In this document: piece by piece, positions 1 through 64,000 of the stretch
How the letters are laid out: every line of letters begins with the position of its first letter
How positions within the stretch are numbered: the stretch's first letter is position 1
Source of the DNA: a virus
Virus genome (UHGV): UHGV-1351279
Reading direction: 5' to 3' (one strand)
Length of the DNA stretch: 64,000 nucleotides
The notes under the pieces: model-generated
Told to the model about the DNA's origin: nothing
What the model saw: the letters and a program-made list of their open reading frames with translations, nothing else
Databases searched by the model: none
Program-made: the position numbers and the translations under genes

Positions 1-14
1 AAATACAAGAAAGA

Positions 15-32
15 GTGTGGGTTCTCTTGTAA
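15..32 (-). promoter_or_regulatory. copy 1 of a conserved ~18-nt motif GTGTGGGTTCTCTTGTAA. It faces a leftward gene that lies beyond the window start.
   Basis: Near-identical copies at 705-725 and 1257-1275, each 30-60 nt upstream of a leftward start codon. Confidence 0.3.
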
Positions 33-37
33 TTTGA

Positions 38-101
38 GGGTTTTAGAATAAAACCCGAAAGGGCTTGAAAAGCCCTATAAAAGAGCTTCCTGAAAGGAAG
101 C
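38..101. other. three consecutive short GC-stem hairpins with tGAAA-type loops (38-56 GGGTTTT/AAAACCC; 61-75 GGGCT/AGCCC; 85-101 GCTTCC/GGAAGC)
   Basis: Inverted repeats read directly from the sequence. They are GC-rich islands in AT-rich DNA. Confidence 0.35.
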
Positions 102-116
102 AATAAAAGGGTTAAT

Positions 117-138
117 TATACCATATATATTATGGTAT
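117..138. repeat. AT-rich perfect palindrome TACCATATATATTATGGTA, copy 1
   Basis: Self-complementary sequence. A second near-identical copy lies at 242-266. Confidence 0.45.
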
Positions 139-241
139 AGATAAAAGGGGAAATAAGGCTGCTGAGTTGACACTTATTTCAGGGAAGAGAAACCTTTCTA
201 TTTAGTAGACACTTATTAGCCCCCTTTATAGATAAAAGGTT

Positions 242-266
242 TATACCATATAATATATATGGTATA
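242..266. repeat. palindrome TATACCATATAATATATATGGTATA, copy 2
   Basis: Same arms as 117-138, about 125 bp away. This is a candidate pair of protein-binding sites. Confidence 0.45.
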
Positions 267-272
267 AAAATA

Positions 273-293
273 AAAGGGGATTTCTCCCCTTTT
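273..293. terminator. hairpin AAAGGGGA-tttc-TCCCCTTTT with A/T runs on both sides. It is the likely terminator of the leftward 451-672 unit.
   Basis: An 8-bp GC stem, with a U-run following on the minus strand (TTTTATTTTTAT). Confidence 0.5.
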
Positions 294-405
294 ATAGTAG
301 TGAAGTCCATAGGTAAGCTGCTGTTATAACAAATATAACAGCTATTAATCCTATTAGTTCACCATAATTATCCTCATCAATAAAGGAGTTTAAGAACTTT
401 TTCAT
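292..405 (-). CDS. possible 37-aa small membrane peptide (MKKFLNSFIDEDNYGELIGLIAVIFVITAAYLWTSLL). It is absent from the ORF track because it is under 60 aa.
   Basis: Hand translation of the reverse strand from ATG 405 to TAA 292. It has a single hydrophobic helix and lies between the 73-aa gene and the hairpin. Confidence 0.15.
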   Translation of the reverse strand: MKKFLNSFIDEDNYGELIGLIAVIFVITAAYLWTSLL

Positions 406-450
406 GATAATAATATTTAAGAGTTAAACAATAAAGGAGAAGAATGAGCA

Positions 451-672
451 TTAAAGCCCATTCTTCTTTTGATGCCAATCAAAGTATTTATTCATACTTT
501 GATTAGTTTCAAGACCCCATAACATAAGGTGACAGAGTATTATACCTGTAAAAGTATAAAACTCAAAAGTATCACCTTTAGGGTCAAGAACACCTACTAA
601 TGCAATGAAGACAGTAAGTGACAACAATAAAATTGTTGATTTAACATTGAAAAAGGATTTCCAAAAGTTCAT
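451..672 (-). CDS. small membrane protein (two hydrophobic helices), function unknown
   Basis: ORF track, ATG at 672. The conserved motif lies 33 nt upstream. Confidence 0.4.
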   Translation of the reverse strand: MNFWKSFFNVKSTILLLSLTVFIALVGVLDPKGDTFEFYTFTGIILCHLMLWGLETNQSMNKYFDWHQKKNGL

Positions 673-704
673 GATGTATAGTATTTAAGTTAATTCAAGA
701 AGAT

Positions 705-725
705 GTGTGGGTTCTTATAAACCCA
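705..725 (-). promoter_or_regulatory. copy 2 of the conserved motif (GTGTGGGTTCTTATAAACCCA), 33 nt upstream of the 73-aa gene start
   Basis: Aligned by eye with copies at 15-32 and 1257-1275. Confidence 0.3.
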
Positions 726-779
726 TCTTTCTGAAAGAAAGATGAAGAAAGGACTTGAGAATCAAGTCCTTTCTATGAG

Positions 780-1196
780 TTAGAATGGATATTCTAACTC
801 TTGTTGTGTAGGCACCATAGATTTTGCCCAATCTCCACTAATTAACTCCTTTAAGAATGTAGACCTCTCAAACAAGTTAACGAGTTCTTTATCTAAAGCA
901 CAACTTAGCTTAGGTCTTATACCATATTCATATAAGGTGTATACAGCTTCATTTGTGCTTACTGCAATACTATAAAAGTTCCAATCTCCTTTTATCTTAT
1001 CAAGATAATGGCCATGGTCTTTTAGGTATTGTAGAGCAACAAGAACATTTGATGTAGAGTCAAGAGAACCTGATGCCAAAGATTCAGAGACAAACACATC
1101 AAAGTTGTGTACAAAACTTTTGAAAGAGTTGCACAAAGAATCTGCCTTAGCAGGTATGGAAGATTCAAAAGAAGAAATGATAACTTCAAGTTCCAT
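780..1196 (-). CDS. hypothetical protein (138 aa)
   Basis: ORF track. ATG at 1194-1196. Confidence 0.45.
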   Translation of the reverse strand: MELEVIISSFESSIPAKADSLCNSFKSFVHNFDVFVSESLASGSLDSTSNVLVALQYLKDHGHYLDKIKGDWNFYSIAVSTNEAVYTLYEYGIRPKLSCALDKELVNLFERSTFLKELISGDWAKSMVPTQQELEYPF

Positions 1197-1212
1197 GATG
1201 TAAGTAATTTAG

Positions 1213-1240
1213 TACTCCCCCAAATATGGGAGGGGGAGTT
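1213..1240. other. GC-rich hairpin ACTCCCCC...GGGGGAGT in the 5' leader of the 138-aa leftward gene
   Basis: 8-bp C/G stem read from the sequence, 17-44 nt upstream of the minus-strand ATG. Confidence 0.35.
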
Positions 1241-1256
1241 TGTTATTCCAGAATTA

Positions 1257-1275
1257 GTGGGGGGTCTCTTGTAAA
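1257..1275 (-). promoter_or_regulatory. copy 3 of the conserved motif (GTGGGGGGTCTCTTGTAAA), 61 nt upstream of the 138-aa gene
   Basis: Aligned by eye with copies 1 and 2. Confidence 0.3.
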
Positions 1276-1379
1276 TAGGCTCACATCTTTATTCTCACTC
1301 ACAAAATCAAAAAATTTCCAGAAAAATTTTTTACTTTACTTTGTCATGTGATATTTTTTTTGTATCTTTGCCCCTGACC

Positions 1380-2160
1380 ACCACTACTGTTCTAAAAGTG
1401 GGTTCAGATGTAGCAGTAAACTGAAGAGTTCAAGATACATTTTAGTTGGTATATAATCCTAAAGAAGGTGTTTTATGGTTACTATTAGGAAAGTAGCTGA
1501 GTAGCAATAAGGCATTACATATTGGATAAGAGAGCCATAGGTCACAAAGTTTGATAGGTTATATAGGTTAGGGGAAAGTTCCTTAATTTGATAAGCTTCG
1601 GGTTAAGCAATATATAACTGATAAGTTCAATAAATTTCAGTACTACACCGCAGAACAGGTAGTCCCTTGAGAAAGGATATGGTACATAGTTGTTAAATTA
1701 GCACTGGATTAGTTATGCAACGGAAAGGCTCATAGAAGTCACCTGAGAGAGCTACAGGACTAAACAGGTTTAGCAAGCCAAAGCGGGGAGGGAATTTAGT
1801 AGTTTAGTGTACATAGATGAATTTGCATGCTAAGGAATTAGTATTGTTACACTAAGGGCAAATATCTAAGAGTATTATTTAATAATATGTTTGATTAGAT
1901 TGTAACCGCCTGAAAAGATAAAGAGCTTCAAACACACTTCACCATAAATCAAATGGTAAGTCACTAAGAGATTCTTTTGTTCCACTTTTTATTATGAGGA
2001 TTAACAAGGGTTAATACGAGATTTTAAGAAGGTTTGGGAGCGCGAAGGGCCTCTTAGGGAGGACTTTTTTGAGCTCTTCGGAGCGTAAAAAGAAAAGTTC
2101 ATGAAATGAAGTTTGATTTACGCGCGAAGGGCAAAAAGTTACTTTCGCAGATATTGTATA
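1380..2160. other. ORF-free, locally GC-enriched divergent intergenic region. It is a candidate structured ncRNA and/or replication origin.
   Basis: No ORF of 60 aa or more in any frame. GC-rich stems include UUCG-loop hairpins (GCTC-TTCG-GAGC at 2072-2084). GCGCGAAGGGC is directly repeated at 2040-2050 and 2122-2132. Confidence 0.25.
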
Positions 2161-2204
2161 GAATACTGATTGTTTTGTTGTATATATAAATGGTTAATTT
2201 TCAA

Positions 2205-2229
2205 GTGTTTAGATTAAATATCTAAACAC
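2205..2229. promoter_or_regulatory. perfect 10-bp inverted repeat GTGTTTAGAT-taaat-ATCTAAACAC. It is a candidate operator just upstream of the first rightward gene.
   Basis: Perfect palindrome read from the sequence. It sits ~25 nt upstream of a TAATTTTG -7-like motif. Confidence 0.4.
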
Positions 2230-2252
2230 TTTTTTTATTGATTAAAGTTTTG

Positions 2253-2260
2253 TAATTTTG
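2253..2260 (+). promoter_or_regulatory. TAATTTTG. It matches the Bacteroidota -7 consensus TAnnTTTG, 21 nt upstream of ATG 2282.
   Basis: The motif match is seen in the sequence. This 8-mer is expected by chance several times in AT-rich DNA, so support is weak. Confidence 0.25.
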
Positions 2261-2281
2261 TAGCGTTAAAGTTAAATAGTG

Positions 2282-2644
2282 ATGAAGGTAATAAGTAAGA
2301 GTATTGTTTTAAGTGGTTCTTTATATTATAGGAGACACTTAGAGTTAATAAACCCTATGTTACCAAGAAGGTTAACAGAGGGGGAGATTAATGTTTTATC
2401 AGAGTTTATGTTTTTGAAAGGTTTAGAGGATAAGTTTGATAAGACAGGTAGAAAGGCTGTGATGGATAAATTAGGTTTAAGCTTTAGTAGTTTGACTAAT
2501 TATTTATCTTCTTTAAGGAAGAAAGGTTTTATCATTAAGAATGCAATTGATAGTTATGATATTGTACCTATTTTATTGAGTGATAATGATAAGATGGTTT
2601 ATAACTTTAAGATAGAGAATTATGAAGAACAGGATAAGAACTAA
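2282..2644 (+). CDS. small early protein with a probable helix-turn-helix (KLGLSFSSLTNYLSSLRKKGFI). The ORF-track start at 2279 is GTG, and ATG 2282 is preferred.
   Basis: ORF track. HTH-like segment read by eye. It is the first gene of the rightward block. Confidence 0.4.
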   Translation: MKVISKSIVLSGSLYYRRHLELINPMLPRRLTEGEINVLSEFMFLKGLEDKFDKTGRKAVMDKLGLSFSSLTNYLSSLRKKGFIIKNAIDSYDIVPILLSDNDKMVYNFKIENYEEQDKN

Positions 2645-3011
2645 TGGGGTACATAGGGAAAGGTCTTATAGTTCTAAGACTTTTGATTATGTAAAGGATT
2701 GTTATTTTAAGGTTATAAGGGATAAGTATGAAGGTTTAGATTTCTGTCATTTTGAGATGATGGTAAATAGCCTTTTTGAGTATGTAAGGGAGTGTTTGGA
2801 TAGTTATGATTTCAAGAAGATTTATTTACAAGGTTTTTGTTATATGAAGCCACAAGCAAGGAGGATAGAGCTTATGACAAAAAAGTTAGAAGAGTTTGTG
2901 GAGAACAATAAAGATTCATTTACAGAGGAGTCAAGAAAAAGATATTTAATACACATAGAAAAATGCAAGAACTTTTTAAAGAACCATCAAGAAGAGCAAG
3001 ACCAACAGTAA
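2622..3011 (+). CDS. hypothetical protein (129 aa)
   Basis: ORF track. Overlaps the upstream gene by 23 nt. Confidence 0.4.
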   Translation: MKNRIRTNGVHRERSYSSKTFDYVKDCYFKVIRDKYEGLDFCHFEMMVNSLFEYVRECLDSYDFKKIYLQGFCYMKPQARRIELMTKKLEEFVENNKDSFTEESRKRYLIHIEKCKNFLKNHQEEQDQQ

Positions 3012-3376
3012 GGAATATATTGTCTTATATACAAGGTAATATAAGGTATAGGTTATATTATAGCAAGAAGCTTTATGGTGTTGATTTAAGTTGGCTATTA
3101 CCTAAGTGGCTGAAAGAGCAGATTGAGCTTAGGATAGATAGTATGGATAGGGAATGTTATAATAATGGGAGTTGTAAGATATGTGGTTGTAAGACTACAG
3201 AGTTACAATTTGCAGATAAAGCATGTGATAAGCCTTGTTACCCTTTTATGTTGAGTAAGAAGCAATGGTATATTTTTTGTGATACAGGATTAGTTTTTGA
3301 TGCTAAGACAGACATGTTTTGGCAGAAGAGGAATAGTAAATTCACTCCTTTTAAGGGGGTTGGTAAAAAGATATAA
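2963..3376 (+). CDS. Cys-rich hypothetical protein (CxxC-type cluster CKICGCK...C...C), possibly zinc-binding
   Basis: ORF track. Cys spacing read by eye. Confidence 0.4.
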   Translation: MQELFKEPSRRARPTVRNILSYIQGNIRYRLYYSKKLYGVDLSWLLPKWLKEQIELRIDSMDRECYNNGSCKICGCKTTELQFADKACDKPCYPFMLSKKQWYIFCDTGLVFDAKTDMFWQKRNSKFTPFKGVGKKI

Positions 3377-3378
3377 CA

Positions 3379-3678
3379 ATGAGTAAATTTAAAGAACAAG
3401 AGATAGATTTAGGAGTAATTAAAAGTGGCAGTAATGTACTTTTTAATTATGAGAGTATAGAGGATATAAAGGATAAGATTTCTTATGTAGAACCTGGTTG
3501 TGGAGGTTGTACTAAGATATTAGGTTATGATAATAAGCTTTTGAAAGTAAAGTTTGTATCAGGTAGTTTTCCTGTGCATATAAATAATGATAGGTACAGT
3601 GTCACAAAAGTTATAAGGGTTTATTATAAAGATGGTACAGAGGAAGAATTGAAATATAAAGCAATAATTTTTAAATAA
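3379..3678 (+). CDS. hypothetical protein (99 aa)
   Basis: ORF track. Its stop overlaps the next start (TAATG). Confidence 0.45.
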   Translation: MSKFKEQEIDLGVIKSGSNVLFNYESIEDIKDKISYVEPGCGGCTKILGYDNKLLKVKFVSGSFPVHINNDRYSVTKVIRVYYKDGTEEELKYKAIIFK

Positions 3679-4247
3679 TGAAAAAGTATACAGATGAGCA
3701 ATTGCTTAACAAGGTTAAGTCTTTGCAAGGTTTTAAAGGTATTCCTGATGGATATTGGATATTAGGATTACAGAGTAAAGAAGATAAGTTCAATGAGTTT
3801 GATGATAAGTTTTACCTTTTTAAGGGAGAAAAATTTATCATGGTAACTACAGGAACTACTAATGCTGGTCTTACAGGTTTAAAGAATTATGATACTTATA
3901 ATTCTGAGGGTTGTGCTGTTATTAAAACAGATGAGTGGTATTATAAGCTTTGGACACCTGGATTACATAAAGGTAAGATGAGGGCTTTAAAGCAAGCCAA
4001 TAATATTAAGTATTACAGGGATTGGAATAAGAATGAGAAGGTTGAGGAGATTGGAAAGTTAAGAGAAGGTATTATTGGTATTAACTTTCACACAGCAAGT
4101 TATCAACCTTATAATGTTATTACAAGGCTTATAGGAGGTTGGAGTACAGGTTGTCAGGTAGTTAATAATACAGCTGATTACTATAAGATATTGGATTTTA
4201 TAGGTAATCAAAAAGAAGTAAGTTATTGTTTAATCAAAGAGTTTTAA
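3678..4247 (+). CDS. hypothetical protein with a His...Cys pair (INFHTAS ... GGWSTGCQV). This resembles an L,D-transpeptidase/YkuD-type catalytic signature, so it may be a cell-wall-active enzyme.
   Basis: ORF track. Motif resemblance only. Confidence 0.45.
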   Translation: MKKYTDEQLLNKVKSLQGFKGIPDGYWILGLQSKEDKFNEFDDKFYLFKGEKFIMVTTGTTNAGLTGLKNYDTYNSEGCAVIKTDEWYYKLWTPGLHKGKMRALKQANNIKYYRDWNKNEKVEEIGKLREGIIGINFHTASYQPYNVITRLIGGWSTGCQVVNNTADYYKILDFIGNQKEVSYCLIKEF

Positions 4248-4248
4248 T

Positions 4249-4455
4249 ATGAAAGTTATAGAAGTATTTGTAGTAAAGACCTATGACAAGGTAAGTTCTA
4301 AGGTTGAGTTTTTGTTTATTGACAGGAAAGACTACTTTATTGATTCAGTTCTTTATGAGGAGCTAAACAGAGTTTCTTATGCTGATGCTTGTAAGAAGTT
4401 CAAGCAGAAGAACCCTTTACCTGTTGATAGTGAGTATAAATTTATTATAAGTTAG
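4249..4455 (+). CDS. hypothetical protein (68 aa)
   Basis: ORF track. Tightly packed. Confidence 0.35.
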   Translation: MKVIEVFVVKTYDKVSSKVEFLFIDRKDYFIDSVLYEELNRVSYADACKKFKQKNPLPVDSEYKFIIS

Positions 4456-4457
4456 TT

Positions 4458-4826
4458 ATGGCATATATTATGATTAATGGCAATAAAGTATATTGGGAAG
4501 ATTATTTAGAGTTAGCTAAAAAGTTAAAAGAAATAGATGATTTACCTAAGATTGTATCTGGTACTGTAAGTTGGAGTAAAGATAAAAAAGAACTAAAAAC
4601 TGTAGATGGCTCTTCTGCTTTAGATAATAAGAAGAGAGAATATCCAAAGCATGTCTTGATTGAGAGAAGTGTTGTAAAAAATGTGTATGAGTTTAACTTT
4701 ATTGACTTAGAGACTAAAGAGTTTTATTGGAGCTTTTATAGTGACAGCTTAAATTACAATGTAGCTAAGAAAGCCTTTGAAGGTGTGTTTAAATATAAAG
4801 GAGTAAAATATTATTTAGAGGAGTAA
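4458..4826 (+). CDS. hypothetical protein (122 aa)
   Basis: ORF track. Confidence 0.45.
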   Translation: MAYIMINGNKVYWEDYLELAKKLKEIDDLPKIVSGTVSWSKDKKELKTVDGSSALDNKKREYPKHVLIERSVVKNVYEFNFIDLETKEFYWSFYSDSLNYNVAKKAFEGVFKYKGVKYYLEE

Positions 4827-5380
4827 TGGCATATTTATTTGTATTAGAGAATAACATAGCCAGACCACATCCTGAAACTGTTTTGATTGAACCTTTTAAG
4901 ACTATATGGGAGAGAGATACAAACAGAGATAAATCTAATGCAATCAGGGATTTTACCTTTATTGAACTTATGAGCAGTAAAAGGAAGACTAATCCTTATG
5001 CTGGATATAGTGATAAGCAAAGATTTGAAAAATTAAAGGAGATGCTTAAGTATCCAGCAAATTGGCAGCCTGATGATGAGATTAAGTTTGCTTTGTATAA
5101 GATAGAAGAGTTTCAGACAGAAGGGAGTTTTAACTATGTTATGTATAAACAGTCTTTAGAGACATTGATAAAGACACGAGAATACCTTTTAAATATTGAC
5201 CTTAATGAGAGAACTAAGTCAGGGATACCTGTATATAAACCAGCTGATGTGTATTCTGCTATTGAGAAAGTAGAAAAGATTATGACTTCACTAAATAACT
5301 TAAAAGAAAAGGTAGACCAGGAATTGTTTGACCAAACAAGGACAAGAGGTAATAAAACTATTAATCCATTAGAAAATTAA
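4826..5380 (+). CDS. hypothetical protein (184 aa). It is a positional candidate for a small terminase subunit.
   Basis: ORF track. The position upstream of the large terminase is the only argument. Confidence 0.45.
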   Translation: MAYLFVLENNIARPHPETVLIEPFKTIWERDTNRDKSNAIRDFTFIELMSSKRKTNPYAGYSDKQRFEKLKEMLKYPANWQPDDEIKFALYKIEEFQTEGSFNYVMYKQSLETLIKTREYLLNIDLNERTKSGIPVYKPADVYSAIEKVEKIMTSLNNLKEKVDQELFDQTRTRGNKTINPLEN

Positions 5381-5381
5381 T

Positions 5382-5594
5382 ATGAAAAGAACAGCAAAAG
5401 AAATAGATAACTTTAAAGAATTTAAACAAGAATATTTTGATTATAATGAGTTTCTAATAAAAGGTAATAAGGATAAGCTTAAATCTTTTTATGATGAGGG
5501 TGTAAAGTTACATTTTATTAGAGAGGTTGTAGATTTGAAATTTCCTATAACTATAGTTGGTAACAGAACAATTCATTTTGAATTAGATGAGTAA
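5382..5594 (+). CDS. hypothetical protein (70 aa)
   Basis: ORF track. Overlaps the next gene by 8 nt. Confidence 0.35.
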   Translation: MKRTAKEIDNFKEFKQEYFDYNEFLIKGNKDKLKSFYDEGVKLHFIREVVDLKFPITIVGNRTIHFELDE

Positions 5595-7779
5595 GATTAG
5601 AGATAATAATGGTAGATGGAAAGATACTTCTGTGTTTAGACAAGAAGCCATAAGGTTTCTTGAGAAAGGCTATTACACAGAAGCTCCTTATGGTACTCCT
5701 GAGTGGCTTGAATATTGGAAAGAGCAACTCAGGAGGTGCATAGAGGGTTATGAGGTATATGGAGAAAAAATTACAGGACATCACTATTGTTATCTCAACT
5801 TTGCTCAGATATTAAAAATGAAGTTTGATGATGAAGATGAAGAAGAGACATTAGCTACAAAAGAGGTTAGTTTTCCAGACTTTTGGGATGGTGATTATAA
5901 TTTCTTCTGGTCATTAGAAATAGCAAGGAATGGTATATGTTCCTCAATGACTCAAGTTCCGAGTAGGCCTAATGAAAGAAAAGAGTGGAATGAGCTTAAT
6001 AAGAAACTAAAGAAGTTAGAAACTGACAATGAAGAGTATGATAAGGTAAAAAAGAAAAGGGATAATATATCTCAAAAGATACTTGATAGATTAGGTTTAT
6101 TTGTAAAACCTCACTTAGATTACCTTAATGGAGGTTACCACTTTGTAGTAGGTAAAGCACGTCGTAGAGGTTATTCTTATAAGACATCTCTTATAATAGC
6201 TAATATATACAATACTATAAGGAATAAACTTTCTTTAATAGGTGCTTATGAAAAGAAGTTCATTGACCAAACAATGGATAAAACATTAGAGTATTTGAAC
6301 TTCTTTAATGAGTATACAGGCTTTTCTAAGAACAGATTAGTTGATAAGAAGAACTTTATAAAAGCTGGCTATATAGAAGAGGTTAATGGGGTTAATGTAG
6401 AAAAAGGTTATAAATCTGTAATTGATGCTACAAGAACTTTTAAAGATAATCCTGATGCCATGCGTGGTGTGGATGCCTTTTTTATATTACTTGAAGAGGT
6501 TGGTGCTTTTGATAATCTAAAAGACTCTTTTAATGCTATTGCACCTTCACTTACAGCAGGTAGTAAGATTACAGGACAGATATGTTTGATTGGTACTTCA
6601 GGAGACCTTTTAGGGGGTACTAAGGATTATGCTGATATGTTTTTTAATCCTATACCCTATGGATTTATGCCTTTTATAAATATATGGGATAAAGATGCTG
6701 AGGATACTACTTGTGGCTTTTTTCACCCTATTAGTTGGAATCTTGAAGGTTTCTATGATGAGCAAGGTAATTCTGATATAGAAGCTGCTACAATTTGGGA
6801 AAACCAAAGAAGAAAAAAACTTTTGGATAATTCTACAAATAGCTTAATTTTGCAGAAGCATATTCAAGAGTTTCCTTTATGTCCTGCTGATGCTTTTAGT
6901 ATGGCAAATATTAATGTATTTCCTACTGTAGAGCTAAGAAACAGGCTTAATAAAGTAATGTCAGGAAACTTGCATTTAAAGATGGGAACTCCTGTAGAAC
7001 TCTTTTTTGAAGAAGGTAAGGTAGTAGCTAAACCAGATTTAAAGAATAAATTACAACCTATATGGAATTACAGACCTAAAGATAATAATTTAGAGGGTTG
7101 TCCTATAATATATGAATATCCTATAAAATCAGCACCAAAGGGTCTCTATAAAATAGGGTTTGACCCATATAGACAAGATTTATCTAATGGTGTTTCTTTG
7201 GGGGCCATATATGTCTTTAAAGGAGTACATAAAGGTAGTATGACTAAGAATTGTATAGTAGCTCAATATGTAGGAAGACCTCAAGAAAGTGATGATGTAT
7301 CAAGGATAGCCATGATGTTTGCTATATTATATAATACAGAAGTTATGTTTGAGAATGAGGTAACTCATGTAAAGAACTACTTTAGGAGAATGAATAGGCT
7401 TGATTTATTAGCTTTACAGCCTGATAGGGTAATTTCTAATAATATAAAAAACTCAAAGGTAGCTCGTGTGTATGGTTGTCACATGAATGAAAAGATGAAA
7501 GATGCTGGAGAGAAGTATATAAAGGATTGGTTACTTGAAGTACAAGAATATGATGAGAATGGTAATCCAATAACTACAATAGATTCTATATATGATATAG
7601 GATTATTAGAGGAGTTAATAGCTTATAACAGAAAGGTAAATGTTGACAGAGTCATGGCATTAATGCAAGTAATGTTTCAAAGACAGGAAGAACAACTTGA
7701 CAAGGTTTATGATGAGGATAGAAAAGATAGGATAGCAGAGGTTTTTGAAGTATTAAAAGGTTTTTATAGAAAAAGATAA
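5587..7779 (+). CDS. terminase large subunit (ATPase plus RNase H-like nuclease)
   Basis: Deviant Walker A VVGKARRRGYSYKTS (K-x-R-R-x-G-x-S type, as in lambda gpA-like terminases). Nuclease-domain signature KIGFDPYRQD (GhDP...D). 730 aa, immediately upstream of the portal. Confidence 0.5.
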   Translation: MSKIRDNNGRWKDTSVFRQEAIRFLEKGYYTEAPYGTPEWLEYWKEQLRRCIEGYEVYGEKITGHHYCYLNFAQILKMKFDDEDEEETLATKEVSFPDFWDGDYNFFWSLEIARNGICSSMTQVPSRPNERKEWNELNKKLKKLETDNEEYDKVKKKRDNISQKILDRLGLFVKPHLDYLNGGYHFVVGKARRRGYSYKTSLIIANIYNTIRNKLSLIGAYEKKFIDQTMDKTLEYLNFFNEYTGFSKNRLVDKKNFIKAGYIEEVNGVNVEKGYKSVIDATRTFKDNPDAMRGVDAFFILLEEVGAFDNLKDSFNAIAPSLTAGSKITGQICLIGTSGDLLGGTKDYADMFFNPIPYGFMPFINIWDKDAEDTTCGFFHPISWNLEGFYDEQGNSDIEAATIWENQRRKKLLDNSTNSLILQKHIQEFPLCPADAFSMANINVFPTVELRNRLNKVMSGNLHLKMGTPVELFFEEGKVVAKPDLKNKLQPIWNYRPKDNNLEGCPIIYEYPIKSAPKGLYKIGFDPYRQDLSNGVSLGAIYVFKGVHKGSMTKNCIVAQYVGRPQESDDVSRIAMMFAILYNTEVMFENEVTHVKNYFRRMNRLDLLALQPDRVISNNIKNSKVARVYGCHMNEKMKDAGEKYIKDWLLEVQEYDENGNPITTIDSIYDIGLLEELIAYNRKVNVDRVMALMQVMFQRQEEQLDKVYDEDRKDRIAEVFEVLKGFYRKR

Positions 7780-7781
7780 CT

Positions 7782-10202
7782 ATGGATAAAAAGAGATTAT
7801 CAAGAGCGCAAAAGGAAGCTAATGATTTTGCATGGTTTAAAGAACAAATAGATTTATATGATAGGTCTTCTTTTTCTTCTTCAAGATTTGATGGTCAAGA
7901 TGGCATTGTTTCTGAGTGGAGAAAAATGAAGATTAACTATGATTTATTTAATAACAGAATTAATGCAAAAGACTTTGAGTATGTATGTCAGCCTTATGGT
8001 GAGAGTGTAGGAAAACTACCATTAGATTTTACTAACAAAGATATTTTATCTGGAAAGATAAAAGCTATGTTAGGTATGGAAATGAGAAGACCTTTTTCCT
8101 GGAAAGTAGTTGCTGTTAATGAAGAAGCTACTACAAGAAGGGAACAAGAGGAGTTTGAGCAAATTAAACAGTTTGTAATAAATAGTATTACAGCTCCTAT
8201 AAGGCAACAATTAGAGCTTGAACAGATGCAACAAGCTCAAGGTAGAGAACTTACTGAAGAGGAGAAACAACAAATGCAACAACAGATAGAAGAGGAGATG
8301 AAAACAAGAACTCCTCCTGAAGTTGGTTTGTATATGGAAAGAGAGCATCAAGACCCAGCAGAGATATTATCTCATCAGATATTAGAATATTTGATGGAAG
8401 AGCAAAATATCAGAGAGAAATTCAATAGAGCATGGAAGCATGGTCTTATAAGTGGTAAAGAGATATTTTGGGTTGGAGAAGTTAATGGTAAACCTATGGT
8501 AAAGGTAATAAACCCTTTAAGGTTTGACTATGATAGAAACTCAGATAACCATTATATAGAAGAAGGTGAGTGGGGTTGTTATGAGATGTATTTAACTCCT
8601 TCACAGATTATAAGCCACTTTGGAGATGAGCTTACTGAAAAACAGATTGATGATATTTATAGTAACTTTCAAGAAGGTGCTGTAGTTAATTCTGAATTTA
8701 CCTTTAGAGATGAGTATTTTGAAGCTTATGGAGTAAGGGTAATACATTGTGAGTGGAAAGCACCAAAGGCTGTAAAATTTGTATCTGGAGTGGATTTAGA
8801 GACAGGAGAGCCTTATGAGTTCTTAGTTGATGAGACCTACCAAATAAATAGGGAAGCTGGAGATTTAGAGGTTATAAAGAAATGGATACCTTCTAAATTT
8901 GAAGGCTATAAAATAGGTAAAGACATTTATGTAGGTATGAGAGAAGTACCAGGTCAAAATAAAGATTTGGATAATCTCTATAATTGTAGGCTTTCTTATA
9001 TAGGTGCTTGTTATGATAATATGAACTCTGAAAGTACTTCTTTAGTAGATAGAATGAAGTACTATCAATACATGTATAATATATTAATGTATAAGATAGA
9101 GCTTTTGATTTCTTCTGATGAAGGAAAAACCCTTTTATTGGATGGTAGTATCATACCTAAATCAGCAGGTATTAAGACAGAGGAATGGATTTATGACTTT
9201 AAGGTAAATAAATTAGGTATAGTAAATTCTAATGAGGAAGGTAGCAGATACAATGATATTACTCAATCTGTAAAAGAGATTGACTTATCTCTAATGTCTG
9301 ATATACAAAAGTACATAGAATTAGCAGAATATGTAGAAAGGAGATGTGGTGAATCTGTAGGTATTACAAAACAAATAGAAGGACAAATTGGAGGTAATGA
9401 AGCTGTAAGAAATACTCAACAAGCAATTATACAATCAGCTAATATATTAGAACCTTATTTTGAGGTTCATAGTATAGTTAAGAAGAATGTATTACAATCT
9501 CTTATTGAGGTAGCTAAAGTAGCTTATTTGACTTACCAACCATCACATTTAAACTATGTTCTTGATGATATGTCAAGAAAGATGGTCACTATGGATTATG
9601 ACCTTTTAGAGAATAGTACTTATGGTGTGTTTGTAAATAATAGTACTAAGGCTGATGAAGCTCTACAGATGGTACAACAACTCTCTCATGCAGCTATGCA
9701 AAATCAAACTATTGAGATGTCTGATTTGATTAAGGTAATGAGAAGTCAATCTATACCTGAAGCTGAAGAACTCCTTAAAAGAGCTGAAAAAGAAAGAAGA
9801 GAGTTTATGCAACAGCAACAACAGCAAGAACAACAAGCTCAACAAGAGTTACAGCAAGCTCAACAGCAATTTGAGAAAGACCTTAAATATATGGAACACC
9901 AATTTAAGATGGAAGAGATTGAGAAGAAAGGTGAGCTTGATATACAGAAGCAAGCTATACTTTCTATTGGGTTTAATGAAGATAAAGACCTTGATAAAGA
10001 TGGTGTACCAGATGTTCTTGAAGTTGCTAAGTTCGGTGTAGATGCTAATGTAAAAGCTGAAAACATAAAACTACAAAGAGAGAAGTTAGATTATCAAAAA
10101 GAGAAAGATAGAAAACAAGAAAAACTAATGGAAAGAAAACTTGATATTGAGGATAAAAAAGCACAATCTCAAGTACTAAAAGCTAAAGTTAGTGCTAATT
10201 AA
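7782..10202 (+). CDS. portal protein (806 aa) with a Q-rich coiled-coil C-terminal region
   Basis: Size and position directly after the terminase. Low-complexity QQQQQQEQQAQQELQQAQQQ at ~9810-9870. No motif-level proof. Confidence 0.4.
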   Translation: MDKKRLSRAQKEANDFAWFKEQIDLYDRSSFSSSRFDGQDGIVSEWRKMKINYDLFNNRINAKDFEYVCQPYGESVGKLPLDFTNKDILSGKIKAMLGMEMRRPFSWKVVAVNEEATTRREQEEFEQIKQFVINSITAPIRQQLELEQMQQAQGRELTEEEKQQMQQQIEEEMKTRTPPEVGLYMEREHQDPAEILSHQILEYLMEEQNIREKFNRAWKHGLISGKEIFWVGEVNGKPMVKVINPLRFDYDRNSDNHYIEEGEWGCYEMYLTPSQIISHFGDELTEKQIDDIYSNFQEGAVVNSEFTFRDEYFEAYGVRVIHCEWKAPKAVKFVSGVDLETGEPYEFLVDETYQINREAGDLEVIKKWIPSKFEGYKIGKDIYVGMREVPGQNKDLDNLYNCRLSYIGACYDNMNSESTSLVDRMKYYQYMYNILMYKIELLISSDEGKTLLLDGSIIPKSAGIKTEEWIYDFKVNKLGIVNSNEEGSRYNDITQSVKEIDLSLMSDIQKYIELAEYVERRCGESVGITKQIEGQIGGNEAVRNTQQAIIQSANILEPYFEVHSIVKKNVLQSLIEVAKVAYLTYQPSHLNYVLDDMSRKMVTMDYDLLENSTYGVFVNNSTKADEALQMVQQLSHAAMQNQTIEMSDLIKVMRSQSIPEAEELLKRAEKERREFMQQQQQQEQQAQQELQQAQQQFEKDLKYMEHQFKMEEIEKKGELDIQKQAILSIGFNEDKDLDKDGVPDVLEVAKFGVDANVKAENIKLQREKLDYQKEKDRKQEKLMERKLDIEDKKAQSQVLKAKVSAN

Positions 10203-10262
10203 GCTATTAGCTTTAACACCCTGAAAATTAAATTTTCAAAATGTAATATATAAATTAATTAT

Positions 10263-10270
10263 TAATTTTG
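10263..10270 (+). promoter_or_regulatory. TAATTTTG -7-like motif in the 76-bp gap before the scaffold/capsid genes, only 8 nt from the ATG
   Basis: Seen in the sequence. The very short leader makes this call weak. Confidence 0.2.
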
Positions 10271-10278
10271 CAGAGAAT

Positions 10279-11337
10279 ATGGAACAAGTTTTAGAACAAG
10301 ACAATGAGCTTTTAAGCTTTAAGTGGGATACAGTAGAAGAAGAACAACCTACTGTTGAAGAGCCAAAGGAAGAACCTAAAGAAGAGCCTAAAAAAGAAGT
10401 AGAAAAAGAACCAGAGTTTACTTTTGAAACTCCTAAGACAGAAGATGGTAAAGAGATTGTTGATAAAAAAGATAATGAACCTGTAGATAGTATCTACAAT
10501 GATTTGTTTAAAGATTTGAAAGAGAACAACATCTTTAATCATGTAGAATTGGAAGAAGGAGAAGAACTTACAGCAGAAAGATTTTTCCAATTACAAGAAG
10601 AAGAATATGAAGCTGAGGTTAGAGAAAGGATTGATAATTGGGCTAAGAACATTGATGAAGATGGTAGGAAATATCTTAAATTCCTTTCTGATGGAGGTAA
10701 AACAAAAGACTTCTTAGAAGTATTTGTAAATACAGAAGAACCTTTAGAAGGTGATATTAATGATGAAGAATATCAAGATGACCTTATCAGGGAAAAGAAA
10801 CTCTCAGAAGGTTTCTCAAGAGATGAAACAGAGGAATATCTTTCTAACTTACCTAAAACAGTCAAAAGAAAAGAAGCTACTCTTTATAAAGAGAATATTC
10901 AAGAGACTGTTGAGAAAAGGAAGAAACAACTCTTAGAAGAGCAAGAAAGAGCTAAGCAAAGACAAGCTGAGGAGTTACAACAATTTAATGAAAATATAAA
11001 AGGTATCTTAGAGAACCAAAAAGAAGTTGGAGGATTTAAAATCACTGAAAAGGATAAAACTAATATTTATAACTTCTTAACTCGTAGGGACCAGAAAGTA
11101 AATGATAAAGTAGTTGTAACAGGGTTCCAAAAAAAACTTGCAGAGGTCTTTAAAGATACTAATAAGTTAGTAGTGCTTGCTAAGCTACTTCACAATGACT
11201 TTGATTTATCTCAAATAGAGAAACAGATTATAACTAAAGAAACTAAGAAAATAAAATCTAATTTAGAGAATCGTAAAACAATTTCCTCATCTTCTGGAAG
11301 TTCTTATAAGGAAAAACAGTTCTATGATTTATTCTAA
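10279..11337 (+). CDS. scaffolding-like acidic protein (EEPKEEPKEEPKKE repeats, charged coiled-coil character)
   Basis: Composition and position between the portal and the capsid gene. Confidence 0.4.
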   Translation: MEQVLEQDNELLSFKWDTVEEEQPTVEEPKEEPKEEPKKEVEKEPEFTFETPKTEDGKEIVDKKDNEPVDSIYNDLFKDLKENNIFNHVELEEGEELTAERFFQLQEEEYEAEVRERIDNWAKNIDEDGRKYLKFLSDGGKTKDFLEVFVNTEEPLEGDINDEEYQDDLIREKKLSEGFSRDETEEYLSNLPKTVKRKEATLYKENIQETVEKRKKQLLEEQERAKQRQAEELQQFNENIKGILENQKEVGGFKITEKDKTNIYNFLTRRDQKVNDKVVVTGFQKKLAEVFKDTNKLVVLAKLLHNDFDLSQIEKQIITKETKKIKSNLENRKTISSSSGSSYKEKQFYDLF

Positions 11338-11354
11338 TTAAATCTTGAAATAAT

Positions 11355-12824
11355 ATGATAAATAACAACAAATTCATTACATCAATACTACCTTGGGATG
11401 GTGGTACTATGGTTGAGTTGAATAACTTGGGTAAAGCCTTGATGATTCAACCTGAGAAATTTGGAGATAAAATGTCTCAACTTTTCTCCTCTCAGAACTA
11501 CTACTCTGACAACCCAATTTCAAGTATTGCTTTGAAGAATGGTGCTAAGAAGATTGTAACTTCTAATGAGTGGGAATGGAAACTTTCTACTTCTAATACT
11601 GCACCTACTACTGTAGTAGAAGACTTGGAGAAAACTAATGATAAACCAGGTCTTGGAAGGACTACCTTTAAAATTAAACTACGTGATAATTGGTTCAAAT
11701 CTACTGATGTTATTACACCAGGTACTGCTGACCAAAAATATCAGTGTAGAATCATGGAAGAACCACAGAGACATGGTACTAATGGTTGGGTTTATACTGT
11801 TCGTATTGTATCTGATGACTTTAGTACATTCTTACCAAAGATGTTCCTAAAAGCAGGTACTAAATGGGCTAAGCTTTACTCAACTGCTGGTGAAGCTGAC
11901 ATCAAAGGTGGTTCTACTCAATTCTCTGCTCCTATTACTCTAAAGAACTCTTTGGGTAAATTGCGTAAAGAATACCATGTAACTGACTATGCTCTTGAAC
12001 AAGTTCTTGCTGTAAAGCTACCTACTCAAACAGGTAAACTTGCTGACTTCTGGATTAACTATGCTGAAGTTGAGTATTGGAAACAATGGTATCGTGAAAT
12101 TGAGCGTGCTTATTGGTATAATAGGAAAGCTAAGAGTATTCAAACTGATGCAGGTAGACCTGTAGATTCTTTTGCAGGTATCTTTGAACAGCTTGAATCA
12201 GCTAATAACCATTATTATACTGACCTTACAGCAGAGCTTATTGAGAACTTTATGATGGATATTTTCTATGCTCGTGTTAAACCTGGAAAAGGTCGCAGCA
12301 TGAAAGTATTTACAGGTGAGTATGGTATGCTTATTTTCTCTCGTGCTATGCAAGACCTTATGGAGAAAAGGGGTTGGAGAATTGCCAATAACAACTTTAA
12401 TCCTGTACAGAAGACTTCATCTGAATACAACACAAATGCTTATTCTTATGGATACCAATTTGTGAAGTATATCATGCACAATGGAGCTGAGCTTGAACTT
12501 GTACACTTGCCACTTCTTGATGATATTAATATCAACATGGAGATTGACCCAATTTCAGGATACCCTGTACAATCTCAGAGATTCATTTTCTTGGATTTCT
12601 CTGGAACAGGAACTGAAAGCAATATCCAAATTGTAGAGAAGAAAAATGGTTATAAGTTTGGTTATGTATCAGGTTTGGTTGGACCTTTTGGACCTGTGAA
12701 TGGAGGTCAAATGGCTCACTCTGGAGAATACTACTCAATGCATGTATCTAAAGAATTAGGTATTCACATTGAAGATACTTCTAAATGTGGACAATTAATT
12801 TTGAAGCGTAATTTTGGTTACTAA
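11355..12824 (+). CDS. major capsid protein candidate (489 aa)
   Basis: Position after the scaffold. Codon usage differs from its neighbours (frequent CGT/CGC Arg, CTT, GGT, ACT). A 13-bp-stem hairpin follows immediately. Confidence 0.5.
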   Translation: MINNNKFITSILPWDGGTMVELNNLGKALMIQPEKFGDKMSQLFSSQNYYSDNPISSIALKNGAKKIVTSNEWEWKLSTSNTAPTTVVEDLEKTNDKPGLGRTTFKIKLRDNWFKSTDVITPGTADQKYQCRIMEEPQRHGTNGWVYTVRIVSDDFSTFLPKMFLKAGTKWAKLYSTAGEADIKGGSTQFSAPITLKNSLGKLRKEYHVTDYALEQVLAVKLPTQTGKLADFWINYAEVEYWKQWYREIERAYWYNRKAKSIQTDAGRPVDSFAGIFEQLESANNHYYTDLTAELIENFMMDIFYARVKPGKGRSMKVFTGEYGMLIFSRAMQDLMEKRGWRIANNNFNPVQKTSSEYNTNAYSYGYQFVKYIMHNGAELELVHLPLLDDININMEIDPISGYPVQSQRFIFLDFSGTGTESNIQIVEKKNGYKFGYVSGLVGPFGPVNGGQMAHSGEYYSMHVSKELGIHIEDTSKCGQLILKRNFGY

Positions 12825-12855
12825 TCAGATTTTTTTCTCATATAATTATTAACTC

Positions 12856-12887
12856 AAACATGGGGTTATTGGTTTAACCCCATGTTT
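12856..12887 (+). terminator. strong hairpin AAACATGGGGTTA-ttggtt-TAACCCCATGTTT after the capsid gene
   Basis: 13-bp perfect stem read from the sequence. The trailing U-run is short. Confidence 0.4.
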
Positions 12888-12904
12888 CTAAAAAAGTAAA
12901 AACA

Positions 12905-13699
12905 ATGGCATTAGTTGAAGTTAGACCTATTGAAAAAGACACTTGGCACGGTAAAAGTGGTGCTGAGAATTTTACAAGACCACAAGTAATTTCTTGTGCT
13001 GTCAATGCTCATACAGGATTGTATGATACAGGATTATCTGAAGAAGATAGAAAAAGGCTTGAGAAAGCTACAGGATTTGATTTAAGTGATAATTATAATC
13101 CTAATGAGAAACACCCTTTTTGGTCAAAACCTATTAGTGAGGTAAAGCTTGAATGGGGTTCAAATATTTTTAATGTTGAAAGACCTTTAGATGAAATTAA
13201 GGTAAAGATGCTTAAAGCTTCTGATTTAGTAGCAAATTCAATGCAAGATTACAATGAAGGTAAATACCCTTTAGCTTTATTTGTAATTACAGATGAGCAA
13301 GAGCAAACAGTTGTAAAAGCTGCAAAAGCTGCTATTAAAAGAAATGCTATTATTGAAGCTTCTAAACTTTCTACAGAGAAAAAGATTGAAGCTGTATATA
13401 TTCTCTTAGGTCAAAATGTAAGAGGAAACTCTAATGACTATATAGACCTTAAAGTAGATGAAGCTATTGATAAAGCAGGGGCAGAAGCTTTCCTAAATCT
13501 TATTAGTAGAGAGGGTGCTAAGAACACAATTCAAGCATTTATTTTAGAAGCTACTGATAAAGGTATTCTAACAAGAACAGGAACTTCATATAGCTATATG
13601 GATATTCATCTTGGAGGAGATATTGAAGATGCTATTAGCTTCTTTGAGAATAAAAAGAATCAGCCTTTAAGGATTCAAATAATGGAAAAACTAAGGTAA
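12905..13699 (+). CDS. hypothetical virion protein (264 aa)
   Basis: ORF track. Lies within the morphogenesis block. Confidence 0.45.
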   Translation: MALVEVRPIEKDTWHGKSGAENFTRPQVISCAVNAHTGLYDTGLSEEDRKRLEKATGFDLSDNYNPNEKHPFWSKPISEVKLEWGSNIFNVERPLDEIKVKMLKASDLVANSMQDYNEGKYPLALFVITDEQEQTVVKAAKAAIKRNAIIEASKLSTEKKIEAVYILLGQNVRGNSNDYIDLKVDEAIDKAGAEAFLNLISREGAKNTIQAFILEATDKGILTRTGTSYSYMDIHLGGDIEDAISFFENKKNQPLRIQIMEKLR

Positions 13700-13700
13700 T

Positions 13701-14402
13701 ATGACTATACAGGAGATGCATTATGACTTCAAGATGAAGTTAAACAAGATAGATTCAGAGCAATATAGAAATCTAAGGATACCTGAAATAGATTGGAAAT
13801 TAAATGAGGCTTTGGAAATCTTTATAAAGAATAATGCAGAGCCTTATCAAGTTCCCTTTTATGGGTTTGAAAAGAATCAAAGAAGTATAGATAATATTAG
13901 ACCTTTGGTTGTAGAAAACCAACTTATAACACTTAATGGTAGTGTAGCCACTTTACCTGATAATTATATGTTTTATGTTTCTTCTTATGTTATAATGAAG
14001 AAAGGCAAATGTAAAGATAGAAGAGGTAGAGTCTTAATAAAACAACATGATGACATGTTTGAAGAAAGTCCTTTTGATAGAAGCTCTTATGAATGGAGTG
14101 AAATCAATGCTACCTTTGATAGTGCAGGATTAAGACTTTATATTCCTGAAGGAATTACTTTAGATGGGCTACACCTAACATATATAAGAAAACACGCCTA
14201 TATACATAATGCTCAAGACTTTTTGCCAGGAAGTAAGTATAAGTTACCTAATGGTGTAGAACTTACAGGAAGGCAAGATTGTGAACTTCCAGAACATACC
14301 CATAGAGAGATAGTGGATATAGCTGTTTATATAGCCAGCATGGATTTAGAACAGCAGACAGCTCAGTTCAAACAATCCAAGTTAGAATTAAACAAATTGT
14401 AA
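13701..14402 (+). CDS. hypothetical virion protein (233 aa)
   Basis: ORF track. Confidence 0.45.
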   Translation: MTIQEMHYDFKMKLNKIDSEQYRNLRIPEIDWKLNEALEIFIKNNAEPYQVPFYGFEKNQRSIDNIRPLVVENQLITLNGSVATLPDNYMFYVSSYVIMKKGKCKDRRGRVLIKQHDDMFEESPFDRSSYEWSEINATFDSAGLRLYIPEGITLDGLHLTYIRKHAYIHNAQDFLPGSKYKLPNGVELTGRQDCELPEHTHREIVDIAVYIASMDLEQQTAQFKQSKLELNKL

Positions 14403-14419
14403 ATTTAAAAGATTAGATT

Positions 14420-15532
14420 ATGTCAAGAACAAGTGATGTATTTAGACTTTTGGTTACAGCTAATAACAAAGATGTATTAGCTAAGAACAAAAAGCTTACT
14501 GACTTAGTACCTGGTCAATTAGGTGTGTTTGATGCTTCAACACATCTCTCTATTGACACCACTGTAACCCCTGTACCAGCAGAGTATTATTTTGCTGTTG
14601 GTGTAGATAATGATGGTGATGGTGTTGTTGATGATATTGTAAAATCAACAGGTAATGAAATTCAAAAGAAAGGAGTATTTTATTACAACTATACAAAATA
14701 TTCAGCAGGCAAGCCAGCAAAAGTGATTTTAAAGGATTATTTTGCTCAAGCTAATAAAGTATATGGTATTAGGGTTACTCTTCAAAATCAAGCCACTTTA
14801 CAGCTTCAGGGGTATGTTCCTTACTCTGAAACCTATGTTGTAAAGAATGTAATTTGTGATAACTGTGCAGACCCTTGTGTAAAAGGTGATAGTATTCAAG
14901 TTACTAAAAAGCTTCTTTTACAAATCAACAATGATAACAATGCTTTTGTAGTAGCTAAAGCAGTAGCAAGACAAGCTCTTACTACAGGTACTCATGGTAT
15001 TACTAAAGCTATTGGAGATGCACTTACTATTGAAGATTTGGACAAGATGGCTACTTACAATAAAACTCAAACTAACCCAGCTAACTTTGTACATGCTGAT
15101 ATTGAGTTTGAGACTAAGCCACTAAAGAAAATCTTTGATACTTGTATCAACATTGGTTACATGATTTCTCGTGAAACTACTATTGACATTTCACTTCCTG
15201 TAGGATTTGATTGTGATGGTAAAGTTGAAGTGAAGCAAGAAGCTGAGTATGAGCAAGGAGCTGGATATGACTTGAAACAACTTGAGTATATCCAAAAAGG
15301 TTGGACAGAAACTCCTTATAGGACTTCTGCTATTACAGGATTACCTTTCCCAACAGCTTATAGTATAGACCCTAAAGGTAAGTATGATACTTTTGTATAT
15401 ACTTATGATGAGACTACTTATACAAGCTTTAATAACTATACTTTCCAGGAAAGTTCAGTTATAGCTGTACCAACAGCAGACACAACTACAGTAGCTAAGG
15501 TTAAGGCTATTTTGGAATATTTAAAAGGTTAA
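14420..15532 (+). CDS. abundant structural protein candidate (370 aa), such as a major tail/tube or second capsid-shell protein
   Basis: High-expression-type codon usage like the capsid gene. A canonical stem plus T6 terminator follows. Confidence 0.45.
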   Translation: MSRTSDVFRLLVTANNKDVLAKNKKLTDLVPGQLGVFDASTHLSIDTTVTPVPAEYYFAVGVDNDGDGVVDDIVKSTGNEIQKKGVFYYNYTKYSAGKPAKVILKDYFAQANKVYGIRVTLQNQATLQLQGYVPYSETYVVKNVICDNCADPCVKGDSIQVTKKLLLQINNDNNAFVVAKAVARQALTTGTHGITKAIGDALTIEDLDKMATYNKTQTNPANFVHADIEFETKPLKKIFDTCINIGYMISRETTIDISLPVGFDCDGKVEVKQEAEYEQGAGYDLKQLEYIQKGWTETPYRTSAITGLPFPTAYSIDPKGKYDTFVYTYDETTYTSFNNYTFQESSVIAVPTADTTTVAKVKAILEYLKG

Positions 15533-15556
15533 TCCTTGTCATTGTTTAACTTGTCT

Positions 15557-15590
15557 AAAGGGTAAGGATGTATTATCCTTACCCTTTTTT
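15557..15590 (+). terminator. rho-independent terminator AAAGGGTAAGGAT-gtatt-ATCCTTACCCTTTTTT
   Basis: 13-bp stem followed by a T-run. Confidence 0.6.
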
Positions 15591-15604
15591 AAATACTATA
15601 TAAT

Positions 15605-16741
15605 ATGCTTTGGTATTCAGTAAAGAGAGAGAATTGGAATATAACAATAAAGAAAGAGCAACGGTACAAAAATACAGGTTTAATTAAGTATTGGCTTGTA
15701 AAAAGAGATAGTTGTGATAATACTTTCAAAGAAAAGGTTTTTGCTAAGACTTATTTATCAGGTACTAATGTAAATGAAGTAAATATTGATTTACAGAAAT
15801 TAATTAATGACCAAATAGCAAAAGAAAAAGAATCAAGTGCTGAGAAAGACCTTTATGGACAAGGTGTTTATGAGCTTCATTTTGTATTGGTAGAGTCTAA
15901 GAAAACAGGTGTTGAGGAAAAGAATGAAAGAGTGTTAGGAGGAGAAGCTACTAAGACTTTTACTTATTACCCACAGATATTAGAGAGCTTAGTAGATGAC
16001 TTAGAGAGTGTATTATGTGGTTGTCCTTGTAGTAATTGTGATGGCTGTGTAGATGATAAGAAGCTACTTAATGTAACCACAAAGGTTCTTTTGTATTATA
16101 CATTATCAGGAGAGTATTATCAGTCTAAATTCGGTCAAGCATTAAACTGTGTAAGTTGTAGCCTTTCTAAGGAAGCTATATGTATTTTATTGAATGAACA
16201 GATAAGAGGAGGTAGTGAGCTTAATAAAAGGTTTTTGAAGAAAATTTTAGCCATCTTCTACATTAGTTTTTATCTCATGGAAGTAGGTAGAAATTGTACT
16301 GTTGAAGAAAATGGTAAAGTAAAGGATTGGACTACTGACTTTCATTTTGATAAGGTAAAAAGGTGTTTAGAGGGTCTTGGCATTGATTTGGATTGTATAA
16401 GAAAACACACAGATAACTCAGAAGCAAGATATGCAGACTTTCCTTTTTATGTAGGTAGAAATGTTCAAACAATAGATTACAGATATTTTAATGACCATTA
16501 TTCAGATTTTGAAGATGAAGAGATAAATCAAATAATGATTTATGATATTAATCATGGGGACGGAGAATTAAGGTATAATGGTACAAGAATAAATAATTAT
16601 GCAATCATAGATTTCAGTGAAATTATAGCAGGTAAATTAACTTATCAAGCCAATGGTAATGGTAATACAGAAGCTAATTTCAAATGGAAGGTATCAGAAG
16701 GTTGTAGAGATAGGTTTAATGGTATGAGTTTAAGAGGGTAA
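15605..16741 (+). CDS. Cys-rich structural protein (378 aa; LCGCPCSNCDGCVDD cluster)
   Basis: ORF track. Cys cluster read by eye. Confidence 0.45.
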   Translation: MLWYSVKRENWNITIKKEQRYKNTGLIKYWLVKRDSCDNTFKEKVFAKTYLSGTNVNEVNIDLQKLINDQIAKEKESSAEKDLYGQGVYELHFVLVESKKTGVEEKNERVLGGEATKTFTYYPQILESLVDDLESVLCGCPCSNCDGCVDDKKLLNVTTKVLLYYTLSGEYYQSKFGQALNCVSCSLSKEAICILLNEQIRGGSELNKRFLKKILAIFYISFYLMEVGRNCTVEENGKVKDWTTDFHFDKVKRCLEGLGIDLDCIRKHTDNSEARYADFPFYVGRNVQTIDYRYFNDHYSDFEDEEINQIMIYDINHGDGELRYNGTRINNYAIIDFSEIIAGKLTYQANGNGNTEANFKWKVSEGCRDRFNGMSLRG

Positions 16742-16743
16742 TT

Positions 16744-18951
16744 ATGGCAAGAGAAGGTAAAGTAATAGTAAAGATATTAAAAGATGTATGTTCTCCAATA
16801 CCTTATATGGGGCATTCACATGAAAGAAGTCTTGTACACCTATTAAATCCTTGCAGTGATGTAAATAGAAAGGAAGCTCAATGTGGAACAGTAACTTTTG
16901 ATTATTATCAAGAAGGAGATAATCTTGTATTCAAAACAAAACACAATCCAAATATTATAGGTTACAGAACAGATGTATCTATAACTGTTGTTTATTGGGA
17001 TACAAGAGTAAATGCTTATGTACATTCACAAGGAGATGGTAATGGAGGTGAATTTAATAAGCCTAATTTTTTTAAACAAGAAGGTGAGTACTTTGTTGGT
17101 AAAGTAAACAAGGAATGGTTTAGAAAACAAAATGGTTTTCAATATGAACCAATAGCAATTCATTATAACTATGTTGATTTAGATAATCATGAAGAGGAAA
17201 TATTAGACTGCTATTCTGAGCAAAAAAAACCTTCAGAATTTGTTCCTGAGGATATATTTGTAAAATGCAGTCCTCTTTTAAATATTACAAGACAAGACCT
17301 TGCAGCTGGATTCAATTATCATTTAGTACTTAGTATTAATGACACATATACAAATTTTAGAGCTGGAGAAGAAATAAAATACTATATCAAGTACTCTATA
17401 GATGATGTAGAGCAACCTGAAGAACTTGTGTATACACACACTACAGGAGGATTAGTGCCTAATAAAGAAAAAGACATTTTTGTTCCAGGACATGTAAAAA
17501 AGGTATATTTTAAGTTTAGAATTGAATATCCAAAAGGATATGATATAGGTCAGACAGAATGCTATACTGAAAGAACAGAGATAACACCAGTTGGTAAGCC
17601 TAAACCAAACCCTAATCCTGATGAAACTATTAAGTGTAGTCCTGATATTATAGTATACTATATGCATCAACCAACAGGGCATGCTTTCAATCTTACATTA
17701 GATGCAAGAGCTACTGTTCCAAAAGGTAGTGTTACTAAATTTTATCTAACTACAATTATAGATGGAGTTACAAGTTCTGAAGAATTGGTACATACAAATA
17801 CAGAGGGGGGTTATTTAATACCTATTGTAAAAAATATATTTGTAAATGAAGGTACTAAGAATGTTAAGTTTGTATTTAGAATACAATATTCACCAGATGT
17901 AAAAACAACAGGAGCGGATGGAGATAATTCTTGTAGTGCTACATATAATCAAGAGTTGGAAACACCAAAACTACCTGATGTAAATTGTGGTAACACTTTT
18001 GTAGGAGTTAATAGTAATAACAATGTAGTTACCATGAACTCTTATGTTATAATCAACAAAGCAGGTGTTTATAGTTTTGAACAAAAGCTCTATTGGAGTG
18101 ATGATAAAAATACTTGGACAGAAGAGACCACACCTGTTGTAGATGCTGGTAATAAAAGTACGTATACTTGGACATTAACTCCTCCATTGCATAAGTACTA
18201 TAAAGGAGAAAACAAAGTCATCAACAGTGAAGGCACTGTAGTTGGAACTTGTACTTATGTTGGAGAAAACATGAATTATTCTAATTTTGATTGTAGTGGT
18301 GCTAATGTTTTAGGAAGCCCTTTTTTAAAAGATTGGACTTATTATTCAGGATTATCTAATTATACAAGTGAATTAAGTGCAAATTATGAAGTAATACCAC
18401 ATTTATATTGGAGCTCTGACCAAAGTAATTGGATAAAAGATGAAAATTCAGACAATGCTTTTAATGGAGGTGATTATACTAATTACAGTTATCGAATTAA
18501 TACTGCATGGTATGATAGTAGAAGGTATTATAAAGCAGAAGTACAAATAAAAGATAAAAGAACAGGATTATTTTTACCAAATACATGTCCTGCATATTTT
18601 GAAAATGAGCCACAAGTACAAGATGAGACTATTTGTAATAATGTAATGATTATGGAAGAACCTAATACAGGAGGAGATTCAAACTATAAGGCTTCTTTAT
18701 ATGTTAATTTCCAACATCAAGGGGTAAACCCAAACACCTTTACTTTAAAAGTGTTTTATAGATATTATGATGAAGTTGACTTTAAACCTTTAAAAGAAAT
18801 AAATTTTAATTTTTCTACTTACAATCCTTCAGTACCTTATGAAGCACATATAGCATCTCCAAGAGATAAATATTATTTAAAGGCTGAATTATGGTCTACT
18901 GAAGGACACATGATGTGTAGTGCAGATGAGACATTAATAAGAAAAGAATAA
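16744..18951 (+). CDS. multidomain structural protein (735 aa) with an internal tandem duplication of a ~120-aa beta-rich module. It is a possible tail or receptor-binding component.
   Basis: Repeat 1 is ...EELVYTHTTGGLVPNKEKDIFVPGHVKKVYFKFRIEYP (about nt 17320-17600). Repeat 2 is ...EELVHTNTEGGYLIPIVKNIFVNEGTKNVKFVFRIQYSP (about nt 17690-17960). A second repeated motif LYWS(D/S)D..W is also present. Confidence 0.5.
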   Translation: MAREGKVIVKILKDVCSPIPYMGHSHERSLVHLLNPCSDVNRKEAQCGTVTFDYYQEGDNLVFKTKHNPNIIGYRTDVSITVVYWDTRVNAYVHSQGDGNGGEFNKPNFFKQEGEYFVGKVNKEWFRKQNGFQYEPIAIHYNYVDLDNHEEEILDCYSEQKKPSEFVPEDIFVKCSPLLNITRQDLAAGFNYHLVLSINDTYTNFRAGEEIKYYIKYSIDDVEQPEELVYTHTTGGLVPNKEKDIFVPGHVKKVYFKFRIEYPKGYDIGQTECYTERTEITPVGKPKPNPNPDETIKCSPDIIVYYMHQPTGHAFNLTLDARATVPKGSVTKFYLTTIIDGVTSSEELVHTNTEGGYLIPIVKNIFVNEGTKNVKFVFRIQYSPDVKTTGADGDNSCSATYNQELETPKLPDVNCGNTFVGVNSNNNVVTMNSYVIINKAGVYSFEQKLYWSDDKNTWTEETTPVVDAGNKSTYTWTLTPPLHKYYKGENKVINSEGTVVGTCTYVGENMNYSNFDCSGANVLGSPFLKDWTYYSGLSNYTSELSANYEVIPHLYWSSDQSNWIKDENSDNAFNGGDYTNYSYRINTAWYDSRRYYKAEVQIKDKRTGLFLPNTCPAYFENEPQVQDETICNNVMIMEEPNTGGDSNYKASLYVNFQHQGVNPNTFTLKVFYRYYDEVDFKPLKEINFNFSTYNPSVPYEAHIASPRDKYYLKAELWSTEGHMMCSADETLIRKE

Positions 18952-18957
18952 ACAATT

Positions 18958-19356
18958 ATGAACTTAATATCACAGTATATAGAGAAGTTTTTTTACAATT
19001 ATGGTTTCTTCATAGTAGGAGGAGCTATAGGAGCTATTATTCATAGAATGAGGGTTAAAATGTCTCCACTTAGGTTTATAAAGTTTTTATTTGTTGCTAT
19101 TGTATTAGCTCTTGCAGCAGGTATAATTTGCAGAGATATTTTTCACTTACCTGAAACTACTATATATGTGATATGTGGAGTTTTTGGGGCTTTTAGTGAA
19201 GAAATACTTGATGAGTTAGAAGAGTTTATAACATCTATGTCGGAGATGGCTAAAAAGAAATTAGGAGCAGAAGGAGTAAATGCAGAACCTAAGAAGGAAG
19301 AGCCAAAAGAATTACCTCAAATTAGTGAAGAAGAAACAGAAGTAGAAGGTAACTAA
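18958..19356 (+). CDS. holin-like membrane protein (132 aa, two or three TM helices and a highly acidic C-terminal tail)
   Basis: Hydrophobic segments and a charged tail read by eye. Confidence 0.35.
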   Translation: MNLISQYIEKFFYNYGFFIVGGAIGAIIHRMRVKMSPLRFIKFLFVAIVLALAAGIICRDIFHLPETTIYVICGVFGAFSEEILDELEEFITSMSEMAKKKLGAEGVNAEPKKEEPKELPQISEEETEVEGN

Positions 19357-19363
19357 GTTTCCA

Positions 19364-19371
19364 TTATTTTT
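19364..19371 (+). promoter_or_regulatory. TATCTTTG -7-like motif, followed by a small hairpin CAGGGTC-taagt-GACCCTG (19383-19402) before ATG 19408
   Basis: Seen in the sequence. Confidence 0.2.
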
Positions 19372-19407
19372 ATTATCTTTGCAGGGTCTAAGTGACCCTG
19401 TAGAGAT

Positions 19408-20112
19408 ATGAAAACAGAAATAATAGATTATTTCAAAGAAATAAAATTTGATGAAGCAAGTCATAGTTACACAGTAAAAGGTAAAAATTTAAAGCCTGTA
19501 AGCTATGTATTAAAGGACTTTCAAGAACCTTTTGATGAGAAAAAAATGGCTTTCTTAGTAGCTAAGAAAAAAGGTATATCAATAAAAGAAGTACTTGATG
19601 ATTGGCACAAGAAAAGAGATGATTCTTGTATTTTAGGTACTAATGTACACTTATTTGGTGAAAGGTTTGCTTTAGACAAAACTTTAAAACCTTCTAATGG
19701 TTATGAAGAAGCTATAGCAAAATATCATTTAAGTCTTCCAGAGTATATAAGACCTTTATGTTTAGAGTTACAAATGTACTCTAATGATTGGGGAATAGCT
19801 GGTACAGCTGACTTATTATTCTATAATACTAAAACAGATGAGATTCACCTGAGAGACTATAAAAGTAATGGTGACCTTTTCAAGAACTATAAAGGTAAGA
19901 AACTATTAGCTCCTTTTGATGATTTAGAGGATAGTCCTTTCAACAAATATCAATTACAACTTAGCTTATATCAAATTTTATTTGAACAAATAGGTTACAA
20001 AATAAAAGATAGAGCCTTAATATGGATTAAGTCAGATGGTACTTATGAAATATTTCCAACAAAAGATTATAGGGATAGATTAATTGAACATTTAAACAAA
20101 AATTACTTATGA
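19408..20112 (+). CDS. PD-(D/E)XK nuclease of the RecB/lambda-exonuclease/YqaJ type (234 aa)
   Basis: Motif I is E in LCLELQM. Motif II is GTADLLF. Motif III is IHLRDYKS. The QxxxY motif is QLSLY. There is no Cas4-type Cys cluster. Confidence 0.55.
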   Translation: MKTEIIDYFKEIKFDEASHSYTVKGKNLKPVSYVLKDFQEPFDEKKMAFLVAKKKGISIKEVLDDWHKKRDDSCILGTNVHLFGERFALDKTLKPSNGYEEAIAKYHLSLPEYIRPLCLELQMYSNDWGIAGTADLLFYNTKTDEIHLRDYKSNGDLFKNYKGKKLLAPFDDLEDSPFNKYQLQLSLYQILFEQIGYKIKDRALIWIKSDGTYEIFPTKDYRDRLIEHLNKNYL

Positions 20113-21695
20113 TTATAGACAAAAATTTAAGAGATATGATTCTCTTTATATATCATCACCTTCACAATCTTAGTAGTGGAAGTGGAGGAGGAGGTAATGT
20201 AACTACCTCACAATTAAATACAGCTTTAGCTGATAAAGTAGATAAAGGAGGTTATACAGGTACTGCACAAGACTTGAAAAACGCTATTGATACAGTTGAT
20301 AGTAAAACAATTCATTGGAATGATATTCAGAATAAACCTGAGTTAGATTTTATTCCAACATCGTGGAATAAGAAAAATGGAGGTACAATAATAGATACTT
20401 CTGGTGAAGATTGGTTAGAAATAAATGCAGAGGATTTCAGTAATGAAGGTGTGAGTTTTGGTAAATCTTCTTTAAGAACAACTGCTCATTATGAAGCAGT
20501 AGATAGGGATGATAATAATAAATCTACAAGAGTGGCTCCAGGTTTTATTTTATTTAATAGAGATGCTGCAATAAGAAAAGAAATAGGAAATACTATTGCT
20601 TTTGATGATTTTAATTTAAGTAATGAATATGTATATGTAAGAATTGCTGGTGTTAAAATAGGTGATAATAGTACAGGAAACAGATTATTATTAGATAATG
20701 GTGGAACTAAGTCTTTAACTGATTTTGCTACTTCTAATAGTTTAAGTGAAGTTAATGATAAAATATCTAATTTAAAGATTGGAGGGAGAAATCTTGCTTT
20801 AAATAGTAAGGTGAATGTTACAAATAATAGTTACGGTATTTTATCTTTTTTACTATCTGAGGAACCTAAAGTTGGAGAACAACTTACAATCACTTTAAAA
20901 GGGGTTTTAGGTGCTGGAAAAGAAAGTTTCGAATTATATAATAAGAGTGGGTCTCAAGAATTATGTATTTTACAAAATAAAGGAAATGGCATATATCAAT
21001 CTACTTTTAATTGGTTGTCAGACCCAGTTAACCCTAAATTATTAGTTATTTATGTTATTAATTCAAGTGTAGTGGTAAATAGTACTGTAGAATGGATTAA
21101 ACTTGAAAGAGGTAACACTGCTACAGATTGGACTCCTGCACCTGAAGATTATGACTTTATAAAACCTGGATTTTTAACATCTGAATTAAATACTTTCAAA
21201 AATAGAAAAACAGGCGGATATTATGTGAATGATGGTGTGAACGGCAGTGGTATTTTATTATCTTTTGAAGCAGGAGGTTCTACTTCATCATTAGAATTTT
21301 ATAAACCAAATTGGTATCCTGAAACAAGAATACAAGTACGAAACACTGTTGATGGAAATAGATTTAATGGTGATAATGGAGGTTTTAGAGAGTTAGCATG
21401 GCTTAGTGATATTGCAAGAGCTGGCGGAGATATTAGTGGAAACTGGACAGCTAATAAATTTTGGCAAAATGGATTTATATTTGTTAGAAATGCTTGTAAT
21501 ATAGAGTTGAACCAATTAGATAATATGGGTTCTATATTTTTCAGAAAAGTATTTGTTGGAGGAAATATAACTTTTACATGTGCTGGTAAAACAATTATTT
21601 ATACAAATGGTTCAGCTTTTAATGGAGGAGATGGCTCCACTGCTACAGTAAGTATATTTGAGAATAAATGTTACATAGATATTAAAAACGTATAA
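20109..21695 (+). CDS. tail fibre protein (528 aa)
   Basis: Gly-rich N-terminal segment SSGSGGGGNVT and the tail-fibre motif HWNDIQNKP (about nt 20313-20339) that is common in phage fibre proteins. Confidence 0.55.
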   Translation: MIIDKNLRDMILFIYHHLHNLSSGSGGGGNVTTSQLNTALADKVDKGGYTGTAQDLKNAIDTVDSKTIHWNDIQNKPELDFIPTSWNKKNGGTIIDTSGEDWLEINAEDFSNEGVSFGKSSLRTTAHYEAVDRDDNNKSTRVAPGFILFNRDAAIRKEIGNTIAFDDFNLSNEYVYVRIAGVKIGDNSTGNRLLLDNGGTKSLTDFATSNSLSEVNDKISNLKIGGRNLALNSKVNVTNNSYGILSFLLSEEPKVGEQLTITLKGVLGAGKESFELYNKSGSQELCILQNKGNGIYQSTFNWLSDPVNPKLLVIYVINSSVVVNSTVEWIKLERGNTATDWTPAPEDYDFIKPGFLTSELNTFKNRKTGGYYVNDGVNGSGILLSFEAGGSTSSLEFYKPNWYPETRIQVRNTVDGNRFNGDNGGFRELAWLSDIARAGGDISGNWTANKFWQNGFIFVRNACNIELNQLDNMGSIFFRKVFVGGNITFTCAGKTIIYTNGSAFNGGDGSTATVSIFENKCYIDIKNV

Positions 21696-21697
21696 TT

Positions 21698-21958
21698 ATG
21701 GTATTAGATAAATTAAAAAGACAAGACAAAATACTACACAGTAAATTAGGTAATCTGATTTATATTTTTACTTTTATATTCTTATTACCTTTTGTAAATA
21801 TAGTAACATCACTAATCACTTCATTAGTTATCCTACTATTCATAGGTTTAATGAAAGAACTATATGATAAATACTATAAGAGAACTTTTATAGATTGGTA
21901 TGATATAGTAGCAAGTATAACACCTTATCCAATAATATATTATATTAATAAGAAATGA
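21698..21958 (+). CDS. small membrane protein (86 aa, two TM helices). It could be a second holin-like or fibre-assembly protein.
   Basis: ORF track. Hydrophobic helices read by eye. Confidence 0.35.
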   Translation: MVLDKLKRQDKILHSKLGNLIYIFTFIFLLPFVNIVTSLITSLVILLFIGLMKELYDKYYKRTFIDWYDIVASITPYPIIYYINKK

Positions 21959-22656
21959 CAGTAGCTGAAATAATACAAAGAATACAATCATTATACTCTA
22001 AGGGAGTACACTCTGATGATACAAGGCTTTCTAACAGGCATATTTACAATAAAATAGTGTCTGTTAGAAGTAGGCTCATCTCTCAAGAGATAAAGAAAAA
22101 ACAAGGTGTTTCTGCATGGAACTACCAGACTATCTCTTGTATTGAGATGATACAAGTACCTTCTCATCAATGTAAGTGTGTACCTCCATTAGGTTGTGAT
22201 GTACTAAGGAGCAGGCATAAATTACCTGCTCCTTTAAGTGGTTTAAATGGACATGTGATAAGTTCTGTAACCTCTATTGATAGAATGGTGAAATTAGATG
22301 AGCTAAAGGTAAATGCAGTAACTTATCAAAAAGGAAATAAATATACCAAAACTAAGACAACTTTCTTTGTACAAGATGACTACATTTGGATATTTACTCC
22401 TTCTAAGATTAAGTATATTACAATGACTGCTTTATTCGAAGACCCTGTAAAAGTAAAAGAATTTGAGCAGTACTGTGATAATAAGGATTGTCAAGATTGT
22501 GGTTGTAGAGATTTCTTACAAGAAGAATTTAGTATAGATATGGATTTGATAGATATACTTATAGAAATGTCTTTAAAAGAATTGCAAGTATTTGGACAAT
22601 CTATTGAGGATAAAACAAATAATACAAGTGATTCACCTCAACAACAAAGTAAATAA
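21955..22656 (+). CDS. Cys-rich hypothetical protein (233 aa; CKCVPPLGCD, CDNKDCQDCGCRD)
   Basis: ORF track. Confidence 0.45.
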   Translation: MTVAEIIQRIQSLYSKGVHSDDTRLSNRHIYNKIVSVRSRLISQEIKKKQGVSAWNYQTISCIEMIQVPSHQCKCVPPLGCDVLRSRHKLPAPLSGLNGHVISSVTSIDRMVKLDELKVNAVTYQKGNKYTKTKTTFFVQDDYIWIFTPSKIKYITMTALFEDPVKVKEFEQYCDNKDCQDCGCRDFLQEEFSIDMDLIDILIEMSLKELQVFGQSIEDKTNNTSDSPQQQSK

Positions 22657-23168
22657 TGGGAAGAAAAAGAATTAGAGAAATTAAGACATATACTATAATT
22701 ACAAGTTATTCTCATTACTCTAAGAAAATAAAAGAAACCCCTTTTGCTAAACAAGTATTCAATAAAAGGGTTTATACTGATGTAATGAAGGATTTCTTAG
22801 TTTATTTAGGAAATACACTTATAGAAACAGGTAAAGTGGTATTACCTAAAAAAATGGGTAATATAGAAATAGAAGGATTTCCTCAAAAAATAACTTATGA
22901 TGAGGAAGGACACTTAAAAGGGTTAGCTATAGATTGGAAAGCCACAAAAGAGCTTTGGAATGAAGATGAAAAAGCTAAGGAAAATAAACAATGTGTGTAT
23001 CATCTCAATGAAAACACTAATGGTATAAAGTATAAAATAAAATGGTTTAAGACTAAGATTTTTGCTTTAAACAAAGCTAATTATAACTTTGTTATGAATA
23101 GGTCTATAAAAAGGAGAGTAGCTGCTGCTATAAAAAGTGGTAAAGAGTATAAAATAACATATAGATAA
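22656..23168 (+). CDS. hypothetical protein (170 aa)
   Basis: ORF track. TAATG overlap. Confidence 0.45.
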   Translation: MGRKRIREIKTYTIITSYSHYSKKIKETPFAKQVFNKRVYTDVMKDFLVYLGNTLIETGKVVLPKKMGNIEIEGFPQKITYDEEGHLKGLAIDWKATKELWNEDEKAKENKQCVYHLNENTNGIKYKIKWFKTKIFALNKANYNFVMNRSIKRRVAAAIKSGKEYKITYR

Positions 23169-23170
23169 TT

Positions 23171-24079
23171 ATGGCAAGAAATTATAAGTACATAAGTTTA
23201 GATAGAATACTCTCTAAAGTATATAGAGATATTGGTATGGAAGAAGTTTCTGAGACAGATGTTATAGAATGGTCTGGAGAAGCTTTAGAATTTATGAGTG
23301 TAGTAAGTATCTATGAAGAAGCTATTGCTCAAGTAGAGATTAATAATCATCAAGGAGATTTACCTTATTGTCTTCAAGTTATAAGACAAGTAGCTCGTGA
23401 TAATTATTATGAGAAAAAAGATGCTTGTAAAGAAGAGAAAAAAGAAGATAAAAAAATAGAACCACAACCTAATGTTGGTTGTACAGAGTGTGGAGAAAGA
23501 ATTATTAAAGAAGTACAGCCTGACAGCTATTTTAATGCAAACCACTTTATGTTTCTAACCACTGATTATTATAAAGAGCATTATACACCTGTCAGGCTTT
23601 CTAACCACACTTTTTTTAACTCTCTTGTATGTGTAGAAGATGTAGACATCTATAAGTCTTGTATTGATGAATACACTATAGTAGAGGATAAAATTAGAAC
23701 TTCTTTTGAAGAAGGGCTGGTCCTAATATCTTATTACAGACAAAAAATAGACCCTGATACAGGTTATCCTATGATACCTGATACTATATCTCTTATTAGT
23801 GCTATTACTTACTATATTACATGGAAATACTTTCAGAGACTATGGTATATGGGTAGAGAAGGTATGAGTGATAAAATGCAACAAGCTGAAGAGAGATGGC
23901 TTAAATATTGTAAGCAAGCTACTTCAGAGTTTAAGATATTATCAGGTATAGATGAGCATCAGAACTTTATGGAAAGTAGGTTTAATAATCTTATACCTAA
24001 TAGGAGACAATATTATGGTTATTTTGGTAACCTAAGTAGATTACAAAGACTAAATTTTAGAAACAATGGATTTAATTAA
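23171..24079 (+). CDS. hypothetical protein (302 aa)
   Basis: ORF track. Confidence 0.45.
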   Translation: MARNYKYISLDRILSKVYRDIGMEEVSETDVIEWSGEALEFMSVVSIYEEAIAQVEINNHQGDLPYCLQVIRQVARDNYYEKKDACKEEKKEDKKIEPQPNVGCTECGERIIKEVQPDSYFNANHFMFLTTDYYKEHYTPVRLSNHTFFNSLVCVEDVDIYKSCIDEYTIVEDKIRTSFEEGLVLISYYRQKIDPDTGYPMIPDTISLISAITYYITWKYFQRLWYMGREGMSDKMQQAEERWLKYCKQATSEFKILSGIDEHQNFMESRFNNLIPNRRQYYGYFGNLSRLQRLNFRNNGFN

Positions 24080-27000
24080 TAATAGTATAGAACAACCATC
24101 AAAAGGTTTATATACAGATGTAGCACCTGTAAACCAGCCACCTGGTACTTACAGGTTTGCTCTTAATGCTGTGAATGAAAGTGATGAAGGAGATTTTGGT
24201 ACTTTAACTAATGAGGTTAGTAACTATAACACAAGTAATCTACCTGAAGGGTTTACTTGTATAGGTTCTGTAAATATCACAGACAATACTATAGTTTTAT
24301 TTCTTGTAAATAAAGAAACTAAAGTTAGTGAAATAGGTCTATTCAATAAAGATAGAGAGGTATATGAGACTTGGTGTAATGATAGTGGTACTACAGAAGC
24401 TAAAAATAAACTTAACTTTCAAATAAATAAACCTATACAAGCTACCTTTAGAATAAGAAGGGGTTGTGAGAGAGTTATTTATTTTGTAGATGGTTATAAT
24501 GTTCCAAGGTCTGTAAATTTAGATGAGCAATCTTTTTATTATGATAATGGTGTCTTACTTGCAAGTAAAATGGATATTAATAGAAAGATTTACTCTGTAC
24601 CTAAGATAAAAAATATAAAGATAAAAGATACTGATGGTAGTCTAAAATCAGGTAGTGTAAAAATCTGTGTAAAATATGTAGATAAAAATAAAAATGAAAC
24701 AGAGGTTGTTTCAGAAACAGAACCAATAATAATATATGAAGATAGCTTAAAAAACACTTTTGAAGAGATAGATGGGAACTTAAATCTTCCTGATAGTAAA
24801 GCTTATAGTTCCAATGGTAGTACAAAAAGTATATCTTTTAAGATAGAGGGATTAGATAAAAACTTTGAGTATTACAAATTGGTATTTATTCATTTTGAGA
24901 ACAATACAGGGTTTGCTTCTGCTGTATATGAAACACAAAATATATCTACTGAGATTGATACTTATACCTATGGAGGTAATGGTGTGTTTAAAAGTACCTT
25001 AGAAGAACTTGAACTAAAAAATAAAAACCAATACATAGGCTCTGCAAAGACCATCACACAAAAGGATAATAGGCTTATTTTAGGAAATATAAAAGGTATG
25101 ACTGAGAATTGGTCAGTACTTCAAAAATATGCTTCTAAAATAGGTGTAGATTGTGTTACAAAAAAAGTAGAGCTAAACACTCTTAGTGATACTAATAATC
25201 CAAAAAATCCACTAATAAATATTCATGGTATGGAATTTATGCCAGGAGAAGTATATTCTCTTGGTATAGTTTGGATTTATGAAGGTAATATAGAAAGTCC
25301 TGCTTTCCATATTCCTGGTACAACAAGAGAAAATACTATATGTCAAGAACTTACAGAGGAAGAAAAGAAGATATATACTATTCTTCCTATGAGTGATGAC
25401 AATGAATCAGAGAATTTAAGATATACTCAAGCTTCAAAATGTGATAATGATTTTGATTATTGGGGTGTAGATTTCTTTGGAAGAAAACTAAAAGATAAAA
25501 AGGTAAGATTTCATAGATTACCTAAGAGAATAGATTGTTTATATACAAAAGCTCAAGAGAATAGTTCTACTTCTTTTCCTTTATTGGATACTCTTACATT
25601 TAATATTTATAGTGCTGGTAAAGATAGTAAATATTGTGAAGCAAATCCAAGTGATGTACATTGTACTACTGATAAAAGAGCTAAAGAGTATTACTATAAA
25701 GTTACCTTAAATGATGGAACAGTAAAAGAATTAACTCATAGTGACGACGATGGAGTTAAGAATTTTTCTATTGAAAGAACATTAAGAACTGAATCTGATA
25801 AATTATCAGTTATATTAGATGGTATACCAAGTTCAGATGCAGAAAAATATACAAACAGCATATTTGTAACAAAGGTTGAAAAGAAGTATTTAAGAGCTTC
25901 TTATACTATAAATAATGGTATATACTCTGTAACATACAATATTGATAATTTAGAGACAGAAGATGTTATAATAGAGGTTGATGAAAAATACTATGAAAAT
26001 GAAGAATATGAAGAAGAGGAAGAATATGAAGAAGATGATGGTAGTGGAAATAAAGTAAAAAAGAGAAGAAAAGTAAAGAAAACAAGACAAGTAGAGAAGA
26101 CAAGAAAAGTAAATAAGAATTTTGGTAAAAGGATAAAGCATAATACTTATCCTAATACAACTATAATTACTACATCTATATCTCATACTCAAACAAGAGT
26201 TGATTTTTCAGAGTATTATGTCTATGATTTATATACTCTTAATGCTGGTTACAGAAATATAACCTCTGTATATAGAGGTGATTTTTGGTACTATGATGAT
26301 AACATAAGTTTTGGCATAACAACCACAATGGAGAAAAGCTCTGTAGAGACAAAAAGACTTGTAACTTCTACTATATATGGATTAAAGTTCTCTAATATAG
26401 AAATGCCTGATTTAGGTAATCTTAAATGTATAGGGTATAAAATAGTAAAGCAAGAGAGAAAAGAAGAAGATAAAACTGTTATAGATAAAGGCTATTTACT
26501 GCCTTTATTGAAAGCTGAAGGTTATCATTGCTTATCTATAATAAATGGAAATTTCAAGACTGAACAAGCTCAAAAACCAGATGGATTTTCTGAAAAATTT
26601 GTTGCTTTATTTACTCCGAGATACAAGTTCCAAAATGATACTTTAGAAAGATTTTCTTCTATAATAAATGAGGGAGGTGTTATACCTGAAGCTAATGCTG
26701 AATCAGGATTTTATATTCAGAATGTAAATGATTATAGGACAAAAGATGAAAAAAAAGAGAGTAATTATACATCACAAACAGATGGTTCTGACTTAAAAGT
26801 AGTAATTAGAAGTACTGAATTAAAATGTAGTAATAGTGTATCCAATTCTGAAATAAGAAAAGAAGATTTAGATTTTTACAATTTACAATCATGTGAATAT
26901 AATGTTACTGAGAATGGAGAAACTCTAATGAATCTTGATATGCTAAACTCTCAACTAATACTTTATAATAAAAAAGGTAACTTTGATACTTCAATGTTTG

Positions 27001-29366
27001 GTGATTTATTTGGTGATAAGAAATATCCTTATGTAGTATTAGTTAAAAATCATAAAAACTATTATCAGGACTTTTTATTAAGAGCTTACCATGATATAAC
27101 AGATTATGAAAATAATTCAAATATAACTTTTAAAGGGGATACTTTTATATCTGCTATAAGACAGACACATTTATTACATGGTAATATAGCACCAAAAGTA
27201 GCTGTTATATTAAGAGATACTTGGGATTATGTAAAAGCTGCTGTAGTTGCTATAGTAGGTGTTGCTATAGCTGTATTTTCAGTAGGTACATTAGCTATTG
27301 TAGGAGGTGCTTTAATTGCTGCTGGAGGTGTATTCTTAGGTGTAAAATCCGAAATAAAGTATCAGCATTTAAAAAATGCACTTAATGAGTTTTGGATGAA
27401 AGGTCTAAAGAGAGTTTTATATGATGTATTATTTTATACTAATAATTGTAATGATGATATAAGAAGTGGGAATGAAATAGGACCTATGGATGATATTATA
27501 AGGCATTATGGTCAGATATTTGGTGATTTAATTTGTGAATCTGAGGTAAACATGTCATTAAGAGTACAAAATGATAATGATAAAAATAACTTCCTAAGAC
27601 CTTTTTCACCTTTTATGTATGATAGAAGGGAAGTCATAACACCAACAACAAGTAAAGATAGTGATGATAATAATCACCCTGGAGAGTTTAGACACCCATG
27701 GACTATAACTGTATATACAGAAATGGTTAATAGAGGAGGAGGTTGGAGAATAAATGCTGATGGAGGAGGTGTAGAAATAAAACAAAAGGAAGAGTGGTAT
27801 TTTATAAATAAACTTACAGAAGTAGATAAAAACAGAATAAAGCCAAAGCCTGATAATAACCCTAATGCTATGTCAGGTTATAAATACAAAGATGCTTTAA
27901 GTACTAATGAATTTGTATTAAATAAGGATTATCATACAAATTACTATGTATTGAAGTACTATGCTTTACCACAGGAATATTCCTTCTGTAGTAAATGTAA
28001 TGAAGAATTTACTAACAGATTTGCTTGGAGTGATGTAAGTATGGAGGAGAGCCTTGAGGATAATTATAAAATATTCAAGCCTAATAACTATAAAGATATA
28101 TCAAGTGAGTATGGTATAATAGTAAATATATTTGTATTAGCTAATCAGCTTTATATACATGTAGAAAATGGTCTTTGGATTCAACCTACTAACTATCAAG
28201 AAAGGGTTACTAATGGAGTAGTATCTTATATAGGTACAGGAGAGTTTGGTTCTTTACCTGCACAGCTTAGATTAGATTCTAAGACAGGTACATCAGCAGG
28301 ACTTACTCAAAGAGACTCTTTTGTGCTTACTAAGTATGGATATTTCTTTGTTTGTGAGAGAGAGGGTAAAATATATACTCTTGAACCTAATGGTCAATTA
28401 AAAGCTATCTCTGATATTGGTATGTCTAAATGGTTTACAGAGTATGTAAAATCTGATATAATAAGAAGGTTTTATCTTGATGACCATGTAGAAATAACAG
28501 ATGAATATGAACTAAATAACTGCCCTTATTTACCAGCTGGTGTAGGATATAACATGATATTTGATGAGGTGAACAGTAGGATATTAGTTACTAAAAGGCA
28601 ATTCTATGAAAGAGAAGGTAAGATAGAATCTCATGATTGGACTGTAAGTTTTTCTTTAAAATTCAATGCTTGGGTGTCTTTCCATAGTTATTTCCCTGAT
28701 AAGTATTTCTTTATCTTAGATACCTTATATAGTATAAAGAATGGAAAAATATACAGACATCAAAGTATAGAAGAGGGTTATAATAAATTCTATGATAGAG
28801 TACAACCTTTTATAGTTGAGTTTGTATCTAATAATTCACATACAACTACAAAGGTATATAACCATATAAGATATATCTCTAATGCTTATAGGTATGATAC
28901 TACAACTAAGTCTTTTGTTGAGAGAAGATACCTTACATTCAATAAAGCATTAATAAGTAATTCAAGACAATGCTCTGGACTTATGAATCTAAAAGTAAAA
29001 GATATTACTGACCCTACCTTAGATTATATGCAGGAACAAGTAATAAATACAAATAATGGTACTATACTTTTAGATAGGAATGAAAGAGATTGGTTATTGA
29101 ATGACCTAAGAGACTATGTAGTGAATTATGCTAAACCTTTATTTATAAAGAGATATTATAAATCAGGATTAGAAGAACCAACCTTTGATGTACAGGATTT
29201 AAATGAAAGTGTTATAGATATAAATAAAGATTGGTATAACCTTGAAAGTTTCAGAGATAAATTTTTGGTAATAAGATTAATTTTTGATACTTTTGCAGAT
29301 GAAAATAAATATACCAAATTGGTATTAAATATTTCAAATGAGCAAAGTAATATAAGTCAGTATTAA
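24066..29366 (+). CDS. giant virion protein (1766 aa). It has a central pair of TM helices (AAVVAIVGVAIAVFSVGTLAIVGGALIAAGGVFLGV) and an acidic-then-basic charge cluster (EEYEEEEEYEEDD...KKRRKVKKTRQVEKTRKVNK).
   Basis: Uninterrupted 5.3-kb ORF. Features read by eye. Confidence 0.55.
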   Translation: MDLINNSIEQPSKGLYTDVAPVNQPPGTYRFALNAVNESDEGDFGTLTNEVSNYNTSNLPEGFTCIGSVNITDNTIVLFLVNKETKVSEIGLFNKDREVYETWCNDSGTTEAKNKLNFQINKPIQATFRIRRGCERVIYFVDGYNVPRSVNLDEQSFYYDNGVLLASKMDINRKIYSVPKIKNIKIKDTDGSLKSGSVKICVKYVDKNKNETEVVSETEPIIIYEDSLKNTFEEIDGNLNLPDSKAYSSNGSTKSISFKIEGLDKNFEYYKLVFIHFENNTGFASAVYETQNISTEIDTYTYGGNGVFKSTLEELELKNKNQYIGSAKTITQKDNRLILGNIKGMTENWSVLQKYASKIGVDCVTKKVELNTLSDTNNPKNPLINIHGMEFMPGEVYSLGIVWIYEGNIESPAFHIPGTTRENTICQELTEEEKKIYTILPMSDDNESENLRYTQASKCDNDFDYWGVDFFGRKLKDKKVRFHRLPKRIDCLYTKAQENSSTSFPLLDTLTFNIYSAGKDSKYCEANPSDVHCTTDKRAKEYYYKVTLNDGTVKELTHSDDDGVKNFSIERTLRTESDKLSVILDGIPSSDAEKYTNSIFVTKVEKKYLRASYTINNGIYSVTYNIDNLETEDVIIEVDEKYYENEEYEEEEEYEEDDGSGNKVKKRRKVKKTRQVEKTRKVNKNFGKRIKHNTYPNTTIITTSISHTQTRVDFSEYYVYDLYTLNAGYRNITSVYRGDFWYYDDNISFGITTTMEKSSVETKRLVTSTIYGLKFSNIEMPDLGNLKCIGYKIVKQERKEEDKTVIDKGYLLPLLKAEGYHCLSIINGNFKTEQAQKPDGFSEKFVALFTPRYKFQNDTLERFSSIINEGGVIPEANAESGFYIQNVNDYRTKDEKKESNYTSQTDGSDLKVVIRSTELKCSNSVSNSEIRKEDLDFYNLQSCEYNVTENGETLMNLDMLNSQLILYNKKGNFDTSMFGDLFGDKKYPYVVLVKNHKNYYQDFLLRAYHDITDYENNSNITFKGDTFISAIRQTHLLHGNIAPKVAVILRDTWDYVKAAVVAIVGVAIAVFSVGTLAIVGGALIAAGGVFLGVKSEIKYQHLKNALNEFWMKGLKRVLYDVLFYTNNCNDDIRSGNEIGPMDDIIRHYGQIFGDLICESEVNMSLRVQNDNDKNNFLRPFSPFMYDRREVITPTTSKDSDDNNHPGEFRHPWTITVYTEMVNRGGGWRINADGGGVEIKQKEEWYFINKLTEVDKNRIKPKPDNNPNAMSGYKYKDALSTNEFVLNKDYHTNYYVLKYYALPQEYSFCSKCNEEFTNRFAWSDVSMEESLEDNYKIFKPNNYKDISSEYGIIVNIFVLANQLYIHVENGLWIQPTNYQERVTNGVVSYIGTGEFGSLPAQLRLDSKTGTSAGLTQRDSFVLTKYGYFFVCEREGKIYTLEPNGQLKAISDIGMSKWFTEYVKSDIIRRFYLDDHVEITDEYELNNCPYLPAGVGYNMIFDEVNSRILVTKRQFYEREGKIESHDWTVSFSLKFNAWVSFHSYFPDKYFFILDTLYSIKNGKIYRHQSIEEGYNKFYDRVQPFIVEFVSNNSHTTTKVYNHIRYISNAYRYDTTTKSFVERRYLTFNKALISNSRQCSGLMNLKVKDITDPTLDYMQEQVINTNNGTILLDRNERDWLLNDLRDYVVNYAKPLFIKRYYKSGLEEPTFDVQDLNESVIDINKDWYNLESFRDKFLVIRLIFDTFADENKYTKLVLNISNEQSNISQY

Positions 29367-29368
29367 TT

Positions 29369-32254
29369 ATGAAAAGAAAACAAAAAAGGGCTTATGGAGG
29401 TAAAGCTTTAAGAATGATTACTCCTGCTGAAGCCATAGCAAATAATAATATAAATATAGCTAAAGCACAATATGAAGCAGAGAAAGCTGCTGCTCCTTAT
29501 GGTGCTATTAGTGATACTCTTATTGGAATAGGTTCTCAACTTGTTGGAATGAATATGCAGCAGCAACAAAATAAACAAGCTCAAGAGATAACAGGAAATA
29601 ATGTAAATCTAAATTATGAGCAACCTGAACCTAACTTTAATACAGATATACCTGCTACAGCTTTTTCTCCTAATGCATCTAAATATCAATTACCTGAATT
29701 AAGTGTAAATGATTTTGGTATGGGTAATATTGGTATGACTAATAGGAAAAATAAAGCTTTTGAATATGTGCCTAATAATCTTTCTTTTGCTACAGGAGGT
29801 GAAATAGGTAGTATATTAGGGTTTGGTTTAGATACATTAGGTCAATCATCTAATAATAAGTTTCTAAAAGGAGCAAGTAAATTTAGTAGCTTGCTACCTA
29901 TGGTAGGAGGTATTTTTGATGCATTTAGTGAATCATCAGGAGAACTTAACCCTTATGATACTCAAATGAGAAATAAGGCTAATAATGATGCTTCCTTTGC
30001 TTATAGATTTGGTACAGGAGGAAATGTCCCTATTGAAGCAGAAGGTCAAGAAGTTGTTGAAGAACCTAATGGTGAAATGTATGAATTGCAAGGTCCTTCT
30101 CATGAGCAAGGAGGTATAGATATGAATGTACCTGAAGGAAGTCAAATATACTCTAAAAGGTTACAAGGAGTTGATGGTAAAACTATGGCAGAGAGAAAAG
30201 CCTTTAGAGAGAAAAGATTAGCTAAATTAGAAGCCCTTGTAAAGAGAAATCCTAATGATAAAATATTAAGGAGGACTTTTGAAAAGACACAGAAAGACTT
30301 TGCAAAGCAAGAACAAGAAGACATGGCATATATGAATTATATGCACCAATCTCAGCAAATGCAACAAGGTCAAGAAGAAATGTTAGACCCTATGCAAGGT
30401 GCTTTAGAGCAAGAAGATATGTTTGCTATGGGAGGTCCAGCTAAGAAAGTAAGACCTATAAAGTATAAAAGTAAATTATATAATCCAAGAGGAGAATACA
30501 GAGTAACTGATGATATAGAGAACCCTGGATTTGCTATAAATCCTCCAAAAATGCCAAAACTTGTAAATGGTATGCCAGAGAGTTTTAGTCCTGAGCAACC
30601 TATAAATACTGATTATGAAGCTTATTATGATGAAAATGGAGACGTTAGATATAGATACTTAAAAAATACAGTACCTTCTATAGCAACACCAGGTATAGTA
30701 GAAAGTAAAGAACAAAAAACATCTTCTACTAATACTAATAAATCTAGTCAAAGTAATAATAATGATGAGGAATCTTTTTGGAATAAAGCCTATGATTCTT
30801 TACCTACTTTAGGGGATGCTATAAATCTTTATGGTAAATATAAAACTGCCTATGACCCTGCTGACATGACATTAGCTAATAGGGCAGGAGATACACCAAA
30901 TATTAATCCTTATGAGAATTATGGTGTTAGAGGTCTAAACAAGATGGAAGATGTAAAAAACAACCTAAAGAATAATTTAGACCAAGCTGTACTCAATAAC
31001 CAAAAGAATACTAATCTCTATAAGGCTAATGCTGCAAGTAATGCTCGTAGTATAAATACTATGAGAGCTATGAATTTAGCTTCTGAAGCTCAACAATTAG
31101 CTGCTGATAATGCTGCTTATATGCAATATGCTCAACAAGTAGCTGGAATAGATTCTCAAATAGCTCAAATGATGAATCAGCAAGACCAAATGCAAATGAT
31201 GGGTAATAGCCAAAGAGACCTTGCAGATAGACAAGATAGAGATAACTTTAATAAACAGTTACAGCAAGATATTGCAACTCGTAATAGAGGTATTCAAGAG
31301 ATTGGTAAGACACTTAATGATTGGAAAGAAAGAGACTTTAATTTTAATGTAGTAAATCAGACCTCTAAAGACTTTAAGTTGAATAAGAATGGTACTATTA
31401 GTGCTAAAGGTAATGAAAGTACATGGACACCTGAGAAGAGATATTGGAATGGTAAGCAACAATCTGAATATGATAATTACTTGAAGAACTATAAGACTAA
31501 GGGTTACTTTATTGAAGGTGATACTATGTATGATAAAGATGGTAAAGAAGTAGACCCTAATAATCATTATGCAGTAGTTCCTGGAGGTAAAGAATTTGAC
31601 TTATCAGGTAAGAAGAGAGAAGAGAAAGAACTTGAAAAGAAAAAGATAGAAGTTTATAATAGAATTTCAGGTACGGACTTTAATGATTACTTTGATAGTG
31701 TAGATGATATGCTAAAGAGTAAGAGAGCTTATGATGATAATGAATGGTCTGAAGAAGGTAAGAAGTATGCTAAGTATCAACAAGATTTCTTGAATAATGA
31801 AGAGAGATACAGAAACTTCAGAAACTTTACAGGTAAGAATGGTGAGACATTCAAGAGTGCTAAGAGCATGAGAGACTATGAGTACTTAAATGGTAAAGCT
31901 ACAGAAGTAGAAGAAAAGAAGAAAGATATTAGTAAACTAATATCAGGTGCTGGAGGTAAAGAAACAAGAATAGGTGACTTATATGAATTTAAAGTTACAT
32001 TACCTCCTACTAAAAAAGGTGGTAAACCAGTACAAGATACTGTAGAAGTGAATAAACAACTTGTTGAAAAATATCAAGAAGATTTTGATGCTTTAAACCC
32101 TGATAGTGATAAGAGTATCTTTGATGTAAGTGATAATAAAGTTATAGAGTTCTGGAATAAATTTATAACAGGAATTTATAAGGATAAAGATAAAGAAGCT
32201 CTCAACAAAGTTAAAATATTTTTTGGAACAACTGGAACAAGTAGAAGAAAGTAA
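29369..32254 (+). CDS. large Q/N-rich virion protein (961 aa) with GG-containing motifs (FATGGEI, FGTGGNV, MGGPAKK)
   Basis: ORF track. Low-complexity composition. Confidence 0.5.
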   Translation: MKRKQKRAYGGKALRMITPAEAIANNNINIAKAQYEAEKAAAPYGAISDTLIGIGSQLVGMNMQQQQNKQAQEITGNNVNLNYEQPEPNFNTDIPATAFSPNASKYQLPELSVNDFGMGNIGMTNRKNKAFEYVPNNLSFATGGEIGSILGFGLDTLGQSSNNKFLKGASKFSSLLPMVGGIFDAFSESSGELNPYDTQMRNKANNDASFAYRFGTGGNVPIEAEGQEVVEEPNGEMYELQGPSHEQGGIDMNVPEGSQIYSKRLQGVDGKTMAERKAFREKRLAKLEALVKRNPNDKILRRTFEKTQKDFAKQEQEDMAYMNYMHQSQQMQQGQEEMLDPMQGALEQEDMFAMGGPAKKVRPIKYKSKLYNPRGEYRVTDDIENPGFAINPPKMPKLVNGMPESFSPEQPINTDYEAYYDENGDVRYRYLKNTVPSIATPGIVESKEQKTSSTNTNKSSQSNNNDEESFWNKAYDSLPTLGDAINLYGKYKTAYDPADMTLANRAGDTPNINPYENYGVRGLNKMEDVKNNLKNNLDQAVLNNQKNTNLYKANAASNARSINTMRAMNLASEAQQLAADNAAYMQYAQQVAGIDSQIAQMMNQQDQMQMMGNSQRDLADRQDRDNFNKQLQQDIATRNRGIQEIGKTLNDWKERDFNFNVVNQTSKDFKLNKNGTISAKGNESTWTPEKRYWNGKQQSEYDNYLKNYKTKGYFIEGDTMYDKDGKEVDPNNHYAVVPGGKEFDLSGKKREEKELEKKKIEVYNRISGTDFNDYFDSVDDMLKSKRAYDDNEWSEEGKKYAKYQQDFLNNEERYRNFRNFTGKNGETFKSAKSMRDYEYLNGKATEVEEKKKDISKLISGAGGKETRIGDLYEFKVTLPPTKKGGKPVQDTVEVNKQLVEKYQEDFDALNPDSDKSIFDVSDNKVIEFWNKFITGIYKDKDKEALNKVKIFFGTTGTSRRK

Positions 32255-32256
32255 TT

Positions 32257-34668
32257 ATGGGAAGATTTTATCAAACAGCTCAAAGCCAATTTGTAGATGG
32301 GGTTTTTAAACCTGACCTACAATTGGCTATGAAAGCTCTTTTAAATGAGCAACAACAATATGACAATCAGAAAGCTGTTCTTGAAGAGTTTATGAATTTA
32401 AAATTTAACCATTTAAACTCTGAAGAAGAAAATGAAAATGCTCGTATAGCTAAGGAATATTATATGCAGAATGCAGATGATATTGCTAAAGCTATGATGG
32501 CTGATAAACAAAATTACCATAAATATATGGACAGAATAAAAGGTCTCAGAAGAGACCTTATTTCTGATTTTGAAGATGGTCCTATAGGTAAGATGGTAAA
32601 TAACTATAATCAAGAACAAGCTTGGAAGAAAGAGAATGCAGGAATACTTAAAGAAAACCCAGCTTTATATAATGCTTTATTCTCAGAAGCAAGAAAAAAT
32701 TGGGGGGGTAATTCTGTAACAGGAGGTGTATGGCAGCAAGAAAATGGTCTTAAAGCTTTTGACCAACAAGCTATAGAGAATAATATTCAGAAAATGGAAG
32801 CTGATATTAAAAAGAACTCTAGACAAACTTCTAATGGTACTTGGATTTATGATGATGGGTATGAAGTAAAAGAACTTACAGAACAAGATATTAGAAACTA
32901 TGCTGTAAATAAAGTTCTCTCTGACCCCTCTGCTATGGCTTATTTTAAACAATCAGACAGGTTAGGTCTTAGTAATTATCTCAATCCTGATGGTTCATTA
33001 AATGAGAATGGAACACTTTCTAATTGGTTAGATGCAATTAGGTCTTATGCTTATAGAAAAGAAGATACTTGGCATAAGATGAAAGCTGACCCTTATGGAT
33101 TAAAGAGTTATGGCTATGAGCTTCAATGGCAGAACAAGAAAAAAGAGATGGATTATAAGAATCAGCTTGAAACACCTATTATAGCTGTTAAAAAATCCTC
33201 TGATGCTTTACATGGTACACCAGAACAGTATCAAGATAAGGTTAAAGGTACAATGACTAAAATAGCAGAGTATAATAAAATACTTGCTCAATATGGTGGT
33301 GATGAAAAGAAAATACCAAAAGAACTTTTAAGAAACTTAAAGCCAACAGAAGAAGATAGAGAAATAGAAAGAGTTTGGAATAAACAAGTTAATAAAAACA
33401 TCTATGATGCAGTTGAGTCTGGAGCTATTTCTAAAAACTTCTTTGAGAAATACGGAGTAAATGTTGATAGAATTAAAGACCTCATGAACAAGGATAATAT
33501 TTCAGATAAAGAAATAAAAGAGCTTGAAAATAGCTTGAGTCACATGAGAAAAGTTTTCGAGACAAGCTATAAAGATGAACTAAAAGAAAACAAGTATAAA
33601 AATCAACAAAGTGTATTTTTTGTAGATGGTAAATATAGAAAAGTATTCCAAGACCAAGTCTTAGAAAAAGATTATACAGGTATAGGTGGTGGATTTGTAT
33701 ATAAACCAGTAAAATATTATATAGATGAATCTGGTAAAAGAATTGATATAGATGATTCAAAATTGTATAGACCTGAAGATTTATCTAATAAAATTTATTC
33801 ATCTGCAAAGGAACAGATGGCTCAAAACTATAAAAACCAAAATAGAGCTATTACAACTTTTACAGTACCTATAGATTGGAAAGATAAAAAACTATCTGAA
33901 CTTAAAAATGTTTTAGGTAGTAATACTAATGCTCTACAAGATTTTGTAGAAGGTAAAGTAAGACAACAAAATGGTAGAGATATTCTAAGTAGTGGAAAAC
34001 AAGGTGAAATAGAAAGGTTTTGGTTTTGGGACACTAATTTTAATTCTTTTGTTGAAGCTGCTAAAGCTGTAATGAAAAATGGAGATGCTAAAGATATATT
34101 TGACCCTAACTTCTTTTCTTGGGAATATGTACCTGGTACAAATGGACAAGAATATCAAGTTACTATAGCAAGTAATGAAAGTGTAAAAGGCAATGTAGAT
34201 AATGGTAGAACTTCTTTTAGAATCAGAGCTAAAGGTATATCTTCAAATATAGACCAAGAATACTCAAAACAATACTATAGAACTGATTTACCTGAAGAGG
34301 ATAAGCAAGCTTTACTGAAACAAAACCCTTTTAGACAAAACTTCTTAGCTAAAAGTATTGAAAATTTTGGAGAAACATCTGATATAGGATATGGTAAATC
34401 TACTGTGGATTATTCAAATGTATTGCCAGGTTTTAAAGCTGATATAATTAAACAAAGAAGTAAAGATGAAGGTGGTGTATATCATGATTATTATGTGATA
34501 AAACCTAATTTTTCTAATGAAAACCTAAACAATCAAGCAAGACAAGTTTTTGGTGATGGCTATGCTGTAACTAATCAACAAGAAGCAGAAGAAATATTTG
34601 GTCTTTTTTATGATGGTATAGTAAATAGAGACCAATCAAGTTTAAATGTTTTAATGAATAAAAAATAA
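32257..34668 (+). CDS. large hypothetical virion protein (803 aa)
   Basis: ORF track. Confidence 0.5.
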   Translation: MGRFYQTAQSQFVDGVFKPDLQLAMKALLNEQQQYDNQKAVLEEFMNLKFNHLNSEEENENARIAKEYYMQNADDIAKAMMADKQNYHKYMDRIKGLRRDLISDFEDGPIGKMVNNYNQEQAWKKENAGILKENPALYNALFSEARKNWGGNSVTGGVWQQENGLKAFDQQAIENNIQKMEADIKKNSRQTSNGTWIYDDGYEVKELTEQDIRNYAVNKVLSDPSAMAYFKQSDRLGLSNYLNPDGSLNENGTLSNWLDAIRSYAYRKEDTWHKMKADPYGLKSYGYELQWQNKKKEMDYKNQLETPIIAVKKSSDALHGTPEQYQDKVKGTMTKIAEYNKILAQYGGDEKKIPKELLRNLKPTEEDREIERVWNKQVNKNIYDAVESGAISKNFFEKYGVNVDRIKDLMNKDNISDKEIKELENSLSHMRKVFETSYKDELKENKYKNQQSVFFVDGKYRKVFQDQVLEKDYTGIGGGFVYKPVKYYIDESGKRIDIDDSKLYRPEDLSNKIYSSAKEQMAQNYKNQNRAITTFTVPIDWKDKKLSELKNVLGSNTNALQDFVEGKVRQQNGRDILSSGKQGEIERFWFWDTNFNSFVEAAKAVMKNGDAKDIFDPNFFSWEYVPGTNGQEYQVTIASNESVKGNVDNGRTSFRIRAKGISSNIDQEYSKQYYRTDLPEEDKQALLKQNPFRQNFLAKSIENFGETSDIGYGKSTVDYSNVLPGFKADIIKQRSKDEGGVYHDYYVIKPNFSNENLNNQARQVFGDGYAVTNQQEAEEIFGLFYDGIVNRDQSSLNVLMNKK

Positions 34669-34669
34669 T

Positions 34670-37600
34670 ATGGAAAAACCAAGTAACAATGATAAAAAAG
34701 TAGCTTTAAATTCTTTATTTAATGCTATTGATAGAACTGTACAAGAAGATAGTAGAAAAAGAGTTGGTGGTCATAAAACAGTTAGAGACCTTGAAAAAAC
34801 TTTAGGTATAAAAGCTAACTCTATATCTACTTATAATGACCAAATGTCAGAAGTAAAAAGACTTGTTGGTGCTGATGCTTTTGTAGATACAGGAATAGAC
34901 TATACACAAAATCTTGCAGCTAACCAATCAGACTCTGAAGCTTTTACAAGAGGTGCTGCAATGCTTGGTAAAGGATTTGTTTCTGGAGCTTTACAAAGCT
35001 TTGCTTCATGGGATTTTGGTTCTATAAGAGATATGGCTACAGGAGATACCTCAAAGGAATTTGGAAATGCTCTTACTGAATCTTCATTAGCTAAATGGGC
35101 TAAAGACATGACAGGTTTAGAAATATACCAAAATGGAGATGATTTTGGTTCTTCTAAATATTGGGCAAGATTTATAGGACAACAAGGATTTACTCTTGGT
35201 ATTATGGCTGAAATGGCTTTAGAACAAGGTTTATTAGCCTATGTTACAGGAGGTGCTGGTAATGTTGCTGGAGCTGCTTCTAAGTCAAGATTGATATATA
35301 ATTTACTTACAGGAGTTAATGGTCTTTATGGAGGTGTTAGGGAAGCTTGGATGAATGGTTTAGAAACACAAGAGAATACATATAATAAGTATATACAATT
35401 AGGATTTGACCAAGAAACAGCTAAAAAAAGAGCTTCTGAAGCTGCTGCCATAGGTTTTAGAATGGAAGTAGGTCCTATAATGCTTCTTAATGGTATACAA
35501 TCAATGGCTACTTTTGGTAGATTTGCTTCTAAAGGTTTAAATAAGGCTTTAGAAGAAAGTATGGATTTTGGTGTGTCTAGTGCTGTAGGTAAGTTAGGAA
35601 GTATATTTGAAAAATCAAGTAATAAATTTGTAAGAAATGCGGGAATGCTTTTTACAGATTCAGTTTCAGAAGGTGTAGAAGAAGGTTATCAAACTTGGGC
35701 TGGTAATTATGCTCAAGATGAATTACAAAAAAGGCATCTTGGTTTTGGTACAGATGAACCTTTTTGGAATGAAGAAATGAGAGACTCTATTCTAATGGGT
35801 GCTTTATCTGGAGGTATGATGGCTGGGTTTGGTAAAGCTGTACAAAAATTTGGTGATTGGTATAGTGGAAGAAGTAAAGCTATTAATGAAGCTACAGAAG
35901 CTTTCATGAAAGATGTTACAAGTAATTCTGTAACAGCTATAAAAGAACTTAATGATGCTTCTTTAGCTTATCAAAAAGCCTTTGAAACTTATAATAAAGA
36001 TAAAACTAAAGATAACAGAAAAGCTATGAATGAAGCTAAGAAAAACCTTATCATAGCTCAAGAAAAACAAGGTACAGCTCAAGTGTTAGAAGCTATGGAG
36101 TTGGACCATTTAAAAGGTAATGAGAATAATGAAGTATTTAATGCTCATATAGAACAGATAGATAATGCTATAAAAGCTCTACAATCCAATGACACTGATA
36201 AATTAAAAGGTCTTGGATTTATAGATGAAAATGGTCAATCTGTAACAGGTCTTACTAATGCTGAAATGATAAAAATGCTACAATCTGATAAGGATAAAGC
36301 ATTAAAAACTAAGAAAAGATTTGAAGACCATTACCAACATACTACTACAGACTTAGGTACTATTAAAAAATTAGTAACTATTGAAACTAAGATAGATACC
36401 TTTGAAGAAATGAAAAAAGAAGTTGAAGGTAAGATTGGTAACTACAGAAATGGTAATCAAGTTTACTCTCAACTCTCTGAAGATGGTAAAGAACTTTATG
36501 GCCTTTATTTGAGAAAGAATGCTCTTGAAGGTCTTAAAGAAAGGGGAGGTATATCTAAAAATCAAGAAGTAGAACTTGATACTATTAATCATAAATTACA
36601 ATCTATAGCAGATGCCAATGGTAAGAAAAATGTAAATGATTTATACTCTGTTCAAGATGCAAATATTTTGAGGAGAGACATGATAGGTATACAAGCTCAA
36701 CAAGAGAATTATATAGAACATTATGCTTATGAGACTGAAATAGATAAGTTATATGAAAGTCTTGAGCATAATAGCAAGCAAGATGTCATAAAACAAAATA
36801 TAAAAGAAAGAAGAAAAGCTCAAAGAGAAGCTGCTAAAGCTGTAAGAGATTTTAATAAACTTGAGAGAGAGCAAGAAAAAGAAAGAAAAAGATTAGAGAA
36901 AGAAAAAGCTAAAGCTAAGAATAAAGAAGAGAAAGAGAAAGCTCAGAAAGAAATAGATGAGTTAGCTAAGGAACAAAAAGAAACTCAAGAGAAAAAAGAT
37001 AAAGCTCAAAAAATAGAGTCTATAGAGAATGAGACAGGTAATAAAGCTTCTGATACGGAGAAAGAAGAACTTATAAATAATGGAAACTTTATATATGCAG
37101 AGGAAGATACTGCATATAAATTTGATTTTGAAGAAGGGATTGTACCAGAAGAACCTACTAAAGAACCTACTGAAACTACAGACAATGCAGTAGAAGAAGC
37201 TATGAGTTTAAAAGAACTTATAGCTAAAGGGTTAATAAAATTAGGAGTACCTACACCAGCTGATGTATCCCCTTTTGATGATGATGGTGTAGATATTGAT
37301 GCTAATAATGAAGACTTTGCTTTTACTCCTATAGATGATTCTGAACCTGTAATATATACAGAACCTTTTGAAATTATAGATTTTGATGCTAATGCTAATC
37401 TTGAAGGGGATTTTGAAAGTAGGAGAGAAACTGCTATAAAATTTGTTCAAGAGATATTAAAAGAATTAGGATTAGATGAACCAGATTTTGAAGACTATAT
37501 AAAATACTTTATAGATAGAAAAGGTAAAAAAATTACTGATGATGTGTTTCCTGGTCTTGTAAAAATGTGGGAATTAGCAGGCTATAGTCTTGATAATGTA

Positions 37601-40600
37601 AATTCAGTATATGATAAATTCTTCAATACTGCTACTGCTGCATCAGATTTTGCTTTAGAACTTATGAATAATGGAACTCTTGTCAACAAATTTAATGAGG
37701 GTTCAGAAGCTACTGCTATAGCAAGTCAAGCTCCTGTAATAGCTACTAAAGGTAATAAAGTAATTAGAGATGATAGAGGAACATTAGGAGCTGGATTAGA
37801 AGTTATAGAGGATACAGCTACAGAAAATCCTAATCCTAAAGCAGCTCACTTAGGAGTGAAGTATGAAACAGTAACTCTACCTAATGGTGTTAAAGCTAAA
37901 AGATATTCTGAAGTAGAGCTTAATAATGACCCTTTTATAGATAATCATCTTGTACTTGATAAAGACTTTTTAAGTCCAGGAAGAGTACTTGATGTTAGAG
38001 TAGCTGAAGATGCTTTAGTTACTGTATGGGATAAAGACTCAAATGGTAATAAGATAAAGAAAACTGTAAAATTTAAAGACTTAGGATTACAACCAGGTAC
38101 TCCAGAATATAATGCTAAAGTTCCTATAGTAGCTTACTATGGGGATAAACCTGTATTCTTTTTACATGACCATGAGTGGTATAATAGAACTAATATCTCT
38201 AATAGACATGGTATGCAGGACCAAATTATTAAAGATGGTTCAAGAATGATTAATGAGGTAAGAAGACAAATATTAGAAGGAGGTAAAACTCAAATCAAGA
38301 TTACTGACAACCTTTTTGGTAATATGCTAAATTTAAGTAATGCTGCAAGAGAAAAAGACCAGCAACCTATAACTTTAAATGAAGCATCTAAAGGTTCTCA
38401 AATAGTAATTGCTGAAAAAACTAATACTATAAAAGCTGGAGGTGAGTTAGTACCAACAACAGACTTAGTCAATGACTTTGAGAAAAACCCTTTAATTCCA
38501 GGTGCTGCCTATGAGATAAGAGAAATAGGTGATGGTAAAAAAATATTACTTTCTGTAGCTTCTAACAGAACAGGAGAACTTGACAGTATGCCTGATATAG
38601 GATATAATACAGTTAAGTTCGGGATTATTGCTGCCTTTTATTTACTAAATAAAAATGACAGTAGATTTGAAAGTACAACAGCAGGTATTACTAAAAAGAA
38701 TAATGTTGTACACCCTACTATTGAAATAAAAAATGCTGATGGTACAGTTGAAAAAAGGATAGTAACTGTAAAACAAAAGCTTGAAAGTATGGGTATGACT
38801 GAAGATAAGGCTAAAAAAATAGCTGATGCTATACATATTGCTTATGGTATAGATATCTTAGAAGATGCTCATCTTTTATTTGAACTTTTCACTACTACAG
38901 CAACAGGAAAAACAAGTAAACAACAGTTTTTCCAAAATGCTACTAATCCTAATAATAAACAAAAAGTAATATTACTACCTAAGAAAAGTTCAGAAGGTAA
39001 AATATCAGTTAATTATCATGTAAAAGGGTATAGTACTGCACCTGTAACTCTTAGTGGTAAAAACCTAAATGCTATTGAAATGAAACTTAATGTAAAGCCT
39101 GATGACCAGGAAGGTTTTATAAGTTTCTTTAATTTCATGAATGCTTTGTTTAGACCCTCTAAAGAAGACGCAGAAAAAGGTATTACTAAAGGTGCTTTTT
39201 CTTATAATAACTTTATGCCTAATGATAAACAATTAGGCTCAGAAAAAACTTTAGTAAATATAACCAACAATGGAGAAATTACATCATACCAATCTACTAA
39301 TGGAAACAGCACTTACTCAGATTTTGCTAAAGACACTTTAAAAACAAATATTAAATCTTTTGAAATAGAAGGAGCTGATGGTAATAAAAAAAGTATATTA
39401 GATATACAACCTATGATTTATTATGAAGTAGTAGATGGTGAAGTCACTGCACCTCAAGCTACTTCAGCACCTAATGTAACTCCTATTACTCCTACTATAA
39501 CTCCTCCAAAACAAGAAGTTAATGTAGGTCAAGTAGTAACTGCTGCTAAAGAAGAGGGTGAGCAATCTGATTTTACTAAGAGAAAAGCTGAAGCATTAAA
39601 ATCAGTTGAGGAAATGAAAAAACTTATAGGTACTGAAGTAGGAGGTAAAATTTTTACTGAAGAAATGTATAAAAATGCTTTAGATTTTGCACTTTCTGAG
39701 TTTAATGAAGACCATGATGCTTCTGTATCTATAACAATGAATCAGTATCATCTGATTCAATCCACTAAGAATAATAGAATTGATGGTATCTCTATATTAG
39801 AAGAAAATGAATTACTAAATACTTTGTTTTATAGTACTCTTGAAAGAGTTAATTTAAATAAACATGAGGTAACTCTTAGCAGTATTCAAAGGTCTTTATA
39901 CAATAGCTTAAAAATAATTGAAGAAAGTAAAGAGCAGTTTGAAATTATGGCTAAAATAAACCCTGTATTAGCTTCAAGAATGAGTGCAAGGGTTGAAAAA
40001 CTAAAAGCTATACTTAATCAAAAAGAGAAACTTATAGGTAAAGATGGTTCTCTAATGATTATGCTTAATAGGTTTTTTGGTGAAGAGATTGAATTTAATG
40101 AAGAAGCTCTTGAAGATAGTGATGAAAGTATTATATCTATACAAGATGGAGATGGTACTGAAAAGAACTATTCTGAATCCTCTTTAGAAAAAAATGTAAA
40201 GATAACTTTTAGTAGTAGTCTTAAAATCCTTTTAGCTCGTGTAAAAGCTAAGAACAATCAAGGAACTAATAAACTTAACTCACTACAATTACCTATGTTT
40301 GAAGACATAGACAATGTAGTTATGACTTTACAGGAAGTATTAGTTAAGGGTAATTCTGACTTTGATTTTGTATTACAAGAATTAAAAAATAGAGGTAAAT
40401 CTACAAGACCTAATGCTCAAGTATATGCTGAGCTACATAGGTTATTTGCTGATGCTCCAAAGCACATACAAAATGAAATTTTGTATAAAATGACAAGTGA
40501 TGTTCTTAGTATGTATATGATTCTTATGCAAGAAGGAGCCTATAATAATTACACTAAACTTGCTTTACAGAATGCTAATAGTTCAGCTTCTGATATTAGA

Positions 40601-43600
40601 CTTGTTAGAGAATGGAAAAACAACTTTTTAAACTCTGAGCTATTCTTTGAGAAAGATGGTGAAAAGTATTATAACATGGAAAGGGTTGATCTTTTGAATA
40701 AAGAGATTAATAGCCTAAGAAATGACTATAAAGAACTATTAGTTGATAACCCTGAACATGTACAGAAACTTAATAGTGTATTAAGGAAACTTGGAATAAA
40801 CCTTTCTGAGAATACACTAAAAGAACTTCTATCTACAGAAGGTAATAATTTATTGAGTAATGTTGGTTCTTTAAGCCACATACAAAGAGTGTTATATGAA
40901 GTAAACAGTTTTTATCAAACACCAAGAAAAGACCCTAATACAGGTAAAGAAATACATATTAACCCTAAATATACAGATGAAGGTTTATCACTTTATGATG
41001 TTGAAGCTACTAATATAAGAAATAATTATGCTAACTTAGAGATTGATTTAAATGGTTCTATAATAGAAAAATCTTATAGGGTAGCAGGAAAGACTATTCA
41101 AGGTACTATACAAAAAATGATGGCTTATGATGCAGTATTTGAACTTAAAGATAGTAGTAACCCTAAAGCAGAACAATTATTACAAGTACCATATTCTTCA
41201 AGAAACTATATGCTTAGAATGATGGTTCCTGAAGATAGTAAAAAAGAAGATAGTGTTAGAAAAGCTGAAGAAATTAGAAATAGATTTGATATAGGATTTG
41301 TATCTCTTGAAGCTATTAAAGAAAGACATAAGAAAACATTTGGAAGTAGGAAAATTACAGATATTCCAGATACTGATAATGTATTAGCTCAACTTGGTTT
41401 CTTTCAAAATACAGTAAAGAAATTAACTCATAAGATACCTGGTTACAAGAGTTTATCTTTTAGATTAGCTAAAGTAATGAACCCAACTCTTTCTGATAAA
41501 AACCAAATGTTACTCTATGACATGGCTGTTGTAGATGTAACTAACTCTGTATTGTCTAATACTTTTGCTGATAAAGGTAATAAATATAATATAGGAGAGG
41601 ATTTATTAAACTTTCTTACAGACCAAATATTTGAATCAGAACTTGATAGAATCATTAGTTCCTTTAAGGAAAAGACTAATATAAAGAAGTATGATAAAGC
41701 AGCTCAATTCTTTTTAGCTTTCCCTGGTTTCAATACATTAGAACTCACTATGGAAGATGGTACTAAAATGTCCCTTATAGAGTTCTTACATATAAATAAA
41801 GGATTAGCAAAAGGTGAAGAAAATATAGCCATAAAAAGACCAGCTATAAGAGAAGCAGCAAAACAGTACTTAGCAGACCTTGTAAAAGAGAAGGTTAAGG
41901 ATAAAGTAAATTTTGACAATAACACAGGAGAATGGTTTGATAATAACTTTATTAGTTTTGATGAGAAAGGAGTAAATTTTGAGAATAATTTCCTTGATGA
42001 TTCATACCTTGCATCTAAGGTAAAAGGTTCTCCTGAAAAAAGTGTTGAGGTAGCAGCTTATGATTTTGTCATAAACAACATGTTAGCTCAAAATAATGTC
42101 TATCAAATGATAGCTGGAGATACAGCTTTATATTCTGAAAACCCTTCAAAATTTGCAGATAAAAAAGAGCCTAAAAACATAAGTAAGATAGACTTTGTAG
42201 GACTTGCTAAAAAAACTGCTGAAAATATAGATAAGCGTATGGCAATGTTAATAGCTCCAGGAAATAAATTAGCTAATAGTTTGCATGAGAAATATCTTCA
42301 AATTATGGTTAATGACCCTGTAACTATTACAAGTACTTCAAGACAACTCATAAAACAATACTATGGTGAGGTTACAAAAGAAAATGAACAGGTTATAGCA
42401 GCTATTGAGGAGTTTGAAGAAAAAGCTGAAAAAGCAAGAGGAGTGTATCTTGATGAATTAAGAAATGAATATAATAACAAGTATGTAAAAATCAATGATA
42501 AATTTGTATCAGTTGATAGTGATGGTGAAATACACTATTCAGACTCAATAGAAGCAGCAGAATCTTTAGGAAAAGTACTTAAAGGTGTTGATGGCTATCA
42601 AACCTTTTTAAAGGAAAATAATAAGGAAATAGGAGACTATTTTGATATAGAGGGTACAGATGCACAGGAGCTTACTACATGGCAGGAACACTTAGATATA
42701 TTACTAAGACAAGGAAGACTTACTGAAGAAGAAAGAAATGATATAAAAGCAGTATATGATAAACTTTCTAAAGGTGAGACCTTAGATTCTAAGGAACTTA
42801 AAGTGGTAATGCAACCTATAAAACCTGTATATGCAGGAAGTACTATAGTTAGAAATGATAAGAATGAACCTATAGTAAACAGAGTTACCTATATTAAGTC
42901 ATCTTCTTTTCCATTATTACCACAGCTTACAGCAGGTCTAAAGATAGATGCTGTGAGAAAACACATGGAAAAATTACAAGAACACCATAAAGGTAATAGG
43001 AAAGTAAGGCTATCCTTCCAAACAGCAAATAAAGTAGGTTCTATTGATTCTACTCTATCTATACATGACCTTTATAATAAAACATTTGATGAGCTATTCA
43101 ATAAAAGTACTTTACTTAATGATAATACTTTAGAGCTTGAAAGGAAACATTTTAAGATACAGCAGGATACTCCTTACAAGACAGATAAAAATATGGCTAA
43201 AGGTAAAGATGATTCTATTATTATGGGTTCTCAGATGTGGAAGATAATCTTAGGAAATGGTATCAATAAAATAGAAGAAGCTATATTTCCTAATACTTTT
43301 GATGCTGCTATCATTAATGAATATAACTCTCAAGTATCTGAGAAAGATAGGGTAGTTATAAACAGTACTAAGAGTAATCTTACAGGTAAAGACCTTGATA
43401 AAATAAAGAGTTATGTAGAGAATAAGTACATAAGGAATGAGAAAGATAAACTTTATAGACAATTAGGTTTAGACCCTGAGACTAATAGACCAAAAGATGA
43501 AGCAAAGTTCATGAAAACTTTGCAAGAACTTCTTATATCTGAAGCTAAGAGTAGAAATTATACTGATGGTCTTTTAGATGGCTTAGAAGTATTTGAAGAC

Positions 43601-46600
43601 TTAGAAAAGATAGATTTTAATATTCCTTTATGGTTATCATCAGGAAGTAATAAATTTGAAGCTTTACTTCAAGCTATCATATCTAACAGATTGATTGTGT
43701 TGAAGTTACCTGGAAACTCTCACTATACTTCCTCTTCTGAAGGTTTTAGCTTTAGAAAAGAAGATATAGTATCTTTAGAATCTATCAATGAAAATAAGAA
43801 GTCTGGAATAGTATGGTTAGACCCTAATCATACAGGAGAGTTAAGAGCTACTACTAATGAGAATGGAACTCTAAAAGAAGCTGAAGTGCTAATTCAAAGT
43901 AAGTTTAGAATTACTAAGGAAGATGGTACTACAGAGCTTATAGATTTAACTAAAACTCCTTATAGTGAAGAAGATAAAGCAACAGGTAAAAAGGTATTAA
44001 ATAAAGAAATGATAGACCAGGCATTACTCTCTATGTTTTCTTTCCGTATACCTACTTCATCACATCAGTCAGGAGCTATACTTAAAGTAGTAGGTTTCTT
44101 ACCTGAAGCAAGTGGAGACTTAATTGTAGTACCTAAAGAACATACTAAACAAATTGGGGAAGACTATGATATTGATAAGAGAAATATTTATAAGTCTAAT
44201 TATGTAGTAAGAGAAAATGGTAAGATAGAGAAACTTACTTCAGCTAATATTGAAGAAATAGTAAAAAAGAAGACTAAGAACTTACAGACACAAATTGATG
44301 CTTTGTATGATGCTGTTGGTAAAGAGTTTGCTAATAATAATAAAGTAAATGAAGATTTATCTTATTTAAGTATAGATGAACTTAGAGATATGGTTTATGA
44401 CGTCTTTGGTATAGATTTAGATGAAGAAGGTATTATAGATGATAAAGAGGTAAGAAAAGTTGCTAAAGAAAACATACTTAAAAAGAATGCTGAAAAGATT
44501 AAGACATTACATGATAGCAAACATAAATTACAGTGGAATAAATACTTTGTAGAAAAAACAACAAGAGAGAGCTTAGAAAAGAAACTCCTTGAAAATGCTA
44601 TGATTGATGTTTATAAGTCTGTATATCTAACTACTAATGATAAAGTACAAAAGAAGATAAATAAAGTTTTGTCTTTTGAAGTAGCTGGAGAAACTGCTAA
44701 ACTTATAGATAAGAAACTAAACTCAATGGAAAGTACTAAGTACTTTACTATATATGATGATTCTTATCAAAGGAAACTTATGAGATTAGGTTCTACAGGT
44801 AAATTAGGTATCTCTGTACATAGTAACACTGTAACTTTCTTATCTCAAATACAGAGGTTAGATAAACCTATTATAGTTAAGAGAACTGTTTATGATGAAA
44901 AAGGTAAACCCAGACTTGTAAACAGTGAAATGGAACTTGATGGTTTACCTTCTGATGGTACTTTAGGAGGATTTAATAATGAGTTCAAAACCCTTGATGG
45001 TATGAGACTTATTTCAGATGTAGTTGGAGAGAACCAAAACTCTGCTACAGATAATGTGAAAGCTCAAATCATGGGTAAGAGAAATGAAAATGCTTATACT
45101 ATTAATGTACTTACAATGCTTAATCTTAGAGGTTATGACATGACTAAGAATCCTGTAACATTAGATAATGGTAAAAAGCAACATTTACAGCTTACTTCTT
45201 TATTCTTATCTCAACCTATTCTTAGAAGATATGTGGAGTTACAAGAGAAGTATAAGTCTCTTACTTCTGGATATGTAAAAGATAAAGAAAATGAAATTAT
45301 AAGACAACTTATAAGAGAGTTTGATATTATAATTCCTGATAGTACTTTAAATAAGTTCAATAATGAAGGTGTTATTTTTAATGAAGAAGAACTCAGAATA
45401 CATGAAAAACAGATAACAGGTCAAGGTTTATACAATGGTCTTATAGATAATAAGAACACTCAAAATACAACTATGCAACTTGCTGTATTACAAACATTCT
45501 TAAATCTTAAAAGAGAATCTGAAGAAATAGGTGAATATCAGAAACTGATAAGTATGAACTCTACTAAACTTGGTATATCTTATTTCAACACCTTAGATAG
45601 AATAGAGATTTTAAGAAAATTGAATAATGAACAAAAGTTTGAAAATATCCAAAGCCTTGTAGGTGATTTTGAAGTAGTAGATTTTGACCTTCCTAATGAA
45701 GTAATTAAAGAGAGAATAAGAGAACTTAAAGATGATGGTTATGTATTGTTTAATTACATTACTCCTATTGCTATAAAGCCAACAACACCAGAAGGAACTA
45801 TGCTTATACACAGTTTGAAAACTTCTGAAAGTGTTTTTGATAAGTTGTATCCATATAAAAGTGCTACTGTAAAAGATATAATTGAAAAAATAACTGAGAT
45901 TGCTGGTAAGACAGACCTTAGAGGAGAGGCTTTAAATGATTTGAGATATACTATAATGCAGGAGTTTAAAGAGTTTATATACTCTTCTAAGAACAGTGGA
46001 TTATTTGAAGATGCTACAGTAAGAGAAGAAAGGGAAAGATTATTCTTTGACAGAGCAGGTAATGAATCTTTGGCTTCTTTTATAAACAGACTTCAAAAAA
46101 TGGACAATAACTTCCTGAAGAATAATGAGTTTATAAGAAGTTTACAAGCTGATGTAAGTCTTACAGGAGGTGTATCTACTATAAAGAACCTTTTTGAAGA
46201 GATGGATAAGTTCTCTCAAAGTAATAGATATAATGATTACTTGAAGATGCTTCAAGACAATGACACTATCATAGGAGAATGGAATGGTTATAAAGTAACT
46301 CCTTTCCAATTAGCTCAAGAATTAGCTACTTATGCTTACTTTGCTGACCAAGAAGGGGGTGCTACAGGGTTTAGAAATAACATCAATGCTAATTATCTTA
46401 ATGTTATAGGATTTTCTAAATATCTCAGAGATGTAAATAATGAAATATTTGGTACTATAGTTACTGATGCATTTTCTGATAAATTTGTGGAACAATTCTT
46501 TCAACATAATCCTGACCAAGCTATAACCCTTAGTCAAGATAAGTTAAAGAAACTTATAGGTGCTAAGGACAAGTTTGAAAGCATACTTATAAATAAAGGT

Positions 46601-48196
46601 TCAGAAGAAGCTTATAATCTTTGGAGGAGTAAGCCTAATAAAAGCACTTATAATGATTTTATAAATAAACTTAAAAGGTTTGAATCCCCTATTGATACAG
46701 ATAATAATGAAAAGACAGCACTTAGTGATAAGTATATTTCTATAAGGTATAATAGAGCAAATGGTAAGGCTTATAAACTATTTAAATTAGTAGATACTGA
46801 AATTACAGGAAGTGGTAGAGTACTTGTATATGAAGAGATAGCTGTTTTAGGTGATAATGGTTATAATGAGTATGATATGGAAGCTATTTATAATGATGGT
46901 TCTTTAAATCCTGTTGGAGATATAGAACCTGCTGAACCTATTATAAGTGCTAAACCTTTAGATTTATCTGAAATACAGGAAACTACTGTAGGAGAATTGT
47001 TAGGAGCTGTATTCCAGAAAGAAAGTAAGCTTAAAGACTTAATGAATGATTTATTACCTTTTATAGATAAAGATGTAAAAGTAATATTCTCTGATAACTA
47101 TAATGGTAAGAATGTATCTATAGCTACTTACATGTCTCAAGAAAATGTAATAGTAATCAATCCTATGATGAAGAATGATAATTTTGTCAAGAGACAACAA
47201 CAATTAGCTAAGTCTGAAAATTATATACAAGAGGTAGTTCTTGAAGAGATAATACACAGCATTACTGTTAGTGAATTAAGTAAATGGGGAGTAAGACAAA
47301 CTACTGAAGGAGGAAATCCTAAAGAGTTTAATTATGTAGTAAGAGATGATGCTCCTTTATATATCAAAAAGCTCAATGATTTATATGAATTAGCTAAATC
47401 TAAGATACCTTATGACCCAACAAATCATGCTACTTATCCTATGATGAATATTGCAGAGTTTGTAGCTGGTGTATTTTCTAATGGTAACTTCAGAGAACTC
47501 CTTGATAGTACTAAAGATGGGGGAGAAACATTACTTGATAAGTTTAGAAAACTCTTTAAGAATTTGATTACTTACTTAACAGGTAAGAAATACTCTGATG
47601 AGGTGATGACTACTGTTATGGAATTACTCAAAGCTAAAGGTAGAAGTACAGAGTTTGTAACTACAGATAGAAGTACCAAGGAGTTTAAGAAAGCTGAAGC
47701 AGCTGATAAAGTGAAGACTATTCTAAGACAACTTAAAGCTGAAGATGTTAATTTCAAAGATGAGTTATCACCATACTCTCCTAAGCAACTTAGTCAATAT
47801 GCTTACAGAAAAGCTTTCTCTGATAATATAATTAATGATTTGAAAGCTGGTAAGACAATATTTGTAAATGAGAAAAACAGTAGAAATAATGTTGAGAAAA
47901 AGTATATTCAAGATATTATAGACCTTATTTTAACTGTACCTGGAATGAATGAGGATAACAAAGGAGAAGCTATGGAATACAAAAAAGTAAGAAATGATTT
48001 GTATATGTTGAAAATAAAAGATACTTTTGCAGAGAAACTTGCTAAATTGGATTCTGTATCTCCAGAGAATTTTGATTACACAGGATTTAATTTACAGCAA
48101 GCTATAAATCATATTATGAAAGAGAACCCTTCATTTACAACAAAGGATTTAAAGAATAAATTAAAAGAAATTGGTCTTATAAAAGAAGATTGCTAA
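34670..48196 (+). CDS. 4508-aa megaprotein containing a virion-RNA-polymerase-like domain (two-barrel RNAP beta-prime-type catalytic loop)
   Basis: Uninterrupted 13.5-kb ORF. Residues ~3125-3169 (nt 44042-44176) read FRIPTSSHQSGAILKVVGFLPEASGDLIVVPKEHTKQIGEDYDIDKR. This parallels the R-x-P-T-L-H-R...NADFDGD loop of multisubunit RNAP beta-prime and the D-[FY]-D-x-D loop of crAss-like virion RNAPs. There is a K/E-rich coiled-coil segment at about nt 36780-37030. Confidence 0.6.
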   Translation: MEKPSNNDKKVALNSLFNAIDRTVQEDSRKRVGGHKTVRDLEKTLGIKANSISTYNDQMSEVKRLVGADAFVDTGIDYTQNLAANQSDSEAFTRGAAMLGKGFVSGALQSFASWDFGSIRDMATGDTSKEFGNALTESSLAKWAKDMTGLEIYQNGDDFGSSKYWARFIGQQGFTLGIMAEMALEQGLLAYVTGGAGNVAGAASKSRLIYNLLTGVNGLYGGVREAWMNGLETQENTYNKYIQLGFDQETAKKRASEAAAIGFRMEVGPIMLLNGIQSMATFGRFASKGLNKALEESMDFGVSSAVGKLGSIFEKSSNKFVRNAGMLFTDSVSEGVEEGYQTWAGNYAQDELQKRHLGFGTDEPFWNEEMRDSILMGALSGGMMAGFGKAVQKFGDWYSGRSKAINEATEAFMKDVTSNSVTAIKELNDASLAYQKAFETYNKDKTKDNRKAMNEAKKNLIIAQEKQGTAQVLEAMELDHLKGNENNEVFNAHIEQIDNAIKALQSNDTDKLKGLGFIDENGQSVTGLTNAEMIKMLQSDKDKALKTKKRFEDHYQHTTTDLGTIKKLVTIETKIDTFEEMKKEVEGKIGNYRNGNQVYSQLSEDGKELYGLYLRKNALEGLKERGGISKNQEVELDTINHKLQSIADANGKKNVNDLYSVQDANILRRDMIGIQAQQENYIEHYAYETEIDKLYESLEHNSKQDVIKQNIKERRKAQREAAKAVRDFNKLEREQEKERKRLEKEKAKAKNKEEKEKAQKEIDELAKEQKETQEKKDKAQKIESIENETGNKASDTEKEELINNGNFIYAEEDTAYKFDFEEGIVPEEPTKEPTETTDNAVEEAMSLKELIAKGLIKLGVPTPADVSPFDDDGVDIDANNEDFAFTPIDDSEPVIYTEPFEIIDFDANANLEGDFESRRETAIKFVQEILKELGLDEPDFEDYIKYFIDRKGKKITDDVFPGLVKMWELAGYSLDNVNSVYDKFFNTATAASDFALELMNNGTLVNKFNEGSEATAIASQAPVIATKGNKVIRDDRGTLGAGLEVIEDTATENPNPKAAHLGVKYETVTLPNGVKAKRYSEVELNNDPFIDNHLVLDKDFLSPGRVLDVRVAEDALVTVWDKDSNGNKIKKTVKFKDLGLQPGTPEYNAKVPIVAYYGDKPVFFLHDHEWYNRTNISNRHGMQDQIIKDGSRMINEVRRQILEGGKTQIKITDNLFGNMLNLSNAAREKDQQPITLNEASKGSQIVIAEKTNTIKAGGELVPTTDLVNDFEKNPLIPGAAYEIREIGDGKKILLSVASNRTGELDSMPDIGYNTVKFGIIAAFYLLNKNDSRFESTTAGITKKNNVVHPTIEIKNADGTVEKRIVTVKQKLESMGMTEDKAKKIADAIHIAYGIDILEDAHLLFELFTTTATGKTSKQQFFQNATNPNNKQKVILLPKKSSEGKISVNYHVKGYSTAPVTLSGKNLNAIEMKLNVKPDDQEGFISFFNFMNALFRPSKEDAEKGITKGAFSYNNFMPNDKQLGSEKTLVNITNNGEITSYQSTNGNSTYSDFAKDTLKTNIKSFEIEGADGNKKSILDIQPMIYYEVVDGEVTAPQATSAPNVTPITPTITPPKQEVNVGQVVTAAKEEGEQSDFTKRKAEALKSVEEMKKLIGTEVGGKIFTEEMYKNALDFALSEFNEDHDASVSITMNQYHLIQSTKNNRIDGISILEENELLNTLFYSTLERVNLNKHEVTLSSIQRSLYNSLKIIEESKEQFEIMAKINPVLASRMSARVEKLKAILNQKEKLIGKDGSLMIMLNRFFGEEIEFNEEALEDSDESIISIQDGDGTEKNYSESSLEKNVKITFSSSLKILLARVKAKNNQGTNKLNSLQLPMFEDIDNVVMTLQEVLVKGNSDFDFVLQELKNRGKSTRPNAQVYAELHRLFADAPKHIQNEILYKMTSDVLSMYMILMQEGAYNNYTKLALQNANSSASDIRLVREWKNNFLNSELFFEKDGEKYYNMERVDLLNKEINSLRNDYKELLVDNPEHVQKLNSVLRKLGINLSENTLKELLSTEGNNLLSNVGSLSHIQRVLYEVNSFYQTPRKDPNTGKEIHINPKYTDEGLSLYDVEATNIRNNYANLEIDLNGSIIEKSYRVAGKTIQGTIQKMMAYDAVFELKDSSNPKAEQLLQVPYSSRNYMLRMMVPEDSKKEDSVRKAEEIRNRFDIGFVSLEAIKERHKKTFGSRKITDIPDTDNVLAQLGFFQNTVKKLTHKIPGYKSLSFRLAKVMNPTLSDKNQMLLYDMAVVDVTNSVLSNTFADKGNKYNIGEDLLNFLTDQIFESELDRIISSFKEKTNIKKYDKAAQFFLAFPGFNTLELTMEDGTKMSLIEFLHINKGLAKGEENIAIKRPAIREAAKQYLADLVKEKVKDKVNFDNNTGEWFDNNFISFDEKGVNFENNFLDDSYLASKVKGSPEKSVEVAAYDFVINNMLAQNNVYQMIAGDTALYSENPSKFADKKEPKNISKIDFVGLAKKTAENIDKRMAMLIAPGNKLANSLHEKYLQIMVNDPVTITSTSRQLIKQYYGEVTKENEQVIAAIEEFEEKAEKARGVYLDELRNEYNNKYVKINDKFVSVDSDGEIHYSDSIEAAESLGKVLKGVDGYQTFLKENNKEIGDYFDIEGTDAQELTTWQEHLDILLRQGRLTEEERNDIKAVYDKLSKGETLDSKELKVVMQPIKPVYAGSTIVRNDKNEPIVNRVTYIKSSSFPLLPQLTAGLKIDAVRKHMEKLQEHHKGNRKVRLSFQTANKVGSIDSTLSIHDLYNKTFDELFNKSTLLNDNTLELERKHFKIQQDTPYKTDKNMAKGKDDSIIMGSQMWKIILGNGINKIEEAIFPNTFDAAIINEYNSQVSEKDRVVINSTKSNLTGKDLDKIKSYVENKYIRNEKDKLYRQLGLDPETNRPKDEAKFMKTLQELLISEAKSRNYTDGLLDGLEVFEDLEKIDFNIPLWLSSGSNKFEALLQAIISNRLIVLKLPGNSHYTSSSEGFSFRKEDIVSLESINENKKSGIVWLDPNHTGELRATTNENGTLKEAEVLIQSKFRITKEDGTTELIDLTKTPYSEEDKATGKKVLNKEMIDQALLSMFSFRIPTSSHQSGAILKVVGFLPEASGDLIVVPKEHTKQIGEDYDIDKRNIYKSNYVVRENGKIEKLTSANIEEIVKKKTKNLQTQIDALYDAVGKEFANNNKVNEDLSYLSIDELRDMVYDVFGIDLDEEGIIDDKEVRKVAKENILKKNAEKIKTLHDSKHKLQWNKYFVEKTTRESLEKKLLENAMIDVYKSVYLTTNDKVQKKINKVLSFEVAGETAKLIDKKLNSMESTKYFTIYDDSYQRKLMRLGSTGKLGISVHSNTVTFLSQIQRLDKPIIVKRTVYDEKGKPRLVNSEMELDGLPSDGTLGGFNNEFKTLDGMRLISDVVGENQNSATDNVKAQIMGKRNENAYTINVLTMLNLRGYDMTKNPVTLDNGKKQHLQLTSLFLSQPILRRYVELQEKYKSLTSGYVKDKENEIIRQLIREFDIIIPDSTLNKFNNEGVIFNEEELRIHEKQITGQGLYNGLIDNKNTQNTTMQLAVLQTFLNLKRESEEIGEYQKLISMNSTKLGISYFNTLDRIEILRKLNNEQKFENIQSLVGDFEVVDFDLPNEVIKERIRELKDDGYVLFNYITPIAIKPTTPEGTMLIHSLKTSESVFDKLYPYKSATVKDIIEKITEIAGKTDLRGEALNDLRYTIMQEFKEFIYSSKNSGLFEDATVREERERLFFDRAGNESLASFINRLQKMDNNFLKNNEFIRSLQADVSLTGGVSTIKNLFEEMDKFSQSNRYNDYLKMLQDNDTIIGEWNGYKVTPFQLAQELATYAYFADQEGGATGFRNNINANYLNVIGFSKYLRDVNNEIFGTIVTDAFSDKFVEQFFQHNPDQAITLSQDKLKKLIGAKDKFESILINKGSEEAYNLWRSKPNKSTYNDFINKLKRFESPIDTDNNEKTALSDKYISIRYNRANGKAYKLFKLVDTEITGSGRVLVYEEIAVLGDNGYNEYDMEAIYNDGSLNPVGDIEPAEPIISAKPLDLSEIQETTVGELLGAVFQKESKLKDLMNDLLPFIDKDVKVIFSDNYNGKNVSIATYMSQENVIVINPMMKNDNFVKRQQQLAKSENYIQEVVLEEIIHSITVSELSKWGVRQTTEGGNPKEFNYVVRDDAPLYIKKLNDLYELAKSKIPYDPTNHATYPMMNIAEFVAGVFSNGNFRELLDSTKDGGETLLDKFRKLFKNLITYLTGKKYSDEVMTTVMELLKAKGRSTEFVTTDRSTKEFKKAEAADKVKTILRQLKAEDVNFKDELSPYSPKQLSQYAYRKAFSDNIINDLKAGKTIFVNEKNSRNNVEKKYIQDIIDLILTVPGMNEDNKGEAMEYKKVRNDLYMLKIKDTFAEKLAKLDSVSPENFDYTGFNLQQAINHIMKENPSFTTKDLKNKLKEIGLIKEDC

Positions 48197-51100
48197 TGAG
48201 TACTTGTAAAGTAGAATTTAAAGGTTTTAATATTGATTCAAGTAGTTTAGATAACTACTTGAATCAATTTACCATTGATGGTAAACAAAAGATAGATGGG
48301 GCTAAAAACACCATAAGCTATTTATTAAGTAATGCAAAAGACAATAAGTTAGGAGTACTTAAACTTGCTCTTAACTCTAATAAAGCATACATTAAAGATT
48401 TAGCTAATATGATGCTTAATACTAATAGAAAATTCTATGCTGAGGTAGAGATAAACAACAACCTTAAAGGGTTTTCTAAGTATAATGCTAATGACAATAA
48501 AATCTATATCAATGTAGATGCTATATCACAGAGGTTTTCTGAAAGTGCAGAGGAATATTTGTATGAAAGAATAGTTCATGACTTTATACAAGGATTTGCA
48601 AATAGAGAGCTAAAAAAAGCATATGAAGATGCTAATAGAGACTCTCCTTATATGAAGAATATAATCAACTTGTTTAAAGAATATTCAAAGAGTGTAGACC
48701 TTAAGGAATATAATGTATTCAAGGATAGTGTAAATAAAGAACCTTTGTTGGACCCAAGAAGTGAAAGAAGTCTTATAAGAGAGGGTTATGCTGAAGAGAC
48801 TTACAGAGCTATTACTAATCCTGCTGAGTTCTTATCTTATGGTTTGTCTAATAGTGAGTTTAGAAATACACTGAGAAAGCAAAACTTATGGCAAAAGTTT
48901 GTTTCTTTGTTAAAAGACCTTTTAGGTATATCTCAAGATAATAATGACTTAGAGTACCTTTATAAAAACTTAGATAGTTATTTAAAACAAGATGACCCTT
49001 ATACATTACATAGTGGAGGTGCAATTGGAGCTGATACTGTTTGGGGCCAGATAGGTAAACAATTTGGTATATCAGAAGAAAATCAAAGACATTATAAAAC
49101 TGCTGATATGCCTAATGGTAATACTCAAATAACTGAGCAAGATTATAGAGAAGGTAGAAAAGAAGCAGCTAAAGCAGCTAATAGAATGTTTGGTTATGAC
49201 AAAACTGAAGTAAACATGGGTTTGCTTATAAGAAATTGGTCTCAAGTAAAATATTCTGAAGCTGTATATGCTGTTGGAAGATTAGTTCCAGCTGGAGAGA
49301 ATGCTTTTCCTGATAATAAAAAAGAAGATACAAGAATTGCAAAAAACCCTACTGTAACAGGAGGTACAGGTTATGCTGTAAATATGGCTATTCTTAATAA
49401 TAAACCTGTGTATGTATATAATCAGTATGACAATCCAACTTACCCAAAAGGTTGGTATAAATATGATTCTAATATAAATGATTATGTACCTACAGAGACA
49501 CCTACACTTACAAGACACTTTGCTGGTATAGGTACAAGAAATATCAATGAAGATGGTGAAAAAGCTATTCAAGATACTTATGAAAAAACTTTCAATAAAA
49601 AACAACAAACAGGTTCTCAGAGTAGTACAGATAGTAATATAAAAGTAGAACAACAAAATAGATATTCTGTACAAGATGTGAGAAATAATCCTGACAAAAT
49701 ATTTGTATTTGGTGATAACTCCATAAGACAAGGTACAGGAGGTCAAGCTCAAATAAGAAATGAGCCTAATGCAGTTGGTATAATGACTAAAAAGTTTCCA
49801 AGAAATACACCTGATGCCTTTTTATATGATAGTGAATATGCAGAAAATATTAAGAGAATAAATGAAGATATAGAGAACTTAAAGCAAAAAGTAAAAGGTA
49901 AAACTGTAGTTTTTCCTACAGATGGTATTGGTACTAATTTAGCTGATATAGCTCATACAGCACCAAGAACTATGGAGTATCTTATAAATAGATTAAGAGA
50001 AGAGTTTGGACTAAAAGATTCAGACCCTTTTATAAAATCTATGCTTAATAAACTAAATGAAGCAAGAAATGGTTTTGGACAAAAAATGCTTATAGATGGA
50101 GAAATTTATTCATATAATGTAGATAAATTAAAAGCTTATAAACACACATTTGTTGGTTCAGGTATAAATGCTAAACAAAATGCTACTGAAGTTACTGACC
50201 CTAATTTAATAAAAAAAATATCTGATAAGTATTTTGAAACAGATAATAATAATAATAATGAAAGTAATACATCCGATAAAGTAGATGATATATTAAATGA
50301 GTTTGAGTTTTTAAAAACAAATGACCCAGAGCAAAGTAAAGAAGTTGAGATATTAGAACCTTTTGGAGTGTTTCCAAAAAATACAGGTTTCCTAATTGTA
50401 CATACTCCAAGCGCAAAAGGTAATACTGTTGTTAGAATAAAAACAAAAGATGGTAAATACTATCAGTATGAAATAGTTAAAGTTGGTGCTGGTGAATCAG
50501 TTTCTGTTTTTAAGTTTGACAAAGAGGGTGATAGATATGTAAAAAAATCTTTAGAATTAAATGAAAAAAACTCTTTCATTAAAAGCTTTGTAATAAAATT
50601 TGTTGGAATAAGTAATGAGCAAGCAAACAGAGAGGATATAAAAAGTATCTTTACAAAAGCTTTAGCATTTTTGACTAATAAATCTAAGAATAAAGAAGGG
50701 TATAGAGAGCTACTCAATAATGAGTTTGTAAAGAGTGACTTGCTACACATACATAATGTAAATTTACAAGACACAATAGCACAAATTAATTCATTAAAAG
50801 CTGATGATAAAGTTGAAGTTGATAGGATTAATTATCTTTTAGATTATCTTACAAATGATTTAAATAACAACGATAAAATATGGTATTTTGGTAGGTATGC
50901 TGAAAATGATTTATTTGGTCTTTTAGTTAATGAAGAAAAACTTACAAAACTTTCATCAGAAGATGCACTCTTAAAGTATGAAGAACTTAAACAGCTATTA
51001 TCAAGAAAATTTAAAGAGCTTGTATATGATTACAATGGTGATGTAAAAAAATGGCTATTTTCTTTATTAGATGAAAAAGAATTAGATGGTGATTTACTGA

Positions 51101-53592
51101 ACAAGTTAAGAGAGTTGAGAGGTGATGAAGAAACAATAACTCCTACACAACCTACACCTCCTCCAGCACCAAAAGAACGTTATGGAGAAGAATTTCAAGT
51201 AGACCAATTTGTATTTTCTTATAATCCTGAGACAGGTAAGTACTATCAGCATTTTAAATCTAAAAAAGGAGAAGTAAAAGAACTTACTAATGAAAAGCAA
51301 CAAAACAAAACTTTTTTAAAGTACATAGAAAAACACCCTGAGCATGCTGAAATAGTAACTTATGAAAATACAGGTAATAAATATGTTTATGATAAGAAAA
51401 GAGATAAAGTAATATCTTTATCTACAGCAGACACCATAGTTCAACCTGATATTGTTGATAAAGTAAAAAACCATGAAAAATACGCAAGGGAAGAAAAGAT
51501 AGAAGGTTTAAAGAAATACATAAAACAATATTTAAAAGATTTCAAGGATATGTCTTTTGCAAGACTTTATCAATTATTGATTAATCAAGGTACTATAACT
51601 CATGAAGATGCACATGATTTTTCTGAAGCTTTTAATCAAGCTCAACAAGAAATAAATGAAGAAAAAAATACAAGAGTCTATAAATTAAAAAGCCAACTCC
51701 CCAGTGATGTATTAGAGTATTTAAAAAATACAATAAGTGAGTACTATGATAAAAATGATAGCAAAGATGTAAACACTATCTACAGAGATTTTATGAAATC
51801 CCGTGAAGGTAAGAATGGAGGTTTTATATTTGATGTACATGGTTTGGGTAGTTTTAATATACATAATGATATATTTACAGAGCTTTTTAAAGAAATAAAA
51901 AAAGAAAAAGAGCTTGAAAAAGAAGCTAAAAAACCCCCTCAATATGAACACTCATTTTCTTACAAAGGTATAACAATACCTACTAAATTTCAATTATCAG
52001 AAGAGCAAGAACAGGCTCTTATAACTCTTATAGAAAATATTACAAGTGGAGATACAGAACCTATAACTTTAAGTGGCTATGCTGGTACTGGCAAAACTTC
52101 TGTGATAGGATATTTGGAAGATTATTTAAAAAGGAAAAGAGGTTATAAATTTCTTTATGGCGCACCTACACATGCTGCTACACTATATTTAGGTTATAAC
52201 ACTAAGAAAATGCCTTTTACAATTGCTTCTTCTGTTGTAAAAAGAATAGATGATTTTGGTAATGTAACTTACACAACATCTTCAAAAGTTGACCAAGCAT
52301 TATCAGACTACGACCAGAATATCTTTGTAGTAGATGAAGTTTCTCTAATGGATTCAACCACTATGGATAATTTCCTTTCTGTAATGGATAGAAAAGGTGT
52401 AAAAGTTATATTCATGGGGGATAAAATGCAATTACCTGAAGTAGCATCTAAAGGAAAAATAAACCCTGAAACAAAAAATTCTATAAAAGATGTTTCTAAG
52501 GCTTTTACTGATTTTAAATTAATACAATTATCTCAAGTACAAAGAACAAAAGATAACTCAATTTTGAGGGTTCTAACAGAGATTAGGAATAATCCTGATG
52601 GTGTATTACCTGTTGTAGATAATACAGAGACTCTACAGTTTTTTAATAAAGATGATAACACTAAAGGTTTTTACAAAGGGTTTAGAACAGCTTATGAAGC
52701 AGACCCTGAAGAAGCTATTTATATTACTTATACCAATGAAGATGTAAAGAACTTCAATAAATCTTTTAGAAAAGCTTTTTATGGTGAAGATGTAGATGGC
52801 TTAGTTGAAGGTGAATCTGTAATAGGATACTCTGGTTACAACAATAAAAAGATTAAGTCAAATGACTTAGCAAACAGTATAAAATACACTGTAGATGATA
52901 TTAGTTATGATGGTTCTGAAGTAAAAATAACATTAAAATCTAATGCTATACAAAAATTAGCTGATTTGCATTCACCAAATAGAGAGAATGATAAAACTGT
53001 ACAAACTACTTATTTACAGATGTCCAGAACAGACTCTTTAGATATGAAAAATCTTACAGATAAAGATTTTTTAAAGAATAATAGTAAACTATCTGAAATA
53101 TTTAGAGATGTCTATGATTTGAAGAAGATGGCTTTAGGAACAAACAGATGGAAAGATTTTAGTGAGACACTTGCTAAGATTACAGGGGGACTTGCTAAAT
53201 TAGAGATTGGAGATGATTATTTCTACAATCCATATACAAATATGATGGAAAAAGAAAGCTCTGTAAATTGGTCTAATCCTCAAATGGCTAATCTAAAAAA
53301 GAATTATAAAGAGCTTTTTATGAGTAAGAGTATTGACTATGGTTATGGTATAACTATACATAAAGCACAAGGAGCTACTTATAAGAATGTATTCTTTAAT
53401 TCTACATCAACGGAATTTGCTAAAACAGAAATCCATGAAAATGGAATGCAAATAAGTACAGAAGGTAACTCTCTTAACTATGTAGCTATGTCAAGAGCAA
53501 GTGAGAAACTTTTTGTTCTTCACTCTAATAATATAAAAAGATTAAACAATGATGACTCTATAGAGTTGTCAAAAAATTGCAGTGTATTCTAA
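48196..53592 (+). CDS. ~1799-aa protein with N-terminal DprA/LOG-like (SLOG) Rossmann motifs and a C-terminal Dda/RecD-like SF1B helicase domain
   Basis: HSGGAIGADT (about nt 49009-49038) and TGGTGYAV (about nt 49353-49380). A second Rossmann-like FVFGDNSIRQGTGGQAQ segment (about nt 49700-49745). Helicase Walker A LSGYAGTGKTS, Walker B VVDEVSLMD and motif V/VI ITIHKAQGATY (about nt 51930-53592). The ORF-track start 48190 is TTG. ATG 48196 overlaps the upstream stop as TAATG. Confidence 0.55.
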   Translation: MSTCKVEFKGFNIDSSSLDNYLNQFTIDGKQKIDGAKNTISYLLSNAKDNKLGVLKLALNSNKAYIKDLANMMLNTNRKFYAEVEINNNLKGFSKYNANDNKIYINVDAISQRFSESAEEYLYERIVHDFIQGFANRELKKAYEDANRDSPYMKNIINLFKEYSKSVDLKEYNVFKDSVNKEPLLDPRSERSLIREGYAEETYRAITNPAEFLSYGLSNSEFRNTLRKQNLWQKFVSLLKDLLGISQDNNDLEYLYKNLDSYLKQDDPYTLHSGGAIGADTVWGQIGKQFGISEENQRHYKTADMPNGNTQITEQDYREGRKEAAKAANRMFGYDKTEVNMGLLIRNWSQVKYSEAVYAVGRLVPAGENAFPDNKKEDTRIAKNPTVTGGTGYAVNMAILNNKPVYVYNQYDNPTYPKGWYKYDSNINDYVPTETPTLTRHFAGIGTRNINEDGEKAIQDTYEKTFNKKQQTGSQSSTDSNIKVEQQNRYSVQDVRNNPDKIFVFGDNSIRQGTGGQAQIRNEPNAVGIMTKKFPRNTPDAFLYDSEYAENIKRINEDIENLKQKVKGKTVVFPTDGIGTNLADIAHTAPRTMEYLINRLREEFGLKDSDPFIKSMLNKLNEARNGFGQKMLIDGEIYSYNVDKLKAYKHTFVGSGINAKQNATEVTDPNLIKKISDKYFETDNNNNNESNTSDKVDDILNEFEFLKTNDPEQSKEVEILEPFGVFPKNTGFLIVHTPSAKGNTVVRIKTKDGKYYQYEIVKVGAGESVSVFKFDKEGDRYVKKSLELNEKNSFIKSFVIKFVGISNEQANREDIKSIFTKALAFLTNKSKNKEGYRELLNNEFVKSDLLHIHNVNLQDTIAQINSLKADDKVEVDRINYLLDYLTNDLNNNDKIWYFGRYAENDLFGLLVNEEKLTKLSSEDALLKYEELKQLLSRKFKELVYDYNGDVKKWLFSLLDEKELDGDLLNKLRELRGDEETITPTQPTPPPAPKERYGEEFQVDQFVFSYNPETGKYYQHFKSKKGEVKELTNEKQQNKTFLKYIEKHPEHAEIVTYENTGNKYVYDKKRDKVISLSTADTIVQPDIVDKVKNHEKYAREEKIEGLKKYIKQYLKDFKDMSFARLYQLLINQGTITHEDAHDFSEAFNQAQQEINEEKNTRVYKLKSQLPSDVLEYLKNTISEYYDKNDSKDVNTIYRDFMKSREGKNGGFIFDVHGLGSFNIHNDIFTELFKEIKKEKELEKEAKKPPQYEHSFSYKGITIPTKFQLSEEQEQALITLIENITSGDTEPITLSGYAGTGKTSVIGYLEDYLKRKRGYKFLYGAPTHAATLYLGYNTKKMPFTIASSVVKRIDDFGNVTYTTSSKVDQALSDYDQNIFVVDEVSLMDSTTMDNFLSVMDRKGVKVIFMGDKMQLPEVASKGKINPETKNSIKDVSKAFTDFKLIQLSQVQRTKDNSILRVLTEIRNNPDGVLPVVDNTETLQFFNKDDNTKGFYKGFRTAYEADPEEAIYITYTNEDVKNFNKSFRKAFYGEDVDGLVEGESVIGYSGYNNKKIKSNDLANSIKYTVDDISYDGSEVKITLKSNAIQKLADLHSPNRENDKTVQTTYLQMSRTDSLDMKNLTDKDFLKNNSKLSEIFRDVYDLKKMALGTNRWKDFSETLAKITGGLAKLEIGDDYFYNPYTNMMEKESSVNWSNPQMANLKKNYKELFMSKSIDYGYGITIHKAQGATYKNVFFNSTSTEFAKTEIHENGMQISTEGNSLNYVAMSRASEKLFVLHSNNIKRLNNDDSIELSKNCSVF

Positions 53593-53603
53593 AATAAAAT
53601 AAT

Positions 53604-56600
53604 ATGTCTTGTAAAAATACAGTCTTAAACAGTAATAGTAGAAATGTAGTGATGAAAGGTCTTTATGAAAAAGACCTTATCACTGCCTATAAGAATGTTG
53701 GTAATACAACAATAATACAAGTATCTAACATTAAGGATTTCAATAAAAGGAATCAACTTTTAATAGATAAAATACAGGAATTACAACCTCAATTTTTATC
53801 TTCTTTTGGAAGTATGTATAACACCACTCCAACAGAATTATTCTTTGATAAAGTAAATGGTAGTCAAGAACAATTTGCTATAAAGAATTATATGTTTGAA
53901 AGGCTATCTAACTTTAAAATGGTAGATTTTAATAAGCTACAAGAAACTTTAGATAGCTTAGGTAAAATAGCTGTACAAGTATCAAATGGTAATATAGAAA
54001 TTAGAAACCATAAAATACACGGTTTTACTAAAGAAGAAGTAGATGCTATAGTAAAAAAGTATAATACACTTTCTTCTGAAAAACAACAATACATAAAAGA
54101 TGAAATTAGAAATAGTAGAAATATTGTAGATAAAGTAGCTTCAAAACTTTATGATGCTTATGAAGATAGACTTAACCTAATTACTGATATTGATTCAAAT
54201 TCAATGAGAATAGGTAATAAAAACTCTAATAATATTATTAAAGTAAAATCTAAGGAAGTTGAATCTAATAGAGAGCTTCAAGAAATAAAAGATGAAGTAG
54301 CTAATAATAAAGCTAAGGAACTTACAAGAAAAAACACTGAGGATAGCAATAAAAGGAGTAATGATTATAATACTGATGGTGATATATTGCCTTCAAATGA
54401 TAATTGGGACTCAAACTCTGACCCTAATATTACACCTCCTGTAACAGATAATTATACAGAATATACAAATTACTTAGATGCACTACTAAAAAGTGTACAG
54501 AAAAAGAAAGGTGAGTTAATAAAAGAACTCAAAAATCCAAAAAACAAGAATAAAACTAAGACTATTGATGACCTAAATAAGCTAATAACTGAAGAGGGTA
54601 AATTACAAGAGTACTATAATAATGCTATATCTGGTGAAAATGAGAAAAATGTAGAGACATTATTTAATGAATTAGATGATTTGTCTCATAAACTTGATGT
54701 AATAGATAGTGGTAGCATAAAGAATCTTGGAGATAGGGTTGATTTCCTTTTTGGATTTATTACAGGTACAAAATATGGAAGCAATGAAAATGTTGATTAT
54801 GCAATAAGTGAGAATCCTGAACTTAGGTCTAAGGTACTTTCTCTAATGCATAAATATAATAGTAAGCTCAATGAAATATCTAATAAAATCATTGAAGAAG
54901 ATGTTACTTATCAACATAATGTACTTAATAATATTGCATTTAAAAGAGCTGATGGTAAAATAGACAAAGATAAGGTAAATGATTTATTTAAAGTAAAAGA
55001 TGATATAAACTTTTTTGAGAAAGCCCTTTTAGGGGTATCTCAAGCAAGTACTAAAGAATCTATTACTCCTCAAATATTAAAGTCATACCTTGAAAAAAAT
55101 ATGTCTCATAGGACATCTGAAGCTATTGCTTATAAGGATAGATTATTAGCTGCTATTGAGAAATTAGAAGCAAAAGGTATTACTGATTTTAGCTTTATAT
55201 TTGAGAAATTTTTATCAGGAGCAAGAACAGGTAATATCATTAGTAAATATACTTCTGAGTATAGGAGAAAGCTTTATAAATACTTTAATATGGAAGTTGA
55301 GGGTAATGACTATGCTTCTTATTATAGTAAGAAAATACAATGGCTAAAGGCTAATGCTGATGTTATAGACTTTAGAAAAATAAAGGCTTTTAAAGACCTT
55401 TATGGTAAGAACTATCCTAATGAATTTATCTTCTCTGACCAGGAAATGGAAGAATATGAAAATAATCTTAGAAAACAACTTGGTAAAGTGTATGATAAAG
55501 AGATAGACAAAGTAAATAGTTGGATAGAAAATTATGAGCTTACTAAGCAAAATTATGAATCTAAATATGAAGCAGAGAGAAATAACCCTTTTGTATTTCT
55601 AAGGTCTTATTTTGGAGATTCTCCAACTACAGCAGCTGCATTTAATGGTACAGGAGGTATATCAAGTATATTTCCTAACCTTAATGATATTGTATTTGTA
55701 CCAAGAAAAACCTTTACTGAGGGCTATGACTTTAATGGAGAAGAAATAACCTCTGATACAGGCTATTATAATAAAGACTTTGATAGAATTGAACAGTCTG
55801 ATGAAATGTTTGAGTATTGGTCTGTATTAGAAGATATATATTCTCAATACATAAATCCTACCTATGACATATCAGGAATGAGCTTTGCTAAGATACAAAA
55901 GGAGTTTCTCGAAAAAGTAAGTGATGCAAAAGGTGCTTCTAAAGCAGGTACTCTAATATCTAAAGGTATACAAGCTTATAGAGAGTATTTCTATGAAGTA
56001 GGTGTAGGTAATAAGAAAGATAAAGGTATTGTAGAGAACTATTCTGATAAGACAAAACAAGAAATAAAGGCTCTATCATCAGCTCTAAAAGCTAAATCTG
56101 TTGATGAGCTTAAATCTATGGCAAAAGATTTAGGTCTTACTATACCTAATAACATAACACCAGAGCAATTAGTTCATGAGATTGCAAGTGAAATGACTTT
56201 AAGGAATTATTCTTCTGATATTAATAAGATAACAGGGGCTTTAATTGATATGGTAGCTTTACAAAAAGCCAGAGAAGATACTTTACCTATAGCTAATATC
56301 TTACTTGAGAAACATAAGAAAACTGTAGGAGAAAGTGAAAGGGAGAGAAAAAATAGTATTGAGAAATTAGAACACTATATCAATAAAGTAATTAAGAATG
56401 AGCATGAGCATGCAAGAGGTACAGAACAACTAATAGGTAAAGAGATTAAAACACCTGGTTGGATAGAGATGTTACTTGATAAATTAGGTGTTATAGGTTG
56501 GCTTAAAAATAAAGTAGAAAAGAATAGGTTCTTTTACCTTTATAGTGATTCAGAAAGACAATTATTAAAAGAACTCCAGAGTGCAAGAGAAAGAGGTCAT

Positions 56601-58616
56601 AACTCTAATATTAGTGATAGTTTCTATCAAGATGGTATGAGATATGAACTTATAGTGGATGAGCATGGGGGTACATATTTTGCAAGCTATAAAGATAAGC
56701 ACACAGGAGAAGATAAAATAATTGATATAACTCCTGAGCAATATGAAGAAGCTTATCAAAAGAATATAGAAAGTAAGATACAAAGTTTGGGTCTTGACTT
56801 AAATAGTGCTGGTATTATTCAAGGAATACTAAAAACTATCATTTTTAAAGGATTAGGACTTAACCCTATTGGAGGTATCAGAAACAGGATGGAAGGTAAA
56901 AATACCAACCTTATAATGGATATGACAGGGTATTACTGGACTAAAGGTAATATTAGACATGCTCATAATTTCTTAGCCTTTGCTAATATGTTGCATATTT
57001 TACCTGATAGGATTTCTCCTGAACACATGGGTAAATACAAACAACTAAAAATCTTTAGGTCTTTAGTAGAGAAGATGAGGATTGTTCAAGATAGAAAAAA
57101 CCCTTTAGAGAGAAATATTGAGCAGTCTAAGTTCTCTATGGAGAAATATACTAATGTTTTTTCTTGGGCTGTAGATAACCCTGAGTTTAAGAACCAGGGT
57201 TCTGTGGTTCTTGCTATACTAATGGATACTAAGATAGAGAACAATAAAGGGGAATTAGTACCTATATTTGATGGTTCTAAATTTACTGTATTTGAAGAAA
57301 CTAAAGATGGTTCCTTAAGATTAAAAGAAGAGTTTAGGTCCGAAGAGAATATAAGGAATTGGGAAAATATGGAGGTAGGATTTAATGAAGAGGATAATAA
57401 CCAATTCTTTCTAACAAGAAATAAAATGAAGACAGCCATATCAAGAACACAAGGTAACTATGATGATATGGATACTATTTGGGCTTCAAGAACTATATGG
57501 GGTCAAGTTCTAATGATGTTTAAAAAATGGATGCCAGAACACTTTATGCAGAGATTTGCATCAGGACAGAATTTTGACTTATTTACAGGAAAGAAACAAA
57601 TGATGGGTAGATACAGAGCTATGTGGAATAATAATCCTGCATTGGCTGTAACAGGACTTTCCTCTATATTAGTAGGATTAGGTTTAGGAGCTGGAGCTTT
57701 AACTGTAGGAGGTATTACAGGAGTTGTAGCTTTTAAGTTTATACATAATATGATGGGAGGAAATAAAGGTATCTTAGAAGAAGCTAATAATATAGGAGGA
57801 TTAGTAGCTTTTACTAAGTCAATACTTATTAGTACTCTTAATTACCCTTTAGAGCTTATCAATCTAAAGACAGGTATTCCAACAAAATATGATGGATATT
57901 CTAAATTAAATCTTACTGAAGAGGAAATAGGTACTTTAAGGTCTTTAGCTAAAGAAATAGCTGTAAAACTAACCTGGTTAAGTATAATGTTACTTGCTAA
58001 ATCTCTTACTTGGGATGATGATGATGATGATGACTCAGATAAAAGGAAGTTACATAATTTCTTAGATAATGAGCTTAATACAACTATTAATACATTACAA
58101 TCCTGGTCAGACCCAGGTGCTTTATATGATGATGCATCAAGAAGCTCTTTTCTTTTATATTGTGATAATGTAACAAAACTATTAAAGAGTATTATGTTAC
58201 TCAATGGAGGGGATGCTTCAAAATATGCTTTAAAGGTATCTCCTGTACCATCTTTCTTTACACACATGGTATCTAAAGATGGTGATTTACTAATGCCTTG
58301 GCAAAATGATTATGAATATGATAAAGGTAAAACTTATTGGGATGGATTTATAAAAGAAATAAAAGGTAGAGGACATGAAAAATGGTCTAAGAAAGAATAC
58401 AATAAAATAAGAAAAGAGAAAAAAGCTGAAATGTTAGAACAAGGTATGAGTGAAAAAGAGATTAAAGAAGCTCTTGGTACTAAACCAAAAGGAATGTCCT
58501 ATGTAGATGCTTTAGATTATATGGAAAATGGAGGATTACCTCCACAAGAACCTAAGAAAAAAGGTAGACCTAAAGGTAGTAAAAACAAGAAAAAAGAGGA
58601 TTCAGCTCAAAAGTAA
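53604..58616 (+). CDS. giant virion protein (1670 aa) with a C-proximal cluster of 3 TM helices, a poly-Asp run and an AT-hook-like basic tail (KKKGRPKGSKNKKK)
   Basis: ORF track. TM segment ALAVTGLSSILVGLGLGAGALTVGGITGVVAF. DDDDDDDSD is encoded by (GAT)7 at 58014-58034. GRPKGS at about nt 58555-58600. Confidence 0.55.
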   Translation: MSCKNTVLNSNSRNVVMKGLYEKDLITAYKNVGNTTIIQVSNIKDFNKRNQLLIDKIQELQPQFLSSFGSMYNTTPTELFFDKVNGSQEQFAIKNYMFERLSNFKMVDFNKLQETLDSLGKIAVQVSNGNIEIRNHKIHGFTKEEVDAIVKKYNTLSSEKQQYIKDEIRNSRNIVDKVASKLYDAYEDRLNLITDIDSNSMRIGNKNSNNIIKVKSKEVESNRELQEIKDEVANNKAKELTRKNTEDSNKRSNDYNTDGDILPSNDNWDSNSDPNITPPVTDNYTEYTNYLDALLKSVQKKKGELIKELKNPKNKNKTKTIDDLNKLITEEGKLQEYYNNAISGENEKNVETLFNELDDLSHKLDVIDSGSIKNLGDRVDFLFGFITGTKYGSNENVDYAISENPELRSKVLSLMHKYNSKLNEISNKIIEEDVTYQHNVLNNIAFKRADGKIDKDKVNDLFKVKDDINFFEKALLGVSQASTKESITPQILKSYLEKNMSHRTSEAIAYKDRLLAAIEKLEAKGITDFSFIFEKFLSGARTGNIISKYTSEYRRKLYKYFNMEVEGNDYASYYSKKIQWLKANADVIDFRKIKAFKDLYGKNYPNEFIFSDQEMEEYENNLRKQLGKVYDKEIDKVNSWIENYELTKQNYESKYEAERNNPFVFLRSYFGDSPTTAAAFNGTGGISSIFPNLNDIVFVPRKTFTEGYDFNGEEITSDTGYYNKDFDRIEQSDEMFEYWSVLEDIYSQYINPTYDISGMSFAKIQKEFLEKVSDAKGASKAGTLISKGIQAYREYFYEVGVGNKKDKGIVENYSDKTKQEIKALSSALKAKSVDELKSMAKDLGLTIPNNITPEQLVHEIASEMTLRNYSSDINKITGALIDMVALQKAREDTLPIANILLEKHKKTVGESERERKNSIEKLEHYINKVIKNEHEHARGTEQLIGKEIKTPGWIEMLLDKLGVIGWLKNKVEKNRFFYLYSDSERQLLKELQSARERGHNSNISDSFYQDGMRYELIVDEHGGTYFASYKDKHTGEDKIIDITPEQYEEAYQKNIESKIQSLGLDLNSAGIIQGILKTIIFKGLGLNPIGGIRNRMEGKNTNLIMDMTGYYWTKGNIRHAHNFLAFANMLHILPDRISPEHMGKYKQLKIFRSLVEKMRIVQDRKNPLERNIEQSKFSMEKYTNVFSWAVDNPEFKNQGSVVLAILMDTKIENNKGELVPIFDGSKFTVFEETKDGSLRLKEEFRSEENIRNWENMEVGFNEEDNNQFFLTRNKMKTAISRTQGNYDDMDTIWASRTIWGQVLMMFKKWMPEHFMQRFASGQNFDLFTGKKQMMGRYRAMWNNNPALAVTGLSSILVGLGLGAGALTVGGITGVVAFKFIHNMMGGNKGILEEANNIGGLVAFTKSILISTLNYPLELINLKTGIPTKYDGYSKLNLTEEEIGTLRSLAKEIAVKLTWLSIMLLAKSLTWDDDDDDDSDKRKLHNFLDNELNTTINTLQSWSDPGALYDDASRSSFLLYCDNVTKLLKSIMLLNGGDASKYALKVSPVPSFFTHMVSKDGDLLMPWQNDYEYDKGKTYWDGFIKEIKGRGHEKWSKKEYNKIRKEKKAEMLEQGMSEKEIKEALGTKPKGMSYVDALDYMENGGLPPQEPKKKGRPKGSKNKKKEDSAQK
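58014..58034 (+). repeat. (GAT)7 trinucleotide microsatellite encoding poly-Asp
   Basis: gatgatgatgatgatgatgac read directly from the sequence. Confidence 0.7.
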
Positions 58617-58624
58617 AAAAAATA

Positions 58625-58652
58625 AAGAAGATGGATAAAAAACCATCTTCTT
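58625..58652. terminator. bidirectional rho-independent terminator AGAAGATGG-ataaaaaa-CCATCTTCT between the convergent blocks
   Basis: 9-bp stem with T-runs on both strands. Confidence 0.6.
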
Positions 58653-58725
58653 TATTTGTGTATTAATTTTAATTTTCTTACTTTTGCACAAGGAATTTTT
58701 CTTATTTTTCGTTTTGCCACTTGTA

Positions 58726-58751
58726 AGAGTGTTAGAGGTATCTAACACTCT
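58726..58751 (+). terminator. second hairpin AGAGTGTTAGA-ggta-TCTAACACTCT plus T-run. It overlaps the stop codon of the leftward dNMP kinase gene.
   Basis: 11-bp stem followed by TTTTTCTTT on the + strand. Confidence 0.4.
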
Positions 58752-59316
58752 TTTTCTTTATATCTTTTACAATTCCTAATACTCTAAGAAACAAATCTCT
58801 TATAGTGCCACTGTTATCTATAACATAGTCAAAAGCATCATCTGAGAGATATAAAAGGTCAGTTTCTGAGTAATGAGTAGTATCTAATTTTACTCTATCA
58901 CTTTTTACTCTAATGAATATAGGTTTAAGCTCCTTTAATAGATTGTACTCATGTCTAAATCTCATGTCAGTAATGACATTAAACTCAAAACTTGACTCTT
59001 CTATTTGTTTTAGTATGATTTTAGCAAACACTTCTTTTCCAAAGTTCTTACAAAACATATCACCTATCATTGTATAATAGTTTCTTGGAGTCATTGCCTT
59101 AGATATATTAGTAAGTCCAATATCATGTACAGACCTATCCTTATAATCATCAAGTGTTTCAACAGGAACACCTAATACAATAGAAGTTATCTCCTTTATA
59201 GGTTTTGCAAAAGCAAAGGTTTTACAAGTAGTATAATGAAACATATCTTGCATGAAGTTTGCTACAGTGTCTTTCCCTACACCTTTATTTCCTGATATTA
59301 CTATTAATGTACTCAT
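58732..59316 (-). CDS. deoxynucleoside monophosphate kinase (T4 gp1-like P-loop kinase)
   Basis: N-terminus MSTLIVISGNKGVGKDTVANF is closely similar to the T4 Dnk N-terminus (IFLSGVKRSGKDTTADF). Confidence 0.55.
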   Translation of the reverse strand: MSTLIVISGNKGVGKDTVANFMQDMFHYTTCKTFAFAKPIKEITSIVLGVPVETLDDYKDRSVHDIGLTNISKAMTPRNYYTMIGDMFCKNFGKEVFAKIILKQIEESSFEFNVITDMRFRHEYNLLKELKPIFIRVKSDRVKLDTTHYSETDLLYLSDDAFDYVIDNSGTIRDLFLRVLGIVKDIKKKSVRYL

Positions 59317-59771
59317 TCTTTACCACTTTTATAAATGTTTTTATCTGTATTATACACAGTTTTTTCACCTCTCATTTCATTATTTATAGTACATAGATGT
59401 ACAAATATAATATCTTCAAAGTCTGTAACATATTGCTCAAAAGCTGTTACAAGGTCAGGTTTGTCAAGGTAAACTTTTTTAAATTCTTCTTTCAGTTCAT
59501 TAGCTAAGTTCTTAGCTTTGTTAAGTCTGTTTTTCATTAGAAACTTAACTAAATCACTGTCTTTGAGATATTCTACAAGTTTATCTATAGCTCCTATATA
59601 AGCCATTACAAGTACAAAATAATGAAAATGCTTTTCTTTTTTAAGCACAGGAGTAGCTCTTTCATAGCTTCTCTGTCTTACAGCAAGTTCCATGAGTTTA
59701 TTTACTTCACTTTTTGTAAGTTGAAGACCTCTTGCTTTTAACTCTAATTCAAATTCTTTTCTTGCATCCAT
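59313..59771 (-). CDS. hypothetical protein (152 aa)
   Basis: ORF track. 4-nt overlap with the kinase gene. Confidence 0.45.
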   Translation of the reverse strand: MDARKEFELELKARGLQLTKSEVNKLMELAVRQRSYERATPVLKKEKHFHYFVLVMAYIGAIDKLVEYLKDSDLVKFLMKNRLNKAKNLANELKEEFKKVYLDKPDLVTAFEQYVTDFEDIIFVHLCTINNEMRGEKTVYNTDKNIYKSGKE

Positions 59772-59772
59772 A

Positions 59773-60543
59773 TTAATCTTCTTGTTCCATTAAAGGTAAT
59801 ATACCATTATCTTTTAGTTTATTGTACAGAAATAACCTACCCTTTTGAGTCCATTTTGTATTAAGTACATAGGTTGTAGAAGAATCATCAGAAAGTACTG
59901 TTTCACTTTTAGTATAACCACTCCTTGCATAAGGAGCATAAGGAAGCCAAGTATTGCCTTGTTTATACTGAATACCTATTTCATTGAGCTTTTTATTAAG
60001 CTCTTGAGCAGTCATTCCATAATCTTTAGCAATCTCTCTTACAGTGAGACAATTCTTTGTTCTAAGTATCTCATCACAGTAATCTGCTTTAGGCTGTAGC
60101 TCTTCAATGAGAAGTGTTTGTTGCCTTGTTTTCTCTTCAAGAAGATAGTTCTTTTCAACTTCAGCTGCATAAGCTCTAAGAGCTTCAGGGAGTGTTTTAG
60201 GTACTAAGTTATAATAGCCTTCTTTTCTAATGGTTGGCAATACTTCCTCAACAACCCAATCTTGAAACTTCAAAGCACTATCTAATTGTGACCTCATTAT
60301 AAGTCTATAAAGGTTGGCTTCATTGATAAAATTTAGTTCATTACTACCAATTCCATCAGAATTTGTGACTCTCTGTTTCACCGTACCGTCTGATTTACAA
60401 TGAGTTGTAACAGCTTCACCTGGTCTTTTATAGCCTAAAGCTCTGGCTACATCTACACCAGCAAAATAAGGATTATTATTGTCATCAACAATAACTCTTA
60501 CCTGACCAAAGTCAGGATTTTGGAAAATTTCAATTTTGTTCAT
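59773..60543 (-). CDS. Bro-N domain protein (phage antirepressor-like). The start is ATG 60543 (MNKIEIFQNPDFGQVRV...), not the ORF-track start at 60597.
   Basis: Bro-N signature FQNPDFGQVRVIVDDNNNPYFAGVDVARALGY. The longer ORF-track version would run through a terminator hairpin at 60575-60603. Confidence 0.55.
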   Translation of the reverse strand: MNKIEIFQNPDFGQVRVIVDDNNNPYFAGVDVARALGYKRPGEAVTTHCKSDGTVKQRVTNSDGIGSNELNFINEANLYRLIMRSQLDSALKFQDWVVEEVLPTIRKEGYYNLVPKTLPEALRAYAAEVEKNYLLEEKTRQQTLLIEELQPKADYCDEILRTKNCLTVREIAKDYGMTAQELNKKLNEIGIQYKQGNTWLPYAPYARSGYTKSETVLSDDSSTTYVLNTKWTQKGRLFLYNKLKDNGILPLMEQED

Positions 60544-60574
60544 ATAAATATTAATTAAGTTTATAAATAAAAAA

Positions 60575-60603
60575 CCTTGTGTGGTTAGGAAGTCCACACA
60601 AGG
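60575..60603 (-). terminator. minus-strand terminator CCTTGTGTGG-acttcctaa-CCACACAAGG followed by TTTTTTATTT
   Basis: 10-bp stem followed by a U-run on the minus strand. Confidence 0.5.
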
Positions 60604-60705
60604 TAATTCAAATTAAATAAATTATGATGATAAATAGGGCGCGTAAACACAAAGTTTTTTGAGTTACAAAAGTACAATAAAATATTGTAAGTATATAATT
60701 TTTAA

Positions 60706-60900
60706 CTAACTTTGATTTACCTCTTTCATCAGAAGACATTTATAGTTCTTGAAATAAGGGTCTGAGTTAAAGAAATTGTTATATTTTTCAATAATTTCTT
60801 GAGGATTTTGTTCTTCTGTAAATACAAGTTCTCCTCTATAAATACTCATAATTTGACCTTTATCATTGAGTTCCTCTTCTATAATTATAATCTTTATCAT
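60706..60900 (-). CDS. hypothetical protein (64 aa)
   Basis: ORF track. Confidence 0.35.
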   Translation of the reverse strand: MIKIIIIEEELNDKGQIMSIYRGELVFTEEQNPQEIIEKYNNFFNSDPYFKNYKCLLMKEVNQS

Positions 60901-61442
60901 ATAAAATCTTCATTATCTTTGTAAGTACTTGTTTCAAGTGTTCTACCATTAGTATCTTTTGGTAACCTTTCTATGTAATCCAAAATTTTAGAAACATTGT
61001 TTTTTGAAATGAAATATTGACTCTCCATAATAAACTTAGGGTCTGTTTCATTAAGGTAAATTTTAGTTGCTTCTAAGATGTCTCTGGAACCTATAGAAGG
61101 ATTATTTAAGAGCAGCTTCTTTATCTTAGGAAGTACAGTGTTCAAACTGTTCCTTCTTAAAGAGTTTCTCTTAGCAAACATTTCTATGTATTCTTTAACC
61201 CATTCAAAACCTTCTACGGATTCACCAAAGAGGTCAATTTTCCATGTTATTTTGTTTTTGGTATAATCAATAGTGTAAAATCCTAAAGAGGAGATTTTGT
61301 TCTCTAAAGCCTCTGGAAAGTATGATGGTTTCAAGTTTAGGTATTTACAAAGTAAAAATACTTTACCATCATCTACAGGCACATTGTTTTTAGTTAGAAT
61401 CTCAGAAACCTCTGGATTAAAATCAAGCTTTATTTTTGTCAT
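60897..61442 (-). CDS. hypothetical protein (181 aa)
   Basis: ORF track. Overlaps both neighbours by 4 nt. Confidence 0.45.
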   Translation of the reverse strand: MTKIKLDFNPEVSEILTKNNVPVDDGKVFLLCKYLNLKPSYFPEALENKISSLGFYTIDYTKNKITWKIDLFGESVEGFEWVKEYIEMFAKRNSLRRNSLNTVLPKIKKLLLNNPSIGSRDILEATKIYLNETDPKFIMESQYFISKNNVSKILDYIERLPKDTNGRTLETSTYKDNEDFI

Positions 61443-61669
61443 CTTTTTCTAAAAAACTGTGTTACTATTAGACAAGTTAGAAATACCAAAAATATGATAT
61501 TTACAATAGGTGCTACACTAAGTAAAGCAAATATGTAAATACTTGTTTTATAAGAACAAGTATCACAAAAAAGGTTACTTAATGTGTATGGAGTATACAT
61601 ACTTATTATATAATAAAATAAGTAGCATAAACCAATAGGTAATAAATAAAAAAATAAAAAGTCTATCAT
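61439..61669 (-). CDS. small membrane protein (76 aa, two TM helices)
   Basis: ORF track. Hydrophobic segments. Confidence 0.4.
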   Translation of the reverse strand: MIDFLFFYLLPIGLCYLFYYIISMYTPYTLSNLFCDTCSYKTSIYIFALLSVAPIVNIIFLVFLTCLIVTQFFRKR

Positions 61670-61674
61670 AATAA

Positions 61675-63246
61675 TTAATTTAAGTGTTTTACTTTACTTC
61701 CATATAGTACAAAGAGTTTCTTAGAAGCTCTACTCATACCTACGTAATTTAAAGAGTTACCCTCTGTACCTACTTGTATATTTCTTTCCATTAAAGGGTT
61801 TGTATTAACTTCTGTAGAAAGAGAGTTGAAGAATATATTACTATAAGTGGCACCTTGAGATTTATGAATAGTAATACCATACCCATAATCTATACCTTTC
61901 TCAATAATAAGTTCTGGAAATTCTTTTCTAACCCTTTCATGTGTAGGATTGTGAGAAGAATATAATTCCATTCTATCATTGGCTGGTACATAAATATAAG
62001 TGTTACCTAAGTCTATACTTTTAAAAGCACTTGTTAGGTCATCTATACGAGAATAATAGTTCTTCCAATTATTAGTTGCTATAGCATTTACTTTAGCATT
62101 GTATATCTTCTTGAAAAGATTGCTAATAATTCTATTATTATTTTCATACATCTCCTTTGTAATCTCTTTAAATACAATACTATCTTTTTCAGATAAAGGG
62201 TAATAAGTAGTACTCATGTTAGAAAGTTCTTCATTAATCATACTTAGTACCTTTGAATACCCTGCTATAAATACAAAAGAGTCTTTAAATCTAACATCAG
62301 TTACTTGAAACTTTACAGAGTTAGCAAGGTTACCATTTACAATATTCTTATTATTATAACCTCCATAACCTATAATACTTTCTCCAACATGTAATCCATA
62401 AATATCTTCATAGAGTACTTCTTTTACCTTTTTATTGAATGCTTGTATGGATTGATTAGTGTAACTTACAAACACAGTATTTTCAGGTTCTTCTTTATAT
62501 AATTCTATGAATTTTTCAAAGAACTCTGCTTTTTGTCCTGCATTATAATAAGTAACAGTTTCTGTATTATCTATGATAGGGAGTACACCTGTTGGATTAC
62601 TCCTTATCTCTGTAAGTATTTTAAGTATACTTGCATCTTCTGTCCTCTTTACCTCTGTTAATTGTACAAGTTTGAACTTAGTAAATACATCAGATACATA
62701 CTTATTTTTATCCTTTGTAATCTCAGGTATCTGAGCTTTATCTCCCATGAAAACAATATTTACTTTCTTAGCAGTCATAAGCCTTACTAAATCTTCAACA
62801 TCTTTTCTTGATAACATAGAACTCTCATCTACAATAAGAACATTATTTTTATAAGGGTCTAAAGCACTTGTAAATTTAGAACTAAGCTTTTTTTCAAAAG
62901 TTCTTGTTTTTCCATTGTACATATTAACCATAATACTTTGTATAGTATAAGGAAGAAAACCTAAATTTAGCCCTAAATATACAGTTGCTGCATGTGTTGG
63001 AGCAGCATATATAAAGTTAAATCCAGAGAACATGTCTCTATTAAACTTCTTTTTCATGTATTTTTGTAAATACCTTATTACTGAAGTCTTACCAGTACCT
63101 GCATACCCTGATAAAGTGATAGGGGTAGTCTCATTTATTACATGGTCTATAATTTCTTTAAGGGCATTGTCTTGCTCCTGAGTTAATTTGAATTTTGTAG
63201 GTATAGAAATACCTTTATATTCAAAAAAGTTACCTTCTCTTGTCAT
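61675..63246 (-). CDS. Dda/RecD-like SF1B DNA helicase (523 aa)
   Basis: Walker A LSGYAGTGKTS, Walker B LIVDESSMLS and motif V/VI GITIHKSQGATY. It is a paralogue of the C-terminal domain of the 48196-53592 gene. Confidence 0.6.
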   Translation of the reverse strand: MTREGNFFEYKGISIPTKFKLTQEQDNALKEIIDHVINETTPITLSGYAGTGKTSVIRYLQKYMKKKFNRDMFSGFNFIYAAPTHAATVYLGLNLGFLPYTIQSIMVNMYNGKTRTFEKKLSSKFTSALDPYKNNVLIVDESSMLSRKDVEDLVRLMTAKKVNIVFMGDKAQIPEITKDKNKYVSDVFTKFKLVQLTEVKRTEDASILKILTEIRSNPTGVLPIIDNTETVTYYNAGQKAEFFEKFIELYKEEPENTVFVSYTNQSIQAFNKKVKEVLYEDIYGLHVGESIIGYGGYNNKNIVNGNLANSVKFQVTDVRFKDSFVFIAGYSKVLSMINEELSNMSTTYYPLSEKDSIVFKEITKEMYENNNRIISNLFKKIYNAKVNAIATNNWKNYYSRIDDLTSAFKSIDLGNTYIYVPANDRMELYSSHNPTHERVRKEFPELIIEKGIDYGYGITIHKSQGATYSNIFFNSLSTEVNTNPLMERNIQVGTEGNSLNYVGMSRASKKLFVLYGSKVKHLN

Positions 63247-63430
63247 CTAAATACTTTTTAATCTTTACAATATATTTATCTCTTGTTTCTGTGTCAAGAG
63301 ATTCAAATCTTAATAATAAATCACCTCCTGTCCAATGAGTAACATATCTTATTGCTTTCTTTATATCTACTTCATCAGCTTCAACAGTGATTTTATCTAT
63401 ACCATTTCCCCAATCTTGACTAATTTTCAT
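63230..63430 (-). CDS. hypothetical protein (66 aa)
   Basis: ORF track. 17-nt overlap with the helicase start. Confidence 0.35.
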   Translation of the reverse strand: MKISQDWGNGIDKITVEADEVDIKKAIRYVTHWTGGDLLLRFESLDTETRDKYIVKIKKYLDDKRR

Positions 63431-63449
63431 GTTAAAATTTTTTAGTAAA

Positions 63450-63473
63450 ATGGGGTGCTTTTACACACCCCAT
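63450..63473 (-). terminator. minus-strand hairpin ATGGGGTG-tgtaaaag-CACCCCAT followed by a U-rich tract, after the SPFH-like gene
   Basis: 8-bp stem read from the sequence. Confidence 0.4.
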
Positions 63474-63507
63474 CTTGAATAAATAATAAAATTATATGAC
63501 ACCAAAA

Positions 63508-64000
63508 TTAATTTCCTAAAATAACAGGAGTTTTACCATCTGTAATTATTACTTTATTACTTGTTGTTCTAAGCATTTCAATATATTGTTGCATTAGAAT
63601 TTCCTTTGTAAGGCCTAAAGATTGAACTTTATTGGTTTCAGCATCAATCTTGGCTTTCTCAAGTAACATTTTAGAAGTTTCTAATTCATTCTTAACTCTA
63701 TTGGCTTCTTGAATTGCTTTATTTCTGTTTTCAATAGCTACAAGCATTGAGGAAGGAGGTCTTAGTCCTGAAGTAAGAGTAGTTAATTTAAAATATTTAT
63801 TCTCAAACTCTTCTTTAAGTCTTTTATTTACAGATTCTTCAAAAGAAGCCATATTATTCATAAGACTATCAGTTGTATATCTTCTGGCTTCCTCTCTATA
63901 AGCATCTGTAACCCTTTTATTGAGAATATTTTTCTCAACTAAGTCAAAGAATGAATCAGGATTAGAAATGTCATAATTCTTGTAAGAGAATACAATCTCA
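63508..64000 (-). CDS. SPFH/band-7 (prohibitin/HflC-like) protein, truncated at the window edge (N-terminus beyond 64000)
   Basis: The reading frame stays open upstream of the ORF-track Met 63861 to the window end (...VEKNILNKRVTDAYREEARRYTTDSLMNNMASFEE...). The segment AIENRNKAIQEANRVKNELETSKMLLEKAKIDAE...KVIITDGKTPVILG resembles the prohibitin C-terminal region. Confidence 0.45.
   Translation of the reverse strand, partial: EIVFSYKNYDISNPDSFFDLVEKNILNKRVTDAYREEARRYTTDSLMNNMASFEESVNKRLKEEFENKYFKLTTLTSGLRPPSSMLVAIENRNKAIQEANRVKNELETSKMLLEKAKIDAETNKVQSLGLTKEILMQQYIEMLRTTSNKVIITDGKTPVILGN

Follow-up and report, generated by a model that had tools for sequence, protein, structure and literature searches.

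The window analysed here, a 64,000-nucleotide stretch of the UHGV virus genome UHGV-1351279, carries a crAss-like phage gene whose product is very probably a single modular polypeptide, packaged in the virion and ejected into the host as a virion RNA polymerase (vRNAP) that transcribes the early genes. Judged from its sequence relationships, the open reading frame (ORF) harbors a complete single-chain, two-barrel polymerase of the phi14:2 gp66 type. The predicted order of modules along the chain is an N-terminal glycine-rich domain, helical and low-complexity linkers together with a middle domain, the polymerase and a zincin-like domain (Table 1). The protein appears to be a divergent member of the injected RNA polymerases that start crAss-like infection, with 28% identity to its nearest cultured homologue. 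What the analysis adds is a domain map, and its comparative value is that one chain displays, with the module borders marked, pieces that in phi14:2 are split among gp67, gp66 and gp65.

Table 1. Features of the giant ORF and the evidence by which they were assigned (nucleotide positions in the window)
Feature	Position	Strand	Basis
Whole ORF, predicted giant virion RNA polymerase polyvalent protein	34670..48196	+	4508 aa plus stop; phrog_16227 E 2.6e-176; intact in 8 IMG/VR contigs
N-terminal glycine-rich domain, aa ~60-400	34847..35869	+	conservation, hydropathy, phrog_2206, profile-profile comparison
Helical K/E-rich coiled-coil-like region, then acidic linker	35867..37519	+	composition, alignment occupancy
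Conserved, uncharacterised middle domain, aa ~950-1330	37517..38659	+	conserved across giants
Thr/Pro-rich linker APQATSAPNVTPITPTITPPKQE, aa 1594-1616, N-module/polymerase module boundary	39449..39517	+	fragment ends, conservation
gp66-type two-barrel DNA-dependent RNA polymerase module (predicted), aa ~1649-3970	39614..46579	+	hhalign to phi14:2 gp66; PDB profile search
Beta-like barrel signature QPIKPVY ... YIKSSS, K2718 and K2743	42812..42907	+	aligned to gp66 K1012, K1027
Beta-prime-like barrel catalytic loop FRIPTSS...GEDYDIDKR	44042..44182	+	translation; BLASTP
Variable helical insertion right after catalytic loop, aa ~3195-3300	44252..44569	+	identity, occupancy
Bridge-helix region aa 3366-3390 and trigger-loop region aa 3454-3482 ENQNSATDNVKAQIMGKRNENAYTINVLT	44765..45115	+	gp66 alignment
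Zincin-like (polyvalent-protein metallopeptidase / N4 gp50 C1-like) domain, aa ~4136-4324	47075..47641	+	hhalign
Variable K/E-rich C-terminal tail, aa 4345-4508	47702..48193	+	occupancy 0.38-0.46

The ORF opens with an ATG and, as the initial annotation had described, the ORF listing gives it as a single 13.5-kb frame of 4508 aa; one intact chain would have a mass of about 510 kDa. The base composition of the window (A 0.385, T 0.310, G 0.183, C 0.123) predicts that 8.9% of codons would be stops, and the probability of 4508 codons without one is about 1e-183, which upholds the earlier view that the length is not due to chance. An artefactual fusion of neighbouring genes, through an assembly or sequencing frameshift of the kind that would have undone the initial reading, has a negligible probability: no support for it was found, and it is refuted by comparative data. 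The orthologous ORF is unbroken in 8 independent IMG/VR contigs from at least four samples, comprising four close relatives (4472-4500 aa; identity 87-92% over the full protein and 85-94% in the polymerase core) and four distant ones (4084-4202 aa; identity 39-40% over the full length and 54-55% in the core). FpV4-type isolates carry the same unbroken ORF, as seen in gp32 (4287 aa) of the cultured Flavobacterium phage FpV4, and so do the representatives of 47 clusters, each 3000 aa or longer. Megablast with 20 kb of window sequence gave no match among phage records, a collection that does not include this phage.

The TerL, portal and MCP of the genome match crAss-type PHROGs, the MCP having 51% identity to that of FpV4, and the crAss muzzle protein (PF25731) is encoded upstream of the ORF at 24066-29366. 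The ORF sits in the late structural and cargo block, in a gene order common to the window, FpV4 and phi14:2. A neighbouring gene encodes a 1798-aa protein bearing a helicase. At about 58.7 kb there is a strand switch together with a change of sign in the GC skew, and the minus strand carries dNMP kinase, Ant-like and helicase genes. In phi14:2, gp66 and its neighbours are virion proteins verified by MS/MS (GenBank notes), and gp66 is injected into the host, where it transcribes the early genes (Drobysheva et al.); rifampicin-resistant early transcription, virion presence and injection are known for phi14:2 gp66 only. By analogy with these homologues, and from its gene position, the giant protein is likely to be packaged in the virion as well.

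The RNA-polymerase reading of the initial annotation is supported by a family profile of 51 sequences that is colinear with almost all of phi14:2 gp66 (PDB 6VR4). In hhalign, aa 1838-2488 aligned with gp66 224-885 (Prob 98.8, E 7e-17), aa 2663-3530 with 961-1666 (Prob 99.9, E 2e-35) and aa 3551-3968 with 1679-2030 (Prob 88.9, E 2.4e-6), three consecutive and colinear segments that span gp66 224-2030. BLASTP between gp66 and the window protein returned E 2e-27 over a 908-column alignment, and the sole match when PDB was searched with the core profile was 6VR4 (6vr4_A), at E 2.1e-29. A profile was needed to detect this structure, because single-sequence phmmer with the whole protein and with aa 2301-3633 gave no match in PDB, though the library includes 6VR4. 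A Pfam scan of the giant protein gave no meaningful match, RNA_pol_Rpb1 included. Segment-wise searches for homologous proteins yielded 12, 5 and 1 matches, too few for deep alignments. The AlphaFold2 model of aa 2450-3649, built on a 10-sequence alignment, had a mean pLDDT of 48.5 (under 50 in the region of the catalytic loop), and Foldseek on this low-confidence core model gave 6vr4_A as the top match (E 3.6e-3, TM 0.12).

Positions 44042-44182 translate exactly to FRIPTSSHQSGAILKVVGFLPEASGDLIVVPKEHTKQIGEDYDIDKR, and the metal-loop stretch quoted in the initial annotation, FRIPTSS...DYDIDKR, is indeed found there. Within it, DYDID (aa 3165-3169, nt 44162-44176) falls on gp66 1361-DFDID-1365 in the BLASTP alignment, and of the 47 giants 45 carry D[FY]D[IV]D and one more DFDFD. 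The earlier equation of this stretch with the NADFDGD loop of beta-prime holds insofar as it is a metal loop of the crAss-type RNAP, but not for the fourth position of the motif, which is not Gly but Ile, as in all crAss-type enzymes. The motif's assignment as the predicted metal-binding catalytic loop of a two-barrel RNAP of crAss type is supported. The beta-like barrel, which the initial annotation had left to be found, is present at the sequence level: K2718 and K2743 coincide with gp66 K1012 and K1027 and are invariant in the nine sequences of alignment A3, and Y[IVL]K[STC]S occurs in 45 of the 47 giants. The bridge-helix and trigger-loop regions align to gp66 ~1529-1555 and ~1598-1636 (gp66 coordinates from Drobysheva et al.), with most residues conserved in the same nine-sequence alignment. 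The insertion that follows the catalytic loop exists as two alleles among close relatives, with identity of 30-46% there versus >90% elsewhere, and its occupancy in the family is 0.36-0.40.

The conservation of these elements bears on whether the protein might serve chiefly in virion structure or ejection, as an internal virion protein in which the polymerase module persists as a catalytically dead relic. The annotations of FpV4 gp32 and PHROG 16227, which say merely 'virion structural protein', and a non-polymerase share of more than 40% of the chain would suit that description. Across the 47 clusters of giants, however, where overall identity is only about 30%, no part of the protein is better conserved than the catalytic triad, the two barrel lysines and the trigger-loop region. 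A conservation peak at the catalytic elements is the pattern of an active enzyme; polymerase activity is therefore predicted, and a dead relic is judged very improbable.

The best-conserved section of the N-module is the glycine-rich domain at aa ~60-400, which contains three moderately hydrophobic helices (aa 174-192, 258-276 and 373-391; Kyte-Doolittle peaks of about 1.2) and a SEGVEEGYQ motif at aa 333-341. It matches phrog_2206, 'virion RNA polymerase', with E 3.9e-7 for aa 61-400 alone and a range from 3.9e-7 to 2.7e-10; none of 13 relatives scanned individually matched this PHROG. A relationship to the N4 NTD emerged only when the 51-sequence profile was compared with a profile of 12 N4-like NTDs (hhalign Prob 88.9, E 2.4e-6; controls E at least 0.16). 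A 6-sequence N-terminal alignment gave nothing significant against phi14:2 gp67, the XC38 vRNAP or N4 gp50 as single sequences, local hmmsearch for the relationship was negative, and tblastn with aa 1-1500 as query returned no match among 50,697 phage records. The profile comparison makes homology of this domain to the lipid-binding NTD of N4-like vRNAPs probable, and the head of the protein appears to be membrane-anchor-like.

The region that follows includes the K/E coiled-coil stretch that had been placed at about 36780-37030, and composition bears this out with a K/E peak at aa 714-781 (nt 36809-37012). The acidic linker at aa ~800-950 is largely missing from distant relatives, with an occupancy of 0.42-0.57 at aa 751-900, and no homologue was found for the helical K/E-rich and acidic region. 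The middle domain has a weak match to FpV4 gp32 1145-1578, beyond which tblastn of aa 1-1500 and hhalign detected no similarity. Over the roughly 1200 residues of aa 420-1620 no homologue was detectable in phi14:2 or N4, and an equation of the whole N-module with gp67 is not established, this span having no match in phi14:2. The border between N-module and polymerase is marked by fragments on either side, the stand-alone N-module proteins P0085 and P0080 terminating where aa ~1592-1603 aligns and the split RNAP fragment in L022 beginning at aa 1649, and conservation is low across aa 1601-1700. No similarity was found for the C-terminal tail at aa 4345-4508.

Between the polymerase and this tail lies a domain that hhalign relates to phi14:2 gp65 201-357 (Prob 97.4, E 9e-12), to residues 1982-2178 of the vRNAP of the Acinetobacter N4-like phage XC38 (Prob 97.1, E 7e-11) and to N4 gp50 2207-2364 (Prob 51.5, E 1.5e-4). 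The canonical HExxH was not found in it; at the expected place stands EEIIH (aa 4192-4196, nt 47243-47257), in which the catalytic Glu and the second His are kept and the first His is replaced by Glu. The domain is therefore named zincin-like rather than a zincin protease. The same replacement occurs in 22 of the 26 giant relatives with a readable motif, and so widespread an EExxH bears on the question of whether these 'protease' domains cut anything. The variant may have become fixed in the clade, and the domain might be a regulator or another kind of metal site instead of a protease.

The state of this domain also enters into whether the protein is a true polyprotein. Cuts at the linkers near aa 1594-1616 and aa 3970-4130, made during assembly or after ejection and possibly by the chain's own zincin-like domain, would release an N-terminal protein resembling gp67, a polymerase resembling gp66 and a fragment resembling gp65. 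Such processing is proposed by Drobysheva et al. for fused forms, and Iyer et al. 2017 suggest that metallopeptidase domains of this kind process the polyvalent proteins that carry them. The module borders fall on low-complexity, poorly conserved linkers, P0085 and P0080 exist as separate N-module proteins that end at the same border, and phi14:2 has three separate genes. However, the Glu in place of the first zinc-binding His, here and in most relatives, speaks against a protease of the canonical zincin type; N4 gp50, whose domains follow the same order, reportedly stays intact and undegraded; and the homology between the N-module and phi14:2 gp67 is suggestive (Prob 45.6, E 2e-4 in one comparison, E 0.033 in another and not significant in a third). 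We consider the polyprotein unlikely, if a serious contender, and lean towards a chain that stays intact.

The scheme we favour, of an ejected vRNAP, draws on the observed homology of the polymerase and zincin-like modules, the conservation of catalytic residues, the gene position and the integrity of the ORF. The protein would be synthesised late and enter the capsid as cargo, then thread the tail largely unfolded, alongside the DNA, to refold in the cell. There, the N-terminal domain would sit at or in the membrane, and the polymerase module would transcribe the early genes, namely the minus-strand block from about 58.7 kb, without host RNAP.

Among known systems, the closest in architecture is FpV4 gp32 (YP_009594088, 4287 aa; Fipvunavirus), which shares the gene position, is colinear over aa 1513-4235 at 28% identity and more weakly similar over aa 959-1396, and likewise fuses a long N-terminal region, a polymerase and then a zincin-like domain. 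[quoted passage not shown] At 4287 aa, it contradicts the earlier statement that characterised relatives are about 2200 aa or split. Nor is the fusion architecture new, as had been supposed: besides the colinear gp32, PHROG 16227 represents the same protein in a profile of 4401 positions, 47 clusters of relatives with the same architecture (representatives 3246-5469 aa) came out of an exhaustive search, and crAss RNAP polyproteins of "up to ~6000 aa" are already in the literature (Drobysheva et al., citing Yutin et al. 2018). Fused polymerases this large are already known, and the window protein joins a known family.

The phi14:2 gp66 (PDB 6VR4, 2180 aa; Drobysheva et al. 2021) has a homologous polymerase over residues 224-2030, with D[FY]DID and its Ile at position 4, both barrels (in the window at the level of sequence), bridge helix and trigger loop, and also lies in a gene block between large cargo genes. 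Identity is about 23%, and gp66 stands alone, whereas the window module is preceded by about 1600 and followed by about 430 residues; the zincin-like domain, here on the same chain, is found in phi14:2 on the separate downstream protein gp65. Neurospora QDE-1 and the cellular RNAP beta/beta-prime subunits share the two-barrel catalytic architecture and Asp triad by way of gp66 (Drobysheva et al.), but have no direct sequence match to the window protein (nothing in Pfam, and only 6VR4 with the PDB profile); the lack of a Pfam match and a motif that reads EDYDIDK, not NADFDGD, speak against membership of cellular RNAP beta-prime. Thermus phage P23-45 gp96, a tape-measure protein of 5002 aa whose N-terminal part is a two-barrel vRNAP (bioRxiv 10.1101/2022.12.01.518664), is by description another giant, host-delivered virion protein with two-barrel RNAP, membrane and metallopeptidase domains, but it is the tape measure of a siphovirus, its polymerase comes first in the chain, and its motif reads DFDGD.

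N4 gp50 comprises a lipid-binding NTD, linker, polymerase and HExxH C1 domain, and works uncleaved (PMC13434306). This and other Schitoviridae vRNAPs, of about 3300-3500 aa (PMC13434306), resemble the window protein in the order of their parts: a lipid-binding-type NTD, a long low-complexity linker, the polymerase, a short linker and C1. Homology is clear for the C1-like domain (XC38, Prob 97, E 7e-11) and probable for the NTD (Prob 88.9, E 2.4e-6). The polymerase core, in contrast, is unrelated, with a T7-like single-subunit fold in N4 against a predicted two-barrel fold in the window protein; the core profile gave E 0.33 against N4 gp50, and the polymerase segments showed no similarity to N4 gp50 or the XC38 vRNAP (E 0.02-0.37). 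The N4 C2 domain (1100 residues) has no counterpart found in the window protein, and the C1 motif is HExxH in N4-like phages but EExxH here. Membership of the Schitoviridae vRNAPs is ruled out, there being no similarity to the T7-like core and only flanking domains in common. In the 2026 paper on the N4 structure, how crassvirus RNAP-associated proteins relate to the N4 NTD, core and CTD is listed as open. We regard it as evenly balanced whether crAss-type giants and N4-type vRNAPs are built on one inherited ejection scaffold into which two unrelated cores have been slotted. If they are, a two-barrel or T7-like core was displaced within a conserved delivery vehicle, made up of N-terminal membrane-binding and post-polymerase zincin-like domains. 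With two of its pieces linked to the N4-type NTD and C1, the protein makes it a testable question whether Crassvirales and Schitoviridae share an ejection strategy.

The giant ORF, initially annotated as a 4508-aa reading frame too long to have arisen by chance, is borne out by the ORF listing in its coordinates, codon count and ATG start. At the composition of the window a stop is expected at 8.9% of random codons, giving a stop-free run of 4508 codons a probability of ~1e-183. Translation of nt 44042-44182 also returns the catalytic-loop peptide originally quoted. The orthologous ORF is unbroken in eight IMG/VR contigs, four of them close relatives (4472-4500 aa, 87-92% identity over the full protein) and four distant (4084-4202 aa, 39-40% identity), and in cultured phages too, so that an assembly frameshift is ruled out as the source of the frame.

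Features in and around the giant ORF
Feature	Nucleotides	Residues	Strand	Remark
Crassvirus muzzle protein PF25731	24066-29366			upstream of giant ORF
Giant ORF	34670-48196		+	4508 codons, ATG start
DYDID	44162-44176	3165-3169		within giant protein
EEIIH motif	47243-47257	4192-4196		in place of HExxH in giant protein
Next gene, 1798 aa	48196-53592		+	ATG overlaps giant ORF stop (TAATG); inside cargo block
DprA-like region		266-413		of 1798-aa protein
DUF7831		486-598		of 1798-aa protein
SF1 Dda/PIF1-like helicase		1102-1781		of 1798-aa protein
1670-aa protein	53604-58616		+	conserved gene after polymerase in all relatives
Minus-strand block	beyond ~58700		-	dNMP kinase, Ant-like anti-repressor, Dda-like helicase genes

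The terminase, portal and major capsid genes of the window are crAss-type, and the capsid protein shares 51% identity with its counterpart in Flavobacterium psychrophilum phage FpV4; no nucleotide-level match to 20 kb of the window was found among 50,697 phage records. Between 2.3 and 58.6 kb every large gene is on the plus strand, and at ~58.7 kb a strand switch coincides with a change in the sign of the GC skew; the giant ORF therefore lies within a late structural/cargo block, the same gene position as that of FpV4 gp32 and of gp66, the virion RNA polymerase (RNAP) of Cellulophaga phage phi14:2. No tRNA genes were found anywhere in the window.

The RNAP-type catalytic loop proposed initially is upheld by colinear homology to gp66, whose GenBank sequence is that of PDB 6VR4. 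BLASTP aligns aa 2657-3530 to gp66 955-1666 (E 2e-27), placing FRIPTSSHQSG...GEDYDIDK over YRIPNQGQSSN...GSDFDIDK, and a core profile built from nine sequences has 6vr4_A as its sole match in the PDB (E 2.1e-29). An exhaustive HMMER search yielded 47 giant relatives and a 51-sequence alignment, which was cut into segments for comparison with gp66. Three colinear matches resulted: aa 1838-2488 to gp66 224-885 (Prob 98.8, E 7e-17), aa 2663-3530 to 961-1666 (Prob 99.9, E 2e-35) and aa 3551-3968 to 1679-2030 (Prob 88.9, E 2.4e-6), which indicates at the sequence level that nearly the whole 2180-residue gp66-type enzyme is present and not a single loop alone. The beta-like barrel, named in the initial annotation as still to be sought, is recognizable in QPIKPVY and YIKSSS, with K2718 and K2743 aligned to gp66 K1012 and K1027. 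The bridge-helix (aa 3366-3390) and trigger-loop (aa 3454-3482) regions likewise align with the corresponding parts of gp66 as delimited by Drobysheva et al. Among the 47 giants, which are ~30% identical overall, D[FY]D[IV]D and the second lysine motif are each kept in 45, and these barrel motif regions form the conservation maxima of the protein. An AlphaFold2 model from a 10-sequence alignment reached a pLDDT of 48.5; the top Foldseek hit of this low-pLDDT model was 6vr4_A, leading the rest by three orders of magnitude (E 3.6e-3, TM 0.12).

Directly after the catalytic loop, a helical insertion (aa ~3195-3300, nt ~44252-44569) occurs as two alleles. One is common to the window and its close relative L007; the other is found in L004-L006, otherwise ~90% identical to the window, and is similar to the form carried by the L008/L010 clade, of 39% identity. 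The pattern suggests cassette exchange by recombination.

The proposal of a new fusion architecture is not supported. FpV4 gp32 (4287 aa) is colinear with the giant protein, and PHROG 16227 is a 4401-position profile of the same protein. The exhaustive search, run with aa 1-1200, matched 93 cluster representatives, 47 of them proteins of 3246-5469 aa that all carry the N-terminal domain at the N-terminus and the catalytic segment downstream. Giant transcription proteins are a signature of the group (Yutin et al. 2021), and crAss-type RNAP polyproteins are described as 'up to ~6000 aa' (2023 review). Giant virion RNAP polyproteins of the crAss type are thus an established family, to which the protein adds a new, divergent member.

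The most conserved portion of the first 1600 residues is a glycine-rich domain at aa 60-400, with three helices of moderate hydrophobicity. This domain alone matches positions 228-419 of PHROG 2206, the N4-type 'virion RNA polymerase' (E 3.9e-7; E 2.7e-10 with aa 1-620). None of 13 relatives scanned singly gave the match, and single-sequence comparisons of the domain gave no significant similarity. With eight further N4-like N-terminal regions added, profile-profile comparison aligned aa 236-386 to residues 323-437 of N4 gp50, the coliphage N4 virion RNAP (Prob 88.9, E 2.4e-6), with a common S/R-E-x-x-E-E-G-x-Q motif. As controls, the other eight segments of the giant protein gave E 0.19-0.96, 20 column shuffles a best E of 0.29 and the reversed alignment E 0.16. 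The domain is probably homologous to that of the N4-like enzymes, which in N4 binds lipid and has predicted membrane helices at residues 224-278. Its likeness to the N-terminus of phi14:2 gp67 (Prob 45.6, E 2e-4) is only suggestive. The domain also occurs without the polymerase, in the search matches P0051, P0080 and P0085.

Between this domain and the polymerase, aa 420-1620 run from a helical, K/E-rich region through an acidic linker and a conserved middle domain to a Thr/Pro linker, none of which has relatives detectable outside the giant family. Naturally split proteins support the module boundaries: P0085 (1838 aa) and P0080 (2207 aa) consist of the N-module alone, with ends that align at aa ~1600; in P0051 (2127 aa) the N-terminal domain is followed immediately by a zincin-like domain resembling that of XC38 vRNAP, from an N4-like Acinetobacter phage; and a split polymerase on contig L022 starts at aa 1649. 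This split polymerase (8226-14530) is gp66-like, and L022 (ENA ERZ25067879 ctg72840) is a 303-kb contig of 33.6% GC. Its first part has 516 aa (window aa 1649-2053) and its second, P0001, 1509 aa with DFDID (window aa 2272-3925). It lacks the N-module and zincin domain, has no phage structural genes within 10 kb, and is surrounded by bacterial housekeeping genes (PFOR, FKBP, MutS2, dihydroorotase) with a T5orf172 gene adjoining, and could represent a relic or have been domesticated.

Beyond the polymerase, aa 4188-4323 match phi14:2 GenBank gp076 (E 5e-9), the zincin-like gp65 of Drobysheva et al., and tblastn also found virion RNAPs of N4-like Acinetobacter phages. The profile of the C-terminal domain matches gp65 201-357 (Prob 97.4), XC38 vRNAP 1982-2178 (Prob 97.1) and N4 gp50 2207-2364 (Prob 51.5), the last inside the C1 subdomain (residues 2124-2375). 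In N4, C1 directly follows the polymerase and bears a conserved HExxH motif (2026 N4 structure paper); the same metallopeptidase domain is a frequent part of injected 'polyvalent proteins', N4 vRNAP included (Iyer et al. 2017). FpV4, gp65 and the N4-like enzymes have H-E-x-x-H, whereas L-E-E-x-I-H is found in the window and in the relatives at 39% identity. Across the 26 giants with a readable motif, EExxH occurs in 22 and HExxH in four. EExxH is a fixed variant rather than decay, and it argues against the domain being a canonical zincin protease. In the PDB, the domain profile (window 47075-47641) found two weak matches only, both of them to phage ejection proteins: the 'Internal virion protein' 9sfn_G and the 'Tetrameric ejection protein gp48' 8vb2_A (E 0.5-0.9, across the NIxEFiAgvF...FR motif).

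Cutting of the giant chain at its linkers, as proposed by Drobysheva et al., seems the less likely course here given the EExxH substitution and the precedent of N4, whose chain stays intact; on both grounds we lean towards an intact chain. The complete and conserved gp66-type polymerase is flanked by a domain shared with gp65 and N4 C1 and, probably, by one akin to the N4 N-terminal domain, and its gene is part of the cargo block in a crAss-like phage genome. By analogy with phi14:2 and N4, the protein would be made late and packaged as virion cargo, pass the tail in an extended state and then refold, and associate with the membrane via its N-terminal domain, and the minus-strand early block would be transcribed independently of the host.

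In vitro, the phi14:2 polymerase accepts only single-stranded DNA as template, and QDE-1 depends on a helicase; it is therefore tempting to see the 1798-aa helicase-bearing protein as a co-injected partner of the polymerase. Counterparts of its gene occur only in the close relatives L004-L007, as proteins of 1038-1568 aa with the ends kept and the middle shuffled. The 1670-aa protein, ~46% identical in the distant relatives L008-L011, shows similarity to FpV4 gp33 in the C-terminal third of the latter and has no match in Pfam or PHROG.

The EExxH variant and the domain-level link to N4-type virion RNAPs are the points that may merit specialist follow-up, the link addressing a question stated as open in the 2026 N4 structure paper. 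In their flanking domains the giant protein and the N4-type enzymes are alike, whereas their polymerase cores are unrelated.

Follow-up and report, generated by a model that had tools for sequence, protein, structure and literature searches.

Why would a phage encode the same type of helicase twice, once as a free-standing protein and once as the end of a giant? The question is raised by a 64,000-nt stretch of the virus genome UHGV-1351279 (the window), in which the original prediction had placed a Dda/RecD-like helicase at the C-terminus of a giant protein (51930-53592) and a paralogue of it on the opposite strand. Both placements were confirmed. The fused domain (~51955-53547, + strand, aa 1254-1784 of the giant) lies within the predicted interval, and the free-standing helicase of 523 aa (61675-63246, - strand) sits, as described, in the leftward replication/nucleotide-metabolism block.

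The gene of the giant (48196-53592, + strand) encodes a modular protein of 1798 aa, is open throughout and has an exact copy (P0001) in public assemblies. Its reading frame is unbroken up to 53592 from either TTG 48190 or ATG 48196, and the true start is ATG 48196 because every orthologue (at least 24) has MSTCKV as its N-terminus. This ATG shares one base with the TAA that ends the 4508-aa gene upstream of it (TAATG). At least 25 orthologues were found on crAss-like contigs of ~90-97 kb, with the C-terminal helicase kept at 65-98% identity, and the same continuous ORF recurs in at least 25 independent assemblies (JGI, ENA, Logan, NCBI); the phage is a crAss-like one of the human mouth, and its clade with the giant is known from oral metagenomes only. 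The gene was not found in Flavobacterium phage FpV4 (closest cultured relatives) or in phi14:2, and the classical gut crAss records have the free helicase only, without the fused giant, so that conservation of the giant across Crassvirales does not hold.

Aligned by BLASTP, the giant and the free helicase share 239 of 541 positions (44% identity, 64% positives, E 5e-144) over residues 8-523 of the free copy and residues 1256-1786 of the giant, roughly its last 530, a level clear of the 30% line drawn in the original prediction. The long near-identical stretches quoted there are all found in the alignment (fused/free: SYKGITIPTKF/EYKGISIPTKF, ITLSGYAGTGKTSVI, VLPVVDNTET/VLPIIDNTET, IDYGYGITIHK(A/S)QGATY and TEGNSLNYV(A/G)MSRAS), but near-identity is confined to these motif blocks, and the two copies are true paralogues without being close in the sense of recent. 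Both exceed the Pfam gathering cutoffs for AAA_30 (PF13604; 74.3 bits for the fused and 84.7 for the free copy, cutoff 27), AAA_19 (PF13245; 51.3 and 56.6 bits, cutoff 25.1) and PIF1 (PF05970; 48.7 and 38.5 bits, cutoff 25.9), and both match PHROG 325, 'Dda-like helicase' (E 5e-56 to 1e-58). The NCBIfam equivalog cutoffs for RecD/RecD2 were missed (TIGR01447, 34.7 vs. 310 bits for the fused copy; TIGR01448, 70.1 vs. 500 bits for the free copy). The SF1 motifs of the fused copy read GYAGTGKTS, APTHAAT, VVDEVSLM, MGDKMQLPE, QVQRTKD, ITIHKAQGATY and YVAMSRASEKLFV, and the key residues of all seven (motifs I-VI, with the DE of Walker B, the Q of motif III and the arginines of motifs IV and VI) are invariant in 25/25 fused and 21/21 free sequences. 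The Walker A motif or P-loop, GYAGTGKTS, maps to 52075-52101 (+ strand); some related alleles carry a splicing-type intein in it, between GxAG and (T/S)GKTS (corresponding to nt 52086/52087 here), which is absent from the P-loop of the window. With invariant motifs and a dN/dS of 0.11-0.17, the fused helicase looks active, and the free copy is conserved even better (93-97% amino acid identity, dN/dS 0.05-0.09).

The SF1B architecture, with two RecA-like domains and the accessory domains 1B and 2B, is present in an AF2 model of the fused domain (pLDDT 89.2, pTM 0.86). Its best structural match in the PDB is T4 Dda (3UPU, E 2e-22, TMt 0.70), and RecD2, Pif1 and RecD come next; the top 49 matches are all of the SF1B type (Dda, DSH9, RecD2, Pif1, RecD, Helitron helicase), and UvrD (SF1A) appears first at rank 50. 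Judged from sequence, the fused domain and the free copy are Dda-like SF1B helicases. The label 'Dda-like' is fair for the fused domain, which has all SF1 motifs and shares superfamily and fold with T4 Dda and PHROG 325, although its structure-based identity to T4 Dda is 17-18% (phmmer E 4.5e-8) and it is ~90-110 residues longer. T4 Dda is a free-standing early protein, whereas the domain studied here belongs to a multidomain protein of 1798 aa that is encoded in a block of virion genes; it is the free copy of the window that resembles accessory phage helicases in its genomic setting.

The giant begins with a module of zincin-like fold (48196-48996, + strand, aa 1-267) that is present in all orthologues and homologous to the zincin domain of phi14:2 gp65. 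In hhalign, aa ~68-255 matched gp65 aa 191-345 with a probability of 96.2% (E 2.3e-9), and a structural search of BFVD returned gp65 on top, followed by internal virion, LT_GEWL and LPD/PolyVal proteins. The module is zincin-like by fold and homology and resembles LPD/PolyVal proteins; no Pfam LPD family matched it, and its catalytic HExxH is degenerate (HDFIQ vs. HEIMH in gp65). Two cassettes that occur in some orthologues only come next, a SLOG/DprA-like Rossmannoid cassette (49000-49593, + strand, aa ~269-466; phrog_768, E 2e-7) and a DUF7831 cassette (49651-49989, + strand, aa ~486-598; PF25176, E 4.5e-38, 130 bits, cutoff 27). Orthologues have both, one or neither of them, with the helicase constant. 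The SLOG cassette is 36-44% identical to segments of two other proteins, lying inside the virion RNA polymerase (RNAP) of the N4-like Klebsiella phage Pylas and at the C-end of a 4328-aa giant of the crAss-like cr113_1 (Crassvirales). The middle segment (50236-51165, + strand, aa 681-990) has no Pfam hit or other family match, and aa ~722-915 of the giant are private to the allele of the window, being covered by no orthologue. A linker (51166-51930, + strand, aa 991-1245) leads to the helicase; its first ~140 residues are conserved among orthologues, and HEDAH at aa 1136 is unconserved. Distant homologous giants (P0028-P0032, P0103) join the helicase with NADAR, SLOG and DUF7831.

The original prediction had put the fused copy in one giant-gene block with the RNAP, and this is borne out. 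The block runs rightward and follows the tail genes, and in it the helicase-bearing giant adjoins an RNAP-bearing one on the same strand. This upstream neighbour of 4508 aa (34670-48196, + strand) matches phrog_16227 and has the crAss-type RNAP motif DxDxD as DYDID at aa 3165 (nt 44162-44176). It is 23% identical to phi14:2 gp66 over 908 aa (E 9e-27) and 28% identical to the zincin region of gp65 over 137 aa, and a gp65-like zincin-fold module is located near its C-end (nt ~47018-47509, + strand, aa ~4117-4280). The downstream neighbour, a 1670-aa giant orthologous to FpV4 gp33 (53604-58616, + strand), is the final gene of the rightward block, and a convergent terminator-like hairpin follows at 58620-58657. 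In phi14:2, gp65, gp66 and gp67 are virion proteins, annotated in the phage record as found in the virion by MS/MS and treated as virion proteins by Drobysheva et al. (bioRxiv 10.1101/2020.03.07.982082; PDB 6VR4). Block and strand are shared with that phage, the N-terminal module is homologous to gp65, and the neighbouring giant matches gp66. No helicase is encoded in the giant blocks of phi14:2, of FpV4 or of the gut crAss phages, and relative to phi14:2 the gene studied here is an extra one, an insertion that parts the RNAP giant from the last one.

We favour, at a probability of roughly 55%, the reading that the giant is a modular polyvalent cargo protein, packaged in the virion, through which a helicase enters ready-made along with the DNA. 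Gene position and one homologous module point to packaging; the homology to the proven virion giant gp65 covers the N-terminal module only, and we take this module to be what places the protein among the virion giants. The packaged copy and the division of labour suggested in the original prediction are plausible, with indirect support from the gp65 homology, from a fold that internal or ejection proteins share, and from the SLOG cassette within an N4-like virion RNAP. Late expression, packaging and ejection are inferred, and so is what the helicase acts on and does. The giant would be produced late, be packaged in the capsid like the other giants and leave it together with the genome, placing an ATP-driven 5'->3' ssDNA translocase on the entering DNA ahead of any phage gene expression; the free helicase would be produced only after early transcription and would serve replication or recombination. 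To get there, the fused protein would have to cross the tail channel in an unfolded state and regain its fold afterwards, an assumption also made for other cargo proteins of crAss phages. The likeliest role of the ejected helicase would be to open or strip the duplex as it comes in, yielding single-stranded template for the QDE-1-like virion RNAP; it may also displace host proteins from the entering DNA, and the cassettes, nucleotide- or ADP-ribose-related, may blunt nucleotide-signal defences.

Phi14:2 gp66 is efficient on ssDNA or denatured DNA and poor on native dsDNA, and its relative QDE-1 requires the helicase QDE-3 and RPA. The likeness to the QDE-1/QDE-3 pair of Neurospora, an ssDNA-preferring two-barrel RNAP and a DNA helicase, is a functional analogy: QDE-3 is of the RecQ type (SF2) and non-homologous to the fused SF1B helicase, and the RNAP partnership is hypothetical here. 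A dedicated partnership, with the injected helicase unwinding the entering duplex and feeding single-stranded template to the virion RNAP, seems doubtful to us. Since the gene is missing from FpV4 and phi14:2 as well as from the classical gut crAss phages, such a helicase is not a general need of the crAss virion RNAP. If the partnership is true, it would be the phage counterpart of the QDE-3/QDE-1 pair, and crAss lineages would differ in how template opening is solved.

The concept of the injected multidomain protein is that of Iyer et al. 2017 (PMC5512222). Like their polyvalent proteins, the giant is predicted to reach the host along with the DNA, is large and multidomain, is encoded beside virion morphogenesis genes, and combines a zincin-like module and a helicase with interchangeable enzymatic cassettes; it holds several unrelated domains (zincin-like module, SLOG, DUF7831, helicase), the content of which varies among homologues. 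The polyvalent class is dominated by SF2/SNF2 helicases with a methylase, whereas the giant has an SF1B Dda-like helicase instead; UvrD-type SF1 helicases are known in polyvalent proteins from few actinomycete plasmids only (PMC5512222). The giant further differs in its dead zincin motif, its location in a crAss RNAP giant block and the helicase paralogue in the same genome. P1 DarB is a packaged EcoKI/TaqI-like adenine methylase plus SF2 helicase; profile searches found no methylase domain in the giant and its helicase is SF1B, which rules out a methylase-helicase of the DarB type. TraI and TraA are also large multidomain proteins that enter a new cell with DNA and end in an SF1B (RecD-like) helicase, but they have a relaxase domain and use type IV secretion, whereas the giant has no relaxase and its vehicle would be the phage virion. 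The TraA_Ti and TraI profiles match weakly and in the helicase part only; with the relaxase domain missing and TraA_Ti at 58.2 bits against a cutoff of 590, a conjugative relaxase-helicase was rejected.

An ejected giant might instead act chiefly in anti-defence, with the helicase, much as P1 DarB does, working in cis on the incoming DNA against restriction or an attack of the RecBCD type, and with SLOG and DUF7831 (NADAR in relatives) destroying or sequestering immune nucleotide signals, without any special link to the virion RNAP. We regard this as a possible, if rather unlikely, main function. Beside the DarB precedent, the SLOG domains of viruses have been predicted to degrade cADPR-like signals (PMC5512222, PMC9503650). 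The cassettes are lineage-specific and swappable, the distant homologous giants mix the helicase with the same kinds of domain, and the gene has the patchy distribution typical of counter-defence genes. Even the helicase part has been exchanged at least once, because in the orthologous giant of one related locus (P0026 of L002) it lies outside the clade formed by the fused and free copies (31-38% identity); the N-part of this giant is ~50% identical overall, mainly via the SLOG and DUF7831 cassettes, with 27% identity in the N-terminal module proper. This exchange fits a swappable effector as well as a dedicated RNAP partner. However, the helicase, unlike the cassettes, is present in 25/25 orthologues under steady purifying selection, and a part that is never lost and so constrained suggests a core rather than an optional role. 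A methylase or nuclease-inhibitor domain is absent from the giant, and we know of no defence system that is countered by an SF1B helicase.

It is also unlikely that the giant stays out of the virion as a cytoplasmic late or middle enzyme, which would lie in the giant block by chance and share work inside the cell with its paralogue, for example as a helicase that serves recombination or replication restart or is associated with packaging, with SLOG/DUF7831 attached to it as regulatory sensors. Packaging is read from position and one module, the gene is dispensable in related lineages, and T4 Dda is an accessory helicase outside the virion. Sporadic fusions of SLOG with SF1 helicases have been reported, and Iyer et al. 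2022 take them as sensor-regulated DNA-processing enzymes (PMC9503650). Against this stand the homology of the N-terminal module to virion gp65, with internal/ejection and PolyVal proteins as the nearest structures; the position of the gene between two giants that have virion-protein counterparts in phi14:2, with its start overlapping the upstream stop; and the homologous SLOG cassettes on bona fide ejected virion RNAPs.

A recent duplication within this genome, in which the giant gene took up a duplicate of the free helicase, had been part of the original prediction, and it is here that the prediction failed. An NJ tree (200 bootstraps) gathers the fused copies into one monophyletic clade (100%), whose sister is the whole free clade (97.5% for fused plus free), and the fused copy grouped with the free copy of its own genome in 0/200 bootstraps. 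Its identity to every member of the free clade is 44-52%, and its closest free-standing match is P0078/P0081 (47-48%), not the copy in the window (44%). The fusion is common to at least 25 orthologues; seven related loci (L001, L002, L006-L009, L013) have the two copies in synteny, all close relatives examined retain the syntenic free copy, and the two coexist even in relatives at 58-67% identity. What would favour recency is that the copies are each other's closest family and that no nearer free-standing donor of the fused copy was found among 5.8 billion proteins. Fused and free forms are mixed in neighbouring clades, so that the direction of transfer is unreadable, which also counts against a simple capture. 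Recent duplication is therefore very improbable, and by these comparisons the two paralogues parted at about the time when the phage group radiated. Less probable still is an assembly or annotation artefact (lost stop codon, chimeric contig) or a decaying helicase remnant, for which nothing speaks beyond the general frequency of such errors in metagenome assemblies and against which stand the ORF continuous across the independent assemblies, the invariant catalytic motifs and the low dN/dS.

The start of infection by crAss-like phages is the question that the helicase-tailed giant addresses. In vitro, single-stranded DNA is the only template on which their virion RNA polymerase performs well; to our knowledge, these phages have no known early promoter motif and most of their giant cargo proteins are without annotation. 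An intact helicase added to the cargo set, together with a second copy for replication, would be a testable candidate for a factor acting in the first minutes of the DNA in infection. The crAss giant block is thereby shown to be a platform for swappable effector cassettes (SLOG and DUF7831, NADAR in relatives), which ties the crAss giants to the 'polyvalent protein' idea and to the N4-like virion RNAPs that bear the same cassette.

The C-terminal domain of the 1798-aa giant (51955-53547 within 48196-53592, plus strand) turned out to be an SF1B helicase and, as originally predicted, a paralogue of the stand-alone 523-aa helicase of the leftward block (61675-63246, minus strand). The two proteins share 44% identity and 64% positives over 541 columns in BLASTP (E 5e-144), with an alignment that spans the entire free copy and aa 1256-1786 of the giant and includes all of the stretches quoted in the original prediction. 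The long near-identical stretches that had been claimed are present in the motif blocks but not elsewhere. Both copies pass the Pfam thresholds for AAA_30, AAA_19 and PIF1 and match PHROG 325 ‘Dda-like helicase’, and with the AlphaFold model of the fused domain (pLDDT 89) T4 Dda was the top match (E 2e-22, TMt 0.70), followed by RecD2, Pif1 and RecD. The equivalog cutoffs of RecD, RecD2 and TraI/TraA were not reached in the profile search. Motifs, profiles and fold all place the helicase in SF1B, where it counts as Dda-like and not demonstrably as an orthologue of Dda. The open reading frame of the giant is uninterrupted, and its true start is the ATG at 48196, because MSTCKV begins every orthologue; this ATG shares a base with the upstream TAA (TAATG). 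Separate translation of the helicase domain from an internal start was rejected, since no Met lies close to the domain boundary (KKPPQYEHSFSYKG).

The window covers the bulk of a crAss-like podophage genome with a GC content of ~30%. Its rightward block encodes TerL (5587-7779), the portal (7782-10202), the major head protein (11355-12824) and tail and structural proteins, before the giants at 24066-29366, 34670-48196 (4508 aa), 48196-53592 (1798 aa) and 53604-58616 (1670 aa). The leftward block starts at 58732 and encodes a dNMP kinase, a Bro-N/ANT anti-repressor-like protein (59773-60597, minus strand) and the free helicase. Phages of this type are not known to be temperate. A perfect 15-bp hairpin with flanking T-runs lies exactly between the two convergent blocks (58620-58657) and is likely a bidirectional terminator; a scan of 47500-64000 for sigma-70 promoters and terminators gave 96 instances, not above the 91 expected from shuffling. 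The closest isolates are the FpV4-type Flavobacterium psychrophilum phages, with 51% identity in the major head protein, and a megablast search of 48190-58616 returned no match among the INPHARED phages, indicating that no close isolate has been sequenced. The JGI, ENA and Logan assemblies contain contigs of 90-97 kb that are near-identical or related to the window, and at least one of these, reached via the protein match P0009, is labelled as human oral metagenome.

The fused domain retains intact motifs I, Ia, II, III, IV, V and VI, with key residues that are invariant in 25/25 fused orthologues. Versus close relatives, its dN/dS is 0.11-0.17, compared with 0.05-0.09 in the free copy and 0.14-0.15 in the neighbouring giant. 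Furthermore, in some alleles an intein sits precisely within the P-loop, beginning with C after GxAG and ending with HN before (T/S)GKTS. Inteins are typical of enzymes that need to be restored by splicing. From these sequence features we infer that the fused domain is an active ATPase/helicase, somewhat less constrained than the free copy. The intein is found in the fused copy in P0003, P0007, P0014, P0015, P0021 and P0025 (a mini version of ~145 aa in the latter) and in the free copy in P0088, P0092 and the loci L006 (~19536-20954) and L008 (~19581-20999), hence in the fused paralogue of some genomes and the free paralogue of others. Its termini are near-identical across fused and free carriers (CL(A/S)YGTKILMFDGSYKEVQD ... 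NLFILEDFTVTHN) and the insertion site is the same, a pattern that looks like intein homing between the paralogues. Neither copy in the window has an intein; the equivalent sites are 52086/52087 in the fused and ~aa 50 in the free copy.

The search with the whole giant yielded the exact protein and 24 orthologues of 1025-1798 aa, whose C-terminal helicases are 65-98% identical to the fused copy of the window and only 42-46% identical to its free copy. Both copies occur at the same positions in the related loci L001, L002, L013 and the IMG/VR loci L006-L009. The fused copy shares 44-52% identity with each member of the free clade, the members of which share 50-77% among themselves, and a search with the helicase domain alone listed no free-standing protein above 48% identity. 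Among the matches listed, the best free-standing ones were P0078 and P0081, not the window's own free copy. Because the fused orthologues were not among the matches listed in two later protein searches, sequences from three protein searches were pooled for a neighbour-joining tree (476 trimmed columns, 200 bootstraps). The fused clade was monophyletic in 100% of replicates, the fused plus free clade received 97.5% and the free clade alone 64.5%, and in 0% of the 200 replicates did the fused clade group with the free copies of the window and L001. The identities, the tree and the best free-standing matches indicate true paralogues within the phage group, with a split about as old as the group itself. 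The suggestion that the intragenomic duplication is recent is therefore wrong, given the 44-52% identity to all free-clade members, the lack of grouping with its own free copy and the presence of the fusion in 24 orthologues. The tree is compatible with both directions, free to fused and the reverse, since both fused and free-standing forms occur in the clades that branch off next.

Comparison of the orthologues revealed a conserved N-module (aa 1-267), optional SLOG (~269-466) and/or DUF7831 (~486-598) cassettes, or neither, a conserved linker (~993-1132) and a helicase that is present in every orthologue. In L002, the N-terminal part of the giant (P0026) is ~50% identical to that of the window overall, owing mainly to SLOG (60%) and DUF7831 (77%), with only 27% in the N-module proper, and its helicase (L002 13631-15331) shares only 31-38% identity with both window copies and falls outside the fused plus free clade. 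Hence, the helicase part was exchanged at least once or evolved much faster there; the low identity suggests a swap of the helicase domain itself. SLOG homologues (36-44% identity) are located ~985 residues into the virion RNAP of Klebsiella phage Pylas, which is N4-like (L010 12001-12663; gene 9049-20508), and at the C-terminal end of the 4328-aa giant of the gut Crassvirales cr113_1 (L011 8001-8525), indicating that podophages of unrelated families exchange the same cassette among their ejected giants. In more distant giants of ~3000 aa, a related helicase occurs together with SLOG, DUF7831 and NADAR. The 2986-aa giant P0030 (L004 10001-18961, on a 155-kb contig) has the related helicase mid-protein (aa ~2066-2601), followed by SLOG, and is flanked by giants of 2024 and 2044 aa; the helicase-plus-SLOG pairing thus recurs in another order in a larger phage. 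The segment at aa ~722-915 (50359-50940) is private to this allele, with no counterpart in the 24 orthologues and no family match, and may represent another cassette that has so far escaped recognition. Short beta-hairpin motifs of the ‘GKYYQ(Y/H)’ type repeat at aa ~755 and ~1010. The consecutive giants at 48196 and 53604 have similar N-termini (MSTCKV... and MSCKNT...; the L002 orthologue begins MSTCIV), which may be chance or a common N-terminal signal.

The model of the N-module (pLDDT 74) shows a strand-strand-strand-helix core, as in zincins. When viral models were searched with Foldseek, gp65 of the crAss-like phage phi14:2 came first, then an orthologue named ‘ATP dependent DNA helicase [CrAss-like virus sp. 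ctcfK29]’ in UniProt, internal virion proteins and LPD/PolyVal proteins. In hhalign, the N-module aligned with gp65 aa 191-345 (probability 96%, E 2e-9), with HDFIQ opposite HEIMH; paralogous modules have HETIH or HEYIH at this place. Gp65 is described as containing a zincin-like protease domain (bioRxiv 10.1101/2020.03.07.982082), and an annotation based on MS/MS lists gp65, gp66 and gp67 among the virion components. Pfam returned no significant match for the N-module, for the middle segment or for the first 1443 aa of the 4508-aa giant, and sub-threshold SprT-like matches appeared only for HExxH-bearing paralogous modules. The giants of the window have no conserved HExxH, which FpV4 gp32 keeps as HEVIH; HEDAH at aa 1136, at first a candidate for an active zincin motif, is not conserved in the orthologues and was dismissed as chance.

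The placement of the fused copy in a block with the RNAP proved right: DYDID occurs in the 4508-aa giant at aa 3165 (nt 44162-44176), and BLAST aligns this giant with gp66, the virion RNAP of phi14:2 (23% over 908 aa, E 9e-27; giant aa 2657-3530). The assignment rests on these two findings, since a phmmer search of PDB sequences gave no match for either the 4508-aa or the 1670-aa giant. An N-module-like module lies near the C-terminal end of the 4508-aa giant (probability 91%), and aa 4188-4323 match the gp65 zincin region with a degenerate motif (LEEIIH); by sequence, the 4508-aa giant appears to merge genes that are separate in phi14:2. In FpV4, a 4287-aa giant directly precedes gp33 and nothing resembles the 1798-aa protein; gp33, at first considered as an orthologue of that protein, is instead the orthologue of the 1670-aa giant. 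The gene for the 1798-aa protein is also absent from phi14:2, indicating that a single lineage added it to its giant block.

Polyvalent proteins are large multidomain proteins whose genes lie with virion genes and which are thought to be delivered to the host together with the DNA (PMC5512222). The 1798-aa giant as a whole resembles this class, but its helicase is of the SF1B type where a methylase-SF2 pair is usual, its zincin motif is dead, its gene sits inside the crAss RNAP giant block and the same genome encodes a paralogue of its helicase. The literature mentions sporadic fusions of SLOG with SF1 helicases (PMC9503650). Public databases already contain orthologues under automatically assigned names, and a literature search for a helicase-bearing crAss giant, or for Crassvirales with polyvalent and helicase, found no paper describing it.

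We favour a role in which the ejected helicase would open or clear the entering duplex for the virion RNAP, because the phi14:2 enzyme works well on ssDNA and denatured DNA but is poor at transcribing native dsDNA, and because QDE-1, its relative in eukaryotes, requires a helicase and RPA. By analogy with P1 DarB, an anti-restriction or anti-nuclease role in cis would be about equally defensible, and the patchy distribution of the gene and the swapping of cassettes speak for it. A cytoplasmic role of a non-packaged giant seems less likely than packaging. In the favoured course of events, the giant would be made late, packed alongside the other giants and ejected, so that an active SF1B helicase and nucleotide-directed cassettes would already be in the cell when phage gene expression begins. 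Synthesis of the free copy would follow, to serve in replication or recombination.
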